Virus genome (UHGV): UHGV-1383670
Length of the DNA stretch: 61,667 bases
Origin: a virus
Strand: one strand, 5' to 3'
This document shows, one piece after another, positions 1 through 61,667 of the stretch. Position 1 is the first letter of the stretch; every line of letters begins with the position of its first letter. The notes under the pieces are model-generated. The model had not been told where the DNA came from and did not search any database. It worked only from the letters and a program-made list of their open reading frames with translations. The position numbers were made by a program, and so were the translations under genes.

Positions 1-3000
1 GCAGGAGCAGCTGGCCGACTGGCCGAAGGATGCCGAGCTGAACGAGGCCCGGACCCGTCACGGCGAAGTGCTGGATCAGCTGAAACCGAAGAAAAAAGAG
101 TCTGCCCCGACTGTTGCCAATCCGGAAACGCCGGCGCAGAAGTCGCAACAGGATAATCTGCAGTCGTGGTCGCGCATTTCCAGCGGCCAGCGTCAGGCTT
201 CGCAGAAAAATCTCGCAGAAATGCGTCGCATGCGTGCGCAGGCTGCACCGACTGATCGGTTTGCTGAGCTGGTGCGTCGTATCGAGTTCCAGAACCAGAG
301 GGAAACCAGTAACCCGCAACGTGTTCTTGCGTCCCTACGTGCAGCTGAATTGAGCGGGCAGTACGACGCGAAAGGCATGCAGCTCGCACAGTGGCTTATC
401 CGCCAGTACCCGAATGTGGCCCGTTCTCTGAACATCGAGATGAAACAGGGTAGTGATGATCTGCCAGCAGGTAACTATAACGTTCCGACGCGGTTGATCT
501 CACTCTACAGCAACTACACGAACGAGCGCGGGCAGAACGTTGCCGGCACTGATGCTGTAACGGCCACACACGAAATCATGCACCATCTGGAACGTATGTT
601 GCCCCGCGACGTGCAGGAGGCCATTGCCGAGCGCTGGTTCGACGCGATGAAAGCCCGTCTGGCTGAATACAAATCCGCTGGCCAGACCCGGAGAGGCGAT
701 CTGCTGGCTGACCTGGTGGCTGGTATGTATGGCGACCGGGCGGGGCTGGAGCGCGCACGTCAGGCCATGATGAGTGGTGAGCTGCCCGGGAGCGACTACC
801 AGTTCGCATCTCCGTCTGAATATTGGGCTGAGAACGGCGCCCGTATCATTGCAGAACGCAAGGCAGAGGCAGAGCGCCGCGCTGGACGTAATTGGGTGGA
901 TAAAGCTGTCGATGTTATGCGGTCCATCATCGCGAAGATCCGTAATCTGGTGGGGCGCAGTAGCGACACGCGCACCGAGCTGGATGACGCACTGGATAGC
1001 GTTCTCGCCGGTGACGGTCAGTTCGTTGCCGACGCGACTACCCTGAACCGCGTAGGCGATGACCTCTACGGCTTATCCGATGCTTTCACTGGGGACGACA
1101 TGCCACAGATGCGGTCCGGTCTGGATCCTGACCCGAACCCGCCGAGCACCGCCGACAACGACGGAATGATTAAGCGCTGGTGGGACACCACGAAAAATTG
1201 GACGAGCGATAAACTCACGCAATCCATGCCGAAACTGCTGGCCACCGTGCCAATGCGGCCGCTGGTGCGCGAGCTGGGGCGCAATCTGGCCGGTGCTGCC
1301 GACTATATGCGCCTGAAACAGAGCATGGACGCCATGCGCAGCGAGTGGCATGCGAAGACGGATAAGGTTGCGCAGCGCTGGCTGAAATACCGCGTGGCCA
1401 ACAAGGCCGAGAACGCCGAGCTGATGGATCTGATGCATGAGGCTACCCGCGTGCAGGTAGACCCGTCAGAGAAGTTCGCCCCGCTGATGACCGACCGTGA
1501 GCGCGATGCCCTGCGTACGGCGCCCATCAACTCCAGCCAGTACGAAACGCTGGTGAAGAAGGCCGCCCAGGACAAGAAGCGCCGCGAGGCTCACCGTTCG
1601 CTGCAGGAGCGCTGGAACAAGCTGTCTCCGGAGGCTCGCGAGATCTACATCGAGGTCCGCGATACCTATAAGGCGATGGCCGACGCCTACGAGGGCATTC
1701 TCCTCAAGAATATGGAGAAGGCCATCAACGTGCGTATCAAGAAGGCCGAACGCGAGCACCGCGCCGATATGGAGGAAATCGCAGACCTTGGCCTGACCGG
1801 CCAGGAGAAACAGGACGCGATCGACAAGGCGAACGGCCGCCTGCGCGCCGCGAAGACGAAAATCTCCTGGAACCGCAAGGCACGCATCACGCAGCTGCGC
1901 CAGCAGTTCGAAATGGAGCGCCTGGCCGGCCCGTATTTCCCGCTGGCCCGCTTCGGCAACTTCTTCGTGACCGTCCGCAACAAGCAGGAGGGCTTCGTGG
2001 AGTCGTTCTCCCGATTTGAGGATGTCACCGCCCAGCGCAAGTTCGCCAACATGATGCGCCAGAACCCGAACTATGAGGTTGAGGTGGGCGCGCTCGATGA
2101 TACCGCGTCCGTCCGTAAAGCCGTGGATCCGAACTTCGTAGCGGACGTTGAGGATATCCTGGCCGACCTGCCGAACGCCGATAAGGTGAAGGATGAGGTA
2201 TGGCAGCGGTACCTGGAGACGTTGCCGGATCTGTCCGTGCGTAAGAACCGCATTCACCGTAAGGGCCGCGCCGGCTTCGATGCCGACGCCCTGCGCGCGT
2301 TCGGGAACCAGATGTTCCATGGTTCACACCAGCTGGCCCGCCTGGCTCACTCCTTCGATATGGAAGAGGCGATCGACCAGGCGCGCGAAGAAGCCCGCCA
2401 CACCAATGACCCGGTGCGCGATACGCTGGTGGTGAACGAAATCGCCAAGCGGCATGAGTTCGTCATGAACCCGACCGGCGGCAGCATCGCCCAGGCGATT
2501 ACGTCTGCAGCGTTCATCTATCACCTGTCCGTCAGTCCGGCGGCCGCGATGGTGAACATGTCGCAGACCGTCATTATCGGCGTTCCGATCCTGGCCTCCT
2601 ACCAGGGCGGCGCCAGGGGCTTCACCCGCGCCTCTAACCAGCTGATGAAGGCGCTGCGCGACTTCACGGTCGGCCGTGGGTATGCCGAACGGTCGAAATA
2701 CCTGACGGCCGACGAAAAGGCGGCGATGGAGCAGGGGTATAACACCGGCGTCATCGACCGTACGCAGTCACACGACCTGGCGGGCGTAGGCGAAACCGGC
2801 GTCGAGTACAGCCCGAAACGCGCCAAAGCGATGGCGGCTATCTCCTGGGCGTTCCACCATACCGAGCGGCTTAACAGGGAAGTCACCTTCCTGGCCGCCT
2901 ACCGCATGGCCCGGGCTAAGGGGGAGAGCCACGCGCAGGCAATCAACACCGCCGGCGACCTGACCTGGAAGACGCACTTCGACTACCAGAACACGTCGCG

Positions 3001-3991
3001 GCCGCGCGTCATGCACAGTGACGTCGCGAAGGCGCTGCTGGTGTTCCGCAACTACAACGTCAACATGCTGTGGCGGCTGTTCCGCGATACGCACCAGGCG
3101 CTGAACGGCGAGAGCAAGGAAATCCGCCGGGAGGCGTTCACGCAGCTGGCCGGGATCACCGGCATGATGATGGCCAACGCCGGCATCAAAGGTACCTGGC
3201 TGTTCGGCATCGCGATGGTGCTGGCCGGCCTGTTCCTGGGTGACGATGAGGATCCGGAAGTCGAGCTGAAAAAAGCCATGGTGAAGTCTATCGGCCCGAT
3301 GATGACCGGCCTCGCGCTCGACGGTATCCCGGGATACATCACCGGCACGTCGCTGAGCGAACGTATCGGTATGCCGGACCTGTGGTTCCGCTCGCCCGAT
3401 CGCCAGCTCGAAGGGCAGGACGAGTATAACTACTGGATGCAGCAGGCGCTGGGTGCCGCCCCGGGCATTGTGCAGAACGCAATGCGCGGCTTCGCGATGT
3501 TCAAGCAGGACCAGACGTATCGCGGCATTGAGACGATAGCGCCGAAGGTCATTAAAGACCTTATGCGCGCGTACCGATACCAGACCGAAGGCGTGACAAC
3601 GCTGAAAGGCGATAAGCTGCTGGAAGAGGTGACGCCATGGGAGACGTTCGTGCAGGCGCTGGGCTTCACGCCGGCCGCACTGGCAGAGCGCTATGCTATC
3701 AATAGCGCAAACATGAACAAACAGAACGCCATCATGAAGGAGCGCAAAGCCCTGCTGGACCGCTACGCCCGCGCTGACAAAGCCGGAGACGAAAAGGCGA
3801 TCGAGCGCATCGAGCAGGATATGGACAAGTTCTCAGCCAGGTACCCGGAGCAGGAAATAACCGAGAAGGTGATTCGTAGCTCTCTGCGTACGCGCGAGCG
3901 AAATAGCGAGAACAATGACGCCGGCATGTTGTACAATCGCCGACTGCGGGAGCGCATCCTGGAAGAGCAATCCCCAACGGTATATCGGTAA
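1..3991 (+). CDS. 3' portion (about 1330 aa) of a giant polyvalent virion protein; the frame is open from nt 2, so the gene enters from outside the window. Contains an HExxH (THEIMHHLE) zincin-like metallopeptidase motif.
   Basis: The ORF track shows 68..3991, but the same frame has no stop back to nt 2 (QEQLADWPKDAEL...). HEIMHH motif at about nt 560-580. Long and alpha-helical, with no start codon context at nt 68. Confidence 0.7.
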   Translation, partial: QEQLADWPKDAELNEARTRHGEVLDQLKPKKKESAPTVANPETPAQKSQQDNLQSWSRISSGQRQASQKNLAEMRRMRAQAAPTDRFAELVRRIEFQNQRETSNPQRVLASLRAAELSGQYDAKGMQLAQWLIRQYPNVARSLNIEMKQGSDDLPAGNYNVPTRLISLYSNYTNERGQNVAGTDAVTATHEIMHHLERMLPRDVQEAIAERWFDAMKARLAEYKSAGQTRRGDLLADLVAGMYGDRAGLERARQAMMSGELPGSDYQFASPSEYWAENGARIIAERKAEAERRAGRNWVDKAVDVMRSIIAKIRNLVGRSSDTRTELDDALDSVLAGDGQFVADATTLNRVGDDLYGLSDAFTGDDMPQMRSGLDPDPNPPSTADNDGMIKRWWDTTKNWTSDKLTQSMPKLLATVPMRPLVRELGRNLAGAADYMRLKQSMDAMRSEWHAKTDKVAQRWLKYRVANKAENAELMDLMHEATRVQVDPSEKFAPLMTDRERDALRTAPINSSQYETLVKKAAQDKKRREAHRSLQERWNKLSPEAREIYIEVRDTYKAMADAYEGILLKNMEKAINVRIKKAEREHRADMEEIADLGLTGQEKQDAIDKANGRLRAAKTKISWNRKARITQLRQQFEMERLAGPYFPLARFGNFFVTVRNKQEGFVESFSRFEDVTAQRKFANMMRQNPNYEVEVGALDDTASVRKAVDPNFVADVEDILADLPNADKVKDEVWQRYLETLPDLSVRKNRIHRKGRAGFDADALRAFGNQMFHGSHQLARLAHSFDMEEAIDQAREEARHTNDPVRDTLVVNEIAKRHEFVMNPTGGSIAQAITSAAFIYHLSVSPAAAMVNMSQTVIIGVPILASYQGGARGFTRASNQLMKALRDFTVGRGYAERSKYLTADEKAAMEQGYNTGVIDRTQSHDLAGVGETGVEYSPKRAKAMAAISWAFHHTERLNREVTFLAAYRMARAKGESHAQAINTAGDLTWKTHFDYQNTSRPRVMHSDVAKALLVFRNYNVNMLWRLFRDTHQALNGESKEIRREAFTQLAGITGMMMANAGIKGTWLFGIAMVLAGLFLGDDEDPEVELKKAMVKSIGPMMTGLALDGIPGYITGTSLSERIGMPDLWFRSPDRQLEGQDEYNYWMQQALGAAPGIVQNAMRGFAMFKQDQTYRGIETIAPKVIKDLMRAYRYQTEGVTTLKGDKLLEEVTPWETFVQALGFTPAALAERYAINSANMNKQNAIMKERKALLDRYARADKAGDEKAIERIEQDMDKFSARYPEQEITEKVIRSSLRTRERNSENNDAGMLYNRRLRERILEEQSPTVYR

Positions 3992-4125
3992 GGAGTGGTA
4001 CCCGTCTCGCTGGCGCGTGATCTGGCTTGACGGGGTGGCTTCGGCCGACCTCGCCCCCTTTGAGGCTTCGCAGAGGGGTATGCGCCCGGAGCTGGCGGGT
4101 AATCACTGCAGTCCAGCAACGAAAC

Positions 4126-4165
4126 AGCCCCCGGTTGCCCACCAGCTCCCGGGGGCTTTTTCTTA
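4126..4165 (+). terminator. Rho-independent terminator after the giant gene
   Basis: GC stem agcccccgg / ccgggggct followed by TTTTTCTT. Confidence 0.6.
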
Positions 4166-4257
4166 TCCTTTGTTGTGGTATCAGCAACACTCAGACTAAA
4201 ATCGAAACGATACCGAAAATCACCGCGTATGACGTGCGGCCAACTTGAGGGCGCGTC

Positions 4258-4848
4258 ATGTCGCAAAATCTCACAGAAAAAGACTATCAAAAGGCCGCGA
4301 ACCAGCTGGGCGTTCCGGTCGCTGCCGTGAAGGCAGTAGCCTCCGTTGAAAGCAATGGCGGCGGATTTCTCCCTGATGGCCGCGTGAAGGTTCAGTTCGA
4401 GCCACACGTATTTTACCAGCGGGTAAAGCTGAAATTCGGCCAGGCTCGCGCCGACAAAGAGCTGAAAGCTCATCCCGACCTGCTGGCGCTAAAGCCAGGC
4501 AGCTATCAGAAGCTCGACCAGGAAGACAAGGATATGGACCGGGCGGCCACCCTGATTGACCGCCAGTGCGCCCTGGAGTCCGCCTCCTGGGGTGCCTTTC
4601 AGATCATGGGCTATCACTGGAAAACCTGTGGATATTCCACCCAGCAGGACTTCATCAACGCGCAGTACAGCGACGCCGGCCAGCTCGATACCTTCGTGCG
4701 CTTCGTCAATGCCGACGTGCGCCTGGTTCGCGCGCTACAGCGCCGTGATTGGGCCGGGTTTGCCAGCGTCTACAACGGCCCCGGCTACAAGGCGAACAAG
4801 TACGACACGAAAATGGCATCCGCTTACGCACAGTTCGGGGGTGCCTGA
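4258..4848 (+). CDS. Endolysin, N-acetylmuramidase (DUF3380 family)
   Basis: N-terminal peptidoglycan-binding-like region and a KAVASVESNGGGF motif typical of DUF3380 muramidases. Sits directly upstream of the spanin genes. Confidence 0.7.
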   Translation: MSQNLTEKDYQKAANQLGVPVAAVKAVASVESNGGGFLPDGRVKVQFEPHVFYQRVKLKFGQARADKELKAHPDLLALKPGSYQKLDQEDKDMDRAATLIDRQCALESASWGAFQIMGYHWKTCGYSTQQDFINAQYSDAGQLDTFVRFVNADVRLVRALQRRDWAGFASVYNGPGYKANKYDTKMASAYAQFGGA

Positions 4849-5198
4849 TGGACGAATTCAACCCTTCCGGGGGCGTCATCGGCGCGATCGGTGCTGCGGG
4901 CGCCGCGCTGGTTACGGGGATTATCTGGCTGCGCAAAACGCTGGCCAGTACCGCCGCCGATGTCGCCGGCGACCGCGCCGAAGTCGATATGATTTCGGTG
5001 CTGCAGCAGGAGAACAAAGAGCTGCGCGAACGTCTCAACGAAACGGAGAAAGAGCGAAACGAGCAGTGGAAGCAAATCGCTGACCTGTCCGCTCAGCTGC
5101 AGATCATCCAGGCAAAGATGGAAAGCCTTACCGAAACCAACCAGGCGCTGACTGCCGAGGTGCAGCGCCTGCGCCAGGCACTGGAGGCACGCTCATGA
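4848..5198 (+). CDS. Lysis-associated membrane protein (1 TM plus coiled coil; holin or lysis-regulator candidate)
   Basis: ATGA overlap with the endolysin stop. Gly/Ala-rich TM (GVIGAIGAAGAALVTGIIWL) then a heptad-rich coiled coil. Confidence 0.4.
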   Translation: MDEFNPSGGVIGAIGAAGAALVTGIIWLRKTLASTAADVAGDRAEVDMISVLQQENKELRERLNETEKERNEQWKQIADLSAQLQIIQAKMESLTETNQALTAEVQRLRQALEARS

Positions 5199-5497
5199 CC
5201 GAACCCAAACACAACAGCCAACGCAGGGCGCTTTGGGGGATCGTCGCCCTGTTCACCGTCGCCGGCGCCAGTGCCGGCTTCGCTGGTGGCCAGATTTTCA
5301 CCCGGGCAAAAGCCATCGTTGAGGTGGAGTCGATACGCATCGCTTACGCGGAGGCCGATAAGGCCCGTAGCCAGGCGCTGGAAATGTGCCTCCGCCTGGC
5401 GCCGAAAGCCGCTCTCTCAGCTGCAGACGCAGCAAAAGCCGCCAAGGAAGCCGCACAAGCCGCCAATCAGGCGGCAAAAGATGCGGAGGTTAAATGA
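5195..5497 (+). CDS. Small membrane protein (holin/antiholin candidate)
   Basis: ATGA overlap with the upstream gene. One hydrophobic TM (WGIVALFTVAGASAGFAGG) and an Ala/Lys-rich C-terminus. Confidence 0.4.
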   Translation: MTEPKHNSQRRALWGIVALFTVAGASAGFAGGQIFTRAKAIVEVESIRIAYAEADKARSQALEMCLRLAPKAALSAADAAKAAKEAAQAANQAAKDAEVK

Positions 5498-6072
5498 ACC
5501 TCACCACTCCCGTTACCGTCAAAGTCGCCGCGATCGCTGGTGCTGCATGCCTGGTTGTCGGCCTCGCCGGCGGCGCCGCGATCGGCAACTGGCTTCGTGG
5601 GCTGCAGGCTGATGCGGATATCGCCCAGCTGAAAGCCGACCATAAGGAAGCTGAAAAACAGTGGCTGGTGGACCGGAACGCCATCACCACCAAAGCCCAG
5701 CAGGAAACCGCCGCAGCCCTGGAGCGCGAGCGCCAGGCGCGTGACGCAGCTGCTGATCTCGATACGAAATATCAGGAGCTGTTAGCCAATGAGAAACTTA
5801 AGAATGATGCTCTGCGCGGTGATATTGCCTCTGGCCAGCGCCGGGTGCGTATCCTCGAAGCAAACCTTGCCACCGCCAACCTTGCAGCCCGTCAGCACGC
5901 CGCAGGCGGAAGTGCCGGCGCCGGCAGCGTGGGCGATGGAAAAGGAACCGAGCTTACTGCCGAAGGTGGACTCCTTGTTCTCGATATCCGGGACGGAATC
6001 AAACGCAGAGAAGACAAAATAGAGTACCTGCAGAGTTACATCACGGACGTGGTAAAACAGTGCAAAAGGTAG
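5494..6072 (+). CDS. Rz-like i-spanin
   Basis: N-terminal TM, coiled coil, a GQRRVRIL motif, and an embedded +1-frame lipoprotein gene. Start overlaps the upstream stop. Confidence 0.65.
   Translation: MNLTTPVTVKVAAIAGAACLVVGLAGGAAIGNWLRGLQADADIAQLKADHKEAEKQWLVDRNAITTKAQQETAAALERERQARDAAADLDTKYQELLANEKLKNDALRGDIASGQRRVRILEANLATANLAARQHAAGGSAGAGSVGDGKGTELTAEGGLLVLDIRDGIKRREDKIEYLQSYITDVVKQCKR
5789..6022 (+). CDS. Rz1-like o-spanin lipoprotein embedded in the Rz frame
   Basis: Signal peptide with lipobox-like LASAGC followed by a Pro-rich stretch (LPPPTLQPVSTPQAEVPAP). Lies wholly inside the i-spanin gene in another frame. Confidence 0.55.
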   Translation: MRNLRMMLCAVILPLASAGCVSSKQTLPPPTLQPVSTPQAEVPAPAAWAMEKEPSLLPKVDSLFSISGTESNAEKTK

Positions 6073-6135
6073 CGCCGGCTGCTATATTCAATTTGCCTCG
6101 TATCATGTCAGTTATTGCCGTTAATAAAACTCCCG

Positions 6136-6166
6136 TCGCCCGCCATTACCGGCGGGCTTTTTTTAT
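6136..6166 (+). terminator. Rho-independent terminator ending the lysis operon
   Basis: gcccgcc-atta-ccggcgggc stem followed by T9. Confidence 0.65.
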
Positions 6167-6232
6167 TGTGCTATTATTTTCGAGGGCAGCGGAACGTCGG
6201 TCTTGTGCTTGTCGTTAAATCAGCCGCCAGCC

Positions 6233-6266
6233 CACAAAAAAGAAGCCCCCAAATCGGGGGCTTTTT
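6233..6266. terminator. Bidirectional terminator between the lysis operon and int
   Basis: An A-run, then agccccc-aaatc-gggggct, then T5. Positioned between convergent genes. Confidence 0.6.
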
Positions 6267-7532
6267 TCATGCTGCTTCGGTGCCGGCAATGACTGTCAAC
6301 CTGGGCGGTGTCTTGTCCTTAATCATCTGCCGCACGAACGCGTCCCAAATCTCCATCGCTTCCCGCTTCTCCGCGATATAGCTGTAGCGGTCATAGCTTT
6401 TGGAGCTGACATCCTGCAGCGTGTGGTTCTGCAGGCGGTCGCGGATCTCCTTCGTGAGGCCTGCCTTGCCGGCGAGCGTCTTCCAGGTGCGGCGCATGTC
6501 CCGGTTCGTGACGTGCGGGATAACGCCCCGGTCGCGCTGGCGCCACAGGAACGAGTAGAGCGTCTGGTGCTGGACCGACAGCGACGGATCCTTGCTGCCC
6601 GGGAAGAACCAGCCGTGTTCGTTCGGCGTGAGGCTGTCCAGCAGCTCGATGGCCATCTTCGGCAGCGGTATGGCGTGCGGTTTCCCATTCTTGGTTTTCG
6701 ACCAGTCGATCATGCCTTCGGCCGCGTCGTACTGGTCCTTATGCAGGGTGCAGATTTCCTGCACGCGCTGTCCGGTCAGCATCAGCAGCATGATGGCGCG
6801 CGGGTAGGAGGGGTGGATCGGCACGTCCGGGTTTTGAAGCCAGCGCCACATAGTTACCCACTCATCCTCACGCAGCCAGCGCTCACCCTGTACCTTTGGT
6901 TCGGTCGGAATGCCGGCGGCCGGGTTGCTCACCAGGTTGAAGCGGCGCGGGCTGGTGGAGCGGTAATCGTGCTCCGACTTCATGCCCCAGGAATAGGCCG
7001 ACCGGATGTAGCTGCGCACATGGTCAGCCATGGACTTTTTGCCGCGCTCGAAGATCGGACGAATGACATTCACCACGTCCTGCGGCTCGATATCCCGAGC
7101 CAGGCGATTGCGGCCCAGGCTGTCCGCTATCTTGTTCAGCCCCTTCCTGGCCTCCTTGTGGCTCGACTTGCCGGCCGCCTCCAGGGCGTCGGCGTACGCC
7201 TCGAACAGGTCGCCCACGGTACCGGGGCGGGTGTCTCCCTGGACCTTGATGCTGGCGCCCTTGTTGATGGCGCCGGCATAGTCGCGGTTGAACAGCTCCC
7301 GGGCATCCGCCAGGCTGGTGTGAGGGTACTCGCCAATCTTTTTCAGCTTGCGTTTGCCGTCGAGCCACTGCTGGGCGAACCAGTTCGAGGTGACGCGCGT
7401 CGGCATCGGTTTCAGGACGAGAACCAGGCGGCCGGTGCCGCGTCCTTCGCCGTCAGCGAGGGTTTCGCTCTTCTGCGTCTTGGCGACCCGCTTTAGAGCC
7501 TTCTGGATTTGACCATCGGTAAGGGCTGGCAT
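6267..7532 (-). CDS. int: Tyrosine integrase, P4/CP4-57-like (DUF4102 arm-binding N-terminus)
   Basis: N-terminal GRLVLVLKP...GKRKLKKIGEYPHTSLADAR arm-binding motif. C-terminal catalytic region with R..H..R..Y (HVTNRDMRRT...YSY). Confidence 0.85.
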   Translation of the reverse strand: MPALTDGQIQKALKRVAKTQKSETLADGEGRGTGRLVLVLKPMPTRVTSNWFAQQWLDGKRKLKKIGEYPHTSLADARELFNRDYAGAINKGASIKVQGDTRPGTVGDLFEAYADALEAAGKSSHKEARKGLNKIADSLGRNRLARDIEPQDVVNVIRPIFERGKKSMADHVRSYIRSAYSWGMKSEHDYRSTSPRRFNLVSNPAAGIPTEPKVQGERWLREDEWVTMWRWLQNPDVPIHPSYPRAIMLLMLTGQRVQEICTLHKDQYDAAEGMIDWSKTKNGKPHAIPLPKMAIELLDSLTPNEHGWFFPGSKDPSLSVQHQTLYSFLWRQRDRGVIPHVTNRDMRRTWKTLAGKAGLTKEIRDRLQNHTLQDVSSKSYDRYSYIAEKREAMEIWDAFVRQMIKDKTPPRLTVIAGTEAA

Positions 7533-7535
7533 GGC

Positions 7536-8072
7536 TTACACCTCCCTGCGAACGTCCGCGAGGAAGATGATGCGGCCGTGCGGCGTGCGGTTATGGGCCG
7601 AGTGCAACACGGTGTCGTCAAACAGGAACGCGGCACCAGGCTCCCATTCGCGGCGCTCGCCGCCGACCACCAGCGCGCAGTCGCCGTTCTGAGGGACAAT
7701 AAGCCCAACATGCAGCCGCACCACTTCGCCGGTGTAGCCGACGTGCGGGTGGATTTCGGTGCCGGGGCGCATCAGGCTGTAGCCTGCATTCAGCGCTGCA
7801 GGATGGCGGCGAACGATGCCGGCGGCCACCGGCGCAACGTTATCCATATCGCTGCCCTGCCAGCGCACTCCGGAGACAAACCAGCCGCCTCCGTTGATGC
7901 TTTCCGGCCAGGCTGTGTAGCCGTCGCCTTTGACGAGCTGCAGCGCTTCTTCTGTCAGCTGCCGATAGCTGGCGCAGAGATCGGCGGCGAGCGCGGCCGC
8001 TGCCGGGAAGTCGTTCAGGTTCAGGAATCCGCTTACGCGCTCCCCGGTGGGGGAGGTGGTTTCAAGTCTCAA
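7536..8072 (-). CDS. Aspartyl/asparaginyl beta-hydroxylase family protein (LpxO-like cupin dioxygenase); start uncertain (TTG at 8072 or 8165)
   Basis: IHPHVGYTGEVVRLHVGLIVP and FDDTVLHSAHN match 2-His Fe(II)/2OG Asp/Asn-hydroxylase signatures. Its stop lies 4 nt before the int start, so the two look co-transcribed. The N-terminal 30 aa of the longer ORF are low-complexity. Confidence 0.55.
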   Translation of the reverse strand: MRLETTSPTGERVSGFLNLNDFPAAAALAADLCASYRQLTEEALQLVKGDGYTAWPESINGGGWFVSGVRWQGSDMDNVAPVAAGIVRRHPAALNAGYSLMRPGTEIHPHVGYTGEVVRLHVGLIVPQNGDCALVVGGERREWEPGAAFLFDDTVLHSAHNRTPHGRIIFLADVRREV

Positions 8073-8404
8073 AATCTTATCCTCGCTGGTATCGGTTCGG
8101 GGGTGGTTGGTGGTGCTGTTGTTGGTGTCGGTTTGCCCGACGCACCCCCTTTTATTGATCGCCAACCGCTACCAGTCAATAACCGGGAAAATCACCGGTA
8201 ATCAAAGGGTTTGAGAGTGAACGAGCGTGAACTAAAAACTGTGAGTAGGGTGATTGTGGACCACGCAACTACGTTCTAAATTCCGCTTTGTTTTCAAACC
8301 CTTTAGCCGGTGACGCTTCTTAACTGGTGTCGCGGTTTGGTGCTGGTTTCGTTTTGACCTCTCGCATATTCCCGTTCGGTCACTCACCGCCACCAGCATT
8401 ACCG

Positions 8405-8488
8405 CTACGTGTCTTTCAGCGCCAGGCCGACGCAAATCAGCGCCGGTATCGCGATGAGGATGTCCAGCAGATCGCTACCTGTGACCAT
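8405..8488 (-). CDS. Possible 27-aa hydrophobic peptide (MVTGSDLLDILIAIPALICVGLALKDT), a type-I-toxin-like small membrane protein
   Basis: ATG preceded by GAGGTG at a 6-nt spacing. Single TM. Below the ORF-track length cutoff. Confidence 0.2.
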   Translation of the reverse strand: MVTGSDLLDILIAIPALICVGLALKDT

Positions 8489-8635
8489 GCGGCACCTCGC
8501 GAACCCACATTTCATGATGGGACGTTAAGCCGACGCGGCGAGATTTGAAGATGACGAACTTACATTCTCGCCACTTACTCCATACCCGCTTCCGCTTTAG
8601 TCGAAGCCAGCGCTTCGCTTTGATATCTCGCTTAC

Positions 8636-8854
8636 TCACTTCTTACCCCTTAACCGCCGCCAGGCGGTGATGATGAATTTTGGAAGGAACGGGTTTCTGA
8701 CTTCTGGTTTCGGCTGCAGCGCTTCCCAATAGGCGAAAAGGGCGAGGCGCAACGTGCGCCCGCTAGCTATCACCACTTCCGCCCCTTTAACGTGGCCATA
8801 GCAGGCAAGCCACTTGCCTTGATGCTTGATGAAATGCGGTTTTGGATGCTTCAC
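8636..8854 (-). CDS. Hypothetical small basic protein
   Basis: ORF whose start overlaps the downstream gene arrangement. Function unknown. Confidence 0.35.
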   Translation of the reverse strand: MKHPKPHFIKHQGKWLACYGHVKGAEVVIASGRTLRLALFAYWEALQPKPEVRNPFLPKFIITAWRRLRGKK

Positions 8855-9324
8855 ACATCCCCCTTGCCGCCAGGGCGCCAGGCCTTAACGCTGAACGTTT
8901 CTCCATCTCTGGTGCTGGCCAGACCATCCGCGATAGAGTCAAACATTCTGCCATCGCAAGGTGGACGGATGCCGCCCTGGCGCATCATGCCCTGCATCTG
9001 GGAAACAATGTCACAGAGGCTTGCCTGCTGGGCTGCTTCCTTGCCGTTCAGCAGCACGTCCAGATCGCGCACCAGGCGCTGCTTATCCGCCTCGGCTTCC
9101 TTGTACGCCGTCAGCTGCGCGTAGACCTCTGTCAGCTCGTCCAGCAGCGACTTGATACGCTTGGCGCTAAACATCCAGTCGCTGATATCGTACAGGCGGC
9201 ATATTTGGTCAGGGCTACGGTTATACCCCTTACTATCCGCCAGCCGGTTTTCGTTCTCTTCCTCGATCACCTCAACGGCGTGGTCGTACATCTGTTTTTT
9301 GGTTGCTTCGCTGAGTCTGCTCAC
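8851..9324 (-). CDS. Hypothetical phage protein
   Basis: ORF in an operon-like array with 4-nt overlaps. Coiled-coil-rich. Confidence 0.45.
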   Translation of the reverse strand: MSRLSEATKKQMYDHAVEVIEEENENRLADSKGYNRSPDQICRLYDISDWMFSAKRIKSLLDELTEVYAQLTAYKEAEADKQRLVRDLDVLLNGKEAAQQASLCDIVSQMQGMMRQGGIRPPCDGRMFDSIADGLASTRDGETFSVKAWRPGGKGDV

Positions 9325-9365
9325 TCTCTCCCCTTAGCGGCCCGCCTGGGGCCGCTGGTGGATGG

Positions 9366-9845
9366 TTATTCGTCGGATTTAATGGCCTGGAGGCCGGGGA
9401 TGTCGCCCGCTGCAATGGCGGCATAGATAATTTCCAGCACACCTTCCCATTTCAATTCCTCAGACGCAGGCGCATAAGCGATGCGAGTCATGGCCTGAAC
9501 GGCTTTCTGTTTAAGCTCATCCGGGGAGACATAGCGGCGGAAAGTAAACCCATCCGTCCGCTCACAGTGCTCTACGCCCTTATCATCAGCAAAAATAACC
9601 CATTCGTCGCTGATATATAGGATCTTCGCATAGAGCCATTTCTCACGGCGGGTGCCGCCCATTATGCTGTACTCAGTTTCCGCGCCGACCGGCGGGCGGC
9701 TTTCGCCATCCCAGGTAAGGTACGCTGGTGGCTTGCCTAATGGTGGCTTCCACTGCTCGCCACCGTGATAGGTGTAGCCAAGATGTTGTAGGGTTACTTG
9801 AGCCGCTTTCGCTACTTTGTACTCATCGTTAGTCATCGAAAACAT
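9366..9845 (-). CDS. Hypothetical phage protein
   Basis: Start moved to the ATG at 9845 (GGAG RBS, MFSMTNDEYK...). A GTGA-type overlap with xis makes the longer N-terminus unlikely. Confidence 0.45.
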   Translation of the reverse strand: MFSMTNDEYKVAKAAQVTLQHLGYTYHGGEQWKPPLGKPPAYLTWDGESRPPVGAETEYSIMGGTRREKWLYAKILYISDEWVIFADDKGVEHCERTDGFTFRRYVSPDELKQKAVQAMTRIAYAPASEELKWEGVLEIIYAAIAAGDIPGLQAIKSDE

Positions 9846-9847
9846 AC

Positions 9848-10054
9848 TTACTCCCGCACCGATGGTGCGCATTTGACGGTATTACGTTCATCCCACGCAT
9901 CCAGCTCGGCCTCGTCGTAGAGGACCGTCTTGCCAATTTTCGTGTAGCGGGGGCCGATGCGCAGCGAACGCCAGTTCGCCAGGGTGCGCACCGAGATAAG
10001 CCCCCGGTAGCGGTCGGCAACTTCATCCTGCGTGAGATACCTCTTCTTGCTCAT
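9848..10054 (-). CDS. xis: AlpA/Xis-family excisionase-like HTH protein
   Basis: LTQDEVADRY...SVRTLANWRS...GPRYTKIGKTVLYDEAELDAW is a classic AlpA / phage excisionase winged HTH. Confidence 0.7.
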   Translation of the reverse strand: MSKKRYLTQDEVADRYRGLISVRTLANWRSLRIGPRYTKIGKTVLYDEAELDAWDERNTVKCAPSVRE

Positions 10055-10144
10055 CCGTGAGTCGCTCCTGTTGCTGTTTCAGCAACGGTGATAACAAGAG
10101 CGAAACGGTCTGAAAAGGGGGAAGCGTGAACTTCCCCTGTCATC

Positions 10145-10351
10145 CTACTTGGCCGGCGGCGGCTCGATTTCGCGGATGCTGTCCAGCTCCAGTCGGCCAC
10201 GGCCAGGCGCACCGACGCGGGCGCCGGTGTCCCGGTAATAGAACTCCTGGCCGCTTACTACCCAGGTGGTCGCCGCCTGGTGGACCCTAACGCGGTGACG
10301 GCCGTCGCGGCGCACGACGATCGCGGTATGGGTTTTCTTGGTAGCCATCAC
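10145..10351 (-). CDS. Hypothetical small protein
   Basis: ORF with a 4-nt overlap onto the next gene. Confidence 0.35.
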   Translation of the reverse strand: MMATKKTHTAIVVRRDGRHRVRVHQAATTWVVSGQEFYYRDTGARVGAPGRGRLELDSIREIEPPPAK

Positions 10352-10665
10352 TCACCGTCCTTCGCCACGGAGGCGTAACAATCTTCGCATTTAGGCTCGC
10401 CGGTCGCGTCATGCAGCGTGGCAACCCGTTCAGCTCCGCACCCGGCGCAGTCGCGCAGCTCAGCCATGCTCCAGTCTGGCTCATCAGCAGAAGGGGTGAC
10501 ATCAACCTCAGTACCATCGTAGGCTGCTTTAACGCTGTTAGCCGCCGCGATAATCACGTTGAACCGGTCGGAGTCCACCGTCACGCCGGGATACTGCCTG
10601 GCCACCTCCAGAGATATAGCTGACACAAGGCGCATCTGATCGATACGGATTGTCGTCTTCATCAC
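10348..10665 (-). CDS. Hypothetical protein with a C-terminal CxxC...CxxC zinc ribbon
   Basis: CAGCG...CEDC cysteine pairs. Operon context. Confidence 0.45.
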   Translation of the reverse strand: MMKTTIRIDQMRLVSAISLEVARQYPGVTVDSDRFNVIIAAANSVKAAYDGTEVDVTPSADEPDWSMAELRDCAGCGAERVATLHDATGEPKCEDCYASVAKDGE

Positions 10666-10907
10666 TCACCTGCCTTAGCCGGCCGGAAGCCAACCATTGC
10701 CAGATTGTGGACCTGCACCAGCTCCGGATCCCCCACCTTGCCGTCACGGGCAATCTCCGCCCGCACCGCGCGGTAGTCCTCAATGCCGGTGATCAGTTTC
10801 GAGGTTACGACGCCATCCCAATGGACACTGCCGCGCGCTGTGTTAGCCGATGCCGCGTACTGATAAACAACAATCTCTTCCTGTAATTCGGTTGCTTGGT
10901 TAGTCAC
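10662..10907 (-). CDS. Hypothetical protein
   Basis: ORF with overlapping stop/start. Confidence 0.4.
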   Translation of the reverse strand: MTNQATELQEEIVVYQYAASANTARGSVHWDGVVTSKLITGIEDYRAVRAEIARDGKVGDPELVQVHNLAMVGFRPAKAGE

Positions 10908-11143
10908 TATCCTTTCCTCACAAGGCGGCCCGTCGCCACGTCGATACGCACGTCGCTCTCGAATGGCCGGATCCGGTATTTCGGTGGCCGGGGTTGCTCT
11001 TTCAGGTAGGTGAGCTTCCCCGGGGTGTGTATTGCTATGTCATCGATCGGGAAGTGGGCCGCGACCAGGCGCAGGAAGTCCTGCAGGCCAGCTTCGCCCG
11101 CGTGCTCCCAAACAGCTGCGCGGCCCTGCTTCACCTCTTTCAC
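10907..11143 (-). CDS. Hypothetical protein
   Basis: ORF in the same array. Confidence 0.4.
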   Translation of the reverse strand: MKEVKQGRAAVWEHAGEAGLQDFLRLVAAHFPIDDIAIHTPGKLTYLKEQPRPPKYRIRPFESDVRIDVATGRLVRKG

Positions 11144-11307
11144 TCAGTCTTCTCGTCCGGCTGGTGCCAGAAATGACCGGGCTGAAGGTCGCGCCCTTTC
11201 ATGTCCTCTGCCCGGACGAACACGCAGGGGATCGCGATATCAACCGGCACGATGACGGCCGCGCCGTCTGGGTGGCGATGCACCTCTTTGATTTCGAAGC
11301 TGGCCAT
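11140..11307 (-). CDS. Hypothetical 55-aa protein (MASFEIKEVHRHPDG...)
   Basis: TGATG overlap with the upstream gene's stop at 11307. The longer 11140..11493 frame overlaps the DUF2829 gene and was rejected. Confidence 0.3.
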   Translation of the reverse strand: MASFEIKEVHRHPDGAAVIVPVDIAIPCVFVRAEDMKGRDLQPGHFWHQPDEKTE

Positions 11308-11852
11308 CAGCGGACCACCAGCCAGTCGGTAGCCAGCAGGTCGCCCATAGACGGCACCCATTGAACGAGCTGGTTTTGCGCGTTCTTGAGTACCAGCCCT
11401 GGCTCCACGGCATAACAGAAGTCGTCGTCTTCCCAGGTGTGGGCGGCGTATGGCTGACTCCACATACGCACCCACTGACCGCCAGCATTCCAACCTGCGC
11501 GCGCCACGCGCTTACCCTCTTTCAGCCACATCAGGGCGTCGGAGAAGTCGGCGGCATTCAGATCGATATCAGCACTTTCATAGGTCGCAGCAAAAATATC
11601 CGGCTTGCAGGGGTACAGCTCTCCTTTGACGCCCCGTATAATCCAGTCACCACGTTCGGCGCGCATCTTCCCTTCGAGCGTGAGGATTTCTAACGCTTCG
11701 AGCATGGGTAAATATTTAACCTCTCCGATTTTCGTGGCCATTACAAACCATTTTGGGAAGATGCTTGCATACGTGCTGCCTTGTTCGCCGTCCCACCGAA
11801 ATGCTTCGATGACTACCGGCTTTTTGCGAAACTTGAATGCATTAACGTTCAT
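11307..11852 (-). CDS. Phage protein with a DUF2829-like C-terminal domain
   Basis: FSDALMWLKEGKRVARAGWNAGGQWV resembles the DUF2829 signature (..AL..LK.GKKVRR..W...). Confidence 0.5.
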   Translation of the reverse strand: MNVNAFKFRKKPVVIEAFRWDGEQGSTYASIFPKWFVMATKIGEVKYLPMLEALEILTLEGKMRAERGDWIIRGVKGELYPCKPDIFAATYESADIDLNAADFSDALMWLKEGKRVARAGWNAGGQWVRMWSQPYAAHTWEDDDFCYAVEPGLVLKNAQNQLVQWVPSMGDLLATDWLVVR

Positions 11853-11860
11853 ACCTTTCC

Positions 11861-12187
11861 TTAGCCCTGTCGGGCGGTGAATTTTCTACGTGTGGGTCCG
11901 AAGAGGATGCCTTCCGTCTTCGCTTTATAAATTACCTGCGCTTTATCTTTCCCCAGCGAGCCGGCGATCTCTCTCGCTGTCATCCGAGCTGCATTCTTCC
12001 TTAAGAAGTGGAGATCTTCATCAGGCCACCGGACAAAGCTGACCCCCATCCGCTCCGCTTTGCATCTTACGGCTTCTGCGGTGCGTTTCAGGCGCAGCCC
12101 GATGTATTCGGCGGAGAACCGGTGCGCATTGGAGGTCAGATAAACCTCCTCTTCGTCAGTCCATGGCCGCCGGGTGATGCGTTTCAC
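11861..12187 (-). CDS. Myb/SANT-like DNA-binding repeat protein; GTG start overlapping the upstream stop
   Basis: Two repeats of a W/F-x-EEE...R...IGLRLKRT / MTAREIAGSLGK helix motif. The N-terminal 100 aa of the long ORF are GC-rich junk, and the GTGA overlap at 12184-12187 is the plausible start. Confidence 0.45.
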   Translation of the reverse strand: MKRITRRPWTDEEEVYLTSNAHRFSAEYIGLRLKRTAEAVRCKAERMGVSFVRWPDEDLHFLRKNAARMTAREIAGSLGKDKAQVIYKAKTEGILFGPTRRKFTARQG

Positions 12188-12621
12188 TTCGCAATCCCAT
12201 AGACGCGCTGGCCAGGAGTCCCGTACTTGCGCCCGCTCTTCCGGCCGCCGTGGTCGCCAATCTTCCGGTAGACCGCGTGGCGGTAGTAGAGCGTGCCGTC
12301 CTCGTTCTCTTTCACCGGGTGCGGTTGCTGGTGCTCGACGCCTGGCGTCCAGGACTTGTCGCGCTGGTGGTGATCGCCAAAAAGCAGGTCTTTGCGCAGC
12401 TGGTCGATGTACTCCACCTGGCGCCGCGCTTCCTTTTCGCCCATGGCGCCCATCAGCTCCAGCGTAGCGATGGCCATTTCCCACTGGTGAAGGGTATCGA
12501 GCGCCCTGGTGGTCCAGACGCCTGGCGCCGGCCTGGCCGGCTCCTGGATGTTGGGGATCGGCTTCACCGGTGACGGCTCAGAGAACAGCGCCCGGAAGGC
12601 GCCAGCGATGCGTTTAATCAT
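12184..12621 (-). CDS. Hypothetical protein
   Basis: ORF whose stop abuts the next start. No recognisable motif. Confidence 0.45.
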   Translation of the reverse strand: MIKRIAGAFRALFSEPSPVKPIPNIQEPARPAPGVWTTRALDTLHQWEMAIATLELMGAMGEKEARRQVEYIDQLRKDLLFGDHHQRDKSWTPGVEHQQPHPVKENEDGTLYYRHAVYRKIGDHGGRKSGRKYGTPGQRVYGIAK

Positions 12622-13252
12622 GGCTGTCCTCCTGGGGAGGGACGGGGGCGTAAACAGGTCCGGCGAGCGTCAAGCCAGGCACCGGCACGTCGCTAATAGA
12701 AAATACGGTGCCACCGTCAGCTGTGATGAACATGTAACCGATTGTCAGCATGCCATCCGGCGCTACCGGCGCTGGCTGCGGGGCAGCGAATAGTTCGACA
12801 CCTTCCGGTAACTGCTGATAAAGCGAGACGTGAATGCTTTTCCTCTCCCGAGTACCGACATATCGGACAATGCCCACCGGCTCACTGTCTAATACGGCCT
12901 GGCGCCGCGCTTCCTCGTACGCTTCCAGGACCACCGGCAGCAGTTCGCCGTCCTGCAGCTGCTGCGCGAGCGATGGCTTGAACTCCAGCACATCGCTGGT
13001 GGGATCGCACACGTTCGCGAAGAGGGTTTCATAGCCGCCGAAGATGCGGTTGAAGGCGCCTTCTTCCACGGCGAACTTGTAGCAGCGCAGGAAGAAGAGC
13101 TTTTCCAGGCGGGAAAGGTTTTCGAAGTCGATATCGCGAGCTGAATAATTCCAGTTCTCGTACTGGAGGCGCTGGGCGGCACGATAGACGGCCCAGGCTA
13201 ATTTGATGTCGTCGCTGCTTGCAGCGGCCATCCGAACACTGACAGTAGCCAT
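12614..13252 (-). CDS. Hypothetical phage early protein
   Basis: First gene of the leftward operon, downstream of the CI-proximal promoter region at 13253-13380. Confidence 0.5.
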   Translation of the reverse strand: MATVSVRMAAASSDDIKLAWAVYRAAQRLQYENWNYSARDIDFENLSRLEKLFFLRCYKFAVEEGAFNRIFGGYETLFANVCDPTSDVLEFKPSLAQQLQDGELLPVVLEAYEEARRQAVLDSEPVGIVRYVGTRERKSIHVSLYQQLPEGVELFAAPQPAPVAPDGMLTIGYMFITADGGTVFSISDVPVPGLTLAGPVYAPVPPQEDSHD

Positions 13253-13380
13253 AAAGTTTATCTCGTATCGGTAAGGAGCCTTTCGTCTCCGGTTAAAGGT
13301 TGACCGTTCATCAAATCGTCTGGCGTTACTCGCCAGATGTTGCTATTTTAGAATTATTGTTTCCATAATTGCAAATCGAT

Positions 13381-13977
13381 TTAACCGTGTTGCGTGAAGT
13401 AAATGCGCCGCGCCCAGGTTAGCGGCTGGCTCTGCCTCGATACGCCGGCCGCGCCGGTGACGTTATAGGTTCGAGGCTGATAGCCGCGCTGGATGGTCCC
13501 GATAATCTGCGAGCCGCCTTCCACCTGGCAGACCGCGTAGGTACCGACGAGATCGGCAGGGTCAGCCTCCGGGCCGATGAAGAACAGCCAGCCGTCCAGG
13601 AACGCGAAAGGGCTGTCGGCAGTCCGGGCCTGAACCGCCTGGACGCCATCGGGCAAATCGCCCAGCGGGATAGCGACACGTTCGCGGACATTTTTATCCA
13701 CAGGAGAAATAGTTAGGTCGCCCTGCAGGAAGCCGATGACCGGGCAGAAACGCTGCTCTGTCTGCGCCTGCTCGATGCCGGAGTGAACCATCAACTCGGC
13801 CAGGCCGACCCCCAGGATTTGCGCCAGGGAAACGGCTTCGCTGAGCTGCATCCGGCGGTGGCCGGACAAGGTACGGGACAGCTGCGAAGGCGAGGTATCC
13901 ATTAGTTTTGCGACCTGGCGCAGCGAAATTTTACGGTCGCGCATCTGGTCATCGAAGAAGCGTTTATTTATGGCCAT
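13381..13977 (-). CDS. CI-like phage repressor (N-terminal XRE-type HTH; non-S24 C-terminal domain)
   Basis: ISLRQVAKLMDTSPSQLSRTLSG is an HTH. Divergent from a Cro-like gene. No LexA-like Ala-Gly / Ser-Lys autocleavage signature was recognised. Confidence 0.7.
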   Translation of the reverse strand: MAINKRFFDDQMRDRKISLRQVAKLMDTSPSQLSRTLSGHRRMQLSEAVSLAQILGVGLAELMVHSGIEQAQTEQRFCPVIGFLQGDLTISPVDKNVRERVAIPLGDLPDGVQAVQARTADSPFAFLDGWLFFIGPEADPADLVGTYAVCQVEGGSQIIGTIQRGYQPRTYNVTGAAGVSRQSQPLTWARRIYFTQHG

Positions 13978-14106
13978 GGGCGAACCTCCTGCTCACTGTT
14001 GGCCTGTTTGGTTTACGATCGGTGTTGCCAAAACACAACCGGCATATTGATTTTGGCATTCGGTTTTGCAAACATAATTTCCAAAATAGCAACAGAAGGT
14101 AACTTT
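13978..14106. promoter_or_regulatory. Divergent repressor/cro switch region with repeated TTGCCAAAA / TTTTGGCA / TTTTGCAAA operator-like half sites
   Basis: Motifs at about 14027, 14050, 14063 and 14080, between divergent HTH genes. Confidence 0.5.
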
Positions 14107-14400
14107 ATGACGTTCAAACAAATCAGCGACGTGACGCCGCTGGCAATCCGGAAGTTCCGGAAGTCCCTGGGCCTGAGCCAGAAAGATTTTTGGCTGGGCC
14201 TGGATCTGACCGTGGGGAAGGGGTGCCGCTATGAGACGGGCGTCACACCCATGCCGCCCCACGTCCGCCGGCTGGTCTTCCTGCAATATGGGGAAGCGGA
14301 AAACAAGGACAATGCGCTGCAGCAGATAGCGCAGGGTGTGGATCTCATGCAAACAGGGTTGAAGACCCTGAAAAAGAGCGAAGGCGAGGCCGCGCAATGA
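14107..14400 (+). CDS. Cro-like / XRE-family HTH regulator
   Basis: SLGLSQKDFWLGLDLTVGKGCRYETG is an HTH. RBS GAAGGT. First gene of the rightward operon. Confidence 0.65.
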   Translation: MTFKQISDVTPLAIRKFRKSLGLSQKDFWLGLDLTVGKGCRYETGVTPMPPHVRRLVFLQYGEAENKDNALQQIAQGVDLMQTGLKTLKKSEGEAAQ

Positions 14401-14564
14401 TGCTTTTTCTTCAAATTATGAACCCGGTCACGTTCGTGCGGTCGGTTATCGACGGCGAAGAGCACTGGTCTGCACTTATCTGGTACGTGCCGGCGCTCAT
14501 CTACTGCCTGGCTGTCGCATGGGGCGCCCTCTGGCTGCTGGGTGCGGCTAAGGGGACCATGTGA
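14397..14564 (+). CDS. 55-aa two-TM small membrane protein
   Basis: ATGA overlap with the cro stop. Hydrophobic (ALIWYVPALIYCLAVAWGALWLLG). Below the track cutoff. Confidence 0.3.
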   Translation: MMLFLQIMNPVTFVRSVIDGEEHWSALIWYVPALIYCLAVAWGALWLLGAAKGTM

Positions 14565-14821
14565 GCCTGGTCAGCTGGCGGAATGGCCAGGACGCTCCGC
14601 AGGTCAATGGCTGGCGCAATGTTCCCCGCAAGCCGGTCATCTGGCACGGCGAGCTGTGGTTAAAGCTCCCGGACGGCACGAAAGTTTCACAGACCTGGCG
14701 CGCGCGTCAGAAAATTCGCGGCTCGGAGGCGATCGACGTTGTTCGCGCCCTGCTGAATGAGCTGGTGGCCGAGAACGGCACCGAAGCAATTGATTCCGGC
14801 TTCTGGATACAGAGCCGATAA
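14561..14821 (+). CDS. Hypothetical protein (GTG start)
   Basis: ORF track. GTG overlapping the upstream stop. Confidence 0.35.
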   Translation: MSLVSWRNGQDAPQVNGWRNVPRKPVIWHGELWLKLPDGTKVSQTWRARQKIRGSEAIDVVRALLNELVAENGTEAIDSGFWIQSR

Positions 14822-14846
14822 CATCCCCCAACCCGAGGAAAGGATT

Positions 14847-16010
14847 TTGAAACAGCAGAAATTCGAAGCAACCCTGAAAAAGTCCGTGGCCATGTTCAAC
14901 ATGCTCACCGGCCGCGACCTTACCGAACGCGAAGGCTCAGCATTTATCCATATCTTCGACCTGGTGGACGATTACACCGGCGCCGGCAGCGATGCCGTCC
15001 AGGCATTCGACGTTCTTTCCCAGGCAGCGCCGAAACCAGGTCTGCGCGAAACGCCGGCCGCGAAGGATCTGCAGAAGCTGGACCTTCCGGTTTCCACCGA
15101 AGCGCAGAACGGGGCGACTGACGCGATCCGTCACGGCACCGCCTTCATGGAAGTCTCACCAGGCGGCGGGAAGCACATCACGCGCGATGAGGTTCGTGCC
15201 GTCCAGGTTGATTCCACCCCCACTGGCGTCAGTAGTCCCTACGAGGCCGTGGAGGGTTGCGGCTGTCCGGAAGGGCGCTGCACCTGCACCGACGAGATGC
15301 TCGCGAACGTACCATCGAGGGCGGCTAAGGTCATCGTGGAGTCCACCCCCACTGGCGTCAGTAGTCCCTGGCTCGATGGCCGCCTCAAAGGCATTAAGCC
15401 GAAAATCGTCGAGCAGCTGGCGAGGATGGAAAGCGCAGAGAACAAACAGCCAATAGGTGGCATTGTCGAGACGGCCGATGGCGTGTTCGATGCCCGTAAG
15501 CCTCGATATACCCCGCCGCCGATTACGAACGACAACCGCGACCACATTCCCGGATACGACTGGCAGATCGTCGTCCTGCGCCGCGATAAAAGCTGGGATG
15601 GTAGCTACGTCATCCACTCCGCCGTGATGCCGACACAACGCGAATTCGCAGAGCATTTTGCGCACTTCCGTGCCCGGACCCACTACGTTCACGTCAACGA
15701 ATGGGTACACAACCGCTGGGAGAGCATAACCACCCGTTACGACACCAGCACGCCGGAAACCGAGCTACGCGAGCCGAACAAGGTTGTCCGCACTGCCCCC
15801 GCGCCGGAGCTGCAGGGCCGTGATGTGTCGGTGCCGCCGATGTCGGACCCATGGGAAGAGGCCGATAAGCCCTGGCGCATCCGCTACTACTCCGACGTGA
15901 TGCAGCGCGTGATCTTCACCTACATCGACAAGAAGCCGACCGGTGCCGAAATGGCGCACTTCCACCACACCAAATGTCTGGCCGTCAGCCAGGCGCGACC
16001 GAAGCAGTAG
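14847..16010 (+). CDS. Hypothetical early protein with an internal direct repeat (V(D/E)STPTGVSSP(Y/W)); start uncertain (TTG 14847 after GAGGAAAGG, or ATG 14757)
   Basis: The long ORF has repeats at nt ~15210 and ~15340 and a Cys cluster CGCPEGRCTCTDE. Confidence 0.5.
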   Translation: MKQQKFEATLKKSVAMFNMLTGRDLTEREGSAFIHIFDLVDDYTGAGSDAVQAFDVLSQAAPKPGLRETPAAKDLQKLDLPVSTEAQNGATDAIRHGTAFMEVSPGGGKHITRDEVRAVQVDSTPTGVSSPYEAVEGCGCPEGRCTCTDEMLANVPSRAAKVIVESTPTGVSSPWLDGRLKGIKPKIVEQLARMESAENKQPIGGIVETADGVFDARKPRYTPPPITNDNRDHIPGYDWQIVVLRRDKSWDGSYVIHSAVMPTQREFAEHFAHFRARTHYVHVNEWVHNRWESITTRYDTSTPETELREPNKVVRTAPAPELQGRDVSVPPMSDPWEEADKPWRIRYYSDVMQRVIFTYIDKKPTGAEMAHFHHTKCLAVSQARPKQ

Positions 16011-16019
16011 GGCGACCGC

Positions 16020-16463
16020 ATGCATATGAGTGAAGACGAGCTGCAGGAGCTGCTGCAGCGCATGGGCAAAAAGAAAAAGCCGGCCAAAGCGCCGGCGGCC
16101 AGCCCGTCTGGCCAGGAACGACTGCAGGCGCTGGGGCGTATGAAGTCCGGCGAAATGAACAAGACCGAAGCCGCGTTCGCGCAGCGCCTGGAGCTGCAGC
16201 GCCACGCCGGCGAGGTGCTGTGGTGGAAGTTCGAGGGCATCAAGCTGATGCTGGCCAAGAACACCAGCATTACCGTGGATTTCGCCGTGATGCTGGCCGA
16301 CTGCAGGCTGTTCATGATCGACGTGAAAGGTTCGAAAGCCATCTTCACCGACGACGCCCGGGCGAAGATGAAGGTCGCGGCGGAAATGTACCCGTTCGCG
16401 TTCCAGGCCGCATACCCTAAGCCGAAGAGCGAGGGAACCGGCTGGGTATTTGAGGATTTTTAG
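16020..16463 (+). CDS. DUF1064-like phage protein (PD-(D/E)xK nuclease-like fold)
   Basis: EAAFAQRLELQRHAGEVLWWKFEGIKLML...DFAVML...IDVKG resembles the DUF1064 signature. Confidence 0.5.
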   Translation: MHMSEDELQELLQRMGKKKKPAKAPAASPSGQERLQALGRMKSGEMNKTEAAFAQRLELQRHAGEVLWWKFEGIKLMLAKNTSITVDFAVMLADCRLFMIDVKGSKAIFTDDARAKMKVAAEMYPFAFQAAYPKPKSEGTGWVFEDF

Positions 16464-16545
16464 GCGCATGGTGTTGCTGTTTTGGCAACGTCATGTCCAG
16501 ATTGGCAATAACGATTCGCCGTTCTGCGGCGACAAGGGGAGTTTT
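16464..16545 (+). promoter_or_regulatory. Intergenic region with the perfect inverted repeat GTTGC-TGTTTTG-GCAAC (16474-16490)
   Basis: Palindrome related to the switch-region TTTTGGCAA motifs. A strong RBS AAGGGGA precedes the next gene. Confidence 0.35.
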
Positions 16546-16881
16546 ATGCATTCTGATTACCTGTCCAGGTTCAAGCCCACCCTGACGTGGGAACCCGGCG
16601 GCGTGAAGGTTATCATTGCGAGCCGTCATGTGGTCGCCGTCCCTGCGGGAACCTATCCGCTCGATCTGAGCCAGCAGGCTCGCGTCATTCACCAGTGGCT
16701 CCTGGATAAGGGCGGCAGTGTGCTGGTGGCCGATGTGATCAACCATCACGGGTACCCGATGAAGCGCCCGTATGGCCTGCCGGACACTAAGACCCTGCGC
16801 GCCTTCCCTCTGGAAGAACTTTACGACCACTCGCTGCTGTACGTGGTGGAAGAGCACCATCCGGACCAGGAGGGCGCATGA
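16546..16881 (+). CDS. Hypothetical protein
   Basis: ATG with an AAGGGGA RBS. The longer track ORF 16450.. would span the palindrome. Confidence 0.5.
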   Translation: MHSDYLSRFKPTLTWEPGGVKVIIASRHVVAVPAGTYPLDLSQQARVIHQWLLDKGGSVLVADVINHHGYPMKRPYGLPDTKTLRAFPLEELYDHSLLYVVEEHHPDQEGA

Positions 16882-17108
16882 GAATTAATTGCTGGATAAC
16901 GCCCGAGAACCGCGTGGATCTGAGCGCGATGATAACGGCCGTCAACCAGCAGCGCGCCGCGCTGGGGCTTGGGCCTGTCTCCCAGGCTCACGTTCTCAAC
17001 GACATCATCGCCCGCGCCGCTGAGCAAAGCACAATCAACCTCTGCAGCGTGTTCGTCACCCGCGAACAGCGCAGCCAACAACAATCCCAAAAACGGGAGG
17101 AACCATGA
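16878..17108 (+). CDS. Hypothetical protein
   Basis: ORF with an ATGA overlap on both sides. Confidence 0.4.
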   Translation: MRINCWITPENRVDLSAMITAVNQQRAALGLGPVSQAHVLNDIIARAAEQSTINLCSVFVTREQRSQQQSQKREEP

Positions 17109-17257
17109 ATACTATGCCCACTAACGATTTCGGATGCCCGGTCGGAGACGATCTGCCTTCCGGCAATTTTTGGCGCTCACTTATGGTGAGCCTGGTGCTT
17201 TGCATCGTCCTCTTCTGGATCCCGCTGGCTTACTTCATCGTGAGGGCGCTGGCATGA
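17105..17257 (+). CDS. 50-aa small membrane protein
   Basis: ATGA overlaps. TM LMVSLVLCIVLFWIPLAYFIV. Confidence 0.3.
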   Translation: MNTMPTNDFGCPVGDDLPSGNFWRSLMVSLVLCIVLFWIPLAYFIVRALA

Positions 17258-17739
17258 GCAAACGTTTTGGTCGCAACCAGCGCCGGAAGATGCGTGAACA
17301 GCTGGCAGCAGAGCAGGCTTCCGCTCAGTGGCATGAATCCCGCGCAAACTACTTCTCCGACCAGCTTTTCAACGCGCAACGCAGATATGACCAGCTGGAG
17401 AACGTCGCGAGGGCTTGGCTCGGCCCGAACCACCCTGCGTTCCCGGCCGGTAAGTTCGATCCAGGCTTCAAACCCCAGCCAGAAGACTCGCTCTTGCTGT
17501 GGGACGGCAACGGCCATCCTGTACCCGCGACAGTTATGCGGTTCGGCACACCGCGACTCGAAGAGGAACGCCGCGCGGTCCACTACATGCTTTACGCCGG
17601 GGATAAGCGTTTCGGGTACGCCCTTTCAGAGCACATCCTGCGTACGAAGAACGTTCCCCGCGACGCACTCGCGCGGTCTATCACCAGCGAGCTGGTGCAG
17701 CTGCTCCTCGATGCCATGGATAAGGAGCCGCGCAGATGA
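17254..17739 (+). CDS. Hypothetical protein
   Basis: ATG at 17254 overlapping the upstream stop. The track's longer frame 17134.. was rejected. Confidence 0.5.
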   Translation: MSKRFGRNQRRKMREQLAAEQASAQWHESRANYFSDQLFNAQRRYDQLENVARAWLGPNHPAFPAGKFDPGFKPQPEDSLLLWDGNGHPVPATVMRFGTPRLEEERRAVHYMLYAGDKRFGYALSEHILRTKNVPRDALARSITSELVQLLLDAMDKEPRR

Positions 17740-18041
17740 CCGCCCTCAACCGCTTAGGGCTGGCGCTGATTATCGCTGGCCCGATCAAAGAGAATATCGG
17801 CCGTTTCGTCACGACCATTCGCCACCTGGGCGAGCGCGAGTCGCCCGCCACTGGCGAGAAGTACGATTGCTGGCAGATCCTGGCGCCGCAGGGCAGGCCG
17901 CTGGTGGGCTACGACACGGACGGCGGGAAGAAACCGAGTTATTACGGCCCGTACCCCTCCGCCTGGCTCATGTGCATAGACGGCTCCGAACGGGGCTGGC
18001 TCGACTTCCGGCAACGCGATGTTGAAGGGGGTGCGTCTTGA
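17736..18041 (+). CDS. Hypothetical protein
   Basis: ORF with a 4-nt overlap. Confidence 0.45.
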   Translation: MTALNRLGLALIIAGPIKENIGRFVTTIRHLGERESPATGEKYDCWQILAPQGRPLVGYDTDGGKKPSYYGPYPSAWLMCIDGSERGWLDFRQRDVEGGAS

Positions 18042-18982
18042 GCCTCCTGTTTACCCGCAAGCCTATCGTCGTGAACGCCGACCTGGCCGACCGCATCGGC
18101 CTGAACGAGGCGATCGTGCTGCAGCAACTGAACTACTGGATATCGGACTCGACCGCCGGCGAGGAATTTGACGGCCGCAAATGGGTCTACAACACGTTCG
18201 AGGAGTGGCAGCGCGATAACTTCCCGTTCTGGTCAGTCGATACCGTCAAACGGACCTTCACAAAGCTCAAAAAGCTGGGGCTGGTGAAGGTCAAGCAGCT
18301 GCGTGCGTCGAAGCACGACCACACGAATTTCTACACAATTGACTACGCTCACGCCCTTCTCACCGATCAGGGCAATTTGCACCAATCGAACGGGGCAAAC
18401 TGCAACGACCCATCAGGGCAAAATGCACCAGCCCATCAGGGCAATTTGCCCCAACCCAACGGGGCAGAATGCACCAATCTTCATACAGAGACTACTACAG
18501 AGACTACTACAGAGATTTCTTCCGGCGCGGGAAATCCCGCTCCGGCCGGCGGTGGTTCTGGCGTGCCTGCAGTGTTGCCAGAACAGCAACAGCAGGACGA
18601 AAACCATAACGGACCCAGCTACGAACGGATCCGGGGTGTCTTTTGGGAATGGTTCGATGCTGCCTATCAGAAACGCTACAACACGACGATCCCGCGCAAT
18701 GCGAAGACCAACGCTCAGGTGAAGCAGCTGATACAGCGCCTGGGCAGGGAAGCGCCTGGCGTAGCGCGGTTCTACGTCGAGAACGTCACTGAACCCCGCG
18801 TGCTGGTGGCCAGTCATACGCTCGACTTCCTGCTGCTGAACGCCGAGGGCTACCGCACTCAGTGGCTCAACGGCCGCGCAATGACGCAGGGCCGTGCCCG
18901 CCAGATCGACATGACGCAGACGAACGCCAGCGCCGCCGAGGAAGCAAAAGCGATGCTGCGCGCCAGGAGGGAGGCTAACTGA
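18038..18982 (+). CDS. Replication initiator, lambda O-like (N-terminal replisome-organizer HTH); contains the iteron array
   Basis: N-terminus LADRIGLNEAIVLQQLNYWI. Five ~18-bp iterons inside the coding sequence, plus a C-terminal domain. Confidence 0.6.
   Translation: MSLLFTRKPIVVNADLADRIGLNEAIVLQQLNYWISDSTAGEEFDGRKWVYNTFEEWQRDNFPFWSVDTVKRTFTKLKKLGLVKVKQLRASKHDHTNFYTIDYAHALLTDQGNLHQSNGANCNDPSGQNAPAHQGNLPQPNGAECTNLHTETTTETTTEISSGAGNPAPAGGGSGVPAVLPEQQQQDENHNGPSYERIRGVFWEWFDAAYQKRYNTTIPRNAKTNAQVKQLIQRLGREAPGVARFYVENVTEPRVLVASHTLDFLLLNAEGYRTQWLNGRAMTQGRARQIDMTQTNASAAEEAKAMLRARREAN
18360..18485 (+). repeat. Iteron array (candidate origin of replication); 5 imperfect copies of CAGGGCAA(A/T)(A/T)TGCACC-like repeats
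   Basis: cagggcaatttgcacc / acggggcaaactgcaacg / cagggcaaaatgcacc / cagggcaatttgcccc / acggggcagaatgcacc, followed by the tandem repeat acagagactact x2.5 (18487-18516). Confidence 0.55.
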
Positions 18983-19764
18983 TGACGCCAGACGAACAGG
19001 ATCAGCTGGTGGATATGCTTGCCGTCACTGGCGAGGTGATGGGGAACGAGTTGAAGCCGGCGGTAATCATGCTGATGGTGAAGGATCTCTCTGAGTACCC
19101 TTTCCACCAGGTGATGAAAGCACTGGAGCGCGTCAGAAAGGAATCCACCGGCAAGCTGACGCTAAAGGCCATCATCGACATCATTGCGCCTGGCGGTGGC
19201 TGGGTTAGCGCGAACGAGGCCTGGGCGCTGGCGCTGCCGGCACACGACGAGGCGGCCACCATCGTCTGGACCCCGGAGATTGCGAAGGCCTGGCAGGTCG
19301 CGAAGCCTATCCTCGATGCCGGCGACAAAATCGGCGCCAGGATGGCTTTCATCCCCGCGTACGAAAGGCTGGTGGAGCAGGCTCGCCAGGCAGGGCGCCA
19401 ACCGCATTTCGAGGTATCCGCCGGCTGGGATCCGAACATGCGTGATGCGGCCATTCAGAAGGCGGTCACGGCCGGCCTTCTTCCGCCACCCAGGTCGGAA
19501 CCAATGATTGCGCTGCCGCCTCCGGAGATGGACAAGCAGTTCATGATCCTCCCGGAGCGTGGCGAAGTGCAGGACCGCCGCGACGCCCTGGCCGCGAAGA
19601 TGCGGGAGTGGGCGCAGTCGATGCGCACCGACAACCAGCAGGAACAGCGCGATCGGGAACGCCTGCGAGAGGAGGAGCGGCAGAGGTTCGAAGCCCGCAA
19701 AGCGGAGGTGGTTGCCCAGGCGATGGCTATGGAGGAGGAGAGAAAACAACCAGACCCCTCTTAA
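18982..19764 (+). CDS. Replication protein (P-like / helicase-loader candidate)
   Basis: ATGA overlap with the O-like gene. Position matches a replication module. No motif recognised. Confidence 0.4.
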   Translation: MTPDEQDQLVDMLAVTGEVMGNELKPAVIMLMVKDLSEYPFHQVMKALERVRKESTGKLTLKAIIDIIAPGGGWVSANEAWALALPAHDEAATIVWTPEIAKAWQVAKPILDAGDKIGARMAFIPAYERLVEQARQAGRQPHFEVSAGWDPNMRDAAIQKAVTAGLLPPPRSEPMIALPPPEMDKQFMILPERGEVQDRRDALAAKMREWAQSMRTDNQQEQRDRERLREEERQRFEARKAEVVAQAMAMEEERKQPDPS

Positions 19765-19772
19765 AACGAAAC

Positions 19773-19800
19773 AGGAGCGCCATAGAGCGCTCCTTTTCTT
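19773..19800. terminator. Bidirectional rho-independent terminator
   Basis: An A-run, then aggagcgc-cataga-gcgctcct, then TTTTCTT. Between convergent operons. Confidence 0.55.
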
Positions 19801-19821
19801 TCGGGGTGGTAACGTGTAGGG

Positions 19822-20019
19822 TTAGTCGCGTTTAACGCCGGCGTGCTCATCCAGCAGCGTATTTATCAGTTCCTCGCGGGTCATGTCTCTGTTAGCCGCA
19901 AACCGATCCAGAATTTCCAGCGTCTCGACTTTCAGCCAGATGGAGATCCGTTTGTCGCCTGCAGCTGCGCGACGAGCTGCGTACGCCCGGGAGCGTTTCA
20001 CTGTGCTTTCAGCCTGCAT
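19822..20019 (-). CDS. Ribbon-helix-helix (CopG/Arc-like) DNA-binding protein candidate
   Basis: KRISIWLKVETLEILDRFAANRDMTREELINTLL is a beta-strand followed by two helices. Confidence 0.35.
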   Translation of the reverse strand: MQAESTVKRSRAYAARRAAAGDKRISIWLKVETLEILDRFAANRDMTREELINTLLDEHAGVKRD

Positions 20020-20212
20020 GGTCGAACCCCGCCGGCTGTTCCAGTATTCCCTCGATCGGGAAGCACTCGTATTGCGGCGCCTGCAGCCGCTGCTGTCTCA
20101 TGTCCGCCAGGCAGTTCGCCTCGTCCGGGTATACCCAGCCCTGCGGGACGTACGAGCACTGGCCATTCAGCGCACAGACCTGCAGGAACAGGCCGAAGAT
20201 CTCCGCCTTCAT
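20009..20212 (-). CDS. Hypothetical small protein
   Basis: ORF with overlaps. Confidence 0.3.
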   Translation of the reverse strand: MKAEIFGLFLQVCALNGQCSYVPQGWVYPDEANCLADMRQQRLQAPQYECFPIEGILEQPAGFDHAG

Positions 20213-20427
20213 GAGCGCCCCCTTGCTGCCTGGCGTTCACGCCACAAAGCCCGCTCGCAGAACGCGGCACGGCGCTGGCAATACTCCACCTGGTCCGCAT
20301 TGTGGCGGTCGCGTGCGTTCTCCTCTGCCACGCGCCACAGCTTCGTGGCGTGCGCCAGCTCGCCTTCGCGCTCATACTGCGCCGCCCGGGTCACGACTTC
20401 CCGGTACCGTCCGATGTTCGACTTCAT
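20209..20427 (-). CDS. Small helical protein, possibly an ANR-family regulator
   Basis: Y..VVTRAAQYEREGELAHATKLWRVAEE...N..WCQRRAAFCERA resembles ANR-family small regulators. Confidence 0.3.
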   Translation of the reverse strand: MKSNIGRYREVVTRAAQYEREGELAHATKLWRVAEENARDRHNADQVEYCQRRAAFCERALWRERQAARGRS

Positions 20428-20804
20428 ACGCCCCCCGATTTCTTGTCGCTGGTTAGGGCGATGAAAGCTGCCTGCAGGTGGTTAACCTCCTCAACGGTCA
20501 GTGATTCCGGCTTGCGCTGCATGCACAGCGTCCGGATGCCTTCTGCGATGTCGTGCAGTCTGGCCCACAGCCGAACGTCCTGCTGGTACGCTTCCAGCGT
20601 CGCATAGATGGCGGTGTACGGCGGGTTTTCGAGCTTGCCGGTATCCCGCATCACCCGCGCACCACCAGCCAGGGTGATGTACTTCGGCCCGTTCGCGGTG
20701 ATTTGGCGCTCGACAACGCCACCAGGGTTATGGCGTGGCAGCAGGACGGTATCGCCCGGGCGCAGGGAGTTTAGCCAGGTCTTGCGAGGTGTGCGGTTAG
20801 CCAT
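20424..20804 (-). CDS. Hypothetical protein
   Basis: ORF with a 4-nt overlap. Confidence 0.45.
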   Translation of the reverse strand: MANRTPRKTWLNSLRPGDTVLLPRHNPGGVVERQITANGPKYITLAGGARVMRDTGKLENPPYTAIYATLEAYQQDVRLWARLHDIAEGIRTLCMQRKPESLTVEEVNHLQAAFIALTSDKKSGGV

Positions 20805-21492
20805 GGCGCGGAGCCTCCCATTCAGCGAGGTTTACCGCCGGCTCACAGGAGTAAGTCGGCATCGTAAGGCGATCGATAATGTCCAGGGCGCGGCCTAACA
20901 TTTCCAGCGCAGCCGCTGGTGCAATTCCTGCGCTGTTTTCCGGTGTTTCGCCGGAGCGTTTGCGCAGCTTCTGCACAATTCCCTCCAGATTATCGCGCTC
21001 GGCGCAGAGCATCCCGATCTTGTCCGACTCCAGGCGCACGTCGCCCACCGATGCGTAGTTGATGCCCAGCTGGTCGCGGATGTGCATGATGCGGGCATTC
21101 AGCGTCTCGTTCTCCGCCACCAGCTCTCCGACCCGGATCATCGCCAGGGATACATCCTGGCCGGCCAGCACGCCGACAGCGTGGCCGATTTTGTGCAGCA
21201 GCTGCGCCTGGCCCTGCAGCTGGGCCATTTGGCTTTTGAGGATTTGCGGGGCGTTGTCGTAGTCCTGGCCATCGATGCCGGCAGCTTCCAGCAGCTGGTC
21301 GATGAAGGCGTCGCGCTTGTCGCGCAGCTCCATCAGCTCCTGAGTCTGCTGCAGGTCATGACCCTTGCGTTCGACCAGCTCAATCGCCGCCTGCATAACC
21401 TGCTGCAGCCGCGTACCCATGGTGACGTTCTGGTGGATTTCACGAAGGCCATCGGCAATCAGCTTGGTTTCACAATCTTTCTCGTTGTTCAC
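20797..21492 (-). CDS. Coiled-coil hypothetical protein
   Basis: Heptad-rich 231-aa ORF. Confidence 0.5.
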   Translation of the reverse strand: MNNEKDCETKLIADGLREIHQNVTMGTRLQQVMQAAIELVERKGHDLQQTQELMELRDKRDAFIDQLLEAAGIDGQDYDNAPQILKSQMAQLQGQAQLLHKIGHAVGVLAGQDVSLAMIRVGELVAENETLNARIMHIRDQLGINYASVGDVRLESDKIGMLCAERDNLEGIVQKLRKRSGETPENSAGIAPAAALEMLGRALDIIDRLTMPTYSCEPAVNLAEWEAPRHG

Positions 21493-21526
21493 ATAGTGTC
21501 CTTACCCGCTGGTGGCGGGCGTCTGG

Positions 21527-22108
21527 TTATTGTTTACGTCTACGGAATATCGCCACTTCCAGCTTTGCGGTGGTCACAGCGACAGGTTTAAGTTCTGCCG
21601 GCAGCTCATTGAACCCGGTGCGGGTCAGCTGCAGGTGCTCGGCGTTCGTAATCAGGACCAGGTTGCCCGGGTCACAGTTCGTCTTATCGCCGTCCAGGAA
21701 CCGCAGGACCATGCCCTTCGGCATCGGACGGCCGTTTGCCTCTTCCCACACCAGGTGTTGCTTGTACCGCCAGCGGTTCGGCTCAGCGACCTTCACCTTA
21801 AGATAGCCATCGGTATCGGTGATTTCGGTGCCGACCGGCTGGTGGTTGTGGGGAAGGTTTCCCTTTTTGAACGCTGTAGCGTTTGGCTTGCCCTTCTGCG
21901 CTCCGGATCCTGGCGGCCGCTGCTGCCCTTTCACGAACCGGCCATCACGGCCGGTCTTGAAGCCAAAGCGCTTGCCGGCGCTGCGTAACGCCTTCGCGTT
22001 CGTGGCCGTCCCCCAGCGTTCGTTGAAACGCGCCACCAGCTCGGCGTCAGTCAGCGCGTAGTGCCACTGCAGCCACAGCTTCACCTCCGGCGTGAATTGC
22101 ACGGTCAT
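21527..22108 (-). CDS. HNH endonuclease (HNH_3 with an AP2-like domain)
   Basis: GYLKVKV...YKQHLVWEEANGRPMPKGMVLRFLDGDKTNCDPGNLVLITNAEH. Confidence 0.75.
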   Translation of the reverse strand: MTVQFTPEVKLWLQWHYALTDAELVARFNERWGTATNAKALRSAGKRFGFKTGRDGRFVKGQQRPPGSGAQKGKPNATAFKKGNLPHNHQPVGTEITDTDGYLKVKVAEPNRWRYKQHLVWEEANGRPMPKGMVLRFLDGDKTNCDPGNLVLITNAEHLQLTRTGFNELPAELKPVAVTTAKLEVAIFRRRKQ

Positions 22109-22352
22109 TGGTCGATAGCCTTCTTACCGACCTGCAGAACCTCCGGCATGTCGGTGGTTTTGCGGTTGCCGCGCTCAATCTCCGCATCGAGCACCAGGCG
22201 GGCGTTACTGATGACCTGCTGCGCTATGCCGGTGATCGCCTTGGAACGGCCGATTTCCTTCTGCAGCTCTTCACCCTTCAACTCCTCGTCGTTCAGGCGC
22301 TCCAGCTGGGCGAACAGGTGGTTGTTCAGGTCTGACAGGGAGTTTTTCACGA
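22105..22352 (-). CDS. Hypothetical protein (GTG start overlapping the upstream stop)
   Basis: GTGA overlap at 22347-22352. The longer ATG frame overlaps the upstream gene by 40 nt. Confidence 0.4.
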
Positions 22353-23126
22353 TGCACCCCCGTCCAGGCGGTGGCCCCACACGCAAACCGGATCGTCAAC
22401 AAACTCTTCAATGGCCAGCAGGAACCAGCCGGCGCCGTTCGGCGGTACGATGGTCCAGTTCGAGTAGTCATCTAGCAACACCTCTTCCGCTGGTGGCGCG
22501 ACCAGGTAGGTGGTGGTGAACGTCATGGCCTGGTCGCGGAACCATTCGGCATAGCGCTGGCTCGCCTCCCGGCCGGTACCGAAGCGAGGATAAGCAGGGT
22601 GGCGCCACAGGCCGCGATCGTCGCGCACGACCGGCACAGCGTTCACTGGCAGCTTAATGAGCGTATCCGCCAGCTGCATGCCAGGGAGAACGCGGTCTAA
22701 CACCTGTTCAGCCAGGCGCTCGTCGATGCACTCAGGTACAGACAGGCCGACACCTTCAATAATGGTCCCAATGACGTGAGCCAGGCGGTCGCGCTGCTCG
22801 GTGACGATATCGAGGCGCAGACGCAGCTCCCGTTCGCGCTCAAGCGCGTGCCAGCTCTGGCCGGTGCGTACGGACTGCATGACACCCTCGACCTGCTCAG
22901 GGGTGAGGGCAGTAAGCTGCTTATCGGTGTGGAGGATAACTTTGCTGGCATCCCAATCGATGCCGACATGGATCCCGATAACATCCACGGTAGGGGTGCC
23001 GGTCAGGCCGCCAGGGTTATGCAGGCGGACGGTCAGACGGCGTTCCTGGTGCTCTGGTGCGTGCTCAGCCAGGTTGGTAAGACGGGCGGCGGCTTCGGCC
23101 ACGGTTACAGCGTTCACATTTTTCAC
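22347..23126 (-). CDS. Hypothetical protein
   Basis: 259-aa ORF. Confidence 0.5.
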   Translation of the reverse strand: MKNVNAVTVAEAAARLTNLAEHAPEHQERRLTVRLHNPGGLTGTPTVDVIGIHVGIDWDASKVILHTDKQLTALTPEQVEGVMQSVRTGQSWHALERERELRLRLDIVTEQRDRLAHVIGTIIEGVGLSVPECIDERLAEQVLDRVLPGMQLADTLIKLPVNAVPVVRDDRGLWRHPAYPRFGTGREASQRYAEWFRDQAMTFTTTYLVAPPAEEVLLDDYSNWTIVPPNGAGWFLLAIEEFVDDPVCVWGHRLDGGAS

Positions 23127-23172
23127 AATCCTTTCCTCGCTTGTGTTGGTTGGTAGCCCACAGGGCTGGTGG

Positions 23173-23478
23173 TTATTCGTGCTCGACTTCCTGCAGCCAG
23201 CTGCGGAAAGCCTCTTCCGCCTCTTTGGCCTGTTCGGGCAACAGTCTGTCGATCGTCACAATCGGGTATTTGATGGTCATGGCATTGCCCCGGCGCGTGA
23301 AGATAGGCAGCTGCTGACCCAGCTCGATGTTACGGACTGTCACCTTCGTGCCTATCCATAAACGGGCCTGGAACGGCTGGCAGTCGATGACAATGCCGTC
23401 CTTCACGTACCAGTCCAGGAAGTCCTGGCCGTGGTCGGCAAACTCAATCCGATAGACGGTGCCGCGTTCCAGTTTCAT
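23173..23478 (-). CDS. Hypothetical protein
   Basis: ORF with a 4-nt overlap. Confidence 0.45.
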   Translation of the reverse strand: MKLERGTVYRIEFADHGQDFLDWYVKDGIVIDCQPFQARLWIGTKVTVRNIELGQQLPIFTRRGNAMTIKYPIVTIDRLLPEQAKEAEEAFRSWLQEVEHE

Positions 23479-24056
23479 TCTGCGGCCTCCGCTGGGCGGT
23501 GACGCAGGCGCCGGCTGTCCACGTACACTTCTACCAGCTGCTTTTCCTTCCGGCGCGGTGGCTGCGTGATAGTGGCCACACGTACGTCCAGCGGCTCGCG
23601 GTAGTAAGGATTGCCGGAGTTGTTGTCATCGTGGTCCATTATCGGCTCTGCCAGGACGGCGGTAACTACCATCACCGCATCAGGACCAGGCATGTTGCGA
23701 TTGCCCAGCCCGTCCTTCCAGATAACCTCGTCGCCTACCTGGAACGCTACGGCTTCCGGCTCCATCAGGCGGCGGGTCCAGACGCGCAGCAGGTCAAGAT
23801 CGCTGGTGGTAGTCAGCGGCAGACCTTGTTTAACGACAACGAAATTAACGCAGCTGTCAGCGTCAACGGGCGTCTCGATGGCATCGTCATCCGCCGCAAT
23901 CAGTCTGAAACCCAATGCCGTGCGGCCGACAATGGCTTGGTAGCTATTGCCGGCAGTAAAGCCATTCCAGGAGTTCTGGCATTCCAGCAGCACGGCCGTG
24001 TTGTCGCGGGTGCAGGCCGCAATGAGCTGGTTCAGTTCTACAATGTTCATGGGCAT
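23475..24056 (-). CDS. Hypothetical protein
   Basis: 193-aa ORF. Confidence 0.5.
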   Translation of the reverse strand: MPMNIVELNQLIAACTRDNTAVLLECQNSWNGFTAGNSYQAIVGRTALGFRLIAADDDAIETPVDADSCVNFVVVKQGLPLTTTSDLDLLRVWTRRLMEPEAVAFQVGDEVIWKDGLGNRNMPGPDAVMVVTAVLAEPIMDHDDNNSGNPYYREPLDVRVATITQPPRRKEKQLVEVYVDSRRLRHRPAEAAE

Positions 24057-24109
24057 TCTCTCTGTGTGGATTCATTCCTGCGCCCGCTGGGGACGCAGGG
24101 TGAAGCCAC

Positions 24110-24802
24110 TCAGAGGGCGGCAGACACGTCGCGCAGCGCCGCCAGCCAGGATTTGCGCACAGCTTTGTGGTTCGAGGCGTCCAGGGTGTCGTAGACGGCA
24201 TCTACCTTATGCGCGGCCGTGAGATAGCCGGCATTACGCAGCGTCTCCACCAGCTCTTCGTGTTCCCCAATGACGCCGCCGAAACTGTTCGCGCCGGCGT
24301 GGATGGCCTGGGCGATGATGGCGCGGATAGTCTCACTGCGCGATTGGTTCATCCCCAGCGCTTCGGCGTGGGCCGCGTCCAATTGGTCGGCCTTGAACGA
24401 GCGGGCGCTTGCCTTGATGTCGAATTCTTCGTTCATTTCCAGCGCTTCGGCGTGGGCGGCTTCAATATTCGCCGCCAGTGCTTTGGCGTGTGTTTCGCGC
24501 GCCTTGAGAACCTTGGTGTCCACTGGCTGGTCGCCGGTAGCACGCTGGGCGGCCTCATAGGCCTCAGCTTCCTCTTTCGATGCAAACTCCACGCGAAAGC
24601 CGTGGGGGCAGCGGTCGATACGGTCAGCCGCGAAGACCATCACAACGTGCCTGGTTTTGGTGAAGCCTTCATAGGATTGGTAAGAGGTGGTGGTGATGTT
24701 GAATTGTTTCAGAGCTGCGCGAAACTCATCGCCGCCGGTCAGGAATTTATCGGTCATGTACTGGAGAAGAGATTTAACTACTGCGCGGTCTTGAGTATTC
24801 AT
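24110..24802 (-). CDS. Hypothetical early protein with an internal repeat (AAHAEAL(E/G)MN); first gene of the leftward early operon
   Basis: Start set at MNTQDRAVV (RBS ACGAGG). The N-terminal extension of the track ORF runs into AT-rich promoter DNA. Confidence 0.5.
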   Translation of the reverse strand: MNTQDRAVVKSLLQYMTDKFLTGGDEFRAALKQFNITTTSYQSYEGFTKTRHVVMVFAADRIDRCPHGFRVEFASKEEAEAYEAAQRATGDQPVDTKVLKARETHAKALAANIEAAHAEALEMNEEFDIKASARSFKADQLDAAHAEALGMNQSRSETIRAIIAQAIHAGANSFGGVIGEHEELVETLRNAGYLTAAHKVDAVYDTLDASNHKAVRKSWLAALRDVSAAL

Positions 24803-24925
24803 GGGGGTTGCCTCGTTTTTGTTGTTGGCGCAATACTGCGCTGGAGTTATTATTTTAGAATGGCGTGAGCGCTCACGCAAGTAATATTGGCGATTATGGA
24901 AATAATATTTGCAGTATTGGAACGG
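24803..24925. promoter_or_regulatory. AT-rich promoter/operator region with the perfect 16-bp palindrome GCGTGAGCGCTCACGC (24866-24881)
   Basis: Perfect palindrome with AATATTGG-type repeats nearby. Upstream of the leftward operon. Confidence 0.35.
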
Positions 24926-25180
24926 TTTTATTATTGTTTGTGCCGGAATAACTGCAGGGCCACCTGGCACATGTGGGGCGGGGCGTATCACCTAGCCCGG
25001 GGGCATCGTCAGAATGTGCAAGCCGCCCTTTTTCCAGGGGTATCCACCGGTAGCTGCGCCGGCGGCGACAGAGCAGCAAACCAACCAGCTCGATGAGAAA
25101 GGGCATTCCGCAACGCTGCCCTTTCTCATCAAGCCCACCTAAGAGGTGTTGCCTATCCAGGGTTCAAATCTCGCTCTCAT

Positions 25181-25446
25181 TCACAACACCATCCATGCGA
25201 TACCATGGCAGACGCCAGAGACTGTTTTACCCATCCCGGCCCAAACACCGGTCATTTCCTCCCCCAGCAGCTCCAGAGCGATCCTGATTTCCTCGTTGAG
25301 TTGACGAGTTCCCGTCCAGTTCACCCAGCCCGTTAAATCGGGTTCGGTATACAACCAGCGCGCGTTCTGGACCCTGAATACGCCGCTAGGCAGGTCTATT
25401 TGCTCCCAGGCAAGCCAGCGGCTGGCCTCTCCAGCGAGTGTTTGCA
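25181..25446 (-). CDS. Hypothetical small protein (MQTLAGEASRWLAWEQ...)
   Basis: Only the C-terminal 88 aa of the track ORF look like coding sequence. Confidence 0.3.
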
Positions 25447-25540
25447 TTCTGTAACTCCTGTTTCTACAATCGCAACAGCAACGCCGCTTTGATTCCTCGG
25501 CGCGATCGCAGGAGTCAATACTGAGTCTGAAAAAATCATT

Positions 25541-26326
25541 ATGTCCACAGGAAACGCAAAGGTTAAAGCTGCCAAACGCAAACGCCCCTTGACGCCGAAG
25601 CAACAGCGATTCGTCGAAGAGCTGCTTGCAGACGAGGATATGCGAGCCACAGTCGCATACCAGCGGGCCTTCAGATGCTCCCAACGGGTGGCAGAAGTCA
25701 ACGCATCCAGGTTGCTAAGATCGGCTAGGGTGCAGGAAGAAATTTCCATCGCGATGGAGGAGCGCTCAAAACGCATCAGTCTCACTCACGACGATGTGTT
25801 GAGACGCCTGTTCGCGATGATGACGGCCGACACGAACGACATCGTTCAGTTCCGCCGGACCTGCTGCCGCCACTGCTACGGAAAAGGCCATGAGTTCCAG
25901 TGGCGTAACCAGGAGGAGTTTGAGAGGGCGGTAGCCGTTGAAGCCAAAGAGGCAGCGGACGAAGAGCGTAAGCCGCGTGTGATTACGAACGCCGGCGGCT
26001 ATGGCTACGACGAATCACTCATGCCGCATGAAGATTGCCCGAAGTGCAATGGCGAGGGCTTTGGCCACATGCACGTTAACGATACGCGGCTACTGAAAGG
26101 CGGCGCCCGTCTCATCTACGCGGGCATGGAGCAGACCAAAGAGGGCATCAAGCCCAAACTGGTCGATAAGGCGGTGATCATCGACAAGGTGATGCGCCAC
26201 CTGGGCATGTTCAACGACAAGCTCACGCTCAAGGGTGATACTGAGGACCCGCTCACACTTCTGGTGCAGCAGCTGCCTGGCGCAATCATCCGTCCGAAGT
26301 CCCAGGACGACGAGGGCGAAGACTAA
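25541..26326 (+). CDS. Terminase small subunit (P27 / Terminase_2 family)
   Basis: LTPKQQRFVEELL motif. Position immediately upstream of the large terminase. Confidence 0.75.
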   Translation: MSTGNAKVKAAKRKRPLTPKQQRFVEELLADEDMRATVAYQRAFRCSQRVAEVNASRLLRSARVQEEISIAMEERSKRISLTHDDVLRRLFAMMTADTNDIVQFRRTCCRHCYGKGHEFQWRNQEEFERAVAVEAKEAADEERKPRVITNAGGYGYDESLMPHEDCPKCNGEGFGHMHVNDTRLLKGGARLIYAGMEQTKEGIKPKLVDKAVIIDKVMRHLGMFNDKLTLKGDTEDPLTLLVQQLPGAIIRPKSQDDEGED

Positions 26327-26541
26327 TGCCGCGCCAGTGTGGAAAGCATCTTGAGCCGCTTAGCAGTCTCCGGCCATTCAGCGCGGAGACTGAGCGCTTT
26401 GGTTGCCAGCTCCACCAGGCGCGTGGCGCCGTTCTTCTCCCACGCAACATAGGTTCGCCGGCTGACGCCCAGCTCTTCCGCTGCGCGTTCCTGCGACCAG
26501 CCCATACCCACGCGCCAGATGCGCAGCTCGAAACCACCCAT
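26323..26541 (-). CDS. XRE-family HTH protein encoded antisense between terS and terL
   Basis: MGWSQERAAEELGVSRRTYVAWEKNGATRLVEL is an HTH. Overlaps the terS stop by 4 nt. Confidence 0.45.
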   Translation of the reverse strand: MGGFELRIWRVGMGWSQERAAEELGVSRRTYVAWEKNGATRLVELATKALSLRAEWPETAKRLKMLSTLARH

Positions 26542-26681
26542 GCTCACCCCCTGATATTGATCTGCCGAAATTTGCACATGCACCACGGCATTATAGCCAC
26601 TGAATGTGCAGAACCTGCGCTTTTACGTGAAAAAAATCGCATAACTGATCGCACTGGCTCGCAGATTTGGCGGAGGTGCGC

Positions 26682-28313
26682 ATGAACGCTCTTGCGCCGG
26701 TGAAGTCGGTTAAGCCAGGCGACATCCCGCTCGATTTTGTGCCGTCGAACCGCGAAGAGATGGCCGCGTGTCTGTCAGACCCTATCTGGCGCATGTGCAG
26801 CGGCCAGCTGTACAAGATCAAGACCAAGCCGAAGGACGAGAACGGTAACGAGGACGAAGACGCCGAAGCCCTGGTGGTGCCGTTCAAGCCAAACCGCGCC
26901 CAGCGAAAGCTGCTGAACCGGCTGCATAAGCGCAACATCATCCTGAAAGCCCGTCAGCTGGGTTTCACGACGTTCATCGCCATCCTGTTCCTGGATAGTG
27001 CGCTTTTTGCACATAAGACCCGGCCAGTGTCGGCGGCGATCGTGGCGCAGACCGATGACGTGGCGAAGGAGATATTCAGGGACAAGATTAAGTTCGCCTA
27101 TGACGAGCTGCCGCCGGCGCTGCGTGCCGTCATGCCACTGGAGCGCGACCGCGCAGATAAGCTGGAGTTCTCCCATAACGGTAGCTGGGTGCGTGTCTCG
27201 ACCTCATTCCGTGGCGGTACGCTGACACACCTGCATATCTCTGAGTTCGGTAAGATATGCGCGGAGTTCCCGGCGCGCGCGAACGAGGTAGTCACCGGCT
27301 CTATCCCGGCCGCCGAAAAGGGGATGATCTTCATAGAGTCCACCGCCGAAGGGCGCGATGGTCACTTCTTCAAGATGACCCAGCGTGCGCAGAAGGTTGC
27401 CGCCCTGGGCCGTCGCCTCACGAACAAGGAGTTCCGGTTCCACTTCTTCCCCTGGTGGGAGGACATGCAATACCGCATGGATCCGGAGGGCGTGGATATC
27501 TCCGACGCCGAGAACGAATACTTCGACGACGTAGAAGCCAAGATGGGTACGGAGATCGACATCGAGCAACGTGCCTGGTGGATAAGTACCCGCGATAACG
27601 AATACTCCGGCGAAGAGGAGAAGATGTGGCAGGAATACCCATCCACTCCGGAAGAGGCGTTCCAGAAGTCGGCGGTGGGCTGCTACTATACTGTGCAGAT
27701 GACGAAGGTGCGCAAAGAGAAGCGCATCACGACGGTACCGTACACGCCTGGCTATCCGGTCAACACGTTTTGGGACATCGGCAACAGCGACGGGACCGCG
27801 ATATGGTTCCACCAGCAGATTGGCCAGCGGCACAACTTCATCAAGTTCATGGAAGGCTGGGGCGAGCCGTACAGCCATTTCGTGAGCAGGATGCAGAAGC
27901 TGGGTTACGTGTGGGGGCGCCACTATCTCCCGCACGACGGCAACCACGAACGCCAGGGCGAAACCAGCAACCACTCACCGAAGGAAATGCTGGAACGCCT
28001 GGGGCTGAGGAACGTCGAGATCGTAGAGCGCGTCTCCGAGCTGCAGCACGGCATCCAGATAACGCGTGATATGCTGGCGACGGCCTGGTTCGATGCAGAG
28101 GGCTGCAAAGAGGGTATCGACCACCTCGACAGCTACAAGAAGTCCTGGAACGAGCGCCTGGGCTGCTTCTCCGATACGCCGTTGAAGGACGTACACACGG
28201 AAGGGGCCGACTCCTTCCGGCAGTGGGCGCAGGTCTATGGCCAACCACACAACCCGGGCAACCGGGCAAAACGCCCGTCGAAACGTCGTAACAGATCACC
28301 GATGGCCACATGA
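26682..28313 (+). CDS. Terminase large subunit (deviant RQLG(K)T Walker A, T4 gp17-like)
   Basis: KARQLGFTTF P-loop-like motif. C-terminal nuclease-domain-like region. GGAGGTG RBS. Synteny. Confidence 0.75.
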   Translation: MNALAPVKSVKPGDIPLDFVPSNREEMAACLSDPIWRMCSGQLYKIKTKPKDENGNEDEDAEALVVPFKPNRAQRKLLNRLHKRNIILKARQLGFTTFIAILFLDSALFAHKTRPVSAAIVAQTDDVAKEIFRDKIKFAYDELPPALRAVMPLERDRADKLEFSHNGSWVRVSTSFRGGTLTHLHISEFGKICAEFPARANEVVTGSIPAAEKGMIFIESTAEGRDGHFFKMTQRAQKVAALGRRLTNKEFRFHFFPWWEDMQYRMDPEGVDISDAENEYFDDVEAKMGTEIDIEQRAWWISTRDNEYSGEEEKMWQEYPSTPEEAFQKSAVGCYYTVQMTKVRKEKRITTVPYTPGYPVNTFWDIGNSDGTAIWFHQQIGQRHNFIKFMEGWGEPYSHFVSRMQKLGYVWGRHYLPHDGNHERQGETSNHSPKEMLERLGLRNVEIVERVSELQHGIQITRDMLATAWFDAEGCKEGIDHLDSYKKSWNERLGCFSDTPLKDVHTEGADSFRQWAQVYGQPHNPGNRAKRPSKRRNRSPMAT

Positions 28314-28392
28314 CGACGGGAAAGGTTTTTCGTGCTCTCAGTGTTGCTAATCTGGCAACATATGGGGCAATAAAGCAACGCAGGGGAATCAC

Positions 28393-28833
28393 ATGAGTCA
28401 TTTGATTAGGCATGCACTGGACCTGACGCAGAGCCATTTTTGCAAAGCACGCGGGGATCTGACGCTCTACGGCACCTGGTTCGGTGACAAGCGCCGGCCG
28501 TGCCTCGTTGTCGTTCCCACGTTCCGCCAGAACTATCTGACCTGCAAGCCGCTGGTCGTCTGCATTGACGACGCCTGGAAGTGGAACCCGGACGACCCTG
28601 ACGCGATGCCGGAAATCAATGCGCTTATGGTGCAGAGCTTCCTCGACCAGAACGGCTTCGACATGACGAACACCTTCACCATGATGCGTGTCGTCTCCTT
28701 CATCCATGACCACCTTGGCGACCTGCTGCGCATCCCACCGAAGCCGGTGAGTGAGATCGTCGTTGCCGATGCGGTCCAGACCGACCACGCGACAGGGAAA
28801 GTCACAACCCGGGAGATTATCGACCGTGTTTGA
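28393..28833 (+). CDS. Hypothetical protein between terL and portal
   Basis: ORF preceded by the palindrome GTTGC-TAATCTG-GCAAC at 28346-28362. Confidence 0.45.
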   Translation: MSHLIRHALDLTQSHFCKARGDLTLYGTWFGDKRRPCLVVVPTFRQNYLTCKPLVVCIDDAWKWNPDDPDAMPEINALMVQSFLDQNGFDMTNTFTMMRVVSFIHDHLGDLLRIPPKPVSEIVVADAVQTDHATGKVTTREIIDRV

Positions 28834-28856
28834 TGACGACGAAAAACAAAGCGGCA

Positions 28857-31165
28857 TGGACTTTCAGCAGGGGAGACTGGACACCAGCGACCCCTGGACC
28901 CGAATGCCGAAGTCCGAAGACGGGAGCAGCGGCAAGAAGCAACACCCGCTCGACAGCCTGCCGATGGAGACGCGTTTCCGGCGCCTTCTCAGCCTGTACG
29001 AGGATGAGCTGGACCGCCAGGGCGAGAACCGGGCGCAGATGGCGCTCGATGAAGACTTCTACGACAGCATACAGTGGCGCGAGGAAGATGCGGCCGCCCT
29101 CCGCGAACGCGGGCAGATGCCGCTGGTCTACAACGTCATCAGCACCACGGTTAACTGGATCACCGGTTCCGAGAAGCGCGGACGCACGGACTACAAAATC
29201 CTCCCGCGCCGTAAGGATGCCGGCAAGCCTGCAGAGCGCAAAACGCAGCTCATGAAGTACCTGAGCGACGTGAACCGGACGCCGTTCCATCGCTCCCAGG
29301 CATTCGAAGACCAGGTGAAGGTCGGTATCGGCTGGCTGGAAATCGGCGTGCAGGAAGGTGACGACGGCGAGCCGGTCTACGTCCGCTACGAGTCCTGGCG
29401 CAATATCCTGTGGGATAGCGCCTGTACCGAGAAAGACCTGAAAGACTGCCGCTACATCTTCCGCACCAAGTGGGTGGACCTCGATATCGCCATAGCCATG
29501 TTCCCCGATCGCAAGGGGCTGCTGGAGAGCGATGCATCGGCTAACCAGAGCTATGGCCTGGATACCCAGGGCGATGAAGCGATGGACAGCCAGGAAGATG
29601 CACTGGAGGGGTACAGCTCGACCCGCACGAACCTGGGCGCCCACCGCCGCCCTCGCGTTCGCCTCATTGAGTGCTGGCACAGGTACCCGCAAGACCTGAT
29701 GCGCATGAAAGGCGGCGACTTCGCCGGCGAAATTTATGACCCGGCTGATCCGGCGCCAGGCCACCAGGCGGATATCGAGGCCGGTCGCGGTACTCCGGTT
29801 CCGCGCCAGAAGGCCATGCGTATGCAGGTCAGCATCTTCTGCCCGTCCGGCATGCTGTACAACGATGTCAGCCCGTACCGCCACAATGACTTCCCGTTCA
29901 CCCCGTTCTGGTGCTACCGGCGCGGCCGCGACAAGCTCCCGTATGGTGTTATCCGTGGCCTCCGCGACATGCAGGAGGACATCAACAAGCGTGCGAGCAA
30001 AGCGCTCTACATCCTCTCTACGAACAAGGTGATCGTGGACGAGGGTGCGGTAGACGACCCTGAGGAGCTGCGCGAAGAGGTGAGCCGTCCGGATGCCTTT
30101 ATCGTGAAGAAGAAAGGCTACGAAATTCAGCTCAACGCCGAGCGCGAGCTGGCTGCTGCGCATCTGGATATGATGAGTCGCAGCATGATGATGATCCAGA
30201 GCGTGTCCGGCGTCACCGATGAGAACCTGGGGCGCCAGACCAATGCCACCAGCGGCAAGGCAATCACCGCCCGCCAGGAGCAGGGCAGTCTCGCTACTGC
30301 CGGCATCTTCGACAACCTGCGCCTGGCCGTGCAGGTGCATGGTGAGAAGGAGCTGAGCTGCATCGAGCAGTTCTTTACCGAGCGCAAGCAGTTCCGCATC
30401 ACCAACATGCGCGGTACCCCGCAGTACATCGATATCAACGACGGTCTGCCGGAAAACGATATCATCCGCTCAAAGGCGGATTTCGTCATTTCCGAGGCCG
30501 ACTGGCGCAACAGCGTACGCCAGGCACAGACAGATGAGCTGTTCGCCCTGCTGCAGCAGCTGGCACCAGTGGCGCCGCAGGTTGCCATGGTCATGCTCGA
30601 CCTGATTGTCGAAGATATGGACATCGCGAGCCGTGACGAGCTGGTGAAGCGTATTCGCCAGGTGACAGGTATGCGCGATCCGGACGCCGAAGAGCCGACC
30701 CCGGAAGAAGTGGCAGCAGAGCAGGCCAAGCAGAAGCAGGCCCAGCTGCAGGAGCGCGCCGTTATGGCCGATATCGCGGCGAAGGAGGCGAAAGCCAACC
30801 GCGACAACGTTGCCGCCGGCAAAGACCAGGCCGCTATCCAGAAAATCCTGTCCGAGCTGGCAGGTCAGAACGTTCAGACCCAGCTTGCCGCGCTGCAAGC
30901 CGCCATTACCGCACTGCAGGCGCCAGGCGCAGTGCCGGTAGCCGATGGCATGCTGCATGAGGCCGGGTTTGTCTCACGCACCGAAGGAGAGGAGACGCAG
31001 CGCCAGGAGGCTATTCAGCAGTCGGAGGCCGAACAGGCCGCCTTACAGCAGCAGCAACAGCAGCAGGCGATGGCCGAAGAAGAGGCCGCCCGCCAGCAGC
31101 AGGAGCAGCAACAGCAGGATCCAGCCCAGGGCATGGGCCTGCCGCAACCAACCCAACCACAATGA
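28857..31165 (+). CDS. Portal protein (large, with a Gln-rich C-terminal barrel-like tail)
   Basis: Size, and position after terL and before scaffold. C-terminus QQQQQQAMAEEEAARQQQEQQQQ. Possible alternative GTG start at 28829. Confidence 0.65.
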
Positions 31166-31177
31166 CGAGGATTGACC

Positions 31178-32110
31178 ATGAGTGACCGCGATTTGACTCC
31201 AGAAGAACTGGCCATGCTGACACCTGCAGAGCGCGCAGGCCTGGAAGATGACGACGACGGCGACGATAACGAAGAGGTTATCGAAGACGAAGAGCTGAGC
31301 GCAGAAGCAAAAGCGGCAGCGGAAGGCGAAGGGGAAGACGAAACCCCACCAGCCAAACAGGACGAAGGGCAGCCTGGCGCCAAGCAGGAAGCCGAAGGCG
31401 AAGACGAGCAGGGCGCACAGCAGCAGGAGACGACCCAGGCCGCGCAGCCGGTTCCCCTGTTCAAGGCTGACCTTCCGGAGGACATCGACGCCAAGTTTAA
31501 GGACATCGACAGCCGCGAAGAGGCGCTGATCGAGAAGTTCGAAGACGGCGACCTGACCACCCGCGAATACAACGCGGAGCTGCGCAAGCTCAACAAAGAG
31601 CGTTCTGACCTGGAATGGCTGCAGCGCAAGGCTGAACTCTCCCAGGAGTCAAGCCAGACCCAGCGCGAGCAGCAGTGGTACAACGATGTTGGCTCTTTCG
31701 TGAAGACGCACCCGCTCATCGAGAAGAACGAGACGATGTGGAACAGCTTTGACGCCGTTCTGCGCAAGGTGACGGCCACGACGATCGCCGCCGGCGGATG
31801 GCCAGGACAGGCCGACATCGAGAAGGCCTATAAGCAGTGGTCCGAAGACCTGGGGATCTCGACCGATACGCCAGCACCGAAGCCGGCGCCTGCAGCTGAG
31901 AAGAAAGAGACGCCAGCACCGGCCGCCGCGAAGAAGGAACTCAAGGTTCCGCCGACGCTGGCCAACGTGCCGGCTGCGTCTCATGAAGACACGGACGACG
32001 GCAAGTATGCGCACCTTGACCGTCTGGCTGATGAAGACCCGCTGGCATACGAGGAGGCGATTAAGAAGCTCTCCCCGGGTGAGTGGGAAGAGTATTCGCA
32101 GTCTCGATAA
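31178..32110 (+). CDS. Scaffolding protein (highly acidic)
   Basis: Asp/Glu-rich, helical, and sited between portal and capsid genes. Confidence 0.55.
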   Translation: MSDRDLTPEELAMLTPAERAGLEDDDDGDDNEEVIEDEELSAEAKAAAEGEGEDETPPAKQDEGQPGAKQEAEGEDEQGAQQQETTQAAQPVPLFKADLPEDIDAKFKDIDSREEALIEKFEDGDLTTREYNAELRKLNKERSDLEWLQRKAELSQESSQTQREQQWYNDVGSFVKTHPLIEKNETMWNSFDAVLRKVTATTIAAGGWPGQADIEKAYKQWSEDLGISTDTPAPKPAPAAEKKETPAPAAAKKELKVPPTLANVPAASHEDTDDGKYAHLDRLADEDPLAYEEAIKKLSPGEWEEYSQSR

Positions 32111-32122
32111 GGGGAAAGGACG

Positions 32123-32305
32123 ATGATACAGCACAACCTGCGCCTGGGCGAAGAGCTGCGAATTGGTGACACCGTAGTACGCATGGTGAAGAAATCCGGG
32201 CAGGTTGCTGCCCTTGTTATCGACGCTCCGCCAGAAGTGAAGATCGTTATTTCCAAAGACCGGGAGGATAGCCAGAAGCCACGAAATCCATTAACCACGT
32301 CTTGA
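32123..32305 (+). CDS. CsrA-like RNA-binding protein homolog
   Basis: MIQHNLRLGEELRIGDTVVRMV..GQVAALVIDAPPEVKIV aligns with CsrA [48 protein letters not shown]. Confidence 0.5.
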   Translation: MIQHNLRLGEELRIGDTVVRMVKKSGQVAALVIDAPPEVKIVISKDREDSQKPRNPLTTS

Positions 32306-32403
32306 GTGTTTGCATTTCAGCAACACTCAATCGATAATCACAACGAGCGCTGCGTATGACGTGCGGCTTCCAGGTATCCCGCACGCATTGAGGGCAAGCG
32401 CAT

Positions 32404-33507
32404 ATGGGCCAAACAACTATTCCCTTCGGTGATCCGAAGGCCCAAAAACGGTGGTCCGGTAAGCTCTTCGTGGAGACCATCGCGAAGAGCTACTGGGAAC
32501 GTTTCATCGGAACGTCCACCAATTCCGTAATCCAGCGCAAAACTGAGCTGGAATCCGACGCGGGCGACCGCATCTCCTTCGACCTGTCTGTCATGCTTCG
32601 TGGCGGCCCGACTACGGGTGACGCGCGACTGAAAGGCAATGAAGAAGCTCTGAAATTCTTCACCGATGAAGTCATCATCGACCAGATCCGTAAATCGGTA
32701 TCGGCCGGCGGTAAGATGACCCGTAAGCGTACCGCGCATGACCTGCGCCAGGTCGCTAAGGATCGTCTGTCCGACTGGTGGGCGGAGTACATCGACCAGA
32801 TGTTCTTCATCTACATGTCCGGTTCTCGCGGCATCAACGAAGACTTCCAGGCCTTCCCGCTCGACTACGCTGGCCACGCCGGCAACGAGCTGCGCCAGCC
32901 GGACGGTCAGCACATCCTGTTTGGTGGTGACGCCACCAGCAAAGCCACCATCACCGCCGACGATACCATGTCCCGCATGGTCATCGAGCGCGCCGTGACC
33001 AAGGCACGCATGATGCGTTCTCGCGACCCGAAAAACGCCAACCTGCTGCCGATCAAAATCAACGGCGAAAAACACTACGTCGTGGTGATGTCGCCGTACC
33101 AGGAGCACGACCTGCGCTCCGAAGTGGGCGAACGTGGCTGGCTGGAAGTTCAGAAAGCTGCAGCTGCCGCAGAAGGTAAGAACAACCCTATCTTCAAAGG
33201 CGGCCTGGGCATGATCAACAACGTCGTGCTGCACAGCCATGAGCACTCTATCCGCTTCAACGACTATGGCGCTGGCCAGAACGTGAGCGCGGGGCGTGCG
33301 CTGTTCATGGGTACCCAGGCGGGCGTGGTTGCATACGGCACTGCCGGCGGTCTGCGCTTCACCTGGAAAGAGGAAGTGGACGACTACGGTAACGAGCCGT
33401 CCGTCGCAGCCGGTACCATCATCGGCGTGTCCAAAACCCGCTTCAACAAACGTGATTTCGGCGTGGTGGCTATCGACACCGCTGCTGCAGATCCGAACGC
33501 CGCATAA
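32404..33507 (+). CDS. Major capsid protein
   Basis: 367 aa, downstream of the scaffold gene. Gly-rich. Synteny. Confidence 0.6.
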   Translation: MGQTTIPFGDPKAQKRWSGKLFVETIAKSYWERFIGTSTNSVIQRKTELESDAGDRISFDLSVMLRGGPTTGDARLKGNEEALKFFTDEVIIDQIRKSVSAGGKMTRKRTAHDLRQVAKDRLSDWWAEYIDQMFFIYMSGSRGINEDFQAFPLDYAGHAGNELRQPDGQHILFGGDATSKATITADDTMSRMVIERAVTKARMMRSRDPKNANLLPIKINGEKHYVVVMSPYQEHDLRSEVGERGWLEVQKAAAAAEGKNNPIFKGGLGMINNVVLHSHEHSIRFNDYGAGQNVSAGRALFMGTQAGVVAYGTAGGLRFTWKEEVDDYGNEPSVAAGTIIGVSKTRFNKRDFGVVAIDTAAADPNAA

Positions 33508-33519
33508 GGGGGCAGCACG

Positions 33520-33975
33520 ATGGCTCTGATTCAATCCGATTGGGCGAAAGGCCTCAAACCCGTAGCCCGTCCGCAGACCGCGTGGACCGTCCACGCGCAG
33601 CTGTTCATCGTCGATGTGCCGGCAGCGGGCTTCGCTACCGGCGACATCCTGGAGCTGGCCGTTCTCCCGCCGTACGCCCGCATTGTGGGCGCGCAGCTGG
33701 TGACGGTTGGCAGCCTGGGCGCCGCGACCGTGGACGTTGGTCTGATGTCCGGTACCACCGGTGAGCTGACCAACGACGACAACAGCGCCCGTACCTCCGG
33801 GAATGAGCTGTTTGCCGCTGCAGCGCTGACCGCTGAGCTGACCTTTATCAGCAAGGCGGCCGCCCTGCTGCTCGCGCCGGCCGAGAAAGACCGCTCCATC
33901 GGCGTGAAGTTCAGCGCCGCTGTTGCGGCCGGCGCCGGCAAGAAGATCGGCCTGCTGCTGCAGTTCGCTCAGTAA
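33520..33975 (+). CDS. Hypothetical head protein (decoration candidate)
   Basis: Ala/Gly-rich 151-aa ORF right after the capsid gene. Confidence 0.4.
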   Translation: MALIQSDWAKGLKPVARPQTAWTVHAQLFIVDVPAAGFATGDILELAVLPPYARIVGAQLVTVGSLGAATVDVGLMSGTTGELTNDDNSARTSGNELFAAAALTAELTFISKAAALLLAPAEKDRSIGVKFSAAVAAGAGKKIGLLLQFAQ

Positions 33976-34027
33976 GGATTAGGGGCGGATGCCCCTTTTC
34001 CTTTTCCCCCATCACCGAGGTATCCGC

Positions 34028-34687
34028 ATGAAGATTGAAAGTATCATTCAGCGCAAGAACGGCACCCGCGTTACGCTCGATGCGCCGACCCGTCATTACC
34101 ATTTCAAGCCTACCGAAACCGATCCGCGCCACCTGGCCGAAGTCACCGAAGCCTCGCACATCGCTATGCTGCTGCGCATTCGGGACGGTTATCGCGCCGT
34201 AGAAGGCGAAGAGCTGCCGGAAGACACCACCGACACCAGCAAAGACGCATTCACGCGCGAGCTGAAAGGCAGCTCCGTTCACAACGCCACCTACACCATC
34301 AAGGGCGGTGACACTATCGAGCTGGACGACCTGGTAGGCATGGCGTTCGAAGATAGCGGCCTGTCCGAAGACGACTGGAACGACCTGGCCGACCAGGAGC
34401 GCTACGAGTTTATCGATCGCACCCTGTCCGAGCTGGTTGACCCGCCGGAAGAGGGCGCCACCCAGGAAACTCCGCCGGCGCCGGCCGCAGATGCACCGAC
34501 CGACGACGCCAAGACTCCACCGACTAGCGCCACCAGCGCCAGTGAAGGTGATGGCGAGGGCGAGGGCGAAGAGCCGGAAGAGCTGAGCCGCGAAGAGTGG
34601 GCCGCGAAGTACAAAGCCCTCTACGGCCGTAACCCGAACAAAAATCTGACCGTCGCGCAGATCAAGCGCGCTGTCGTAGACGCGTAA
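34028..34687 (+). CDS. Acidic structural protein with a Rho_N-like C-terminal helix
   Basis: ATG with RBS. DE-rich. C-terminal NLTVAQIKRAV. Confidence 0.45.
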   Translation: MKIESIIQRKNGTRVTLDAPTRHYHFKPTETDPRHLAEVTEASHIAMLLRIRDGYRAVEGEELPEDTTDTSKDAFTRELKGSSVHNATYTIKGGDTIELDDLVGMAFEDSGLSEDDWNDLADQERYEFIDRTLSELVDPPEEGATQETPPAPAADAPTDDAKTPPTSATSASEGDGEGEGEEPEELSREEWAAKYKALYGRNPNKNLTVAQIKRAVVDA

Positions 34688-34696
34688 GGGGGCGCC

Positions 34697-35428
34697 ATGG
34701 CTATTCAGGCATGCAAAGTCATTTCGGCGGCCGGACTTGTTCGGCTCAACGCCATGGTAGCGGATGCCGTCGCCCAGGGGTTTGCACCTCACGGTGACAT
34801 CATGCCGGTAGCCGATGGCGAACTCGTTCTCATCATGGTCAAGAGGGACACCGGCATTGATGGCTGCACGGTCATCAGCGCCGATGGTCTGATCCGCCTC
34901 AGTATGCTGCTGGCCGATGCCGTCGTGGACGGCTTCTCACCGCATGGTGACATTATCACGCTGCCGAGCGGCGATTACGTCATGGTGCTGGTGAAGGGTG
35001 GCGATAGCGGCGGCGGTACTGGCGATATCACCAGCGCGCAAATCTCCGATGCCACCACCGTAGGTAAATCCGTTCTGACCGCTGCAGACGCAGCTGCAGC
35101 ACGTACCGCGATCGGTGCCGGCACGTCTAACCTGGCCATTGGTACCACCAGCACCACCGCTAAAGCGGGCAACTATGCGCCGACCTGGGCGGAAGTGACC
35201 GGCAAGCCTGCAGTAATCGGCGCCGGCGCCGATGCAGCTGCTGCGCGTGCGGCCATTGGTGCGGGTATCGGCAACTCGAACCTGGTGATCGGCACCACCG
35301 CGACCCAGGCGAAGGCCGGTAACTGGAAGCCGGTTGTGGCTGATATCACCGACTCCGGAGATTTCGGCCGCCAGCTGCTGCAGTGCGCCGACCAGGCTGC
35401 AGCCAAAACGCTGCTGGGGATCGCATGA
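34697..35428 (+). CDS. Structural protein with tandemly duplicated N-terminal domains
   Basis: Residues ~8-60 and ~65-115 are paralogous (ISA(A/D)GL(V/I)RL.M..ADAV..GF.PHGDI...). A further AAAARTAIGAG / AAAARAAIGAG repeat follows. Confidence 0.5.
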   Translation: MAIQACKVISAAGLVRLNAMVADAVAQGFAPHGDIMPVADGELVLIMVKRDTGIDGCTVISADGLIRLSMLLADAVVDGFSPHGDIITLPSGDYVMVLVKGGDSGGGTGDITSAQISDATTVGKSVLTAADAAAARTAIGAGTSNLAIGTTSTTAKAGNYAPTWAEVTGKPAVIGAGADAAAARAAIGAGIGNSNLVIGTTATQAKAGNWKPVVADITDSGDFGRQLLQCADQAAAKTLLGIA

Positions 35429-36144
35429 TGACGGCGAAAGACCTGCTGGAGCGCGCCGGTATTATCCTGGTGGATGAGGGCTTCGTCCGCTGGGAAACGT
35501 CAGAGCTGGCGAAGTGGCTCAACGATGGTCTGCTGGCCATCGTGACGCAGAAGCCCAGCGCCACCGCCACCACGGTAACACTGCCGCTGGTGGAGGGTAC
35601 GCTGCAGCAGCTTCCGCCTGCGTACAACAGCATCCTGCGCCCGGTGCGCAACGTGCGCGGTGAGAAGTCCGACCGCAACCCGCGCAAGATCCTGACCGTC
35701 GTCGGCGTCGAGACTATCAACGCCCTCAAGCCAGACTGGCACGACAATTACAGCGTCCAGTACGCGCAGCAGGCGAAGCATTTTATCTTTGATGAGGCTA
35801 ACCCGCGCGCGTTCTACGTCTACCCGGGAAACGACGGCACTGGCTACATCGAGGCGGTGCTGTCCGCTATGCCGCAGCTGGTGGAGCCGACCGGCGACCC
35901 GCTGGACCTGGCGAGCTACGACGTGCCGATCGGCATCACCGACATCTATTTCAACGCACTGCTCTATTTCGTTCTGCACCGCGCCTACGCCAAAGACGCG
36001 CAGGTGGCCGGCGCCGCTGCGCGCTCCGCTGCCTGGTATCAGCAGTATGCGAACGAGCTGGGCATTCAAGTCACCGTCGAAACGAACATGTCCCCGAACG
36101 TCAAACAGGGCGTGGGTAGCGGCGCTGTGGGGGTAACACAATGA
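35425..36144 (+). CDS. Structural protein (head-tail connector candidate)
   Basis: ATGA overlap. 240-aa ORF. Confidence 0.45.
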   Translation: MMTAKDLLERAGIILVDEGFVRWETSELAKWLNDGLLAIVTQKPSATATTVTLPLVEGTLQQLPPAYNSILRPVRNVRGEKSDRNPRKILTVVGVETINALKPDWHDNYSVQYAQQAKHFIFDEANPRAFYVYPGNDGTGYIEAVLSAMPQLVEPTGDPLDLASYDVPIGITDIYFNALLYFVLHRAYAKDAQVAGAAARSAAWYQQYANELGIQVTVETNMSPNVKQGVGSGAVGVTQ

Positions 36145-36764
36145 TGCACGGCATGCCCGAAACCCGGGAAATTGAGACGCTGTATCCGAAGGTGCTGCAG
36201 TACGCACCTGGCTGTCCGGAGCCTACAGCGATCGAGCATCTGCGTGATGCGGCCGTTCAGCTCTGCAAGAGTACGCGCTGCTGGCGAGATATGGACGAGT
36301 TCGAGACGGAAGGCCTTGGCCCGGAGGAAATCCCGGGTATCCAGCCTTATGCCGCGCTCTTCGAGATCGAGAAGGCCTGGTACAACGACCATGAGCTGGA
36401 GCGGAAGGGCTTCGGCTATGACATGCTGTTCCACGATGCCGGCGAACCCCGTTACATCACCCAGGTAGGGCCGAACAGCGTCATGCTGGATCCGGCCGGC
36501 GCCGGCACGCTCAAAATCTCGATGTTCCTAATGCCGTCTGAGAACGCCGAGACGCTACCGCTGTTCTTCTTTGACCAGTTCCCCCGCGCCCTGGCGGATG
36601 GTGCGCTTGGTACGCTGCTGTTGCTGCCGAACCAGCCCTTCACCAATCCCCAGCTTGGCGTGGTCTTCGCGAACAAGTTCCAGGCTGTCCTGGACCGGAA
36701 TTTCGCTTTCAACATGCGAGGGCAGCAGCGTGCCAGAAAGCGCACCAAACCCAACTACTTCTGA
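36141..36764 (+). CDS. Structural protein
   Basis: ATGA overlap. 207-aa ORF. Confidence 0.45.
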   Translation: MMHGMPETREIETLYPKVLQYAPGCPEPTAIEHLRDAAVQLCKSTRCWRDMDEFETEGLGPEEIPGIQPYAALFEIEKAWYNDHELERKGFGYDMLFHDAGEPRYITQVGPNSVMLDPAGAGTLKISMFLMPSENAETLPLFFFDQFPRALADGALGTLLLLPNQPFTNPQLGVVFANKFQAVLDRNFAFNMRGQQRARKRTKPNYF

Positions 36765-36780
36765 GTACCAGGGCCGCCCG

Positions 36781-39261
36781 ATGCAGTCGGGCTATCTCCC
36801 TGTGTCTCAGTATGACGCCGTTCACCACATCGGTAACGGCATCATGGAACGCCAGGTCAAACGGGCGGAGGAAACGCACGCCTGGGCCTTTGACGCGATG
36901 AGCTGGATCGAGCCGAACGAGCGCATCACCGCATGTGCCGCGCGCACCGAAGGCGGTCCATTGGTCATCACAAACCTGCAGTTTACGGACTCAGCTATCG
37001 TTATCTGGCTGGCCGGCGGTGGCGATGAGGTCCGCCAGGTAGTCTCCGTGGAGTTTTACACCAGCAAACTGCGACTACTGCAGTATCAGTTCGCCTGCTT
37101 TACGTACGGTACCGAGCCGATGATTGTGCGGGTAGAGCTGCTGGGGCCGCCTGTCGTCCTGGTAGGCTTCACGCACCCGGATAAACAGCCCGAACCCGTC
37201 CAGCTGCCGGAGATCAGTGTCACGCCTTCGGTGCTGGATTTCCCGCTGACCGGAGTGAACCAGGTATCGGCGCCGTTGTCGCTGACCATGCAGAATACGG
37301 GGCAGGTTCCCGTATTCCTGCGCTCCATCACTGTGGCCGGCGAGTTCCACCAGAAGAACGGCAGCGAAGAAATCCTGCAGCCAGGTGACGCATACCCCAT
37401 CGCGGTGACGTTCGCCCCGAAGGCTGCAGGAGAGTTCGCTGGCTCTATCTCCATCGACATCAACGACGGCGGCAGGCAGTACGCGACGTTCACCGGCACT
37501 GCTGAAATCGGCACGCGCATCACCACAAGCGGCAACCAGCTGATCACCGGCGCTGGCGAGAACTTCCGTCTGCGCTCTATCAACTGGTTCGGCGCCGAAA
37601 CTGACGTTTACGTGCCTCATGGACTTTGGGGGCGCGGCTATAAGTCCATCATCGACCAGATTAAGAGGATGGGCTTCAACTCCATTCGCCTGCCGCTGAG
37701 CGGCGATACTTTGACAGACGGCCGGGGCGTGTCTGCTGGCGCCATCAACTACGATCTGAACCCGGAACTGACCGGTAAGACCGCTATCGAGGTTCTGGCC
37801 ACCATCATCGCGTACTGCGCGGAAAAGGAAATTTACGTCATCCTGGACCACCACCGGCGCACTGCCGGCAGCGGGGCCGATGGTTCACCGGTCAGTGACA
37901 CCTATCCGCTGGCGACCTGGATCGCCAACTGGCAGGCGCTGGCGCTGCGGTTTGCTGACATCGAGTATGTGCTGGGCGCCGACCTGCATAACGAACCGTA
38001 CTCGCTCTCATGGCCCGTATGGGCGGATTACGCTGAGCAGTGCGGCAACGCCATCCACCAGCTTGCACCTCACTGGCTCATCTTTGTTGAGGGTGTTGGC
38101 TCATTCAACGGCGAAAGCTACTGGTGGGGCGGCCAGCTCGCCGGCGTGGCATCGCGGCCGGTGCGTCTCAACCAGGCGAACCGAGTCGTCTACTCACCGC
38201 ACGAATATGGCCAGTCCGTAGGTAATCAGTCCTGGCTTGCGTATGATGGCCAGCCGCTGCCGGCAAACTGGCCACTCAATCTCTATCAGGTATGGCGCGA
38301 CCATTGGGGCTTCATCGTCGAGAACGATATCGCACCGGTGTGGATTGGCGAGTTCGGCGGGAAATTCGGCACGAACGGTGCTGGCCAGCTGGGGATCGCC
38401 CCGCACGCTGAGTACGAGTGCCAGTGGCTCTATCACCTCGAACTGTATCTGAACGGTGACTTCAACGGGGACGGCGCGAAGGAGCTGCCGGCCGACAGCG
38501 CCGGAATCAGCTTCTGCTATTGGGCGTTCAACCCAAACAGCGGCGACACAGGCGGCATCGTCCAGGACGACTGGACGACCGCGCAGGCTTTCAAACTCAG
38601 ACTACTGGAACCCATTATGGCTGGTGTAGACCTCGATTATCTGACATCGCTCAACCCGATTTCAGCGTCGGAAATTGCCGATGCTGATCTGCTGCTGGTC
38701 AACCACAACGGCACCGACTACAGCCTGCGCGTCAGTGAGCTGATGGCGCTTACGCGCAACAAAACCTATGAGCCTGGCGTGGTTCACTGGTTCGCGACCA
38801 ACGTCAACCCGAACGCGAAATACAGCGGGCAGACCTGGATCCTCGTCCCTGGACTGGAGAAGACCGTACGCCTGGCGAAAGCGGACGGCAGCGACCTGCT
38901 GACCACCGGCGGTGCGGACAGCATCACTATCGGGAAGGACAACCTCCCGGCCGTGCAAATCCCCGTACACGGTACTGCCGAAAACAAAGACCTGGGTACG
39001 AAAACCACGTCCAACAACGGCCAGCATACCCACACCTGGGGTACAGGCGTGCAGAAACAGGGTGGCAGCGATAACCCCGTCGCCGGTTCTGCAGAGGGTG
39101 GGTTTGGCACAACGTCGGCGGCTGGTGCGCATGATCACACCGTCGAACTCGGCGCGCACGACCACACAGTAAGCGGTCAAACAGAGAACTTAGGTAGCGG
39201 TCAGTCCCTGGGCGTGAAGAACGCCTACGTTGTTCTGGCCGCCTGGTATCGCGTTTCTTAA
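36781..39261 (+). CDS. Tail spike/fibre with a glycoside-hydrolase family 5 (cellulase-like) domain and a C-terminal tail-collar-like His-rich region
   Basis: GH5 signatures ...IRLP..., LHNEP (acid/base) and IGEFGG (nucleophile). C-terminal HTHTW / AHDHTV repeats. Confidence 0.65.
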   Translation: MQSGYLPVSQYDAVHHIGNGIMERQVKRAEETHAWAFDAMSWIEPNERITACAARTEGGPLVITNLQFTDSAIVIWLAGGGDEVRQVVSVEFYTSKLRLLQYQFACFTYGTEPMIVRVELLGPPVVLVGFTHPDKQPEPVQLPEISVTPSVLDFPLTGVNQVSAPLSLTMQNTGQVPVFLRSITVAGEFHQKNGSEEILQPGDAYPIAVTFAPKAAGEFAGSISIDINDGGRQYATFTGTAEIGTRITTSGNQLITGAGENFRLRSINWFGAETDVYVPHGLWGRGYKSIIDQIKRMGFNSIRLPLSGDTLTDGRGVSAGAINYDLNPELTGKTAIEVLATIIAYCAEKEIYVILDHHRRTAGSGADGSPVSDTYPLATWIANWQALALRFADIEYVLGADLHNEPYSLSWPVWADYAEQCGNAIHQLAPHWLIFVEGVGSFNGESYWWGGQLAGVASRPVRLNQANRVVYSPHEYGQSVGNQSWLAYDGQPLPANWPLNLYQVWRDHWGFIVENDIAPVWIGEFGGKFGTNGAGQLGIAPHAEYECQWLYHLELYLNGDFNGDGAKELPADSAGISFCYWAFNPNSGDTGGIVQDDWTTAQAFKLRLLEPIMAGVDLDYLTSLNPISASEIADADLLLVNHNGTDYSLRVSELMALTRNKTYEPGVVHWFATNVNPNAKYSGQTWILVPGLEKTVRLAKADGSDLLTTGGADSITIGKDNLPAVQIPVHGTAENKDLGTKTTSNNGQHTHTWGTGVQKQGGSDNPVAGSAEGGFGTTSAAGAHDHTVELGAHDHTVSGQTENLGSGQSLGVKNAYVVLAAWYRVS

Positions 39262-39276
39262 AAGGGAATAAGATTT

Positions 39277-42200
39277 ATGAGCAACTTATCCGGCGCTACT
39301 ACTGCCGTCTTTATTGTCAGCCTTTCTGCAGCGCTGGAAACGCCTGTCACCGTAGCCTGGAAGACGAAGGACGGCACCGCGAAGGCTGGCACCGACTACG
39401 AGGCCGCGAGCGGTTCTGTCACCTTTGAACCTGGTGAAACCACCAAGCAGATCCAGGTTACCGTCTATGGTCGCGCAGAAGGTGACACGGAAACCCGCAC
39501 GTTCGGCATCGAGCTGTATCCGCCAGAGAACGCAATCCTGGACCAGACACTGACTGAAATTGACATTCTGGTCACTGACCAAGACGGTACAGCTATCACA
39601 TCGCTTGTCGTGGCTACCGGCCCTCGCGGGCTGAAAGGCGACCCGGGGCTAAGCTCTTACGAGCTGGCAAAACTGCAGGGCTATGAGGGGACACTGGAAG
39701 AGTACATCCAGCAGGAAACCGCTGCAGGGATATCAGCTGATCGGGCGGAAGATGAAGCCGACCGAGCAAAAAATGAAGCTGACCGCGCAGACGAAGCAGC
39801 TGGCAGGGCGGAAAACGTCTCGGATTCTGTCAACACGTTCAGTACAAAAGAGCTTGGTTTGGCCGGCACAACCAACGGCCAGACATTCAGGGTTCCTCAA
39901 GGTGTGGGAGCCGACCGATCTTTCATTTACTACGAAAATCGTGCTGGCGTAGCTTACGCCTCTGCTGAACAGCCTGGGAAGTCCCTTATCGACGCCGTAA
40001 ACGTCCGCATGGATGACGCGAATAAGCAGATAATTGCAAATACAGAAATTGCGAGCCTGTCTCTTTCTACATTCTCAACGTTTTCTGCCCCTGGAACCAT
40101 ACCAATCAGCGCAGGGGTGCCGACAGCCCTTAAAATTGATGCAGTGACTGCCAATCCGGTGGCTACGGACAAAGTATCGCTGACATATACGCAGGATGGT
40201 AAGACCAGAGAGCTAATCAGGATGAAGCCGTCCGAATATATCAGTGGTAGAACTCTGTATTCTCCGTATCGGAGAATCGATCTCTCCCGCATTACTCCTG
40301 CGAGCGTGGTGCTTGATGAGGTAAATTCAGTAGCGCGTGTAATCTATGACTCAACAGTTATTACGCTGCAGGGCGCATTCGCCAGCAGCACAAGGATGTC
40401 ATTATTTTCGCGCGATGATTTGTTTAAGCCTATTGTCGCGACAACTACCGATTATTCTTACACGGAGACTTGCTGTGGGTTGCGCGATGCCACAACTGCG
40501 CAGCTGACGATCCCATACAGCAAAATCACCGCCGCTGGCTACCCGGCGACAGTCGATGGCGTCAAAGATTATTTAGCCAAAGAATACTTGGTATTGGTTT
40601 TCGATTACTACACCAGCACAAACTATGTGGCTGAGTCCCCTATTGCCATTGCAGCTGACTTAACGGCAAGCGACGCCGTGCTGAACGCGCCTTCTGCTTC
40701 TTTCAGTTCGATAAGCGGTGATGTGCGGTACTGGAATGGAGTTACAAAAGACGACAAGGGCTATAATCCCTTCACGCGGTTTATTGCAGACGTTGTGAAC
40801 GATACTGCAAATTCATATACCGGCCTGGTTGAGCTGAAAATTTCATTCCCACAAGGCATGGTATATGGACATAACGGGATAAAAGTCTCTGATAGCGATG
40901 GCAATATTTATCAGGGGCAGTTCGCAGGCGAAGAGTTTGTGAACCTCCGCTTCCAGTCCAATGAAGGGTTCCATCCTGACGGTTCGTTTAAAACCGGTTC
41001 TGTGTGGATTTACGATACTATCGCGGCTGGCGTGAGAAAGAGCTACAACGTCGATGCTTACGGTTATAGCTACGACAAGACAAAATATCCAGATCTCGCT
41101 TACTACGCTAATATCGAGGCCAATAAACGGTATAATCTCACCGTTGGCGGACTCACGTACCGGTTTTCGTGGGGGGCGCATTATTACGGCCTTACGTCGA
41201 TTGATGCACTCCCCAACGATGACACCAATCGTGTGCGGGTAGGGATCAGCCCACAATATCGCTACTTAAACGACGGAAGCTCCGTGATCGAATATTTCAC
41301 GGAGAACGTCTCACTGAAGGTGGTGAACAGTGGGCCTTTATTTACCGAAGTTGAGCGAATTGCGTACAACGCGGGTAATGCAATTCTGGCCGCTGGTGTC
41401 TTGAAGGCAGTCACGAAATATCGAATCTTCAATACCGGGCAAGTGCTGGTGAAAAATACCATTACGGCCTTGCAGGAAATACCGGTAGGAAAGCTCTACG
41501 GCGCAACGGTTCCCGTCAACATGTATTATCAAGCGGGTGTTACTCCAGTCTTTTCATTTCAGTCGCCAGCTGCGATCACCGCCAGCAACCTTATTGGCAA
41601 CGGGAACTTCTCGATTGTCCCTACCATCGTGAATGGCGATATACACCGTGATGGTACGGCTGGTGGGCCGACCAGGCCGACGACTATCGGCATGACGAAT
41701 ACACCTGCACAAAACCTGATGGGTGTCACCGCTGGATGGGCATTTACCTCAACTACAGATTATTCACTGCTTAACTGGCCGGTGGAAAAAAACTGGACCT
41801 GGAGCGTCGAAATTTGGTTGAACGCCAATGAAACCGCCACAGACCACTTCGCCCTGGCAACAAAGGTGCTTAACCGACCTGTAGGCATGGCTGCGCAGGG
41901 ACAATTGCCAAACTTTGCTGTGAAGACGGCAGAGGATGATCTGTTGCTTTTCATGGAGGCAGTGGCAGACTTCTGGATGAACGGCGATACGTCTGGAATT
42001 GGAGGGATGACGCCACCATTTAACTTCAGCAACCCAAGCAACCTTACCCCCTTCGGTTATCTCGCATACAGGGAGCTGGTGAAGAAAAATGGCACTCTGG
42101 CGGCGCTCTTGCCTGCATTCACCAAATATCTCGATGTAAACTACAACGGCACCGGGCTGGGGGCTGCATACATTAGTGGAAGCCGCTCGATTGCGGACCT

Positions 42201-42999
42201 TGTTGCCACCGTGTTTAAGCCGCTATCGACATTTTATCGTGTGGCGGAGGCACTTGGTGAAACAGCGGTGACTAATGCCCTGAAGCCGTACATTGCCAGC
42301 GTCGCAGATGCTATGGTTACGACTGTCACAAATAAAGGTGGCATCACGAACTACTACACCGACTCGGGGACTGGGGCCACCAACATCAATGTTTACGGCC
42401 TGCTGACCGTCGCTCTCGCTATTCATGCAGGTATGGATACCACCGGCAGTTATCAGACATGCTACAACACCGTTATTGCGCTCATTACCGATAAGGCGGC
42501 AATATTCCGCTACGCTCCTAGCTTGCTCGATTCGCAGCCGATTACGACCAGCTTGTCCCGTAGTCGCTGGTATAACTACGATATGGACCTCGCTGCCGAG
42601 TACCTGATTATGAACGATATGCTTGGCGGTACCCCGGCTTTCAATAACATCACCTATGGCCTGCATGGCCTTTGCGGTGATGGACGAATTCGCACCATCG
42701 ACTACATCATTTCTGAGAGCCGCAGGGGGATCATTTCCACCCCGGTTAGCGTAGCGTTGGCTATGATGATGGTACGCAGGGTATCAACGGGTAATGCCGC
42801 GATGAAGTGTGTCAAAGCGTATCGTGAAGATTATATGGCCCAACCATATGCAGCTAGCCGGTTCTATGATCACTCACCTCGTTTATCAACCGGTATCCCG
42901 ACCACGGTTTCAAGTCATAACCGGGTTATTCTTGAGATGCTGGCAGGATATTTTGTCAATCAACTAGTAAAAGGTAAGTCAGTAGGTTCAAAACTCTGA
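39277..42999 (+). CDS. Large tail spike/fibre protein with an N-terminal Calx-beta-like domain and a short collagen-like GxxGxxG stretch
   Basis: SGSVTFEPGETTKQIQVTVYG..E..TF.IEL is a Calx-beta motif. GPRGLKGDPG. 1240 aa. Confidence 0.6.
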   Translation: MSNLSGATTAVFIVSLSAALETPVTVAWKTKDGTAKAGTDYEAASGSVTFEPGETTKQIQVTVYGRAEGDTETRTFGIELYPPENAILDQTLTEIDILVTDQDGTAITSLVVATGPRGLKGDPGLSSYELAKLQGYEGTLEEYIQQETAAGISADRAEDEADRAKNEADRADEAAGRAENVSDSVNTFSTKELGLAGTTNGQTFRVPQGVGADRSFIYYENRAGVAYASAEQPGKSLIDAVNVRMDDANKQIIANTEIASLSLSTFSTFSAPGTIPISAGVPTALKIDAVTANPVATDKVSLTYTQDGKTRELIRMKPSEYISGRTLYSPYRRIDLSRITPASVVLDEVNSVARVIYDSTVITLQGAFASSTRMSLFSRDDLFKPIVATTTDYSYTETCCGLRDATTAQLTIPYSKITAAGYPATVDGVKDYLAKEYLVLVFDYYTSTNYVAESPIAIAADLTASDAVLNAPSASFSSISGDVRYWNGVTKDDKGYNPFTRFIADVVNDTANSYTGLVELKISFPQGMVYGHNGIKVSDSDGNIYQGQFAGEEFVNLRFQSNEGFHPDGSFKTGSVWIYDTIAAGVRKSYNVDAYGYSYDKTKYPDLAYYANIEANKRYNLTVGGLTYRFSWGAHYYGLTSIDALPNDDTNRVRVGISPQYRYLNDGSSVIEYFTENVSLKVVNSGPLFTEVERIAYNAGNAILAAGVLKAVTKYRIFNTGQVLVKNTITALQEIPVGKLYGATVPVNMYYQAGVTPVFSFQSPAAITASNLIGNGNFSIVPTIVNGDIHRDGTAGGPTRPTTIGMTNTPAQNLMGVTAGWAFTSTTDYSLLNWPVEKNWTWSVEIWLNANETATDHFALATKVLNRPVGMAAQGQLPNFAVKTAEDDLLLFMEAVADFWMNGDTSGIGGMTPPFNFSNPSNLTPFGYLAYRELVKKNGTLAALLPAFTKYLDVNYNGTGLGAAYISGSRSIADLVATVFKPLSTFYRVAEALGETAVTNALKPYIASVADAMVTTVTNKGGITNYYTDSGTGATNINVYGLLTVALAIHAGMDTTGSYQTCYNTVIALITDKAAIFRYAPSLLDSQPITTSLSRSRWYNYDMDLAAEYLIMNDMLGGTPAFNNITYGLHGLCGDGRIRTIDYIISESRRGIISTPVSVALAMMMVRRVSTGNAAMKCVKAYREDYMAQPYAASRFYDHSPRLSTGIPTTVSSHNRVILEMLAGYFVNQLVKGKSVGSKL

Positions 43000-43007
43000 T
43001 ATAAGTA

Positions 43008-43032
43008 TTGTTCGTCCGGTGGATTTCCACCG
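43008..43032 (+). terminator. Hairpin / weak terminator after the tail gene
   Basis: tccggtgga-ttt-ccaccgga stem with a poor T-tract. Confidence 0.35.
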
Positions 43033-43070
43033 GACGCATCAAATTGACGTTAAAATATAAAGGAGTTTTT

Positions 43071-43298
43071 ATGGTAGCAGCAACCGCAGTAACCGTAGAC
43101 CCGATTGACGATCTGCCGCTGGACAACCTGCAGAACACCCTGGGCGCCATCTATGGGAAAGCTCAGTATGCAGCGACTGCAGCTGGTGACGCGAAAGGCC
43201 AGGCTCAGTGGGCCGCGAATGGTATCGGCTTCCTGGATTACCACCTGCGCCAGATCGCGGATAACATCGGGTACACTGTTCCTCCGATGCCGGCCTAA
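43071..43298 (+). CDS. Small hypothetical protein
   Basis: Strong RBS AAGGAG. 75 aa. Confidence 0.4.
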   Translation: MVAATAVTVDPIDDLPLDNLQNTLGAIYGKAQYAATAAGDAKGQAQWAANGIGFLDYHLRQIADNIGYTVPPMPA

Positions 43299-43321
43299 AG
43301 TTCAAAATGGATGTATGATTA

Positions 43322-43345
43322 AGCCCCGAAAGGGGCTTTTTCGTA
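43322..43345 (+). terminator. Rho-independent terminator
   Basis: agcccc-gaaa-ggggct followed by T5. Confidence 0.65.
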
Positions 43346-43360
43346 TGCGGAGCGGGGACT

Positions 43361-46240
43361 ATGACCAGAAAAGCAGTATTTACCGTGCGGCTGTCCCAGG
43401 CCAGCACACAGCAAGCACAAATCGACTATGTGACCGTTGACCTGACGGCCACGGCGCCGGACGACTATACAGCACAGCGCGGAACGCTTACCTTCCTGCC
43501 GGGAGAGACTGAAAAGCAAATCACCGTCAATGTGCGTGATGACCGGCCAGGCGAGCAGGCGCAGCGGTTCATGACCACGCTTTACCGCGCGCAAAATTGC
43601 ACGATCGTTGATTCAGACGGTATTGCGATTATTCCAGCCGGTTCGACCGATGGGCTGGGCGGCCCGCTTATCCTGCGCGGCCTGATGACCAACGCCTTTC
43701 ACAACGTTGAGGGGCGCGGCGGCTATTTCCACCACAATTCCGGCACCAGCGAAGGCCAGTCAATCGGTATCGAGGGATCGCTGCTGGCCAGCCAGGTACT
43801 GGCGAACGGCAACGCCGACGAGAAGGCTGCAGCTGAGTGGTATAAGGCGAACGGCCAGACGATGCTCGATGCGATGGGGAATGGTTCTCTTACCGGGCCG
43901 ATGCTGCGCCAGCAGATCCCCGACGATAAGAACACCATCACGCTGCTGCACTGGCTGTTTGCCGCGCGCGGCGATATCCCATCTCAGGCTATCAACTACT
44001 CTTTCCGCGCTACCAGGAACGGCAACAAGCTGTATATCCCTGCCAACGTGCCAGGGCATAAAGGCGCTGCTGACGTTTACCGCGTCTGGCAGATTTACCC
44101 GGCCAGCAGCTACCTGCTGTATCAGTCGCCTTACAGCCCGTCATATGACTCAGTAACGCCGGTGGCGGATACCAGCATCACGCTGGACAATGACGACTGG
44201 CGACTGGACGGCAGCACGGTTATCGTGACGATCCCCTCCGGGGCGCCGGCCGATGTCACCGACTGGTTTATCGTCTACGGCTACAACAACGCCGGCACTA
44301 TCAGCCAGGGCGAGGCCGAAGAGGCTTATCCCTGCTGGACGAAGATCGACCCGGGCTATTCAGCTTGTGCGCCAGATACCTTCCGCTGGTTCGAATACGC
44401 GATGACCCTGGCGATGGAGGTGGATACCCGCACCGGCATGGCCGCGCGCTGGCAGAAGCTGCGTGACGCGATGCGCCGCACTGTCGTGAAAGGGCAGGCT
44501 ATCAGCGACCTGCGCGAGATCATCAAGCCTATGCCGCAGTTCGACGCCATTCCGGCCAGGGGCGAGCCGTCCGGGATGTTCTGCTATTCGAACCATCCCC
44601 AGGCAACGCCACCAGGTCCGGGCGCGATCGGCGCCGGCGCTAATCCTGGATGGATTGGCTATAACTTCTGGTCCCGCGTGGGCGGAGCCGGCGGGACCGT
44701 GAAGCCTGGCGAGTTCACCTGGACGCCGGCGAACATGAGTGAAGCAGCTGCAGGGCGCAATTTCTTCAACGGGGCTATCCGGGCCGAGGTGCCGGCAGCG
44801 CCTTCCGTCTGCCAGGTGCAGATCGGTCGCGGTATCAATGACAGCTGGCGCACGGCTACCGACTACCAGGAAGCCGACCAGTTCATGTTCGTGGCGCTGT
44901 CGCTTTCCAGGCGGCCAAATCAGGCGCTGGGCGAGCGATGCTATGTCTTCATGTCCTCGACCAAATATTACGACGCCTCAACGCGCTGGTACGCGGATAT
45001 CGGCCAGGACGCGGCTCTGGTGCCTTCCACCAGCCCGGACAAGCCGAGCTATGTGCTCATCCCGCGCACCGCATTCCGCCGCAAGGATGGCGATAACAGC
45101 GTTCTGCCGGCTGGCCAGCGCTTTGAGAACTTCGGTATCTCGATGGAGATGCGCGACGCCTATCGCCTGCAGATCGTCGCAATGCGGCCGGTCAGCGGCG
45201 CCAGCGAGCAGTGGGTGCGCGACAACCTGGCGAAGGCGGTCCACGGCTCGCCTATGCCGTTCTTCCCCGGGGCGATGCCGTTTGCCATCAACGCCGATAC
45301 CGTGAAACAGCAGTTCGTCGGCTGGAACGGCTCACCTTTCCACGGCTACCAGCTGCCGGATCTGTGGTGGTTCCTGGCGGCCGATGCCGAGGCAGTACAC
45401 CCGGACCTTAACCCGACCGTCAACATGCCGGTGCCTGACCAGGTGACGGGCGCAATCCGCTACCCGATCTCTTTGAGTGCCAACGGTGTTGCTAAAACGA
45501 AAAATGCATTGCTGGCCGAGCAACAGCTACTATTCCTGAAACATGCACACGATAAGTGGATATCGGACGGCGGCGCCGCTGGTCCTTTCGCGCATACGTT
45601 CGTGATGAACACGCCGGCGCGCATCAGCATCGGGAACCCGACGCCGCACACCTGGGTGTACACTAACGATGACCCGAATACGCGCTGGGTGGGCTACCAG
45701 ACCCGCGTCGTGGAGAGCCTGGCGAAACTGGCCTGGCTGTCCCGCAGCGCGCCGGCGTGGGGAACCGCGCGAGGCCTGGCGTTTGACATGGCCATGAGCT
45801 GGATCGAGCGGATTAACGTCGTCTGGCCGAACCTGGACGGCTCTATCGCCGGTATGCCGACCGATTGGGATGACCCCCGCAAAGGTGCGCCGCAGACGCT
45901 GTACGAAGAGCCGCACGCCCCCGCGCTTATCCTGCGCGCCTGCCTGTGGCTGAAACTGTCCGGTTTGCTGTCCTCTGCGCAGCTGGCGACCGTTGAGGCG
46001 GTTGGCGGCCGCTGCTGGACCTACATCGAGAGCCGCTGGCGCACCGGGCAGACTGACGCGATGCGCCACACCTGGGCGAACGACAACCAGGAATGGTTTG
46101 GCTTCTGGCAGTTCGAGATCATCGCGACGATTGCCTACCTGCTGAAATACCCGGCGGGCATTCCTGGCAACATCAGCACAACAACCCTGAGAGAGCGCCT
46201 GGTGCAAACCAAGGGCTGGCTCGAAAACAACGTGAGGTAA
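43361..46240 (+). CDS. Large tail spike/fibre protein, paralogous N-terminal Calx-beta-like domain
   Basis: RGTLTFLPGETEKQITVNVRDD is a Calx-beta motif. 959 aa. Confidence 0.6.
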   Translation: MTRKAVFTVRLSQASTQQAQIDYVTVDLTATAPDDYTAQRGTLTFLPGETEKQITVNVRDDRPGEQAQRFMTTLYRAQNCTIVDSDGIAIIPAGSTDGLGGPLILRGLMTNAFHNVEGRGGYFHHNSGTSEGQSIGIEGSLLASQVLANGNADEKAAAEWYKANGQTMLDAMGNGSLTGPMLRQQIPDDKNTITLLHWLFAARGDIPSQAINYSFRATRNGNKLYIPANVPGHKGAADVYRVWQIYPASSYLLYQSPYSPSYDSVTPVADTSITLDNDDWRLDGSTVIVTIPSGAPADVTDWFIVYGYNNAGTISQGEAEEAYPCWTKIDPGYSACAPDTFRWFEYAMTLAMEVDTRTGMAARWQKLRDAMRRTVVKGQAISDLREIIKPMPQFDAIPARGEPSGMFCYSNHPQATPPGPGAIGAGANPGWIGYNFWSRVGGAGGTVKPGEFTWTPANMSEAAAGRNFFNGAIRAEVPAAPSVCQVQIGRGINDSWRTATDYQEADQFMFVALSLSRRPNQALGERCYVFMSSTKYYDASTRWYADIGQDAALVPSTSPDKPSYVLIPRTAFRRKDGDNSVLPAGQRFENFGISMEMRDAYRLQIVAMRPVSGASEQWVRDNLAKAVHGSPMPFFPGAMPFAINADTVKQQFVGWNGSPFHGYQLPDLWWFLAADAEAVHPDLNPTVNMPVPDQVTGAIRYPISLSANGVAKTKNALLAEQQLLFLKHAHDKWISDGGAAGPFAHTFVMNTPARISIGNPTPHTWVYTNDDPNTRWVGYQTRVVESLAKLAWLSRSAPAWGTARGLAFDMAMSWIERINVVWPNLDGSIAGMPTDWDDPRKGAPQTLYEEPHAPALILRACLWLKLSGLLSSAQLATVEAVGGRCWTYIESRWRTGQTDAMRHTWANDNQEWFGFWQFEIIATIAYLLKYPAGIPGNISTTTLRERLVQTKGWLENNVR

Positions 46241-46242
46241 CT

Positions 46243-46608
46243 ATGAGCCTGAAACTCACTAACAACGCCCGCAGCATTCTCGCTGTGTCCATCAGCGCCA
46301 GTGAAACCGTGGTCCGCGTGAAGGTTGGCCACGGCGTCAAGTTCCCGGTGCTGACCAATACGGATGACTGGTTCCCGCTGGCGCTGGAGGATGACTCCGG
46401 GAATATCGAGTATCTGCGCGCGACGGCCAGGGACGGGGACAGCATCACCGTGCAGCGGGGCGCCGAAGGATCCCAGGCCCGGGCGTTCACTGCCGGCGAC
46501 CTGTGTGAGCTGCGTCTGACCGCCGGCGCCATGGACGAGCTGCAGAACGGCGCACCAAGCCCGTCAGTGGTGGGTGCGACCATCAGCGATGCGGTGATCT
46601 CTTCATGA
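46243..46608 (+). CDS. Small structural protein
   Basis: ATG 2 nt after the upstream stop. Its own stop overlaps the next start. Confidence 0.45.
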   Translation: MSLKLTNNARSILAVSISASETVVRVKVGHGVKFPVLTNTDDWFPLALEDDSGNIEYLRATARDGDSITVQRGAEGSQARAFTAGDLCELRLTAGAMDELQNGAPSPSVVGATISDAVISS

Positions 46609-48350
46609 GCACGCGCATAGCAGCGTTTTCCGGGGAAATTCCGCGCGTCATTCCCCGGTTGCTGGATAACAACTTCGCGCAGGTGGCGCAGAACACGAAG
46701 CTGGAGGACGGCTCACTGCTGCCTATCCGGCGGGCGCGGTACGTTCATCGCATGCCGATAAACTGCAAGACCATCTACAAAAACGGTGAGGAGTGGCTGG
46801 GCTGGGATCGTATCGTCCGCGTCGTGCCGGCGCCGGTGGCCGAGAACCGGCTTTATGTGACCGGTGACGGGAAACCGAAGGTGATCGCCAATGGCGTGAC
46901 GTATGACCTGGCGGTGCCGCGTCCGTCCAGTCAGCTGACCATCAGCCTGGTTTCAGGGACGCCAGACCCGAAACTGTCCTCCACCATCCTCTACACCCAC
47001 ACCTGGGTAACGGAGCTGGACGAGGAATCAGAGCCGGCCACGCTCTCTAACGAGCTGCTGTGGAGTCCTGGCCTCGATGTGAAGCTATCCGGCTTTTCGG
47101 CGCCGCCGGCTGGCCGTGGCATCAACCGGATGCGCATCTACCGATCGCAGACCAGCGAAAGCGGGGCCACAAACCTGTATTTCATCCACGAACGCGCGGC
47201 ATCCGCTGCCGATTTCGTGGATGTGGTGGCCGATAATCCCATCAATGAGGTGCTTCCCAGCTCCGACTATAACGCGCCACCGGATGACCTGCAGGGGCTG
47301 ACTTCACTGCCGAACGGCATGATGGCCGCCTTTGTGGGCAAGAAACTGTACTTCTCCGAGCCGTACCGGCCGCATGCCTGGCCGGAAAAGTACATCCTGA
47401 CCTGCGACTATGAGATCGTCGGCCTGGGGGTGTTCGGTACCAGCGTGGCCATCATGACGAACGGCTGTCCGTACGTCGCGCAGGGGACCGCGCCGGAAAA
47501 CATGACGATGGACCGCCTCCGGGTGAACCTGCCATGCCTGAGCGCCAGCAGTATCGTGGACCTGGGCTATTCGGTGGCGTACGCCTCGACGCAGGGGCTG
47601 GTGACGATCTCGCAATCCGGAGCCGTTGTGGCGTCAGAAGGCATGATGACGCGTGACCAGTGGCGCCAGATGCAGCCGGAATCGTTCATCGCCGGCCAGT
47701 TCTCCGGCCGTTACATGGCCTCGTACGCCTATCTCGACGCTGACAACATCGAGCGGCGCGGCATCATCATTTTCGACCTGACCGGCGCGCAGTCGTTTCT
47801 GGTGCGGGCATCCGATAACGCCGACGCGATGTTCTTCGAAATCGGTACCGGCGTGCTGTACATCCTGCGCAACGGCCGCGACGTGTTCGAATGGGACGCT
47901 ATCTCTCAGCCGTACGGGGAAATGTACTGGCGCTCGAAGCGGTTCGTGTCGCCAACCCTCTACAATTGGGGGGCGGTGCTGGTGGAGGGTGAGGACGCCA
48001 CCAGCGACGAGCAAATCAAAGAGCGCATGGCGAAGAACGCGGCCACCCGGGCGCGTAATCGGGCGCGGATGAATGCCGACAACTCGGACGGCGCTCTTGG
48101 TGATGCCGCCCTGGGGGTGGTGACGTTCGCCGGCAGTCTGCTGGAGCCGGTGGAAGAAGAAGACCCGACGTTCTCCTGTACCATTTACGGCGACGGGAAG
48201 CCGCTGATCACGATTTACCAGCTGAACAAGATAGAGCGCCTGCCGGCTAAGCGCCTCTACACCACCATGGAAATCGAGATCCGGGGAAACCAGCGCGTAA
48301 CGGGTATTTCGGTCGGCGGCACGCCCGAAGAGCTGGCAGGAGGTGGCTGA
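46605..48350 (+). CDS. Structural protein (tail/baseplate candidate)
   Basis: 581-aa ORF with overlapping stop/start on both sides. Confidence 0.5.
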   Translation: MSTRIAAFSGEIPRVIPRLLDNNFAQVAQNTKLEDGSLLPIRRARYVHRMPINCKTIYKNGEEWLGWDRIVRVVPAPVAENRLYVTGDGKPKVIANGVTYDLAVPRPSSQLTISLVSGTPDPKLSSTILYTHTWVTELDEESEPATLSNELLWSPGLDVKLSGFSAPPAGRGINRMRIYRSQTSESGATNLYFIHERAASAADFVDVVADNPINEVLPSSDYNAPPDDLQGLTSLPNGMMAAFVGKKLYFSEPYRPHAWPEKYILTCDYEIVGLGVFGTSVAIMTNGCPYVAQGTAPENMTMDRLRVNLPCLSASSIVDLGYSVAYASTQGLVTISQSGAVVASEGMMTRDQWRQMQPESFIAGQFSGRYMASYAYLDADNIERRGIIIFDLTGAQSFLVRASDNADAMFFEIGTGVLYILRNGRDVFEWDAISQPYGEMYWRSKRFVSPTLYNWGAVLVEGEDATSDEQIKERMAKNAATRARNRARMNADNSDGALGDAALGVVTFAGSLLEPVEEEDPTFSCTIYGDGKPLITIYQLNKIERLPAKRLYTTMEIEIRGNQRVTGISVGGTPEELAGGG

Positions 48351-48661
48351 TGGCGATATCCGATAGCGAATGGCTCAAGCTCAAGGAGATCGTTGAAGTC
48401 CTCGCCGGCATGCGCGGCGACAAGACGAAGGCGGCCATCCGGGCTGGCAGCTTCAATCCCCAGGAAACAGTGTTCGCGCTGCGGCAGCTGCAGGAGCAGA
48501 TCGGCCGCATTCTGGCGGAGGTGGAAGAGGTGAATATCGCCGCCCCGACGCAGGGGCAGGTAACGGCACCGCCCACGGCTGCAGAGTTCAACGGGCTGGT
48601 GGCGGACGTGGCGGCTATCCACCAGCAATTAACTGCCCTGGTGAATGCCCTGACCGCATAG
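48350..48661 (+). CDS. Small coiled-coil structural or assembly protein
   Basis: ATGA overlap. 103 aa. Confidence 0.4.
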   Translation: MAISDSEWLKLKEIVEVLAGMRGDKTKAAIRAGSFNPQETVFALRQLQEQIGRILAEVEEVNIAAPTQGQVTAPPTAAEFNGLVADVAAIHQQLTALVNALTA

Positions 48662-48726
48662 CTGCGCTGTATATCTGTTGCCCTTTTAACTATGATGTTG
48701 TCAAAAGGGCAACAGAGGTGAATCGT

Positions 48727-49152
48727 ATGGGCAGCGTTGTCTATGAGGGCAAAGAAGAGCTGGTGGCATGGGCGAGCCAGGTCATCGGCTTTGAACCCCG
48801 TCCGGACGTGGTGGCCATCGGCTGGAGCGATGGCAAGAGGCTGCGTGCAGTAACGTTGTACGACGGCTTTTCGCAGTGTGACTGCAATATGCACATTGCC
48901 AGCGACGGAACGGGCTTCTGGCTGCGCCGGCCGTTCCTGCTGGCGTCCTTCGCTCACCCCTTTGTCCAGTGGAACCTTCGCCGCGTCACCGGCCTGGTGC
49001 CGGCGAAAAATACGGCCGCTCTGCGCTTTGACCTGCACCTGGGTTTCAAGCGCGAAGGCCTCATCCGTCATGCTCTTCCAGATGACGACATCATAGTGCT
49101 TGGGCTGCTGCGCGAGGAATGCCGGTACATCCCCCAGCAATACCGGAGATAA
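48727..49152 (+). CDS. GNAT-family N-acetyltransferase-like protein
   Basis: C-terminus AALRFDLHLGFKREGLIRHAL resembles a GNAT motif. RBS AGAGGTG. Stop 6 nt before the next gene. Confidence 0.45.
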   Translation: MGSVVYEGKEELVAWASQVIGFEPRPDVVAIGWSDGKRLRAVTLYDGFSQCDCNMHIASDGTGFWLRRPFLLASFAHPFVQWNLRRVTGLVPAKNTAALRFDLHLGFKREGLIRHALPDDDIIVLGLLREECRYIPQQYRR

Positions 49153-49157
49153 CCACT

Positions 49158-50141
49158 ATGCAGGTTGAGTTTTCACTCATCGCGACCCTGCTGGCGGCGG
49201 CGTTCCTCTTCACGCAGATGCGCCTGCAGCCCGCACTCGAATATGTCGGCTTCGACCCGGAACGCGATGACCGCGAACCGGAGCAAAAGCCATGGGAAGC
49301 CCTTTTGCTCTTCAAAAAGGGCGGCGGTTCGGCACCATCGCCAGACCCGGCGATCGGCCAGGCGGCGCTAAAAGAGGCCGAGCTGGGCGAAGAATGGCTG
49401 GCGTTCTCCCGCGAGCAGTTTGGCGTAGCGAACGAACGCCAGGCCGAGCAGGACAAGATCGCAAACGAGGTTACGCAGCAGCAGCTCGATGCCAGCAAGC
49501 AGGCGCAGCAGTGGGCCACTGAGGACCGCGACCGCTACAACAACGTCTACAAGCCGATGCAGGACGAGTTCATCGACACTGCAAAGAATTGGGACAGCGC
49601 AGAACGGCAGCAGAAGGTCGCGGACGAGGCGAAAGCCGACGTTCTTACCAACGCCTCTGAGCAGCGCGCGGCATCAGAACGCAATATGGCTTCCATGGGC
49701 GTCAGCCCGACCAGCGGTCGTTTTGCCGGTGTTGAACGAGCTGGCGAGCTGGGAACCACGCTTGCCGCTGCAGGTGCGCAGAACAATGCACGTAACACCG
49801 TCCGCAATCAGGCGGTGGCGATGCAGGCCGACGCTATCAACATGGGTAGCGGCCTCGCGGTAAACCCGGCTTCATCGCTGGGCCTTGGGGTTTCTGCCGG
49901 CAGCGCGGCCATGGGTACCACCTCCGCTAACAACGCCCAGGCTGCAGGAAACGCTGCGATCATGGGGCAGGGCTACAAGGGCGCCATGAGCGGCTACGGC
50001 AACCAGGCCAGCATTCTCAACCAGCAATACGGGAACCAGCTCAACGCCTGGCAGGCTCAGCAGCAGGCAAGCGCCAGCTCCACCGGCGCACTGGCGGGCG
50101 GCATCGGTTCAATGGTCGGTATGGGGATGATGGCATTCTAA
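49158..50141 (+). CDS. Internal virion/ejection protein candidate (N-terminal TM, Q/A/G-rich)
   Basis: TM SLIATLLAAAFLF. Low-complexity Gln/Ala/Gly-rich C-terminus. Confidence 0.45.
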   Translation: MQVEFSLIATLLAAAFLFTQMRLQPALEYVGFDPERDDREPEQKPWEALLLFKKGGGSAPSPDPAIGQAALKEAELGEEWLAFSREQFGVANERQAEQDKIANEVTQQQLDASKQAQQWATEDRDRYNNVYKPMQDEFIDTAKNWDSAERQQKVADEAKADVLTNASEQRAASERNMASMGVSPTSGRFAGVERAGELGTTLAAAGAQNNARNTVRNQAVAMQADAINMGSGLAVNPASSLGLGVSAGSAAMGTTSANNAQAAGNAAIMGQGYKGAMSGYGNQASILNQQYGNQLNAWQAQQQASASSTGALAGGIGSMVGMGMMAF

Positions 50142-50878
50142 TGAAGAGCGTACTCGAAAAGCACAAGAAAATTGCCCTACAGGTATCCGGCGGCCGTGAC
50201 TCGATGGCTTGTCTCTATCGGCTGCACGAAGAAGACCTGTTGCACCTGGTGACGGTCTACTGGCTGAACACCGGCGCCGCGTTCCCCGAAACGAAGGCCA
50301 TTATGGATCACGTCCGGGAGCTGGCGCCGAACTTCGTTGAGATAGCCGGGAACCAGCCGGAGGTTATCGCCCGGTTCGGTATGCCGACCGATATCCTGCC
50401 GCGCACGTCCACGCCGATCGGCGTCGTGACCGGACAGTCGCCGGTGCTGATGCAGGATACCTATTCCTGCTGCGCCCGCGTCGTCATGGAGCCGATGCAC
50501 CGGCGCATGCTGCAGGACGAAGTGACGCTGATTATTCGCGGCCAGCGCGCCAATGACGGCCACCGTTCGCCGCTTTCCTCCGGGGATACGGAGCTGGGTA
50601 TCGAATATCTGTTCCCGATCGAGGATTGGACGGCCGAACAGGTCGATAGCTACCTGCGCGAGCAGGGCGCCCCGATCCACCCGGCCTATGAATTTATGAC
50701 CCAAACGCCCGATTGCATGACGTGCTCAGGCTGGTGGGAAGACAATCGTGCTGCGTTTCTGAAAGCGCGGCATCCGGAGGCATACGCGGAGTATCAGCGC
50801 CGCCTCGACATTATTCGCGAGAACGTCGAGCCGCATATCTTCCGCTTCAACAAAGAGACAGGGGGCCAAAATGGCTAA
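50141..50878 (+). CDS. PAPS-reductase-family PP-loop ATP pyrophosphatase domain protein
   Basis: ALQVSGGRDS is an SGGxDS PP-loop. A Cys cluster CMTCSGWWE near the C-terminus. TAATG coupling to the upstream gene. Confidence 0.65.
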   Translation: MKSVLEKHKKIALQVSGGRDSMACLYRLHEEDLLHLVTVYWLNTGAAFPETKAIMDHVRELAPNFVEIAGNQPEVIARFGMPTDILPRTSTPIGVVTGQSPVLMQDTYSCCARVVMEPMHRRMLQDEVTLIIRGQRANDGHRSPLSSGDTELGIEYLFPIEDWTAEQVDSYLREQGAPIHPAYEFMTQTPDCMTCSGWWEDNRAAFLKARHPEAYAEYQRRLDIIRENVEPHIFRFNKETGGQNG

Positions 50879-51188
50879 TACCTCGCTGGGCCTTGGCGCT
50901 TTCGCAAGCGGAATGGCCAACGGCATGCAGATGGGCATGAAGATGGACCAAATGAACAACAAAGAGAGTAGTGCGGACCTCGCGAAGAAAAACACCGAGG
51001 AGAATAACGCCATTATTTCTCTGGGTTCCCGACCTGGCGCCCCGGGCGCGCAGGCAACACCAGCCATCGGCACACCAGGACAGTCAGCTCAGGCGCCAAC
51101 TGCTGCGCAGGGCGCCCAGCAGCCTGGCGCCGCAGGCGGTTCGCCGTGGTCTTTCATTGGTTCACTGTTCGGAGGCAGCAATGGCTAA
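50871..51188 (+). CDS. Small Gly/Met-rich virion protein (MANTSLGLGAFASGMANGM...)
   Basis: N-terminus paralogous to the next gene. Glycine-zipper-like. Confidence 0.4.
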   Translation: MANTSLGLGAFASGMANGMQMGMKMDQMNNKESSADLAKKNTEENNAIISLGSRPGAPGAQATPAIGTPGQSAQAPTAAQGAQQPGAAGGSPWSFIGSLFGGSNG

Positions 51189-52389
51189 TTTCGGTATTGG
51201 GCTGGGCGCTTTCCTGAACGGCGTCGCGAACGGCGCCAACGTGATGTCGAACATCCAGGACTCCTGGTCCAAAAAAGAGGTTCGCGACATGCAGATCGCG
51301 GACATGAAGCAGGCCCGCGACGATAAGCAGAAGCTGCGTGATACCACTACGCAGGGCATGGCCGATGCGCGGGCGCAGACTGACGGCCAGCTCGATAACG
51401 TCATGAACTTCTACATGCAGAAGACCGCTCCGAAGATCGTGGAGCACTATCTGAGCATTGGCGACCCGCAAACCGCCAACGCCTACAAAACCTGGATTAA
51501 TGACGCGAACGTGCAGCAGGGCGCGAAGTTCGGCGTCGGTATGATGCGCGCGGCCGCCATGAAAGACCTGGACGGCGTGGGCAAGTACATGATGCAGGCC
51601 TATAACCAGCCAGGCTATTTCGAGGACGGCAACACCGCTACCGGCTATACCATCCTCCGCAATGACAAGAACGAACCGACCGGGCTTGAAATCAACCTGA
51701 AAGGTCCGGACGGCAAAGAGTCAAAGCAGACGTTCAACAACATCGATGACGTTTATAAACTGGCAACAACCTTCGGCAATCCGCTGGAGGTGTTCAAAAA
51801 TGGTGTTCAGGCCTATCAGAGCCAGCAGGCCCAGGCCGCGAAAACCCAGGCCGAGCTGGCGAAGGAAGGCCGGGAATGGAAGCGTACGGTCGCAGGGAAA
51901 GAGCTTGACCAGCAATACAAGCTGGAAGGGCAGAACAACGAGGCGCAGCTGAAGGCTGCAGCGGAAGCTGAGAAACGCCGCACAGGAGGCGACAGCAAGA
52001 AGGTCCAGGACGCCGAGGCGGTGGCCGGGTTCCTGAAATCGCAGGGTTACAGCGACGAGTACATTCGGCAGAACGCGCCGGCGCTGGTGGGTATTCAGAA
52101 CCAGAGCCGTTCTATGTCCGCGCGTATTCAGGATGTCATCAAGCTGCAAACCGAGAACTCCCGAGAGTTCCGCAAGCTCACTCCTGACCAGCAGGTGCAG
52201 GAGGCCCGTAAGTTCATCGATATGATCGACCGTAACGCCCAGGGCGCTACGCCGACGGACGGCGGGGGTATGGGGCTGACGCCGCAAAGCGGCCAGACGC
52301 AGCAGAACGCGCAGCAGCCGGCGCAAACGCAGGGGCAGGGGCTTACGCCGTTCTACGACACCCGCACCAATTCCATTATTTATCGCTAA
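51181..52389 (+). CDS. Internal virion protein (MANFGIGLGAFLNGVANGA...)
   Basis: ATG at 51181 overlaps the upstream stop. N-terminus paralogous to the gene at 50871. The track's longer frame from 50971 was rejected. Confidence 0.5.
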   Translation: MANFGIGLGAFLNGVANGANVMSNIQDSWSKKEVRDMQIADMKQARDDKQKLRDTTTQGMADARAQTDGQLDNVMNFYMQKTAPKIVEHYLSIGDPQTANAYKTWINDANVQQGAKFGVGMMRAAAMKDLDGVGKYMMQAYNQPGYFEDGNTATGYTILRNDKNEPTGLEINLKGPDGKESKQTFNNIDDVYKLATTFGNPLEVFKNGVQAYQSQQAQAAKTQAELAKEGREWKRTVAGKELDQQYKLEGQNNEAQLKAAAEAEKRRTGGDSKKVQDAEAVAGFLKSQGYSDEYIRQNAPALVGIQNQSRSMSARIQDVIKLQTENSREFRKLTPDQQVQEARKFIDMIDRNAQGATPTDGGGMGLTPQSGQTQQNAQQPAQTQGQGLTPFYDTRTNSIIYR

Positions 52390-52398
52390 GGGGCTACC

Positions 52399-55300
52399 GT
52401 GGCTCAAAACGACTTCTTCACTACTGCAGCCGATCGCGCACTGGCTGAACAGCCATCATTTGGGTTGCCGGAGTTTGCCAAGACCGAACGCGCACCGAGC
52501 AGCATTCCCGCCGGCGGCGCGGTACCGTTCCAGGCCGCCTTCAATGCGGCCGCGCAGCGCTATGGCGTGCCGGTAAACGTGCTGATGGCGCTGGGGGAGC
52601 AGGAATCCCGCTTCAACCCGACAGCGCTGGGTGTGCCGACCAAATACGGCCGCGCGAAGGGGCTGATGCAGTACATCGACTCGACCGCTGCCGGCATGGG
52701 TATCAACCCGTATGACCCGGTGCAGTCCATTGATGCCGCCGCGCGGCAGCTGCGTGATCGCCTGGCGAAGGGGTATTCCATGCAGGAGGCCGTCTCCGCG
52801 CACTTTGCGGGCGACGATCGCAAGCAGTGGGGACCGAAGACTGCAGTTTATGGCCAGGAGGTGCTGGCGCGCGCAGAGAAGTTCCTGAACGGCGGCAAGG
52901 CCTCCGTCACGCAGCCGACGCCTGGCCAGCAGCAGAATGGCGTCCAGCCGTTCGATATGAGCCAGGAGCAAGAAGCGTACCCGGCCGCGCAGAGTGCCAT
53001 GGAGAACATGGACCAGAACCGCCTGCGCACCCAGGCCTTGCTCGATGATATGAACAAGGAGGAGCCTGGCCGCTATCGCGCGCTTACTCCTGACGAGCTG
53101 GCGCAGCTGCAGCAACAGGCCCAGGGTCAGCAGAACCAGCAGCCACAGCAGAAAGTCGGGAACACCGACCCGACGCCGCTAACGGTACCGGGCGAGGTGC
53201 CGCAGGGGAACAAAGACGGCAATCTGCTGACCGATACCGGCAACCTCCTGTTGTCCGGACTGAACACGGCCGCCAAGGATGCCAAAGAGCTGGTCAGCCG
53301 TATCCCGTATGTCGGTAAGCCCATTGTCGATGCAGCCGACCGTTTCGACCGCTGGGCGAACGGAAAGGGATCCGAAGAAATCTTCAAAGAATGGGACAAG
53401 AACGTAGAGGCGAGCTTATCGCCGGAAATGGTTCGGTCCCGTAAAAGTGCCTGGGTGGTAGAGCCTGGCGACGACCTGGGGAACGGCAAAAAGGCAACCA
53501 GCTACAGTTTCGGTCCCGCCTGGTCTGACCCGCGTGCGTACATGTCCGGCATGCTGGAATCCCTGCCGGAAATGGCCGTAACAATGGGCGGAGCCGGTCG
53601 CCTTGCCAGTATGTCCTACAAAGCCGCACTGCGCGCTGGCGCTTCGCGTGAAGTGGCTGCGAAAGCCGCTGCGCGTACCGCCACCATTGCCGGTGGTCTG
53701 CTGGAAGGTGGCCTGGGTGGCGCTCAGTCTGCGCGTGAAGTGCGCGACGACATCAACAAGATGACGCCTGACCAGCTCAAGAACTCCGATGCGCTCAAGG
53801 CGATTATGGCGCAGGGCAAATCGTTTGAGCAGGCCCGTAGCGAGCTGGCAGAGGACGCGGCGACCCGCGCTTTCGTCGTTGCCGGCATCGGTACCGGGCT
53901 GTTTGGTGGTATGGGCGACCGCGCTATCGCGAAGGTTGTCACGAACCGCGCCGGCGGCCGTATCCGTTCCGCCATCACCGGCGCCATCGGTGAAGGCCTG
54001 TTCGAAGAGGTTCCGCAAAGCGTCCTGCAGCAGGGTGGCCAGAACTATGCCCTGCAGGAAGCTGACCCAAGCATTCCGCTGACGAAGGGTGTGGCCAACG
54101 CTGCCGGCGGTGGCCTGGCCATCGGCGCCACGATGGGCGCCGGCATCGGTGCAGCTGTTCCGCACGCTGGTACCAATGAAGTGAACCAGCAGCCGGCGGC
54201 CGCGCCGGTCGATACCGTTGACCCAACGCCGACCCCGGCGGAAGCCTCCGGACCTATTGGCCGTGCAATGCAACGCGGCGCCCCGGCTGCAGCTCCCGTC
54301 GAGACTCCGGCCGTTCAGACCGAAGAGGCTGCGCAGCCGGCACAGCCGACGCAGGCAGAACAGCCGGCGGCCAGCGCCAACGAATTCATGGGACCGGTAG
54401 GGGCGGCGACGACCGTCACGCCGAAAGAGGATCCTGCAGGAGCATTTGCCGGCACGGTCGAGCGCTATCAGGACGGCGATGTCATCGTGCGCGGTGAGGA
54501 CGGTTCGGTTTACCAGTTCGGCCCTGGCGATGTCATTCCGCCGGACCTGCAGCAGGCACAGACCCAGCAGCAGGAGGCCCAGCCGGCAACCGAAACCGCC
54601 TCAAATGAGGGCGAAAAACCGGAAGTGGGTCGCGTCGTCGAGGAAGAACGACCGGCAACCAGGACGCTCGACCAAATGGAAGAGCCGGAGCTGCGCGAGC
54701 GTCTCAAGTACCTCGCACGCCAGGCGAAACAAACCGGGTGGGATAACCGCCTTATGGCCGAGCGCCGCAAAGTAGAGGCCGCTATCGATGCAAAAACCAA
54801 GCAGGCAGTTCCAGGAAATGACAAAGAGCAGGGCGCTCCGGTATCTGGTGAAAAACCGGCTGATAACGCGGGAGCAGCACGCAGCGACGTGGCGCGAGCT
54901 GAACCTGCAGCAGGGGAAACCGGACCCGCAGCTGTCACCGGAAATGAACAGGATATGGGAGCTGGTGGCGCTGCTGACGTGGCCAGCGCCGGCGATCGTT
55001 CACTGACCACCAGCCAGCCGGCCGCCGATGCGAAGGTGAAATGGTTCGGCACCGCTGAGAAGGCGCAGGCCTACATAGAGAAGAAAGGCCTGGGTGGCTC
55101 TCACGAAGTTCGCCCAGCCGGACGTTCTCGCTTCGAAGTTCAGCCTAAGGGCGAAAATGTCCAGGACGCACCGGCCGCAGCTGCAACCACGAAGGAGCTG
55201 ACCGGTGCAGGGCCGCGCTATAACCGCGCGCGTAAGCTGGTGGGCGAAATCGGATCCGCTGTGTCCCCGTCTGGTGACGTTGGCACCAGCGTGAAGGCTG

Positions 55301-58300
55301 GCCGCAAATATCGCATTTCCCGTATCGAGAAAAACGGCATCGTTCACCTGGTCGATCAGGAGAGCGCCGATAGCGCCCGTATCTCCGTTGCCGAAATGGA
55401 AGCAGCGCGCTCGCGCAACGTGGCCTGGAATAAGGTTGCCGAAACCCAAAGGCAAAAAGAGGATGCCGCCCGCGCTCGTTATGGTCTGGAGCCGCAGGAG
55501 TTCATCGACCGCAACCTGGGCGAAATGGTTCAAACCGCGCAGGACGAAACCGAGCGGGCGCTGGCGACGGCCAAGGACGTTCAGGACGGTCTGGATGGCC
55601 TCATCGATGATGTCCGGAAGGATGCAAATGCCATCGACGGCGAAGTCGTTGCCCGAAGTGTTGCTGAAACGGCATCGTCAGCACCGAAGGGGCAACAAAG
55701 GCTGACGGATGAGAGCCGCGCCACCCGGCCGGACGTTGTTGGGGAAATCTACTCGCCAACGGAGGACATTGCCCGCACTGCAAAAGCGGGTCGCAACTAC
55801 GAGCTGATCGAGAAGGGCGCCAGCGGTTATATCCGTCTGCGTGACGTGGAATCCGGTGCCGAAATGAACATCCCGGCCGGCGTTCTCCAGCAGAACGAAG
55901 GCAACTGGATTGCCCGGAACGCCGAAGATTCCGCACCAGGAGCGGCAAAAACTGAGCCACAAACGGCCGAAACTGCAACAGATCAGCCCGAAAGTGCATC
56001 AGAGCAGGCCAGAACCTCAGAAAACGCGCCCAAAACTGAATACGGCGCAACCAACAAACTGGTATCGCAGGACCGCGCGGCCGAGCTGCGTAAGAAGCTG
56101 AAAGCCAAATTCAGCCAGCTCAACAGCGGCCTGGATCCGGAAATCCTGGCCATCGGTACCGAGCTGGCCGTGTTCCACCTGGAAGCCGGCGTGCGCAAGT
56201 TCGCTGACTTCGCCCGCACCATGGCCTCAGATCTCGATGTGCCGCTCAACCGCCTGCGCCCATATCTGCGCAGCTGGTACAACGGCGGCCGCGATATGAT
56301 GGAAGACAGCGGTATATCCATCGAGGGTATGGACAGCCCCGAGACTGTTCGTGCCGAATTAGCTAAACTGAATACCGAAGAACAACCGCAACCTGTCTCG
56401 CAGCCGGCTGGCTCGCTTGATGACATGGTTGCTCAATTTGACCGCGAGGTAACGACCGATGAACCTAAACGTCTGGATCAGCCAGGCCAGGGACCACTGG
56501 AAGGAATTCCAGCCGACCCTGTTCAAAGAGCTGAAAGCCAAGAACCAGCTGGGGAACGCGCTGCGCGACGCAGCGGAACGGACACACCAGGAAATGAGCG
56601 AGCTGGAAGCCCAGGGATTCAGCAACCACGAAGCCTGGGAGATGACGCGCGAGAAGTATCTGTTCCCGCCGGAAGAGGCGAGCCTGCAGCAGCCGGACAG
56701 CGAAACGAACCCGGCAGCGAAACGGATGCAGGACGTAATGGCGATAGTGAACGCGCCGTACGAAGAGAGCGAAACCGACCTGTAGCCGGTACGGTTGCCG
56801 AGGATCGCCCCGTTGGTGCATTCACCATCAACGCGGACGAAATCGGCAAGGGCGGCGACAAAACGAAGTATCGCAATAACGTTGCCGCTATCCGCCTGCT
56901 GAAAGAGCTGGAAACGGCCAACCGGCCGGCGACCCGCGAAGAGCAGGCGATCCTTTCTAAATACGTTGGCTGGGGAGGCCTGCCGCAGGCCTTCGAACGC
57001 ACTGACGGCAGCGCCAATAAGGGCTGGGAAAAAGAAGTCGCGGATCTCAAGGCGCTGATGACGCCGGAAGAGTACCGCGCCGCGCAATCCTCCACGAAGA
57101 ACGCTCACTACACCAGCCCGGAGATCGTCTCCGGGATGTGGGATGCCATGCGCCGCCTGGGCTTCACCGGTGGCCGCGTCATCGAGCCGTCCGTGGGCGT
57201 CGGCAACTTCTTCGGCCTGATGCCGGCAGACGTTCGCGCCGCTTCTGCGCTTCATGGCGTCGAGCTGGACCACATCACCAGCGGCATTGCGACCCAGCTC
57301 TATCCGGAGGCGAAAATCGCCCGGATGGGGTACCAGGATTACGTTATCCCGGATGGCTATTTCGACATCGCGATCGGCAACCCGCCGTTCGGTGCCGATA
57401 AGCTGTACGACGGCCGTCGCAAAGACCTGTCCGGCTTCAACATCCACAACTACTTCTTCGCCCGCTCCGTCGATGCGCTGCGCCCTGGTGGCGTCCTGGG
57501 CATGGTGGTGACGAACCGCATGCTGGATAGCGCCAGCGATAAGGCCCGCCAGTACATTGCCGACCGTGCCGACTTCCTGGGCGCCATTCGTCTGCCGAAC
57601 AACGCGTTCGCGAAGAACGCCGGTACCGAGGTGACGACCGATATCATTTTCCTGCGCCGTCGCGCGGAAGGTGAGGCGCCGGCCGGTGCGCAGTGGATGA
57701 ACACCGTGGACTATACCGACAAGGAAGGCCGCACGGTGCCGCTGAACGAGTATTTCGCGGCCAACCCGGACATGATGCTGGGCGACTTCGGCGCCTATGG
57801 ATCGATGTACCGCGAAGGCGAGCCGGCGCTGGTGGCCCGGGAAGGGCAGAACACCGCCGCCGAGCTGGCCAAGGCAATCGCCCGCCTGCCGGAGAACATC
57901 ATTACCCGCGTCGAATCGGTCAAACCGGAAACCCGCGCGACCGTCGCGGCCGAAAATGCCCGCGTAGGCTCCATGTTCCTGGACGGCGACCAGGTGATGA
58001 TCCGCCGCGATGACGTGATGGGCGAAAGCCAGGGCGAAGCCGTATCGTTCCCGAACGAGAAAGCCCGCCAGCGCGTCACCGGCATGATTGGTCTTCGCGA
58101 CCACCTGGCCGACCTGCGTAAGCTGCAGCTCGACCCGCGCGCAGACGAAACCCGCATCGAGGCCGCTCGCGGCCGTCTCAACCAGGTCTATGACGCCTTC
58201 GTGAAGGAGTTTGGCCCGGTAAACCTGGACGCGAACAAGCGTCTATTCCGCGACGATCCGACCTGGCCACAAATCTCCGCGCTGGAAGAGGGATTTGACA

Positions 58301-61300
58301 AGGGTATCTCTGCCGCCGTGGCGAAGAAGACCGGCGAGGAAGCCCGGGCGCCGAGCGCCTCGAAAGCGGCGATCTTCTCCAAGCGTACGCAGTCGCCATA
58401 CTCGCCGCCGACCAGCGCCAGTACGGCAAAAGATGCCCTGGTGACGGCGCTGGCCGAGCGCGGCCACGTCGATATGGCCATGATGAGCGAGCTATACGGC
58501 AAATCGGAGGATGAGATTGCCCGCGAGCTGGGCGACCTGATTTTCTCCGACCCGAATAAGGGCTGGGTGACGCGCGACGAATACCTGTCCGGCAATGTGA
58601 AAGCGAAGCTGGCGCAGGCCCGCGAACGTGCGCAGACCGATCCGGCCTATGCCCGCAACGTCGAGGCGCTGGAGGCGGTGCAGCCGAAAGACATCGAGGC
58701 GGTGGACATCAGCGTGAAGCCTGGCGCCAGCTGGTTGCCGGCCGACACGATGGCCGCGTTCGCGAACCATATCGCGGAAACCACCGACGCGAAGGCCTTC
58801 TACAACCCGGTGACGGCAAAATGGTCGTTCCCCGGGCTGAATGCCAGCGCTGCAGCTGCTGCGCGCTTCGGTACCGGCCGCATGGATGTGAAGAGCATCA
58901 TCGAGGCCGCTGCCGCGCAGAAGTCCCTGCAGGTCTACGACAACCACCCGGACGGCTCGCGTACGCTGAACGAGACAGAAACGCAGCTGGCCAACGACAA
59001 GGCGAACGCCGTACGCGAAGAGTTCGGCCGCTGGATCTGGTCCGAAGACGCCCGCCGGCAGACGCTGGCCCGCCTCTATAACGACCAGTTCAACACCGAC
59101 GTGCCGCGCGTGTACGACGGCTCTCACCTGACGTTCCCGGGCAAAATTAGCGACGACATCATTCGCCTGCGCCCGCACCAGGGTAATGCCGTCTGGCGCA
59201 TCGTGCAGGGCGGCTCGACGTTGACCGACCACGTTGTCGGCGCCGGCAAGACCTTCACCCTGATCGCCGCGGCTATGGAGCTGCGCCGCATGGGACTGGC
59301 CCGCAAGCCGGTATTTGCGGTGCCGAACCACCTGGTAGGGCAGTGGGCGGCCGACTTCGTGAAACTGTACCCGGGCGCCAACGTCCTGGCCGCGACGAAG
59401 AAGGATTTCGAGAAGGAGAACCGCAAGCGCCTGTTCGCCCGTATCGCGACCGGCGATTGGGACGCGGTGATCGTCGCGCACTCCTCGTTCGGTAAAGTGC
59501 AGGTTGACCCGCAGGCTGAGGCTGAGTTCATCCAGGAGCAGATTGCAGACCTGGAGGCCTCTATCGAGGCTATCCGCGAGGCAGAGGGCCGCAGCAGCCG
59601 CAACGTGAAAGACGCGGCCAAGCGCCGCGACGCACTGCAGGAGAAGCTGAAAGCCCTGCTGGATACCGAGAACAAGGATGATTCCCTGTACTGGAACGAG
59701 CTGGGTATCGATGCGCTGTTCGTGGACGAGGCGCACGAATTTAAGAACCTGGCTTACTCCACCAGCATGCGCAACGTCGCAGGCCTGGGCGACACCAAAG
59801 GCAGCCAGAAGGCCATGGATATGTTCATGAAGGTCCGCCAGGTGCTGAAAGCCACCGGCGGCCGGAACGTCGTGTTTGCGACCGGTACGCCGATCTCGAA
59901 CACCATGGCAGAAATGTACACCATGCAGCGCTACCTGGATTACGACACGCTGCAGGCGCAGGGGCTGTCGCACTTCGACGCCTGGGCGCGCATGTTTGGC
60001 GAGGTGGTGACGGATTGGGAGCTGTCGCCGTCCGGCAAGTACAAGATGAACAGCCGCTTCGCGAAGTTCGTCAACATGCCGGAGCTGATGCAGCGCTACA
60101 CGTCGTTCGCGGACGTAATCAACCGCGATGACATCAACCGCCAGCTGGCCGCCCAGGGCAAAAAGCTGCCGGTGCCGAAGGTGGCCGGCGGCAAGCCGAC
60201 CAACGTTGTGGTGCAGCGCAGCCAGGACCAGGCGGACTACATCGGGGAGCCGGTGAAGGATGCCGACGGCAATGACACTGACCAGTACCCGCGCGGAACG
60301 CTGGTCTGGCGTTCGGAGAACCTGCCGAAGCGTCCGGAGAAGGGCGCCGACAACATGCTCAAAATCATGTCTGACGCCCGTAAAGCGGCGCTGGATATGC
60401 GTCTCATCGACCCACGCTATCCGGATCACCCGCACAGCAAGGTCAACGAGGCGGCTGACCGCATCCTGGGGCATTACCAGAAGTGGCACGACGATCGCGG
60501 CACGCAGCTGGTGTTCATCGACCTGTCTACGCCGAAGAACGCGAAGGCCGGCGAGGCCGCACGGCTGCGCGACCTGGCCGAACGCGCCGACAACGGCGAC
60601 GAGGACGCGATCGCCGCGCTGGACAAAATCAGTCCGGACGAGCTGCTTGCGCTGGAAAGCGATTTCTCCGTCTACGATGACCTGAAACAGAAGCTCATCG
60701 CCCGGGGCATCCCGGAGGCGGAAGTCGCGTTCATCCACGACGCCAAAACCGAGCTGCAGAAAGAAGAGCTGTTCGGCAAGGTCCGCACCGGCCGCATCCG
60801 CGTGCTGTTAGGCTCCACCGCGAAGATGGGCGCCGGCATGAACGTGCAGGATCGGCTGGTGGCGCTGCATCACCTGGATGCACCGTGGCGCCCGTCCGAC
60901 CTGGAGCAGCGCGAGGGCCGCATCATCCGCCAGGGTAACAGGCTGTATGAGCGCGACCCGGAGGGCTTTGAAGTCCATATCGAGCGCTATGCGACCAAGC
61001 AGACGCTGGACAGCCGTATGTGGCAGACCATCGAAGGGAAGGCGAACTTCATCGAGCAGGTACGCAAGGGCAATACCGGCGTACGCGAGATCGAGGACGT
61101 GGGCGGCGAGGCGGCCAACGCGGCCGAGATGAAAGCGGCATCGAGCGGCAATCCGCTTATCCTGGAAGAGATGACCCTGCGCCAGCGCATCCGTCGTCTG
61201 GAGAACGAGCGCACCGGCCACGACCGCGAGCAGTTCAGGATCCGCGATAGTATCCAGTACCAGCAGAAGCGCGCCGTCTATGCCGAGCGTGAACTTGCCG

Positions 61301-61667
61301 ACCTGCGTAAGGACGTGAAACGCGCCCAGCCTGCAGAGTTCGCCATGACCATCGGCAACGAGACGTTCGATAAGCGTAAGGACGCCGGCGAAGCCATCCT
61401 GGCCGCTGCCGCGAACATGGAGCAGAACGGCATCGCAGAGCAGGATATCGGCAGCTATGGCGACTTTACCCTGCATCTGTACCGCCTGAGCGCAGAACAG
61501 TACGAAATTACGGTGCAGGGCGCTGGCGCCTATACCGCGAAGTTCGGCCTGGGTGCGGATCCTGTCGGTACCGCGATGCGCGTCACCAATGCCGTGAAGG
61601 ATTTGGGCGGCGCCATCGAGAAAATGGAGCAGGCTCGCGACCAGGCGCAGGCGACCGTTCCGAAACT
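52399..61667 (+). CDS. Giant polyvalent virion/ejection protein, 5' ~9.3 kb (3' partial; no stop before the window end). Domains: SLT lytic transglycosylase, DarB-like N6-adenine methyltransferase, SNF2/DExH helicase.
   Basis: GTG at 52399 after AAGGGG. SLT motif LMALGEQESRFNPTA...GLMQY. MTase motif I EPSVGVGNF and motif IV DIAIGNPPFG (nt ~57360). Helicase motifs GAGKTFT, VDEAHEFKN, TGTPISN and QREGRIIRQGN. No frame-1 ORF is reported in the track after 52389, which means no in-frame stop through to nt 61667. Confidence 0.75.
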   Translation, partial: MAQNDFFTTAADRALAEQPSFGLPEFAKTERAPSSIPAGGAVPFQAAFNAAAQRYGVPVNVLMALGEQESRFNPTALGVPTKYGRAKGLMQYIDSTAAGMGINPYDPVQSIDAAARQLRDRLAKGYSMQEAVSAHFAGDDRKQWGPKTAVYGQEVLARAEKFLNGGKASVTQPTPGQQQNGVQPFDMSQEQEAYPAAQSAMENMDQNRLRTQALLDDMNKEEPGRYRALTPDELAQLQQQAQGQQNQQPQQKVGNTDPTPLTVPGEVPQGNKDGNLLTDTGNLLLSGLNTAAKDAKELVSRIPYVGKPIVDAADRFDRWANGKGSEEIFKEWDKNVEASLSPEMVRSRKSAWVVEPGDDLGNGKKATSYSFGPAWSDPRAYMSGMLESLPEMAVTMGGAGRLASMSYKAALRAGASREVAAKAAARTATIAGGLLEGGLGGAQSAREVRDDINKMTPDQLKNSDALKAIMAQGKSFEQARSELAEDAATRAFVVAGIGTGLFGGMGDRAIAKVVTNRAGGRIRSAITGAIGEGLFEEVPQSVLQQGGQNYALQEADPSIPLTKGVANAAGGGLAIGATMGAGIGAAVPHAGTNEVNQQPAAAPVDTVDPTPTPAEASGPIGRAMQRGAPAAAPVETPAVQTEEAAQPAQPTQAEQPAASANEFMGPVGAATTVTPKEDPAGAFAGTVERYQDGDVIVRGEDGSVYQFGPGDVIPPDLQQAQTQQQEAQPATETASNEGEKPEVGRVVEEERPATRTLDQMEEPELRERLKYLARQAKQTGWDNRLMAERRKVEAAIDAKTKQAVPGNDKEQGAPVSGEKPADNAGAARSDVARAEPAAGETGPAAVTGNEQDMGAGGAADVASAGDRSLTTSQPAADAKVKWFGTAEKAQAYIEKKGLGGSHEVRPAGRSRFEVQPKGENVQDAPAAAATTKELTGAGPRYNRARKLVGEIGSAVSPSGDVGTSVKAGRKYRISRIEKNGIVHLVDQESADSARISVAEMEAARSRNVAWNKVAETQRQKEDAARARYGLEPQEFIDRNLGEMVQTAQDETERALATAKDVQDGLDGLIDDVRKDANAIDGEVVARSVAETASSAPKGQQRLTDESRATRPDVVGEIYSPTEDIARTAKAGRNYELIEKGASGYIRLRDVESGAEMNIPAGVLQQNEGNWIARNAEDSAPGAAKTEPQTAETATDQPESASEQARTSENAPKTEYGATNKLVSQDRAAELRKKLKAKFSQLNSGLDPEILAIGTELAVFHLEAGVRKFADFARTMASDLDVPLNRLRPYLRSWYNGGRDMMEDSGISIEGMDSPETVRAELAKLNTEEQPQPVSQPAGSLDDMVAQFDREVTTDEPKRLDQPGQGPLEGIPADPVQRAESQEPAGERAARRSGTDTPGNERAGSPGIQQPRSLGDDAREVSVPAGRGEPAAAGQRNEPGSETDAGRNGDSERAVRRERNRPVAGTVAEDRPVGAFTINADEIGKGGDKTKYRNNVAAIRLLKELETANRPATREEQAILSKYVGWGGLPQAFERTDGSANKGWEKEVADLKALMTPEEYRAAQSSTKNAHYTSPEIVSGMWDAMRRLGFTGGRVIEPSVGVGNFFGLMPADVRAASALHGVELDHITSGIATQLYPEAKIARMGYQDYVIPDGYFDIAIGNPPFGADKLYDGRRKDLSGFNIHNYFFARSVDALRPGGVLGMVVTNRMLDSASDKARQYIADRADFLGAIRLPNNAFAKNAGTEVTTDIIFLRRRAEGEAPAGAQWMNTVDYTDKEGRTVPLNEYFAANPDMMLGDFGAYGSMYREGEPALVAREGQNTAAELAKAIARLPENIITRVESVKPETRATVAAENARVGSMFLDGDQVMIRRDDVMGESQGEAVSFPNEKARQRVTGMIGLRDHLADLRKLQLDPRADETRIEAARGRLNQVYDAFVKEFGPVNLDANKRLFRDDPTWPQISALEEGFDKGISAAVAKKTGEEARAPSASKAAIFSKRTQSPYSPPTSASTAKDALVTALAERGHVDMAMMSELYGKSEDEIARELGDLIFSDPNKGWVTRDEYLSGNVKAKLAQARERAQTDPAYARNVEALEAVQPKDIEAVDISVKPGASWLPADTMAAFANHIAETTDAKAFYNPVTAKWSFPGLNASAAAAARFGTGRMDVKSIIEAAAAQKSLQVYDNHPDGSRTLNETETQLANDKANAVREEFGRWIWSEDARRQTLARLYNDQFNTDVPRVYDGSHLTFPGKISDDIIRLRPHQGNAVWRIVQGGSTLTDHVVGAGKTFTLIAAAMELRRMGLARKPVFAVPNHLVGQWAADFVKLYPGANVLAATKKDFEKENRKRLFARIATGDWDAVIVAHSSFGKVQVDPQAEAEFIQEQIADLEASIEAIREAEGRSSRNVKDAAKRRDALQEKLKALLDTENKDDSLYWNELGIDALFVDEAHEFKNLAYSTSMRNVAGLGDTKGSQKAMDMFMKVRQVLKATGGRNVVFATGTPISNTMAEMYTMQRYLDYDTLQAQGLSHFDAWARMFGEVVTDWELSPSGKYKMNSRFAKFVNMPELMQRYTSFADVINRDDINRQLAAQGKKLPVPKVAGGKPTNVVVQRSQDQADYIGEPVKDADGNDTDQYPRGTLVWRSENLPKRPEKGADNMLKIMSDARKAALDMRLIDPRYPDHPHSKVNEAADRILGHYQKWHDDRGTQLVFIDLSTPKNAKAGEAARLRDLAERADNGDEDAIAALDKISPDELLALESDFSVYDDLKQKLIARGIPEAEVAFIHDAKTELQKEELFGKVRTGRIRVLLGSTAKMGAGMNVQDRLVALHHLDAPWRPSDLEQREGRIIRQGNRLYERDPEGFEVHIERYATKQTLDSRMWQTIEGKANFIEQVRKGNTGVREIEDVGGEAANAAEMKAASSGNPLILEEMTLRQRIRRLENERTGHDREQFRIRDSIQYQQKRAVYAERELADLRKDVKRAQPAEFAMTIGNETFDKRKDAGEAILAAAANMEQNGIAEQDIGSYGDFTLHLYRLSAEQYEITVQGAGAYTAKFGLGADPVGTAMRVTNAVKDLGGAIEKMEQARDQAQATVPK

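Follow-up and report, generated by a model that had tools for sequence, protein, structure and literature searches.

A stand-alone AspH-type oxygenase gene inserted at the integrase translation-initiation region of the virus genome UHGV-1383670

What is a predicted Fe(II)/2-oxoglutarate (2OG) hydroxylase doing next to the integrase gene (int) of a phage? In the virus genome UHGV-1383670, analysed here as a single window of 61,667 nucleotides, the reading frame immediately upstream of int carries signatures of the Asp/Asn beta-hydroxylase family. A preliminary description, made from the sequence alone, saw in it an LpxO-like cargo gene, co-transcribed with int and expressed from the prophage, whose product could hydroxylate lipid A. 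Annotated oxygenases of the AspH type are known from numerous phages and from giant viruses, and in pelagimyophages they belong to the core genes, with no substrate assigned to any of them. The locus examined here offers a natural gain-of-gene comparison, given that near-identical phages have the slot empty, occupied by the hydroxylase or filled with other cargo, and the minimal 178-aa enzyme, as re-annotated, should be easy to express. The evidence presented below also argues against the LpxO/lipid A annotation, which is a tempting one for automated pipelines or readers.

Start codon and insertion site of the hydroxylase gene

Two in-frame TTG codons, at 8165 and 8072, had been considered as possible starts of the gene, and both are present in the sequence (Table 1). 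The second, previously noted to follow GAGGAT, is favoured by our analysis and is almost certainly the true start, giving a product of 178 aa: it lies 7 nt downstream of GAGGA (8084-8080), the homologues have nothing to align with the 209-aa reading frame before about residue 49, and the DNA upstream of 8079 belongs to a conserved non-coding element which is also present in relatives without the gene. The N-termini of about 25 homologues, 154-197 aa long, match the TTG 8072 start, and the 31 codons of the 5' extension have a counterpart only in a 98% identical copy and in no other homologue. The DNA of 8073-8165 is also found in LASTA, ZX1, SopranoGao, L022 and L033, all of which lack the hydroxylase. 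As read from the sequence, TTG 8165 has no Shine-Dalgarno (SD) sequence and sits within the spacer of a promoter-like motif. The close adjacency of the gene to int, described earlier, is confirmed, with a gap between the hydroxylase stop and the int ATG at 7532 of 3 nt (GCC, 7535-7533) rather than 4. No second copy of the hydroxylase was found within the window.

Table 1. Features of the hydroxylase-int locus and of the leftward block
Feature	Position	Strand	Description
Hydroxylase ORF, longest form	TTG 8165 to TAA 7538-7536	(-)	209 aa
Hydroxylase CDS as re-annotated	7536..8072, TTG 8072 to TAA 7538-7536	(-)	178 aa; stand-alone AspH-type Fe(II)/2-oxoglutarate oxygenase domain
In-frame 5' extension of the hydroxylase ORF	8073..8165	(-)	Probably untranslated; part of the conserved upstream element or 5' UTR
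Inserted cassette	7533..8079		547 nt, hydroxylase gene only; from alignment with L022, LASTA and Parlo
GAGGA, ancestral int Shine-Dalgarno	8080..8084	(-)	Same GAGGA before the int ATG in L022 and LASTA
GGAGG, putative new int Shine-Dalgarno	7541..7545	(-)	Within the last hydroxylase codons, 8 nt before ATG 7532; read from the sequence
Tyrosine integrase	6267..7532	(-)	421 aa; arm-binding, central and catalytic domains; PF00589, PF22022, PF13356
Terminator-like hairpin and T run, just past the int stop	6243..6263	(-)	9-pair stem, 6 GC pairs, then CTTTTTTGTG
Conserved non-coding element upstream of the slot	8080..8400	(-)	GC 51%; 87-90% identity to LASTA, ZX1, SopranoGao, L022 and L033
Promoter-like motif TTGACT-17 nt-AATAAA	8151..8179	(-)	Both hexamers identical in all seven element copies
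Excisionase-like HTH gene, same leftward block	9848..10054	(-)	phrog_66 excisionase and transcriptional regulator, E 5.4e-07
Repressor-like HTH gene, head of the leftward block	13381..13977	(-)	PHROG transcriptional repressor/regulator matches; synteny with the annotated ZX1 repressor

That the gene is cargo acquired beside int is borne out by relatives in which the same slot is empty or otherwise filled. The slot is empty in L022, LASTA and Parlo, and in the first two the conserved element is joined straight to int; in the blastn alignment, positions 8080-8490 of the window correspond to 10417-10008 of L022, whose int starts at 10428. Since the int region is near-identical in L022 and LASTA, which have no hydroxylase, the segment 7533-8079 is an insert between the original int ribosome-binding site (GAGGA) and the ATG, where it replaces the 10-nt spacer CTACCGAAGA that separates int SD and ATG in relatives. 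The ancestral int SD now stands at the head of the hydroxylase gene, and the GGAGG found in the last hydroxylase codons is missing, by alignment, in the relatives with an empty slot. Other cargo occupies the slot in L033 (one 112-aa ORF) and SopranoGao (two ORFs), and none of these alternative ORFs has a Pfam match. The hydroxylase-int arrangement is also present in an independent contig, L024, recorded in four samples, and the hydroxylase is kept in L015 with no int present. The integrase itself matches phrog_1 with E 3.4e-50 and shares 90% amino acid identity with that of L022, 89% with L033, 84% with SopranoGao and 74% with Parlo.

A single-gene cassette entered this Lastavirus-like temperate phage exactly between the int ribosome-binding site and start codon. 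The hydroxylase would thereby have taken over the SD that formerly served int, and would provide int with a new one from its own 3' end. Because of this placement, whatever transcribes int would also express the hydroxylase; if so, the enzyme in UHGV-1383670 is wired for production whenever integrase is made.

Expression signals and the search for integrated copies

Co-transcription of the hydroxylase with int, as claimed in the preliminary description, can soundly be inferred from gene order and from the lack of an intervening terminator: no terminator-like site was found between the two genes, nor on the minus strand over 8600-8072, and the transcription unit formed by the two genes ends at the terminator-like hairpin just past the int stop. 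As for its origin, int transcription might come from read-through of the leftward early block or from a promoter in the conserved upstream element, the probable location of the regulatory or promoter region of int. About 140 nt at the 3' end of this element are also found in Serratia phage Parlo. The TTGACT-17-AATAAA motif located within this element is a candidate promoter of int, and now also of the hydroxylase. It was missed by our consensus scan because the final base of its -10 hexamer is not T; this simple scan called no sigma-70-like promoter in 5900-9000, a result that constitutes weak negative evidence.

An RNA reading of the conserved element was tried and rejected: Rfam yielded nothing, either at the gathering cut-off or at E <= 1, the covariation term given by RNAalifold was positive and so offered no support, and the Parlo sequence breaks many of the predicted pairs. 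The immunity region, in which a divergent regulator (13999-14400, plus strand) lies opposite the repressor-like gene, is situated some 5.3 kb further upstream.

The proposal that the gene acts as a moron expressed from the prophage did not hold up as well, the insert having no promoter or terminator of its own and its homologues lying mostly in early replication operons. Lysogenic conversion is regarded here as unproven, given this location of the homologues in other phages, some of them T4-like. The gene order in the window is that of the phage (non-integrated) form, and no terminal repeats or host flanks were detected in it. A motif-based scan of 185,579 species-representative genomes found no integrated prophage copies or cellular relatives, and a 21-mer of the conserved element found nothing in the same set. 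The 21-mer does occur in L023 and L032, but with no similarity in the flanks, and we took these lone 21-nt identities to be due to chance. None of 5,426 E. coli genomes matched 6000-8600 by megablast, and the blastn search for attP/attB, with the conserved element and the int-downstream spacer against E. coli genomes, returned chance-level matches only (E 5-10).

A variable slot on the int side is a classic site for lysogeny-expressed cargo, so that the gene may well be expressed in lysogens, and we counted this against the explanation favoured below.

Family, fold and relatives of the enzyme

Membership of the Asp/Asn beta-hydroxylase family, suggested from the outset together with a Pfam search, is well founded. 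The search was run, and PF05118 (Asp_Arg_Hydrox) matches over profile positions 3-156 of 157 with 89.6 bits (E 2.6e-25), well above the gathering cut-off of 22.6 bits, so that on sequence comparison the assignment is far beyond chance; the cofactor-binding residues are all intact. The family profile matches the human AspH oxygenase domain with E 3.5e-30, and the AspH core is recovered by hhalign with E 2.8e-25 at 28% identity. The AF2 model of the 178-aa protein (pLDDT 94.1, pTM 0.89) predicts a double-stranded beta-helix fold. Its top Foldseek match is the oxygenase domain of AspH (6yyy, 5apa), on which it superposes with TM 0.85 over all 178 residues.

Residues S130, H141, R150, H152, H188 and R198 (209-aa numbering) are invariant in the homologue alignment and align with S668, H679, R688, H690, H725 and R735 of AspH. 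In AspH, H679 and H725 are the Fe ligands, and R735/S668 and R688/H690 bind 2OG (PMC6817910). The alignment shows an AspH-type two-His Fe(II) site with no carboxylate ligand, together with the 2OG residues; a Gly is near-invariant at the H+2 position of the iron motif, which reads H-V-G in the phage protein. In the 178-aa numbering, Fe(II) would be held by H110 and H157 (H141 and H188 of the longer ORF), the C5 carboxylate of 2OG would be bound by R167 and S99, and its C1 carboxylate by R119 and H121. As predicted by homology, O2 would be spent on the hydroxylation of a C-H bond, with release of succinate and CO2.

The resemblance concerns the catalytic core. The TPR domain of AspH is absent, the oxygenase domain covering the entire 178 aa, and the oxygenase domain of AspH, when isolated, still consumes 2OG but fails to hydroxylate EGF-domain substrates (PMC6817910), so the AspH mode of substrate recognition cannot apply. 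In addition, the homologue alignment has a near-invariant Gly at the position equivalent to AspH K666 and a variable position at that of Q627, the two residues that contact the substrate Asp carboxylate in AspH (PMC6817910). Judged by these sequence features, the phage protein is akin to the AspH catalytic core and is not an AspH orthologue. Its highest 19-residue hydropathy is 1.08, with no membrane segment, and we infer a cytoplasmic location.

Relatives occur in 11 IMG/VR loci, where their neighbours include terminases, UvsY with gp23, PolA and DnaC-like loaders. The gene lies in early operons in L016, L017, L034, L035, L037 and Pseudomonas phage Itty13, which is the closest GenBank phage record (42% identity). 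In an all-against-all neighbour comparison of 17 loci, no partner gene was common to all contexts, and only replication-module genes recur, in subsets of these loci. Within a representative library of 1.84 billion proteins, nearly all of the best ~45 profile matches are stand-alone proteins of 157-190 aa. The enzyme belongs to a small subfamily of stand-alone oxygenases of about 160-190 aa, mainly phage-borne and usually encoded in early replication/recombination operons. The hydroxylase is under purifying selection, with dN/dS values of 0.12 against L024, 0.16 against L015 and 0.31-0.32 against L016 and L025.

Possible functions and comparison with known systems

We estimate an even chance that the gene product is a cytoplasmic, stand-alone AspH-type oxygenase, made together with integrase, which probably hydroxylates a protein or peptide. 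The soluble 178-aa enzyme would consist only of the double-stranded beta-helix oxygenase domain, and its likely role would be Asp/Asn-type side-chain hydroxylation on a host or phage protein or peptide, during infection or lysogenisation. In one cellular context, a homologue with 41-44% identity has radical SAM genes on both sides, one of them of the radical SAM/SPASM type, and a peptide substrate is plausible. If a host or phage protein is hydroxylated, this would be a new type of phage-host interaction; otherwise the hydroxylase is one more accessory gene. Extended to the whole family of ~170-aa AspH-type proteins, the proposal is distinctly more tentative: these might be phage protein hydroxylases that post-translationally modify a host or phage protein soon after infection, e.g., a replication, translation or defence protein, in which case they would be the first phage-encoded protein hydroxylases in host takeover or in the lysis-lysogeny decision. 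Stand-alone AspH-type oxygenases might also couple phage development to the availability of O2 and 2-oxoglutarate.

Among the alternatives, a small-molecule or metabolic function is the strongest, if still rather unlikely. Here the enzyme would be an auxiliary metabolic gene product at work during infection, with a metabolite or free amino acid as its hydroxylation substrate, or with the turning of 2OG into succinate as its main effect. The next solved relative after AspH is L-proline cis-4-hydroxylase (4p7w; E 1.3e-06, TM 0.62), and small-molecule chemistry is hinted at by the PLP-dependent (PALP) cysteine-synthase-like gene that follows the 65% identical homologue P0003. Furthermore, natural-product clusters contain PF05118 proteins as tailoring enzymes (bioRxiv 10.64898/2026.04.15.718813), cyanophage oxygenases have been proposed to draw down 2OG (PMC3037559) and uncoupled turnover of 2OG is seen with the oxygenase domain of AspH in isolation (PMC6817910). 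Nevertheless, no metabolic partner genes were seen in any phage context examined, a protein hydroxylase is by far the nearest of the solved relatives, and the minimal phage domain is devoid of the lid elements of the 280-aa proline hydroxylase.

A role as defence or superinfection-exclusion cargo, expressed from the prophage in an int-proximal hot spot, appears improbable. It would be in line with the unrelated small genes that occupy the slot in L033 and SopranoGao, alternative small cargo at one slot being the pattern of known prophage hot spots (P2/P4). Against it, neither the hydroxylase nor the SopranoGao cargo ORFs matched any of 5027 PADLOC models, most homologues reside in lytic-cycle early operons, some of them on T4-like contigs, which is a poor fit with lysogen protection, and the gene persists without int in L015.

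The modification of lipid A in the lysogen is much less likely than protein or peptide hydroxylation, and we rate LpxO-like lysogenic conversion, with a prophage enzyme that 2-hydroxylates an acyl chain of lipid A or ornithine lipid and thereby affects outer-membrane properties or antimicrobial-peptide resistance, slightly below the defence role. LpxO and OlsC share the Pfam family of the phage protein and a variable slot beside int is typical of conversion genes. The best NCBIfam matches are the equivalogs of LpxO (NF033391, 67 bits, cut-off 500) and OlsC (NF052565, 53.5 bits, cut-off 450); both scores are far under the cut-off, and the alignment with the LpxO model is confined to its positions 120-220 of 297. 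With hhalign, the Salmonella LpxO core is recovered at E 4.3e-22 and 28% identity, nearly equal to the similarity with AspH. However, the anchors of Salmonella LpxO, with hydropathies of 2.22 (residues 1-19) and 2.53 (residues 284-302), are both missing from the phage protein, as is the C-terminal linker. In the comparison with this single LpxO sequence, LpxO has the motifs H-R-D and F-A, whereas the phage protein and AspH have H-x-G and Y-S (Y667-S668 in AspH). The occurrence of homologues amid early or structural genes on phage contigs, T4-like ones among them, and the lack of a detected promoter or terminator in the insert also speak against conversion. The LpxO-like identity given in the preliminary description is therefore not retained: rather than a membrane-bound LpxO, the enzyme is a small soluble protein resembling the AspH core. 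In the literature, which we searched for any phage enzyme of PF05118 that has been characterised and for LpxO in prophages, we found annotations only.

Least likely of all is a nucleic-acid oxidase, with a base of DNA or RNA as its target or with a role in the repair of alkylation damage. In its favour, the homologue stop in L017 overlaps the start of a gene for an 848-aa N6/N4 DNA methyltransferase, HNH genes are neighbours in L034 and L035, replication initiator/loader genes adjoin it in five lineages, and ALKBH7 is among the distant fold matches. Against it, AlkB-type matches reach only TM 0.50 vs 0.85 for AspH, there is no TET/JBP or AlkB Pfam match, and the active-site hallmarks are all AspH-type.

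The preferred reading, a soluble AspH-type oxygenase acting on a protein or peptide, can be set against several known systems. The human AspH oxygenase domain (5apa, 5jqy, 6yyy) is the best match in both sequence (24-28% identity) and structure, sharing the double-stranded beta-helix core, the two-His iron site with Gly at H+2, the RXS pair R735/S668, and R688 and H690; the equivalents of E617 and D721 are also conserved. The phage enzyme differs in having no TPR domain, membrane anchor or ER context, and in not keeping K666 and Q627. To our knowledge there are no EGF-domain substrates in bacteria, and therefore the substrate of the phage enzyme must differ from that of AspH. The L-proline cis-4-hydroxylase is likewise a soluble bacterial enzyme, but it is larger, at about 290 aa (292-aa chain), owing to extra elements, shares only 17% identity and has a free amino acid as its substrate. 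LpxO (Salmonella STM4286) and OlsC are bacterial Fe(II)/2OG enzymes of PF05118 with 28-29% identity in the core, but LpxO is a 302-aa protein with N- and C-terminal transmembrane helices and a C-terminal linker, none of which is present in the phage protein.

With regard to gene arrangement, the locus resembles int-adjacent morons and hot spots in that the gene is absent at the same junction in close relatives and alternative cargo is found elsewhere. Classical morons bring their own promoter and terminator; in contrast, neither is detectable in the present insert, which sits within the ribosome-binding region of int and relies on the expression signals of that gene. Finally, virus Asp/Asn beta-hydroxylases have been annotated in cyanophages P-HM1 and P-HM2, as a pelagimyophage core gene, in Limnohabitans phage DC33, and in Mimiviridae and Phycodnaviridae (PMC3037559, PMC7029224, PMC12195039, PMC10598087), and many viral uncharacterised proteins in BFVD match our AF2 model. 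Like the enzyme described here, these phage and giant-virus hydroxylases are uncharacterised AspH-type oxygenase domains of about 150-300 aa; unlike them, the present gene is found not in an early or core module but at the int translation-initiation region of a temperate enterobacterial-type phage.

Gene, start codon and insertion site

The gene preceding the tyrosine integrase gene (int) belongs, as the preliminary description had claimed, to the Asp/Asn beta-hydroxylase family: in a Pfam check, the ORF matched PF05118 (Asp_Arg_Hydrox) over almost the full profile with 89.6 bits (E 2.6e-25), against a gathering score of 22.6, and its stop codon is separated from the int ATG (7532) by three nucleotides. 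This match, a GC3 of 0.78, in line with the other genes of the window, and dN/dS values of 0.12-0.32 against four homologous genes rule out an ORF that is open by chance in a GC-rich genome; the gene is under purifying selection. Only two canonical start codons, TTG 8165 and TTG 8072, lie 5' of the conserved part, and the second, previously offered as an alternative start after GAGGAT, is favoured by three lines of evidence. Homologues (n = 25; 37-70% identity, 154-197 aa) show no alignment before about residue 49 of the 209-aa ORF, whose first 31 residues are found in none of the 25 and only in a 98% identical copy (P0001). A conserved non-coding element occupies the DNA 5' of 8079 and is shared, at 87-90% identity, with phages that do not carry the hydroxylase. 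Finally, GAGGA (8084-8080) stands 7 nt before TTG 8072, whereas TTG 8165 has no Shine-Dalgarno sequence (SD) and falls within the spacer of a conserved promoter-like motif. From these observations, the protein most likely starts at TTG 8072 and has 178 aa.

In an IMG/VR contig (L022, 63,244 bp), whose integrase is 90% identical, the conserved element (window 8080-8490) stops 10 nt before the int ATG, and Klebsiella phage LASTA has the same junction, ...CCAGCGAGGA-CTACCGAAGA-ATG, whereas the window reads ...CCAGCGAGGA-TAAGATT-TTG...[hydroxylase]...GGGAGGTGTAAGCC-ATG. Window 7533-8079 (547 nt) therefore stands in place of the 10-nt spacer, and the aligned junctions show a precise single-gene insertion into the int translation-initiation region. 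The ancestral int SD now serves the hydroxylase position, the hydroxylase having taken over GAGGA, and the new int SD is GGAGG (7545-7541), within the last codons of the hydroxylase and 8 nt before the int ATG. No promoter or terminator of its own is detectable on the insert.

The slot between the conserved element and the int ATG is empty in L022, LASTA and Serratia phage Parlo, and is occupied by ORFs unrelated to the hydroxylase in a metagenome contig (L033, 61,973 bp; 91.5% nucleotide identity to the window over int and the lysis genes) and in Klebsiella phage SopranoGao. Pfam gave 0 matches for these alternative ORFs, and PADLOC none for the hydroxylase or the SopranoGao ORFs. As the slot is empty or differently filled in relatives, the earlier reading of a cargo gene next to int is correct, and in these genomes the integrase translation-initiation region is a hot spot for accessory genes. 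A copy of the hydroxylase-int arrangement, 98.9% identical in nucleotides, is also present in an SRA-derived contig, for which four samples are recorded. The SD-ATG splice and the alternative cargos are modest curiosities, which offer a natural experimental comparison.

Transcription and genome context

We strongly infer that the hydroxylase and int are co-transcribed, because no terminator-like site is found on the same strand between them or just upstream, and one lies directly 3' of int. The promoter-like motif TTGACT-17-AATAAA is a candidate promoter for both genes. Conservation of the non-coding element in LASTA, ZX1, SopranoGao, L022 and L033 exceeds that of the flanking genes, and its 3' ~140 nt are also present in Parlo; it has no Rfam match and no covariation support. 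The element may serve as promoter or regulatory region of int, or may form part of attP, which otherwise would have to be in the spacer between the spanin-like gene (5494-6072) and the int end. This ~190-bp spacer contains two back-to-back terminator-like hairpins, 6138-6157 (+) and 6263-6243 (-), closing the convergent lysis and int transcription units.

The window (61,667 bp, 60.1% GC) lacks terminal repeats and any evident host DNA at its ends, and is similar to temperate phages of Lastavirus and Parlovirus type with genomes of ~61-63 kb (Klebsiella phages LASTA, SJM3, SopranoGao and ZX1; Serratia phage Parlo). Its genes are arranged as in the free phage, with the lysis cassette followed by two back-to-back terminators and int, and the hydroxylase and int close a leftward gene block at its distal end. 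An ARAGORN call of tRNA-Gly(ACC) at 12734-12813 (+), whose anticodon is unusually placed (position 32), lies antisense inside ORF 12614-13252 (-) and is likely to be spurious; at gathering threshold, Rfam reports no tRNA in any part of the window. Near the window start, a 1307-aa ORF (68-3991, +), which may extend past it, shares 75% DNA identity with genes of Erwinia phages PEp14 and Pavtok that carry conflicting labels (DNA methylase, DarB-like antirestriction protein, transglycosylase).

Features of the hydroxylase region and of related loci
Feature	Location	Strand	Description
Tyrosine integrase	6267-7532	-	421 aa; arm-binding, central and catalytic domains; phrog_1 E 3.4e-50
Hydroxylase ORF	TTG 8165 to TAA 7538-7536	-	209 aa
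Conserved non-coding element	8080-8400	- (sense)	~320 nt, GC 51%, just 5' of the slot
GTTCAC-N4-GTTCAC direct repeat	within 8080-8400		Within conserved element
Invariant hairpin	~8145-8124		Within conserved element
TTGACT-17-AATAAA	8179-8151		Promoter-like; both hexamers identical in 7/7 element copies
Excisionase-like gene	9848-10054		Within leftward block
Repressor-like gene	13381-13977		Head of leftward block
Slot ORF, L033	3701-4039		112 aa
Slot ORFs, SopranoGao (L019)	1326-1640; 1667-1870		104 aa; 67 aa
Hydroxylase, metagenome contig L015	4296-4889		Called as 197-aa ORF
Homologue with flanking radical SAM genes, bacterial contigs	L026 6767-9661 (also L027, L028)		Homologue of 179 aa; overlaps both neighbours (radical SAM/SPASM gene upstream, second radical SAM gene downstream)

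Enzyme type, relatives and possible role

The best solved relative of the family profile is the oxygenase domain of human aspartate/asparagine beta-hydroxylase (AspH; E 3.5e-30), L-proline cis-4-hydroxylase being a distant second (E 1.3e-06), and an AlphaFold2 model (pLDDT 94.1, pTM 0.89) superposes on AspH structures over all 178 residues with a TM of 0.85. Invariant S130, H141, R150, H152, H188 and R198 (209-aa numbering) correspond to AspH S668, H679, R688, H690, H725 and R735, which provide the two Fe ligands of an unusual two-His site and the binders of the C5 and C1 carboxylates of 2-oxoglutarate (2OG) (PMC6817910); as in AspH, the residue at the first His +2 is Gly, not Asp or Glu. Since all aligned Fe/2OG residues are kept, the cofactor chemistry is intact, which, together with purifying selection, argues for an active oxygenase. 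Unlike AspH, the phage protein has no TPR domain, and equivalents of AspH K666 and Q627 are not conserved in its family; it has no signal-like hydrophobic stretch or membrane segment.

Against 1.84 billion representative proteins, the profile matched 9,549 clusters at E <= 1e-3, a set spanning the whole superfamily, and 132 at E <= 1e-30; the best ~45 matches are nearly all stand-alone proteins of 157-190 aa. The family is carried mainly by phages, with the closest GenBank phage homologue 42% identical, and BFVD holds many structural relatives. No universal partner gene emerges across the contexts compared, the commonest neighbour being an initiator-plus-loader module (five lineages). In Pseudomonas phage Itty13, the homologue comes after genes for a primosomal/initiator and a loader-like protein, and in early operons (L016, L017, L034, L035/36, L037), with frequently overlapping start and stop codons, it occurs with genes for a RecA-dependent nuclease, DnaC/IstB-like loader, O-like initiator, HNH, RdgC, dUTPase and large DNA methyltransferase. 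In IMG/VR loci, it lies beside the genes for both terminase subunits, small and large (L005, L011), for family A DNA polymerase (L012, L014), for lysozyme (L013) and, in a T4-like phage (L010), for UvsY and gp23. The L005 large terminase (7256-9757, 833 aa) contains Hint and LAGLIDADG domains and is therefore intein-interrupted; in L016, a protein matching Pfam Tad3 (PF25185) is encoded at 9782-10357, a few kb from the homologue and on the opposite strand.

The closest homologue apart from P0001 (70% identity) is that of L015, where int and the intervening region are absent and the hydroxylase faces the lysis cassette; the first ~23 residues of its called ORF are the start of the window's excisionase-like gene, and the real start may be an internal Met (MKRKTGYLNL). 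Among cellular homologues, one, 65% identical, is followed by a PLP-dependent cysteine-synthase-like gene, and another, 41-44% identical, is flanked by two radical SAM genes, one of them of the radical SAM/SPASM type, several kb from nusA. The latter layout is typical of peptide-modification clusters, and the locus looks like one.

We propose that the hydroxylase would be made in the cytoplasm whenever int is transcribed, through read-through of the leftward early block or from a promoter in the conserved element, such as the TTGACT-17-AATAAA candidate, and would use Fe(II), 2OG and O2 to hydroxylate a substrate. This substrate would most likely be a protein or peptide side chain, because AspH, the closest relative to have been characterised, hydroxylates proteins, a peptide-maturase-like cluster surrounds one of the cellular relatives, and no metabolic partners accompany the phage copies. 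This is the weak step of the model, given the missing TPR domain, the inactivity of the isolated AspH oxygenase domain on its EGF-domain substrates (PMC6817910), the unconserved K666 and Q627 equivalents, and the existence of small-molecule relatives. A role during infection appears more likely than classical lysogenic conversion, since relatives prevail in early lytic operons, the T4-like context included; the int-proximal hot-spot position keeps the idea of lysogenic conversion alive.

Comparison with LpxO and viral oxygenases

The preliminary term LpxO-like holds only as a shared Pfam family. The phage protein scores 67 bits against the 500-bit cut-off of the NCBIfam LpxO equivalog, matched at the catalytic core only (positions 120-220 of 297), and 53.5 against 450 for OlsC. 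Both ends of Salmonella LpxO (STM4286, 302 aa) are strongly hydrophobic, with a hydropathy of 2.2 in the N-terminal and 2.5 in the C-terminal segment, whereas the phage protein reaches a maximum of 1.08. The H-x-G and Y-S motifs shared by the phage protein and AspH are replaced in LpxO by H-R-D and F-A. Architecture and active-site motifs both speak against a membrane lipid hydroxylase, and the earlier suggestion that lipid A is hydroxylated seems very improbable. In overall profile comparison, the LpxO core (E 4.3e-22) is only slightly less similar than AspH (E 2.8e-25), with 28% identity to each; judged by these values, the phage protein is thus a branch of its own, not a close AspH relative.

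Such genes have been described in cyanophages P-HM1 and P-HM2, a Limnohabitans phage, giant viruses and pelagimyophages, in the last of which the gene is a core gene alongside peptide deformylase and ribosomal protein S21; none of these viral genes has an assigned function (PMC3037559, PMC7029224, PMC12195039, PMC10598087). The hydroxylase joins this known, uncharacterised group of virus-encoded AspH-type oxygenases.

Follow-up and report, generated by a model that had tools for sequence, protein, structure and literature searches.

CsrA-like genes have been annotated for years in the Bcep22-like group of podophages, where gp54 of Bcep22 and the corresponding genes of Lessievirus, Lastavirus, Ittyvirus, Pavtokvirus, Parlovirus and Skulduggeryvirus belong to a single family (PHROG 8397). 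The annotation is therefore old, and NCBI holds a protein identical to the one discussed below, labelled as a Klebsiella 'carbon storage regulator'. The Bcep22-type genes have long been treated as host-directed 'morons', and no functional study of this phage family was found in the literature. Another small phage protein, Com of phage Mu, activates mom translation by remodelling a hairpin that occludes the start.

CsrA, RsmA and RsmE (PF02599) are global regulators that operate with decoy sRNAs. CsrA binds GGA in the loops of short hairpins and can bridge two sites located 10-63 nt apart; it activates ymdA by opening a hairpin that sequesters the Shine-Dalgarno (SD) sequence and protects the 5'-end of flhDC (PMC7652899). 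The critical residues for RNA binding are L4 and R44, together with R6, R7, V40 and V42 (PMC7652899). CsrA homologues are also found on mobile elements, namely plasmid-borne RsmQ of Pseudomonas, CsrT of a Legionella ICE and the RsmM-type proteins of P. aeruginosa phages (PMC9928087, PMC7366521). RsmQ was reported to exert global control over host behaviour, whereas CsrT was proposed to regulate ICE activity (PMC9928087, PMC7366521), and one survey puts the identity of the P. aeruginosa phage copies to E. coli CsrA at ~62-63% (PMC7366521).

The DNA analysed here, referred to as the window (the whole 61,667-nt stretch of virus genome UHGV-1383670), comes from a Bcep22-like podophage; it has no match in a plasmid collection and is thus not a known phage-plasmid. 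Its CsrA-like ORF is flanked by a scaffold-like gene on the 5' side and by the major capsid gene on the 3' side:

31172-32110, + strand: acidic scaffold-like gene, 312 aa (phrog_8246, E=3e-84)
32111-32120, + strand: Shine-Dalgarno-like stretch GGGGAAAGGA ahead of the CsrA-like ATG (direct sequence reading)
32123-32305, + strand: CsrA-like ORF, ATG to TGA, 60 aa
32404-33507, + strand: major capsid protein gene, the proposed target message (Pfam Phage_capsid_3, E=9e-71; phrog_334, E=1e-134)

A preliminary description, made from the sequence alone, had placed the ORF between scaffold and capsid genes and assigned it its own ribosome binding site; the position is borne out, and a Shine-Dalgarno-like stretch does precede the ATG. 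The order of scaffold-like gene, CsrA-like gene and N4-gp56-type capsid gene, with a spacer of ~100 nt, is that of PHROG 8397. A scaffold-like gene occupies the equivalent position in Bcep22, LASTA, Itty13, PEp14, Parlo and Skulduggery, and the Bcep22-group copies share both this location and a spacer of 95-112 nt that carries the same promoter and hairpin (see below). Any GenBank phage copy is at most 61% identical to the window's protein (local tblastn alignments), and whereas Bcep22-type proteins show R30, R43 and a conserved C-terminal A..IAA..GI together with an AGGA(U) loop, the window's phage has none of these. What is new is the synteny, the unit-closing position followed by promoter and leader, the covarying hairpin, a second cassette, and an association between the R44-equivalent residue and the hairpin loop.

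Since ORFs of 40 aa or more number 64 within 8.5 kb of this G+C-rich DNA, a length of 60 codons alone is little proof. That the ORF at 32123-32305 is a real gene is confirmed by its match to PHROG 8397, by synteny and by its dN/dS. Specifically, 98 of 105 related loci, down to ~50% capsid identity, have a CsrA-like gene no more than 2.5 kb 5' of the capsid gene, in most of them immediately adjoining it, and the gene is missing from only one distinct phage with sufficient upstream DNA. The search of a genome collection returned 3 loci. Comparison with one 90%-identical relative gives a dN/dS of 0.057/0.326 (~0.17), and the 98-nt spacer differs from that of the close relative at 2 sites, against a dS of 0.33 in the CsrA-like gene. 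Additionally, the ORF is unbroken in every close relative and I43 is kept in all of them.

Judged by sequence profiles, homology to the CsrA superfamily holds, whereas equivalog status fails. Residues 1-47 align with positions 2-48 of the 64-position PHROG 8397 'CsrA-like regulator' profile (E=1e-16, 61.7 bits). The Pfam CsrA profile (PF02599) does match, at E=1.7e-4, but its 22 bits stay below the gathering score of 27, and the NCBIfam CsrA equivalog (NF002469) yields 14 bits against a cut-off of 73. Precomputed PF02599 hits are present in most other members of the phage family, and a profile of this family retrieves the solved structures of RsmE (2jpp, E=4e-11) and CsrA (E=2e-9). Identity to CsrA amounts to 23-25%, with the landmarks G9, I14-G15-D16, G26 and A35-P36 kept; in contrast to RsmQ, CsrT and the RsmM-type proteins, the window's family is thus far more divergent, and it is tied to a structural-gene leader. 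In the AF2 model, pLDDT is 91-95 over residues 1-40, and the extended shape of the monomer is what a swapped protomer should show. The first 15 Foldseek matches are without exception CsrA, RsmA and RsmE chains (TM 0.65-0.72; best overlay with an rmsd of 0.9 A over 44 columns), and as modelled the protein has the five-stranded beta core of the interlocked CsrA dimer. Two-domain fusions of the CsrA-like gene in two relatives (L045 and L061, with L103 being the same contig as L061) would fit such a dimer, and the protein is presumably domain-swapped. An AbrB-like or Csd3_N identity was rejected, as Csd3_N reached only E=0.024 and the top fold matches were all CsrA.

The proposal of a CsrA homologue along the whole length of the ORF holds only in part. 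The protein is similar to CsrA in size, but the likeness in sequence and fold is limited to residues 1-44, the beta core, and residues 45-60 form an unconserved tail, the last 16 residues being Pro-rich and of low pLDDT. The C-terminal alpha helix of CsrA (residues ~45-58) is absent from the AF2 model, in which pLDDT drops to 72 and, further on, to 54 within the last 20 residues. Unlike in CsrA, RsmA and RsmE, the RNA-contact surface is also altered: CsrA L4, R6, R7, V40, V42 and R44 align with H4, L6, R7, V39, I41 and I43 of the phage protein, and R31 corresponds to A30. At the R44-equivalent, the 120 best family members carry R in 104 cases, K in 11 and I in 5, with I restricted to the phage of the window and its closest relatives; two arginines conserved in 93-96% of these 120 members are missing from the window's protein.

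The scaffold-like gene and the CsrA-like gene that follows it form one transcription unit. The CsrA-like gene closes this portal/scaffold unit, and a promoter and a structured leader come next:

32309-32338, + strand: sigma-70-like capsid promoter, TTTGCA-18-GATAAT or TTGCAT-17-GATAAT (promoter scan and conservation)

This is the sole promoter-like site in 31000-34200. Its ATAAT is invariant in 15 relatives, and distant clades carry comparable GTTGCA elements followed by A-rich -10 boxes. In two relatives (L009 and L050), morons are inserted beside the CsrA-like gene and upstream of the capsid promoter, so that the promoter stays with the capsid gene. The preliminary description of the gene as lying inside the head operon is therefore overstated: the conserved promoter splits it from the capsid gene, and some relatives have intrinsic terminators at this place.

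The leader downstream of the promoter is predicted to adopt either of two structures:

32349-32367, + strand: hairpin HP-A, stem GCUGCGU / GUGCGGC, loop AUGAC (32356-32360), a candidate CsrA-like binding site (covariation)
32347-32401, + strand: alternative, more stable leader fold, -24.3 kcal/mol (folding and covariation)

HP-A begins 2-4 nt past the predicted transcript start near 32345 and lies 50 nt from the CsrA-like gene. A hairpin at the 5'-end could stabilise a message without any protein. The general form of HP-A across leaders is a GCGC/GUGC stem with an A-N-G-A-(N) loop; most related loci that were scanned carry the motif GCGCA-N-GA at a distance of 41-58 nt from the AUG, on its 5' side, and the hairpin is present in 48 of 49 distinct leaders. 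Pairing is found in 84% of cells, compared with 74.5% in shuffles (0/500), and 5 of the 7 pairs have changed on both sides. Loop positions 3 and 4 are invariably G and A in 36 leaders, with A nearly invariant at position 1. A G.U stem pair is retained in 34 of the 36, indicating an RNA on the + strand rather than a DNA palindrome, since a G.U pair is not complementary in DNA; a DNA-operator reading of the motif was rejected on this ground. Similar to the CsrA targets glgC, hcnA and ymdA, the proposed site is a short hairpin near the SD; unlike them, it presents UGA and not GGA, a triplet with zero occurrences in the capsid leader. Rfam returned no family in the spacer at E values up to 10, and none reaching its gathering score in the whole window.

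The alternative fold consumes both arms of HP-A, which by itself is worth -7.2 kcal/mol. Its inner hairpin pairs CGUGCGG (32360-32366) with CCGCACG (32379-32385), and its outer helix pairs GCGCUGC (32347-32353) with GC.AGCGC (32394-32401), placing the capsid SD GAGGG (32390-32394) in an internal loop and pairing the bases between SD and AUG. The outer helix covaries (GCGCU/AGCGC, GCGCC/GGCGC, AGUGCU/AGCACU, AAUUGC/GCAAUU and others), its cognate combinations reaching -5.75 kcal/mol against -3.65 for non-cognate ones (0/50000 permutations), and the family-wide cognate test of the alternative pairing gives -15.5 against -11.5 (0/20000). Such duplex-energy tests were used for the long-range helices in place of RNAalifold, which recovers only HP-A from a MAFFT alignment of 13 leaders, the long-range helices being lost because the variable loops misalign. 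Single-sequence fold energies of this G+C-rich RNA are not significant (z=-0.25 for the capsid leader, z=-0.5 for HP-A), so structural support is taken from covariation only.

Another copy of this arrangement precedes the endolysin gene:

4173-4257, + strand: second promoter and leader cassette, TCAGCAACACTCA, with -10 TAAAAT at 4197-4202 (13-nt exact motif match, promoter repeat)
4223-4239, + strand: second HP-A, CCGCGU / GUGCGG, loop AUGAC (13-nt exact motif match)
4229-4237 with 4251-4259, + strand: endolysin-leader alternative helix, AUGACGUGC / GCGCGUCAU, burying the start codon
4247-4251, + strand: endolysin-leader SD, GAGGG
4258-4848, + strand: endolysin gene, the second proposed target message (phrog_1224, E=2e-81; phrog_2860, E=2e-76)

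The endolysin transcript is predicted to start at ~4209, and its leader folds at -20.5 kcal/mol with the AUG in a stem and the SD in a loop. A motif search of the window allowing one mismatch gave 12 matches against 5 expected; matches inside genes were dropped, and only those at 4225 and 32352 are intergenic cassettes. The duplication is shared with Klebsiella phage LASTA, which has the same hairpin 5' of its endolysin gene, but not with Bcep22, whose lysis cassette showed no hairpin of the HP-A type, so that the connection with endolysin is confined to the Klebsiella clade.

The hairpin loop varies naturally among relatives as AGGA, AAGA and AUGA, and this variation is associated with the protein. 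Arginine at the R44-equivalent coincides with a GGA loop (table 14, 3 / 5, 21 over 42 clusters; odds ratio 19.6, Fisher p=9e-5), an odds ratio of ~20 that is uncorrected for phylogeny. In sister contrasts on the capsid tree, R was never seen in a non-GGA lineage whose GGA sister lacks it. Loop bases require 11 steps on the CsrA-like tree versus 14 on the capsid tree, thus fitting the former at least equally well.

The CsrA-like protein most likely acts on the hairpin that starts the capsid and endolysin messages, and not on host circuits. A dedicated role in the post-transcriptional control of late messages of the phage itself is assigned a probability of roughly 45%; in this proposal, we infer RNA binding, the identity of the targets and the direction of control. 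Of the functions suggested in the preliminary description, regulation of the adjacent capsid message fits the evidence better than an effect on the host: the leader at 32306-32403 does contain a covarying hairpin of the CsrA-target type whose loop tracks the R44-equivalent, but it lacks GGA, so that binding would need a changed specificity.

According to this model, the CsrA-like protein would be made last from the portal and scaffold unit, a sigma-70-type promoter would start the capsid message and a near-copy of promoter and leader would start the endolysin message. The 3' arm of HP-A could alternatively join the far more stable fold, which would pair the SD-to-AUG bases in the capsid leader and the AUG itself in the endolysin leader. 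By binding the HP-A loop, the protein would select between the two folds. Activation is the more probable outcome: with HP-A held closed, the start region would stay open, and capsid and endolysin synthesis would depend on portal and scaffold having been expressed before. Within the same model, the protein could instead repress by bridging HP-A and SD, or protect the 5'-end from RNase E. In the window's phage, specificity would have shifted away from GGA, with the AUGAC loop accompanied by I43, A30 and H4. Analogously to Com/mom and CsrA/ymdA, binding of an upstream hairpin is proposed to compete with a helix over the SD or AUG; Com, however, is a zinc-finger protein of unrelated fold, and the direction of control in the window's phage is one that we infer. 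The more specific proposition is a riboswitch-like switch in which the dimer opens the capsid and endolysin starts only after portal and scaffold, the protein and loop having co-evolved from R44/AGGA in Bcep22-type phages to I43/H4/AUGAC, retuned from GGA; in this full form it is tentative and would more probably fail than hold.

An unlikely explanation, albeit one with several observations in its favour, is that hairpin and protein have no connection with each other: HP-A and the leader would serve in cis, as a stabiliser against RNase E or a translation-tuning fold, and the protein would bind other phage or host RNAs. The location of HP-A at the extreme 5'-end of the predicted transcript would suit such a stabiliser, and one relative (L064) has retained the hairpin with no CsrA-like gene in the 2.5 kb preceding it. 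Additionally, the association between the R44-equivalent and the loop has exceptions in both directions (R without GGA in PEp14, L041 and L023; GGA without R in L009, L081, L062 and L106), and plain physical linkage alone could explain the co-inheritance of gene and hairpin. However, a stabiliser needs no conserved loop, yet the G and A of the HP-A loop do not vary among the leaders compared; the G or non-G state of the loop tracks the R44-equivalent, and the gene is kept beside the leader across a wide range of the phages sampled.

Manipulation of the host, the 'moron' view, appears improbable. The protein would then bind host CsrA targets or CsrB/CsrC, or form inactive mixed dimers, and thereby alter the control of carbon storage, motility, biofilm or CRISPR-Cas. 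In favour of this view, the protein is genuinely homologous to CsrA, and Klebsiella has a Csr system. A host role for phage CsrA genes has indeed been proposed in surveys (PMC8450108, PMC9144972). Against it, R6 is replaced and the C-terminal helix absent, and the absence of GGA from the leader together with the changes of R44 to Ile, R31 to Ala and L4 to His make canonical GGA binding, and hence the retuning of host CsrA/CsrB initially envisaged, unlikely. The family has a constant place in the head module rather than at variable moron sites, true morons being found beside it in L009 and L050. In contrast to the global regulators with their decoys, the phage gene is fixed beside one target gene, and no Rfam match to a CsrB/RsmZ-type decoy sRNA reaches the gathering score within the window. 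The start codons of the CsrA-like gene in eight GenBank relatives, GTG or TTG, likewise speak against this role, and across the family it is noteworthy that Burkholderia hosts of related phages lack a chromosomal csrA (PMC7366521).

A structural or assembly role, in which a small CsrA-fold dimer would take part in head assembly or be packaged in the virion with no function on RNA, is quite improbable. The gene does lie between scaffold-like and capsid genes in almost all relatives, and one CsrA peptide was detected by mass spectrometry in CsCl-purified JC1 virions, although this single peptide was called unconfirmed by the authors (PMC9144972). The Bcep22 record labels several neighbours as virion-associated but not the CsrA-like gene, the weak start codons of the relatives suggest low abundance, and an RNA-facing residue that tracks an RNA loop is not what such a role would lead one to expect. 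Finally, a decaying remnant, devoid of function after the loss of R44 and R31 and kept by chance or as a translational spacer, would agree with the two lost arginines and the Pfam score below cut-off but is very improbable given the dN/dS of ~0.17, the intact ORF with I43 retained in every close relative, the confident AF2 core and the many independent lineages without R that keep the gene.

Regulation of the phage's own late messages would have several implications. The evidence points away from the host-directed role and towards a constant component of the head module, accompanied by a conserved promoter, by a leader with two alternative folds and by a loop that varies in step with a key RNA-contact residue. 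If true, this would assign a function to a gene family widespread in phages and provide natural matched protein-hairpin pairs (AGGA, AAGA, AUGA) with which to study how the specificity of the CsrA fold evolves, and a compact orthogonal translational switch for engineering. Some phage therapy assessments flag the gene as a possible modulator of biofilm or virulence, a concern that would lose most of its basis if the gene product targets the phage's own messages.

A further structure is found at the junction between the CsrA-like gene and the capsid promoter:

32302-32330, + strand: 9-bp hairpin or inverted repeat, TTGAGTGTT / AACACTCAA (MFE -14 kcal/mol, z=-3.8)

It overlaps the stop codon of the CsrA-like gene, holds the -35 hexamer in its loop and has no U-tract; it may represent the end of the upstream transcript or an operator. 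In one relative (L015), the arms are different but again complementary (GACCACTGTTT / AAACAGTGGTC).

Open reading frames of at least 40 aa are common in the G+C-rich DNA of the window (64 in 8.5 kb), so the reality of a 60-codon ORF must rest on other evidence. The preliminary description had placed such an ORF between the scaffold and major capsid genes, and reading of the locus confirmed this arrangement:

28751-31165: P22-type portal gene, preceding the scaffold-like gene
31172-32110: acidic scaffold-like gene, 312 aa (phrog_8246), upstream of the CsrA-like ORF
32123-32305, plus strand: CsrA-like ORF, 60 codons, ATG to TGA
32404-33507: major capsid gene, downstream of the CsrA-like ORF (Pfam Phage_capsid_3, E=9e-71; phrog_334, E=1e-134)

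The 60-aa product matches PHROG 8397, 'CsrA-like regulator' (E=1e-16), an identical protein occurs on 28 public contigs (of at most 62 kb; NCBI name 'carbon storage regulator [Klebsiella pneumoniae]'), and comparison with a 90%-identical relative gives a dN of 0.057 and a dS of 0.326. Judged by these three lines of evidence, the ORF is evidently a real gene.

The DNA of this region is at most ~75% identical to that of any GenBank phage, the nearest being Klebsiella LASTA, SJM3 and ZX1, followed by Erwinia Stean, Pseudomonas Itty13 and Burkholderia Bcep22, JC1, DC1 and BcepIL02. The order portal, scaffold-like, CsrA-like, a spacer of 95-112 nt and capsid is common to Bcep22, LASTA, Itty13, SopranoGao, Skulduggery, PEp14, Parlo and Stean. 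Relatives of the small protein were found by tblastn in 23 phage records, the majority already annotated 'CsrA-like regulator'. Bcep22-like copies are listed in surveys of CsrA on mobile elements (PMC7366521, PMC8450108), the gene is termed a moron in the JC1 and CSP3 papers (PMC9144972, PMC10269572), and a therapy review proposed that it could influence biofilms (PMC8310193); no functional experiment on the CsrA-like phage gene was found in the literature. Thus, the CsrA annotation is not new, and the gene, which belongs to a known phage family and had already been annotated, is best regarded as a divergent variant. Three features seem to be unreported: a conserved cassette of promoter, hairpin and switch, the duplicate of this cassette before the endolysin gene, and the co-variation of protein and loop. 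In combination they convert the old annotation into a hypothesis that can be tested directly.

The preliminary description called the protein a CsrA homolog; this holds for the fold and superfamily, but not for the defining RNA-binding features or the curated cut-offs. The match to Pfam CsrA is weak and below threshold (E=1.7e-4; 22 bits, cut-off 27) and that to NCBIfam very weak (14 bits, cut-off 73), whereas a family profile built from 40 members matches the solved structures of RsmE (2jpp, E=4e-11) and CsrA (1y00, 2e-9). An AlphaFold2 model based on 120 relatives reaches a pLDDT of 91-95 over residues 1-40, and its first 15 Foldseek matches in the PDB are exclusively CsrA, RsmA and RsmE chains (best rmsd 0.9 A over 44 columns). 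Together, profile and model make the CsrA homology and predicted fold of the beta core solid. Residues L4 and R44 of CsrA are critical for RNA binding (PMC7652899); the window's protein instead has H4 and I43, as well as L6 for R6 and A30 for R31, and it lacks the C-terminal helix, its last 16 residues being Pro-rich, unconserved and modelled with low confidence. Arginine occupies the R44-equivalent position in 104 of the 120 best family members (K in 11, I in 5) and the R31-equivalent position in 111, the exceptions being the window's phage and its nearest kin. Across the enteric and pseudomonad branch the R44 position is highly variable (I, C, G, S, T, L, V, A, K, R). Two loci encode tandem two-domain CsrA-like chains (L045, 2030-2407, 125 aa; L061, 2120-2443, 107 aa, on the same contig as L103), which fits a dimeric unit and would make them natural single-chain pseudo-dimers. 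The main, Bcep22-type branch carries a conserved C-terminal motif, A..IAA..GI(T/S)G (family alignment A4, P0031-P0145), that is missing from both the window's protein and CsrA. The exhaustive search with the 60-aa query also scored two giant proteins, P0005 (3387 aa) and P0008 (7311 aa), the latter with 8 separate matching stretches at ~32% identity; these could represent repeat proteins containing a comparable beta-hairpin unit, or the matches could be artefactual.

The 98-nt spacer following the gene is more than a passive gap: it differs from that of the 90%-identical relative at 2 of 98 positions, compared with 0.33 changes per synonymous site. The elements of this leader, and of a second one before the endolysin gene, are as follows:

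32309-32338: sigma-70-like promoter, TTTGCA-18-GATAAT, the sole such site in 31000-34200
32349-32355 and 32361-32367: stem of the leader hairpin HP-A, with loop AUGAC at 32356-32360
4173-4257: second promoter and leader-hairpin cassette, directly before ORF 4258-4848
4258-4848: endolysin ORF (phrog_1224, E=2e-81)

The ATAAT of the capsid promoter is invariant in 15 relatives, and equivalent boxes exist in distant clades. In two related loci (L030, L057) an intrinsic terminator separates the CsrA-like gene from this promoter, and in two others an ORF is inserted between the CsrA-like stop codon and the promoter, namely a 201-aa ORF of lower G+C (L009, 1701-2306) and a 379-aa Fic-type ORF with the motif HPFGDGNGR (L050, 1169-2308); despite these insertions, promoter and leader remain with the capsid gene. 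They mark the junction as a moron insertion site, and promoter, terminators and insertions together argue that one transcription unit ends with the CsrA-like gene and another starts with the capsid gene. A 9-bp hairpin or inverted repeat at 32302-32330 overlaps with the stop codon of the CsrA-like gene, and its loop contains the -35 hexamer (MFE -14 kcal/mol, z=-3.8, without a U-tract); its counterpart in L015 has different yet complementary arms. The element may serve as a transcript end or as an operator.

The motif GCGCA-N-GA-(N)-GUGC recurs past the -10 box in most related leaders scanned, generally 41-58 nt upstream of the AUG. The corresponding hairpin, whose core is GCGC/GUGC and whose loop is A-N-G-A-(N), is present in 48 of 49 distinct leaders, and in the window it begins 2-4 nt past the predicted message start. 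In a 36-leader alignment, 84% of cells are paired compared with 74.5% in shuffles (reached by 0 of 500), covariation scores 0.284, shuffles giving 0.151 (0/500) and slid partners 0.06-0.14, and both sides change in five of the seven pairs; the fifth pair is seen as U.G, C-G, A-U and G-C. A G.U pair is kept in 34 of the 36 leaders, which argues that the element acts as RNA of the same strand and led to the rejection of a DNA palindrome.

A competing partner exists for the 3' arm of HP-A. In the majority of clades this is GCAC(N)UC, situated between SD and AUG, with which GA(N)GUGC pairs; in the window's clade the arm pairs with CCGCACG (32379-32385), while the 5' flank GCGCU(GC) pairs with (GC)AGCGC (32394-32401) immediately before the AUG, leaving the SD GAGGG (32390-32394) in an internal loop. 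The calculated energy of this alternative fold is -24.3 kcal/mol, compared with -7.2 for HP-A by itself. Covariation is seen in the long-range pairing, where cognate combinations of 5' and 3' regions give -15.5 and non-cognate ones -11.5 kcal/mol (0 of 20000 permutations), and likewise when only the outer helix is considered within the enteric clade (-5.75 against -3.65; 0 of 50000); the arms of this helix occur as GCGCU/AGCGC, GCGCC/GGCGC, AGUGCU/AGCACU, AAUUGC/GCAAUU and GUGAAAUG/CAUUUUAC. HP-A and the start-occluding fold are predicted to be mutually exclusive. No Rfam family matched the capsid spacer, even at E up to 10, or reached its gathering score in the whole window.

The window contains exactly two occurrences of the 13-nt core GCGTATGACGTGC; the second (4225-4237) lies in the endolysin leader, preceded by a promoter that has 80% identity to that of the capsid gene and shares TCAGCAACACTCA with it. 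Here too there is an alternative fold, calculated at -20.5 kcal/mol, in which AUGACGUGC is paired with GCGCGUCAU; it buries the start codon and leaves the SD in the loop. In Klebsiella phage LASTA this hairpin precedes the capsid gene as well as the endolysin gene, whereas in Bcep22 it precedes the capsid gene only. The cassette follows a strong intrinsic terminator (~4128-4155, CCCCCGG...CCGGGGGCTTTTT), at which a 1307-aa ORF (68-3991) ends.

The CsrA-like gene lies within 2.5 kb upstream of the capsid gene in 98 of 105 related loci with a placeable capsid start (GenBank phages, IMG/VR, metagenomes and genomes); of the other seven, four have too little DNA to tell and three are one phage. This phage (L064 and L079, both from one 63.7-kb contig, and L026, whose leader is identical) has a related capsid gene and an AGGAU leader hairpin, but no CsrA-like gene was found within 2.5 kb upstream of 2498, where divergently oriented genes lie instead. 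Across protein clusters (n=42), R at the R44-equivalent goes with a GGA loop in 14 and without it in 3, and other residues in 5 and 21, respectively (odds ratio 19.6, Fisher p=9e-5, a statistic that ignores shared ancestry). One large clade of the capsid tree combines R with AGGA throughout, apart from a single member with K, and in a mixed clade several sister contrasts agree (L047 vs L043 and L095; L005 vs L015; L074 vs L018 and L021), some are neutral and none was seen to be reversed. To explain the loop base, 11 changes are required on the CsrA-like tree and 14 on the capsid tree, against 27 at random. H4 proteins, including the window's, form one clade whose loop is always AUGA. Exceptions to the association are PEp14, L041, L023, L009, L081, L062 and L106. 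These patterns are consistent with direct protein-RNA contact; alternatively, they may reflect linkage, gene and hairpin being only ~50 nt apart.

The reading preferred here, to which we assign a probability of about 0.45, is that a CsrA-fold dimer is dedicated to the phage's own late leaders. By binding the HP-A loop, it would select HP-A over the start-occluding fold, or the reverse, and, being encoded last in the portal and scaffold unit, it would license capsid and endolysin synthesis only after expression of those genes. Its specificity in the window's phage would have to differ from GGA, consistent with I43, A30 and H4. Activation seems the likelier direction, because capsid is needed in bulk yet a stable leader fold covers the start region, because the 5' arms of both occluding helices are taken up in HP-A, and because the regulator closes the portal and scaffold unit. 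CsrA activates ymdA by such remodelling, can protect a 5' end, as in flhDC, and can repress by linking a hairpin to an SD that lies 10-63 nt away (PMC7652899); all three modes are possible for these leaders.

Among the rival explanations, it is unlikely, though the least so, that HP-A is an autonomous cis element and the protein has other targets. Manipulation of host Csr is improbable, given the loss of RNA-contact residues, the fixed position of the gene in the structural module, the weak GTG or TTG starts in relatives and the Burkholderia hosts without csrA (PMC7366521). A structural or assembly role, based on a single peptide of the CsrA-like protein in purified JC1 virions (PMC9144972), is slightly less probable still. 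A decaying remnant is the least credible, contradicted by the dN/dS and by an ORF intact in every close relative.

Elsewhere in the window, about five head-to-tail 23-nt repeats (family D1, 18363-18473; consensus approximately CCCATCAGGGCAAWTTGCA) resemble iterons or an operator array and are perhaps a replication origin or repressor binding region. The sole tRNA is a tRNA-Gly at 12734-12813, with anticodon ACC as printed by ARAGORN.

Follow-up and report, generated by a model that had tools for sequence, protein, structure and literature searches.

Gene Content and Reading Frame

The window analyzed here is the complete stretch of 61,667 nucleotides of the virus genome UHGV-1383670. It carries a giant gene of ~13 kb, which takes up about a fifth of the 61.7-kb genome and runs across the end of the record (Table 1). 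The upstream TAA codon ends at position 52389, after which the frame stays open up to the last base (52390-61667; 3,092 codons and 2 nt); joined at base 1, the same frame continues to a stop codon at 3989-3991. The first start codon is the GTG at 52399, with a Shine-Dalgarno-like AAGGGG ahead of it, and the same start was chosen in the gene calls on the ENA contig. Counted from this GTG, the product comprises 4,419 aa (~486 kDa), in agreement with the coordinates and the size of about 4400 aa in the preliminary description. Residues 3089/3090, where the two ends meet, are crossed unbroken in BLASTP alignments to the single-ORF proteins PEp14 gp27 (4,914 aa) and LASTA gp01 (4,433 aa). In addition, an ENA scaffold of 61,636 bp from an independent assembly shows 100% identity over this point (window 58802 to 61667, followed by 1 to 13991). 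The end-to-start junction is genuine and one intact ORF spans the circular map; the earlier claim that frame 1 stays open from 52390 onward, through the window end and over the junction, is borne out by the ORF scan, the homologues and the ENA scaffold. Self-BLAST revealed no internal repeats in the giant protein.

Table 1. Features of the giant gene and its neighborhood (positions refer to the window, aa to the giant protein).
Feature	Position	Strand	Basis
Internal virion protein	46605-48350	+	PHROG
Virion protein	48350-48661	+	PHROG
Acyl-CoA N-acyltransferase	48718-49152	+	PHROG
Virion protein	49119-50141	+	PHROG
PAPS-reductase-like protein	50141-50878	+	Pfam PAPS_reduct
Virion protein	50971-52389	+	PHROG
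Giant gene, 5' part: aa 1-3089 and two bases of codon 3090	52399..61667	+	Open frame, start codon, PHROG 10089
SLT lytic transglycosylase, aa 47-141; EQES aa 67-70, GLMQ aa 88-91	52537..52821	+	Pfam PF01464, E 5e-14
Conserved Gly/Ala-rich N-terminal module (N-module), aa ~264-800	53188..54798	+	phrog_938 match, aa 271-738
LPD36-like helical region (GWGG aa 1524) and gamma-class N6-adenine methyltransferase	56806..57768	+	Pfam Eco57I, motifs, DarB similarity
91-nt segment SVKPGASWLPADTMAAFANHIAETTDAKAFY, aa 2105-2135	~58712..58802	+	Missing from otherwise identical ENA scaffold (blastn against window)
SF2/SNF2-type helicase (translocase), both lobes	59161..61098	+	Pfam ResIII, SNF2-rel_dom, Helicase_C; DarB HSPs
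Giant gene, 3' part: third base of codon 3090 to stop 3989-3991	1..3991	+	In-frame continuation, homologue alignments, ENA scaffold
Zincin-like metallopeptidase (MPTase), aa ~3210-3390	359..901	+	Conservation and modelling
LPD39 (large polyvalent-protein-associated domain 39), aa 3487-3693	1190..1810	+	Pfam PF18858, E 6e-58
PLxRFG domain, aa 3733-4405; PLARFG aa 3737-3742 (nt 1940-1957)	1928..3946	+	NF032893, 768 bits
Endolysin	4258-4848	+	PHROG; Pfam Muramidase / Phage_lysis on ENA calls of lysis cassette
Holin-like gene	~4848-5198	+	PHROG scan of lysis cassette
Unassigned gene in lysis cassette	5195-5497	+	ORF
Rz-like spanin	5494-6072	+	PHROG scan of lysis cassette

The public record of the same virus presents the locus differently. 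The ENA scaffold lacks 91 nt, and its gene calls accordingly split the gene in two, one ORF of 2,107 aa and another of 2,282 aa, in different, overlapping frames. Taken at face value, this assembly would mean that the long ORF arose in assembly or that the gene is decaying, the true locus comprising two genes or a pseudogene. We regard this as scarcely credible. The 91 nt encode 30 residues that align without gaps with PEp14 and LASTA, in 120-aa stretches that are 76-78% identical, and therefore the intact version in the window is taken as the authentic one. Cultured relatives also have single ORFs of 4,433-4,914 aa, and the same kind of record artefact has been documented for the POI1126 homologue (PMC5492332). 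No flanking repeat that could explain the deletion was found. As the scaffold lacks these 91 nt but falls short of the window by just 31 nt, ~60 nt must differ elsewhere, probably as a terminal overlap. Together with genes cut at record ends, this deletion illustrates how giant genes come to be mis-called as two in databases.

The giant gene is the last of the virion module and lies ahead of the lysis cassette (4258..6072), an order shared with Bcep22, PEp14 and LASTA. The upstream module (46605..52389) likewise has the same order as Bcep22 gp67-gp74 and PEp14/LASTA. For Bcep22, the likeness of gp67-gp75 is gene for gene: virion proteins, acyl-CoA N-acyltransferase, PAPS-reductase-like protein, virion protein and giant gene. 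The position that had been described, after internal-virion proteins and before the lysis cassette, thus stands, but the supposed paralogy of these upstream proteins is rejected by an all-against-all BLASTP (E > 0.6). An integrase gene is present on the opposite strand and the tail proteins are 85-88% identical to those of Klebsiella Lastavirus phages, which makes the earlier attribution to a temperate enterobacterial phage probably right. The phage is probably a Lastavirus/Pavtokvirus-like temperate podophage with Klebsiella or a close relative as a host, the latter based on the likeness of the tail proteins. A search of complete E. coli genomes for the host gave no match, and genome contigs scanned with the PLxRFG domain yielded only alphaproteobacterial prophages (46-76% identity), which do not indicate the host.

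Domain Architecture

From N- to C-terminus, the giant protein comprises an SLT domain, the Gly-rich N-module, an LPD36-like region with an N6A methylase, an SNF2-type helicase, a zincin, LPD39 and a PLxRFG domain. The first part of this order (SLT, Gly/Ala-rich, methylase, helicase) had been read from the letters alone; Pfam matches and motif positions agree with it, and Pfam detects the SLT, N6A methylase, SNF2 and Helicase_C domains. MuF and DUF4157, which had also been suggested, were not found in Pfam. For MuF (Phage_Mu_F), there is no match in the whole protein at E <= 0.1 nor in the unassigned regions at E <= 10. At this latter threshold, Pfam recognized nothing at all in the HExxH region, aa 142-1467 or the PLxRFG domain.

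The SLT domain occupies the same N-terminal position in LASTA gp01, PEp14 gp27 and Bcep22 gp75. T7 gp16 has an N-terminal SLT domain as well, and the preliminary description likened the SLT domain to that of T7 gp16-type ejected internal proteins. The SLT domain supports this likeness, but no further homology to T7-type internal virion proteins is found in Pfam, PHROG or the PDB. The resemblance is therefore one of functional analogy, as the SLT domain is all that both proteins have in common. In the N-module, Gly/Ala-rich stretches occur at aa ~400-600, with a weak hydrophobic peak at aa 569-587. This module (aa 218-803) is 38% identical to aa 215-793 of Bcep22 gp75 and recurs in polyvalent proteins with other cargo, i.e., P0027 (LPD23), P0030 (ART-PolyVal) and P0028/P0029. 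The homologue search with the N-terminus returned five matches only, probably because of its low-complexity sequence and a search method that needs shared words.

All catalytic motifs of the methylase and the helicase are canonical. Those of the methylase are YTSP (1571), VGVGNF (motif I; 1599) and NPPF (motif IV; 1661), the Pfam match to Eco57I-type N6A methylases covering aa 1651-1725. The sole match in a PDB sequence search is the BsaXI methylase (E 1e-3). LPD36 and the TP-motif have been described before (PMC5512222). For the helicase, Pfam recognizes ResIII/SNF2 at aa 2255-2452 and Helicase_C at aa 2765-2846, with the motifs RPHQ (2258), GAGKT (2281), DEAH (2443), TGTP (2495) and QREGRIIRQG (2837).

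The pairing of methylase and helicase had been called the hallmark of P1 DarB. Indeed, three collinear HSPs with DarB extend over the methylase and both helicase lobes (E 7e-21, 2e-19 and 2e-7), but at 23-28% identity the homology is only distant, and about a third of the dyad query is aligned. The methylase region is 28% identical to DarB aa 91-275 (pairwise E 5e-23), and the helicase HSPs cover DarB aa 784-1184 and 1461-1556. At the positions of NPPF and DEAH in the window protein, DarB (2,255 aa) has NVPF and DEGH; it lacks SLT, zincin, LPD39 and PLxRFG, and P1 is a myovirus. Host-defence systems with a methylase and SNF2 protein were considered too and rejected: DISARM DrmD and MADS MAD2 score 29-51 bits against equivalog cut-offs of 610-1,100, and the similarity is local and at the domain level.

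Beyond the junction, the HExxH domain behaves as a real zincin. Its HEIMH motif (aa 3280-3284, nt 569-583) belongs to an invariant HExxH…E pattern, of which the distal zinc-ligand Glu is E3363 in SEYWAE (nt 815-832), and the modelled fold has the three-stranded sheet, the HExxH helix and a second helix with the Glu ligand that are expected of an MPTase. Conservation and modelling, not Pfam, thus back the proposed fusion to an HExxH zincin across the junction. The C-terminal domain scores 768 bits against a cut-off of 100 for NCBIfam NF032893 'tail-700' (PLxRFG), with 679 of 681 profile positions covered. Most of it is alpha-helical, and two of its helices (aa 3923-3955 and 4151-4172) are hydrophobic. 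Their hydrophobicity is only moderately conserved among relatives; that they insert into a membrane is weak speculation. The structure model of the PLxRFG domain is of low confidence and has no fold match, and a PDB sequence search with the C-terminal 1,329 aa returned nothing meaningful.

Relatives and Family Membership

By sequence similarity, the giant protein belongs to the already described DarB-like / PLxRFG family of Klebsiella, Erwinia, Serratia and Burkholderia podophages. The profile phrog_10089 'DarB-like antirestriction' (4,647 positions) matches aa 1-3089 with 3,769 bits and aa 3091-4419 with 1,196 bits, up to its last position. As in the family, an N-terminal SLT domain precedes a central dyad of methylase and helicase within a single ORF of > 3,700 aa, and the alignments are collinear. 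Named relatives are PEp14 gp27, Pavtok, LASTA/SJM3/SopranoGao, the 3,764-aa protein of Parlo, Bcep22 gp75, JC1 gp69, Atu_ph08 gp21 and POI1126 ORF30. The fusion of SLT, methylase and helicase has been described (PMC6606913, PMC6630229, PMC9144972), and Iyer et al. 2017 coined the name "polyvalent proteins", covering the methylase-helicase dyad, MPTase zincins and LPD domains (PMC5512222). While the earlier functional reading largely holds, the suggestion that the protein is unusual and not characterized is not supported, as it is an orthologue of a recognized family (PHROG 10089, the NCBIfam PLxRFG model and published fusions). There is little new in the gene itself: it is a conserved orthologue of an annotated family, and the fusion has been noted since 2011-2019.

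PEp14 gp27 (4,914 aa; also Pavtok), annotated as 'DarB-like antirestriction', shares the full architecture from SLT through PLxRFG, with BLASTP identities of 54% (aa 1-1018), 72% (aa 1327-3147) and 57% (aa 3142-4419). It is encoded by an Erwinia phage and is ~500 aa longer due to extra linker sequence. Its neighboring genes and downstream lysis cassette are as in the window, the rest of the genomes being only patchily similar. Overall, the Klebsiella Lastavirus phages LASTA, SJM3 and SopranoGao are the closest phages. LASTA gp01, a 'PLxRFG protein' of 4,433 aa and 495 kDa, has ~70% identity to the window protein in aa 877-3139 and 49% in aa 3485-4419. It contains the HExxH motif, yet BLASTP finds no match to the first ~590 aa of the window protein or to its zincin region (aa 3140-3485). 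At the sequence level, the window protein is thus a mosaic, the N-terminal and zincin segments of which are nearer to the Erwinia-phage version than to that of LASTA. The Lessievirus 'DarB-like antirestriction' proteins Bcep22 gp75 (4,602 aa) and JC1 gp69 (4,515 aa) are of the same class. Bcep22 gp75 is 34% identical over the dyad (aa 1200-3103), and neither protein has a PLxRFG motif or detectable similarity to the C-terminal ~1,300 aa.

The definition of polyvalent proteins fits the window protein, in which several unrelated enzymatic domains are combined in one polypeptide encoded among late genes. Shared with the polyvalent proteins of Iyer et al. are LPD36-methylase-SNF2, an MPTase zincin (HExxH and Glu), a lysozyme/transglycosylase and LPD domains. 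Nonetheless, 'polyvalent protein' is a class concept and not a single family, and the PLxRFG domain occurs nowhere in PMC5512222.

Proposed Function

We consider it likely that the giant gene encodes a ~486-kDa polyvalent virion protein, orthologous to PEp14 gp27/LASTA gp01 and of the Bcep22 gp75 class, that acts through the following ejection and anti-restriction mechanism. Judging from homologues and synteny, the protein would be synthesized late and packaged inside the capsid. Upon ejection through the tail, the SLT domain may, by analogy with T7 gp16, cut the peptidoglycan locally so that the ejection apparatus and the DNA can cross the wall. The LPD36-methylase-SNF2 dyad would enter with the genome and, as P1 DarB and the work of Iyer et al. 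2017 suggest, shield it in cis against type I-like restriction, either by moving along the DNA and methylating it, by occluding it, or both. The zincin MPTase is predicted to process the polyprotein into its working parts, either ahead of delivery or following it. Finally, architecture statistics point to a role of LPD39-PLxRFG in loading the protein into the virion or driving its exit, the upstream domains being exchangeable cargo.

The anti-restriction role is modelled on P1 DarB, which is carried inside the capsid and protects the DNA that enters the cell from EcoB/EcoK (PMC9024508; PMC5512222). Differences from DarB count against the proposal. DarB relies on an N-terminal capsid-targeting signal of ~30 aa (PMC9024508) and on the helpers DarA, Hdf, DdrA, DdrB and Ulx. 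The capsid-targeting region has no counterpart in the window protein: the alignment begins at DarB residue 91, and 1,470 unrelated residues precede the window methylase. Among the ORFs scanned against PHROGs, none was given the name DarA, Hdf, DdrA, DdrB or Ulx. The Dar helper proteins are reported absent from Lessieviruses (PMC9144972). Functional analogues are N4 gp50, the virion RNA polymerase, and T7 gp16, both very large proteins that enter the cell by ejection from the podovirus capsids in which they are packaged. N4 gp50 also has an MPTase-type zincin, in a region needed for encapsidation. Its cargo, however, is an RNA polymerase instead of a methylase-helicase, and there is no sequence similarity beyond the SLT or zincin folds.

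As regards packaging, JC1 gp69 was detected by mass spectrometry in CsCl-purified virions (PMC9144972). The same study names Bcep22 gp75 as a DarB homologue and cites Gill et al. 2011 for virion proteomics of Bcep22/BcepIL02. These proteomics-supported relatives, Bcep22 and JC1, are unlike the window protein over its C-terminal 1,300 aa, which counts against extending packaging to it. The protein might instead remain unpackaged in the cytoplasm as a late enzyme acting on replicating phage DNA by methylation or remodeling, its adjacency to virion genes being incidental. Intact methylase and helicase motifs suit such an enzyme, and the searchable literature yielded no virion proteomics for PLxRFG-type giants (PEp14, LASTA, SopranoGao and ZX1 included). 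Yet the N-terminal SLT domain would have no substrate in the cytoplasm, the synteny with virion genes is kept in Bcep22, PEp14 and LASTA, and LPD39 and the polyvalent-protein context indicate delivered proteins. Moreover, EcoRI and EcoRV cut the virion DNA of POI1126 as if it were unmethylated (PMC5492332), so bulk methylation by the POI1126 homologue is not evident, a point that weighs against the proposed mechanism as well. Given also the presence of JC1 gp69 in virions, a purely cytoplasmic enzyme is highly unlikely.

The proposed exchange of cargo is founded on the surroundings of the PLxRFG domain. Among the 150 best family representatives, PLxRFG is C-terminal in all and preceded by LPD39 in 144, with the methylase-helicase dyad detectable in ~32-37 (about a quarter). 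P0028/P0029 combine SLT, N-module and LPD39-PLxRFG without dyad and zincin, and other relatives with the N-module carry ART-PolyVal or LPD23 as an alternative. These architectures bear on a different function of the window protein, namely that of an ejectosome or DNA-entry machine rather than an anti-restriction factor. The SLT domain would open the wall, hydrophobic or Gly-rich segments (aa 400-600, 3923-3955 and 4151-4172) would form a conduit and the SNF2 translocase would pull the 61.7-kb genome in, the methylase being secondary. Such a machine would parallel the enzyme-driven genome internalization of T7 and N4, with an SLT domain heading the protein as in T7 gp16, and the retention of a ~13-kb gene in several podophage genera speaks for it. 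Gill et al. in 2011 reportedly suggested for the Bcep22 protein that it may 'facilitate DNA entry', which counts in the same direction. SNF2 enzymes are, furthermore, dsDNA translocases (PMC5512222). However, relatives of the P0028/P0029 type keep the chassis without any helicase; a translocase is therefore not needed for the chassis to work. The scarcity of the dyad among the best PLxRFG representatives also argues against an entry motor, as does its occurrence in conjugative elements and in myophage P1; in P1, it serves anti-restriction and not entry. We consider the DNA-entry function unlikely, though less so than a cytoplasmic one, and retain anti-restriction as the more likely role of the dyad.

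We tentatively propose, at less than even odds, that LPD39-PLxRFG might be a cargo-agnostic module that serves to load the capsid and to inject; the role of PLxRFG in packaging or ejection is a guess from its position and ubiquity, given the low-confidence model, the lack of a fold match and the moderately conserved helices. If true, phages would possess a general 'protein syringe' with a payload exchanged by recombination, of which the window protein would be one version, and LPD39-PLxRFG could serve to deliver heterologous proteins. The pattern of chassis and cargo offers a concrete, testable hypothesis on how phages inject large enzyme payloads. It concerns an abundant class: ~15,000 protein clusters, defined at 50% identity, contain the LPD39-PLxRFG pair, always at the extreme C-terminus and behind variable upstream cargo, which in most of the best representatives is undetected or consists of domains other than the dyad. 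Many members have 4,000-5,600 aa, and their genes fill about a fifth of the respective genomes. A small element with integrase, PrimPol and TerS (L016), which resembles a phage satellite, has the pair as well.

Integrity of the Giant Gene

The giant gene of the window (52399-61667 joined to 1-3991) crosses the ends of the genome record. A TAA stop lies directly before 52390, and thereafter no stop interrupts the frame up to the window end, a length of 3,092 codons and two bases; once 61667 is joined to 1, it continues in-frame until the stop codon at 3989-3991. The earliest start codon, GTG at 52399, follows AAGGGG at a distance of seven bases, and the product comprises 4,419 aa (about 486 kDa). 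BLASTP alignments to the single-ORF proteins PEp14 gp27 (4,914 aa) and LASTA gp01 (4,433 aa) run unbroken over the junction residues 3089/3090. Moreover, an ENA metagenome scaffold (61,636 bp; assembly ERZ28662711 of sample SAMEA3665125) matches the window with 100% identity over 58802-61667 and onward from 1 to 13991. The end-to-start join is thus genuine, and the window represents a complete, circularly permuted genome whose arbitrary start cuts the giant gene. The preliminary description of a frame open from 52390 to the window end and continuing to 3991 is hereby confirmed by translation, homologues and scaffold.

On the ENA scaffold, gene calling at this locus yields two products of 2,107 and 2,282 aa, whose genes share 4 nt and are read in different frames. 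The gene is split there because 91 nt are absent; these extra nucleotides of the window, at about 58712-58802, are the sole difference between both sequences over 26.8 kb. The segment encodes SVKPGASWLPADTMAAFANHIAETTDAKAFY, which aligns gap-free to PEp14 and LASTA inside 120-aa alignments with 76-78% identity. No flanking repeat that explains the difference is found around 58712-58802. These alignments identify the uninterrupted gene of the window as the ancestral, functional form; at this site, the scaffold has either been misassembled or represents a defective variant. An artefact of the same kind concerns the POI1126 homologue, for which two 'methylase' ORFs from opposite ends of a plasmid record were merged into a single gene of 14,526 bp (PMC5492332). 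Despite the loss of 91 nt, the scaffold falls short of the window by just 31 nt, and therefore about 60 nt more must differ elsewhere.

Domain Architecture

The giant protein combines an N-terminal SLT domain, a central dyad of an N6A methylase and an SNF2-type helicase, and a C-terminal LPD39-PLxRFG pair. Its catalytic motifs are all canonical: EQES and GLMQ in SLT; GWGG in the LPD36-like region; YTSP, VGVGNF and NPPF in the methylase; and RPHQ, GAGKT, DEAH, TGTP and QREGRIIRQG in the helicase. The Gly/Ala-rich stretches mentioned in the preliminary description are located within a conserved N-module that is common to unrelated polyvalent proteins carrying ART-PolyVal or LPD23. By eye, two ~40-aa segments with the shared pattern AKAGRxY…G…L.D.ES can be discerned at aa ~963-1003 and ~1129-1166 (window ~55285-55407 and ~55783-55896). 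They may represent copies of a small domain in the linker that leads to the methylase; in a self-BLAST of the giant protein they are not detected.

Domains of the giant protein and other features of the window
Feature	Position in giant protein (aa)	Position in window (nt)	Strand	Remarks
SLT lytic transglycosylase	47-141			Pfam
Gly/Ala-rich N-module	~264-800			phrog_938; 38% identity to Bcep22 gp75
LPD36-like region and N6A methylase	~1470-1790			Pfam Eco57I at 1651-1725; motifs
SNF2-type helicase	2255-2900			Pfam: ResIII/SNF2 at 2255-2452, Helicase_C at 2765-2846
LPD39	3487-3693			Pfam, E 6e-58
PLxRFG domain	3733-4405			NCBIfam NF032893, 768 bits vs. cut-off of 100
Asp/Asn beta-hydroxylase domain protein		7536-8165	-	PF05118, E 3e-25; directly adjoins integrase
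Tad2-like domain ORF, 181 aa		11307-11852	-	PF11195 (Thoeris anti-defence 2), E 4e-20; early leftward operon
Predicted tRNA-Gly, anticodon ACC, 80 nt		12734-12813	+	ARAGORN; neighbouring early genes on opposite strand
Tail-fibre gene, 1,240 aa		39277-42999		
Acyl-CoA N-acyltransferase		48718-49152	+	Among virion-protein genes upstream of giant gene
PAPS-reductase-like protein		50141-50878	+	Among virion-protein genes upstream of giant gene

An HExxH zincin domain had also been proposed. Its region, between the helicase and LPD39, has no match among the Pfam models even with the threshold relaxed to E <= 10. Nonetheless, the motif occurs once in the giant protein, while about 0.05 occurrences are expected from composition, and its spacing to the downstream PLxRFG is constant in 19 of the 25 non-identical homologues, as well as in PEp14 and LASTA. 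The only invariant columns in a 17-sequence alignment (11-56% identity to the query) are H3280, E3281, H3284 and E3363. Together they form the gluzincin zinc-binding signature, which Iyer et al. described for the zincin-like metallopeptidase (MPTase) of polyvalent proteins (PMC5512222). The AlphaFold2 model of the domain (mean pLDDT 64, core 70-97) consists of a helix, a three-stranded sheet, the HExxH helix and a Glu helix. Motif rarity, conservation among homologues, invariant residues and the model point with moderate-to-good confidence to a zincin, and the proposed domain is accepted on this basis.

Relation to Published Phage Proteins

The giant protein belongs to a family that has already been published and is annotated in databases. 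PHROG 10089 ('DarB-like antirestriction', 4,647 positions) matches both of its halves and reaches the last profile position. With megablast, the giant gene shows 77-79% DNA identity in PEp14, Pavtok, Stean, LASTA, SJM3, SopranoGao and Pseudomonas phage Itty13; Sinorhizobium phage PBC5 is also among the matches. A tblastn search with the dyad matches 152 phage records, including VvAW1, Atu_ph08 and POI1126 at 58-64% identity, Bcep22, BcepIL02, BcepMigl, CSP3 and many Ralstonia phages at ~35% identity over 98% of the query, and P1 and P7 DarB at ~24%. SLT occupies the same N-terminal position in LASTA gp01, PEp14 gp27 and Bcep22 gp75. The window protein is a mosaic, as its first ~590 aa and the zincin region align with PEp14 gp27 and not with LASTA gp01. 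Despite these PEp14-like segments, the genome otherwise resembles the Klebsiella Lastavirus phages most.

Several of these relatives have been described. Parlo encodes a 3,764-aa 'DarB homolog' with N-terminal transglycosylase, methyltransferase and helicase domains (PMC6606913), a 4,877-aa DarB-like protein of Atu_ph08 was discussed together with the lytic transglycosylase of Bcep22 (PMC6630229), and according to the ZX1 paper a PLxRFG protein of 495 kDa is shared by all four Lastavirus phages (PMC9505181). JC1 gp69 was detected by mass spectrometry in purified virions, in a study that also cites earlier virion proteomics of Bcep22 and BcepIL02 (PMC9144972). The definitions of 'polyvalent proteins', of the LPD36-methylase-SNF2 module, of the MPTase and of the LPDs stem from Iyer et al. 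(2017; PMC5512222). Since the class is already on record, the functional reading in the preliminary description, an SLT module fused to a DarB-like dyad, is sound and essentially the accepted annotation; the novelty claimed for such a giant fusion does not hold given PHROG 10089 and the work on Parlo, Atu_ph08, ZX1, JC1 and polyvalent proteins.

Three collinear HSPs join the window protein to P1 DarB, with identities of 28% for the methylase, 23% for the first helicase lobe and 27% for the second. Instead of the canonical NPPF and DEAH of the window protein, P1 DarB carries NVPF and DEGH. In addition, the N-terminal capsid-targeting sequence of P1 DarB (PMC9024508) has no counterpart in the window protein, in which the dyad is situated 1,470 residues from the N-terminus. 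For the DarB N30 signal, incorporation into particles has been examined with a reporter fusion. The window protein is a distant homologue of the DarB dyad inside a different delivery scaffold, and 'DarB-like' rather than a DarB orthologue.

Modular Composition and Proposed Function

The LPD39-PLxRFG pair is ubiquitous. The PLxRFG-domain profile retrieves 14,979 representatives of 50%-identity clusters, of which 8,832 reach E <= 1e-30. The domain sits at the very C-terminus in every one of the 150 best representatives, which are 932-5,657 aa long; 36 of them have >= 4,000 aa. Among these 150, LPD39 is detected in at least 144, the helicase in at least 37, the methylase in at least 32, the N-module in at least 16, SLT in at least 12 and the full window-type architecture in at least three, all counts being lower bounds from single-sequence phmmer searches. 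Two relatives of 2,243 aa (P0028 and P0029) align to SLT, the N-module and LPD39-PLxRFG of the window protein and skip the whole methylase-helicase-zincin centre. The P0028 gene (Logan contig SRR11013089_490, 9580-16311) resides in a small element that also encodes an integrase, PrimPol-AAA_25 and a small terminase and resembles a phage satellite in its organisation. The module counts and both relatives suggest that LPD39-PLxRFG behaves as a constant C-terminal anchor with an exchangeable upstream payload.

By comparison with its homologues, the giant protein would be packaged into capsids. By analogy with T7 gp16, it may be ejected at infection, with SLT cutting peptidoglycan, upon which the dyad would act in cis to shield the entering DNA against type I-like restriction, following P1 DarB and the model of Iyer et al. 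The MPTase may process the giant protein, and LPD39-PLxRFG may act as a loading or exit module. In the main rival reading, which is less likely, DNA entry is the principal task of the SNF2 translocase and the remainder of the protein; P0028 and P0029, which keep the chassis without the helicase, speak against it. The proposed mechanism has its weak points: no virion proteomics of PLxRFG-type giants was found in the searchable literature, the C-terminal third of the window protein is unrelated to that of the Bcep22 and JC1 proteins, which do have proteomic support, and POI1126 virion DNA cuts as if unmethylated (PMC5492332). The remaining value of the giant proteins would lie in the abundant LPD39-PLxRFG module and their putative anti-restriction role.

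Genomic Context, Host and Lifestyle

The giant gene is syntenic with its Bcep22 counterpart. The upstream order (internal virion protein, virion protein, acyl-CoA N-acyltransferase, virion protein, PAPS-reductase-like protein, virion protein) equals that of Bcep22 gp67-gp74, with the acyltransferase (gp69) and the PAPS-reductase-like protein (gp73) in the same positions; the acyltransferase is also kept there in LASTA (gp05). The lysis cassette and integrase follow the giant gene. Based on its profile match, the Tad2-like ORF is a second candidate anti-defence gene of this phage, and the beta-hydroxylase gene may be a moron or lysogenic-conversion gene.

The window has a GC content of about 60% and encodes an integrase and a CI-like HTH repressor. 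Its tail protein (36571-39261) is 85-88% identical to the counterparts in SopranoGao, ZX1 and LASTA. The host is likely a Klebsiella-like enterobacterium and the lifestyle likely temperate; no close prophage is found in E. coli genomes or species-representative genomes. Going by its label, the sample may be a metagenome from the human gut. The N-terminal 150 aa of the tail fibre are ~80% identical to SopranoGao, while its distal part is closest (53% identical) to the unrelated Klebsiella myophages DP and BIS47. A low-GC island (0.50-0.54 vs. ~0.60 elsewhere) is observed at 40001-44000, inside the tail-fibre gene. Both observations would fit the horizontal exchange of a receptor-binding or depolymerase domain.
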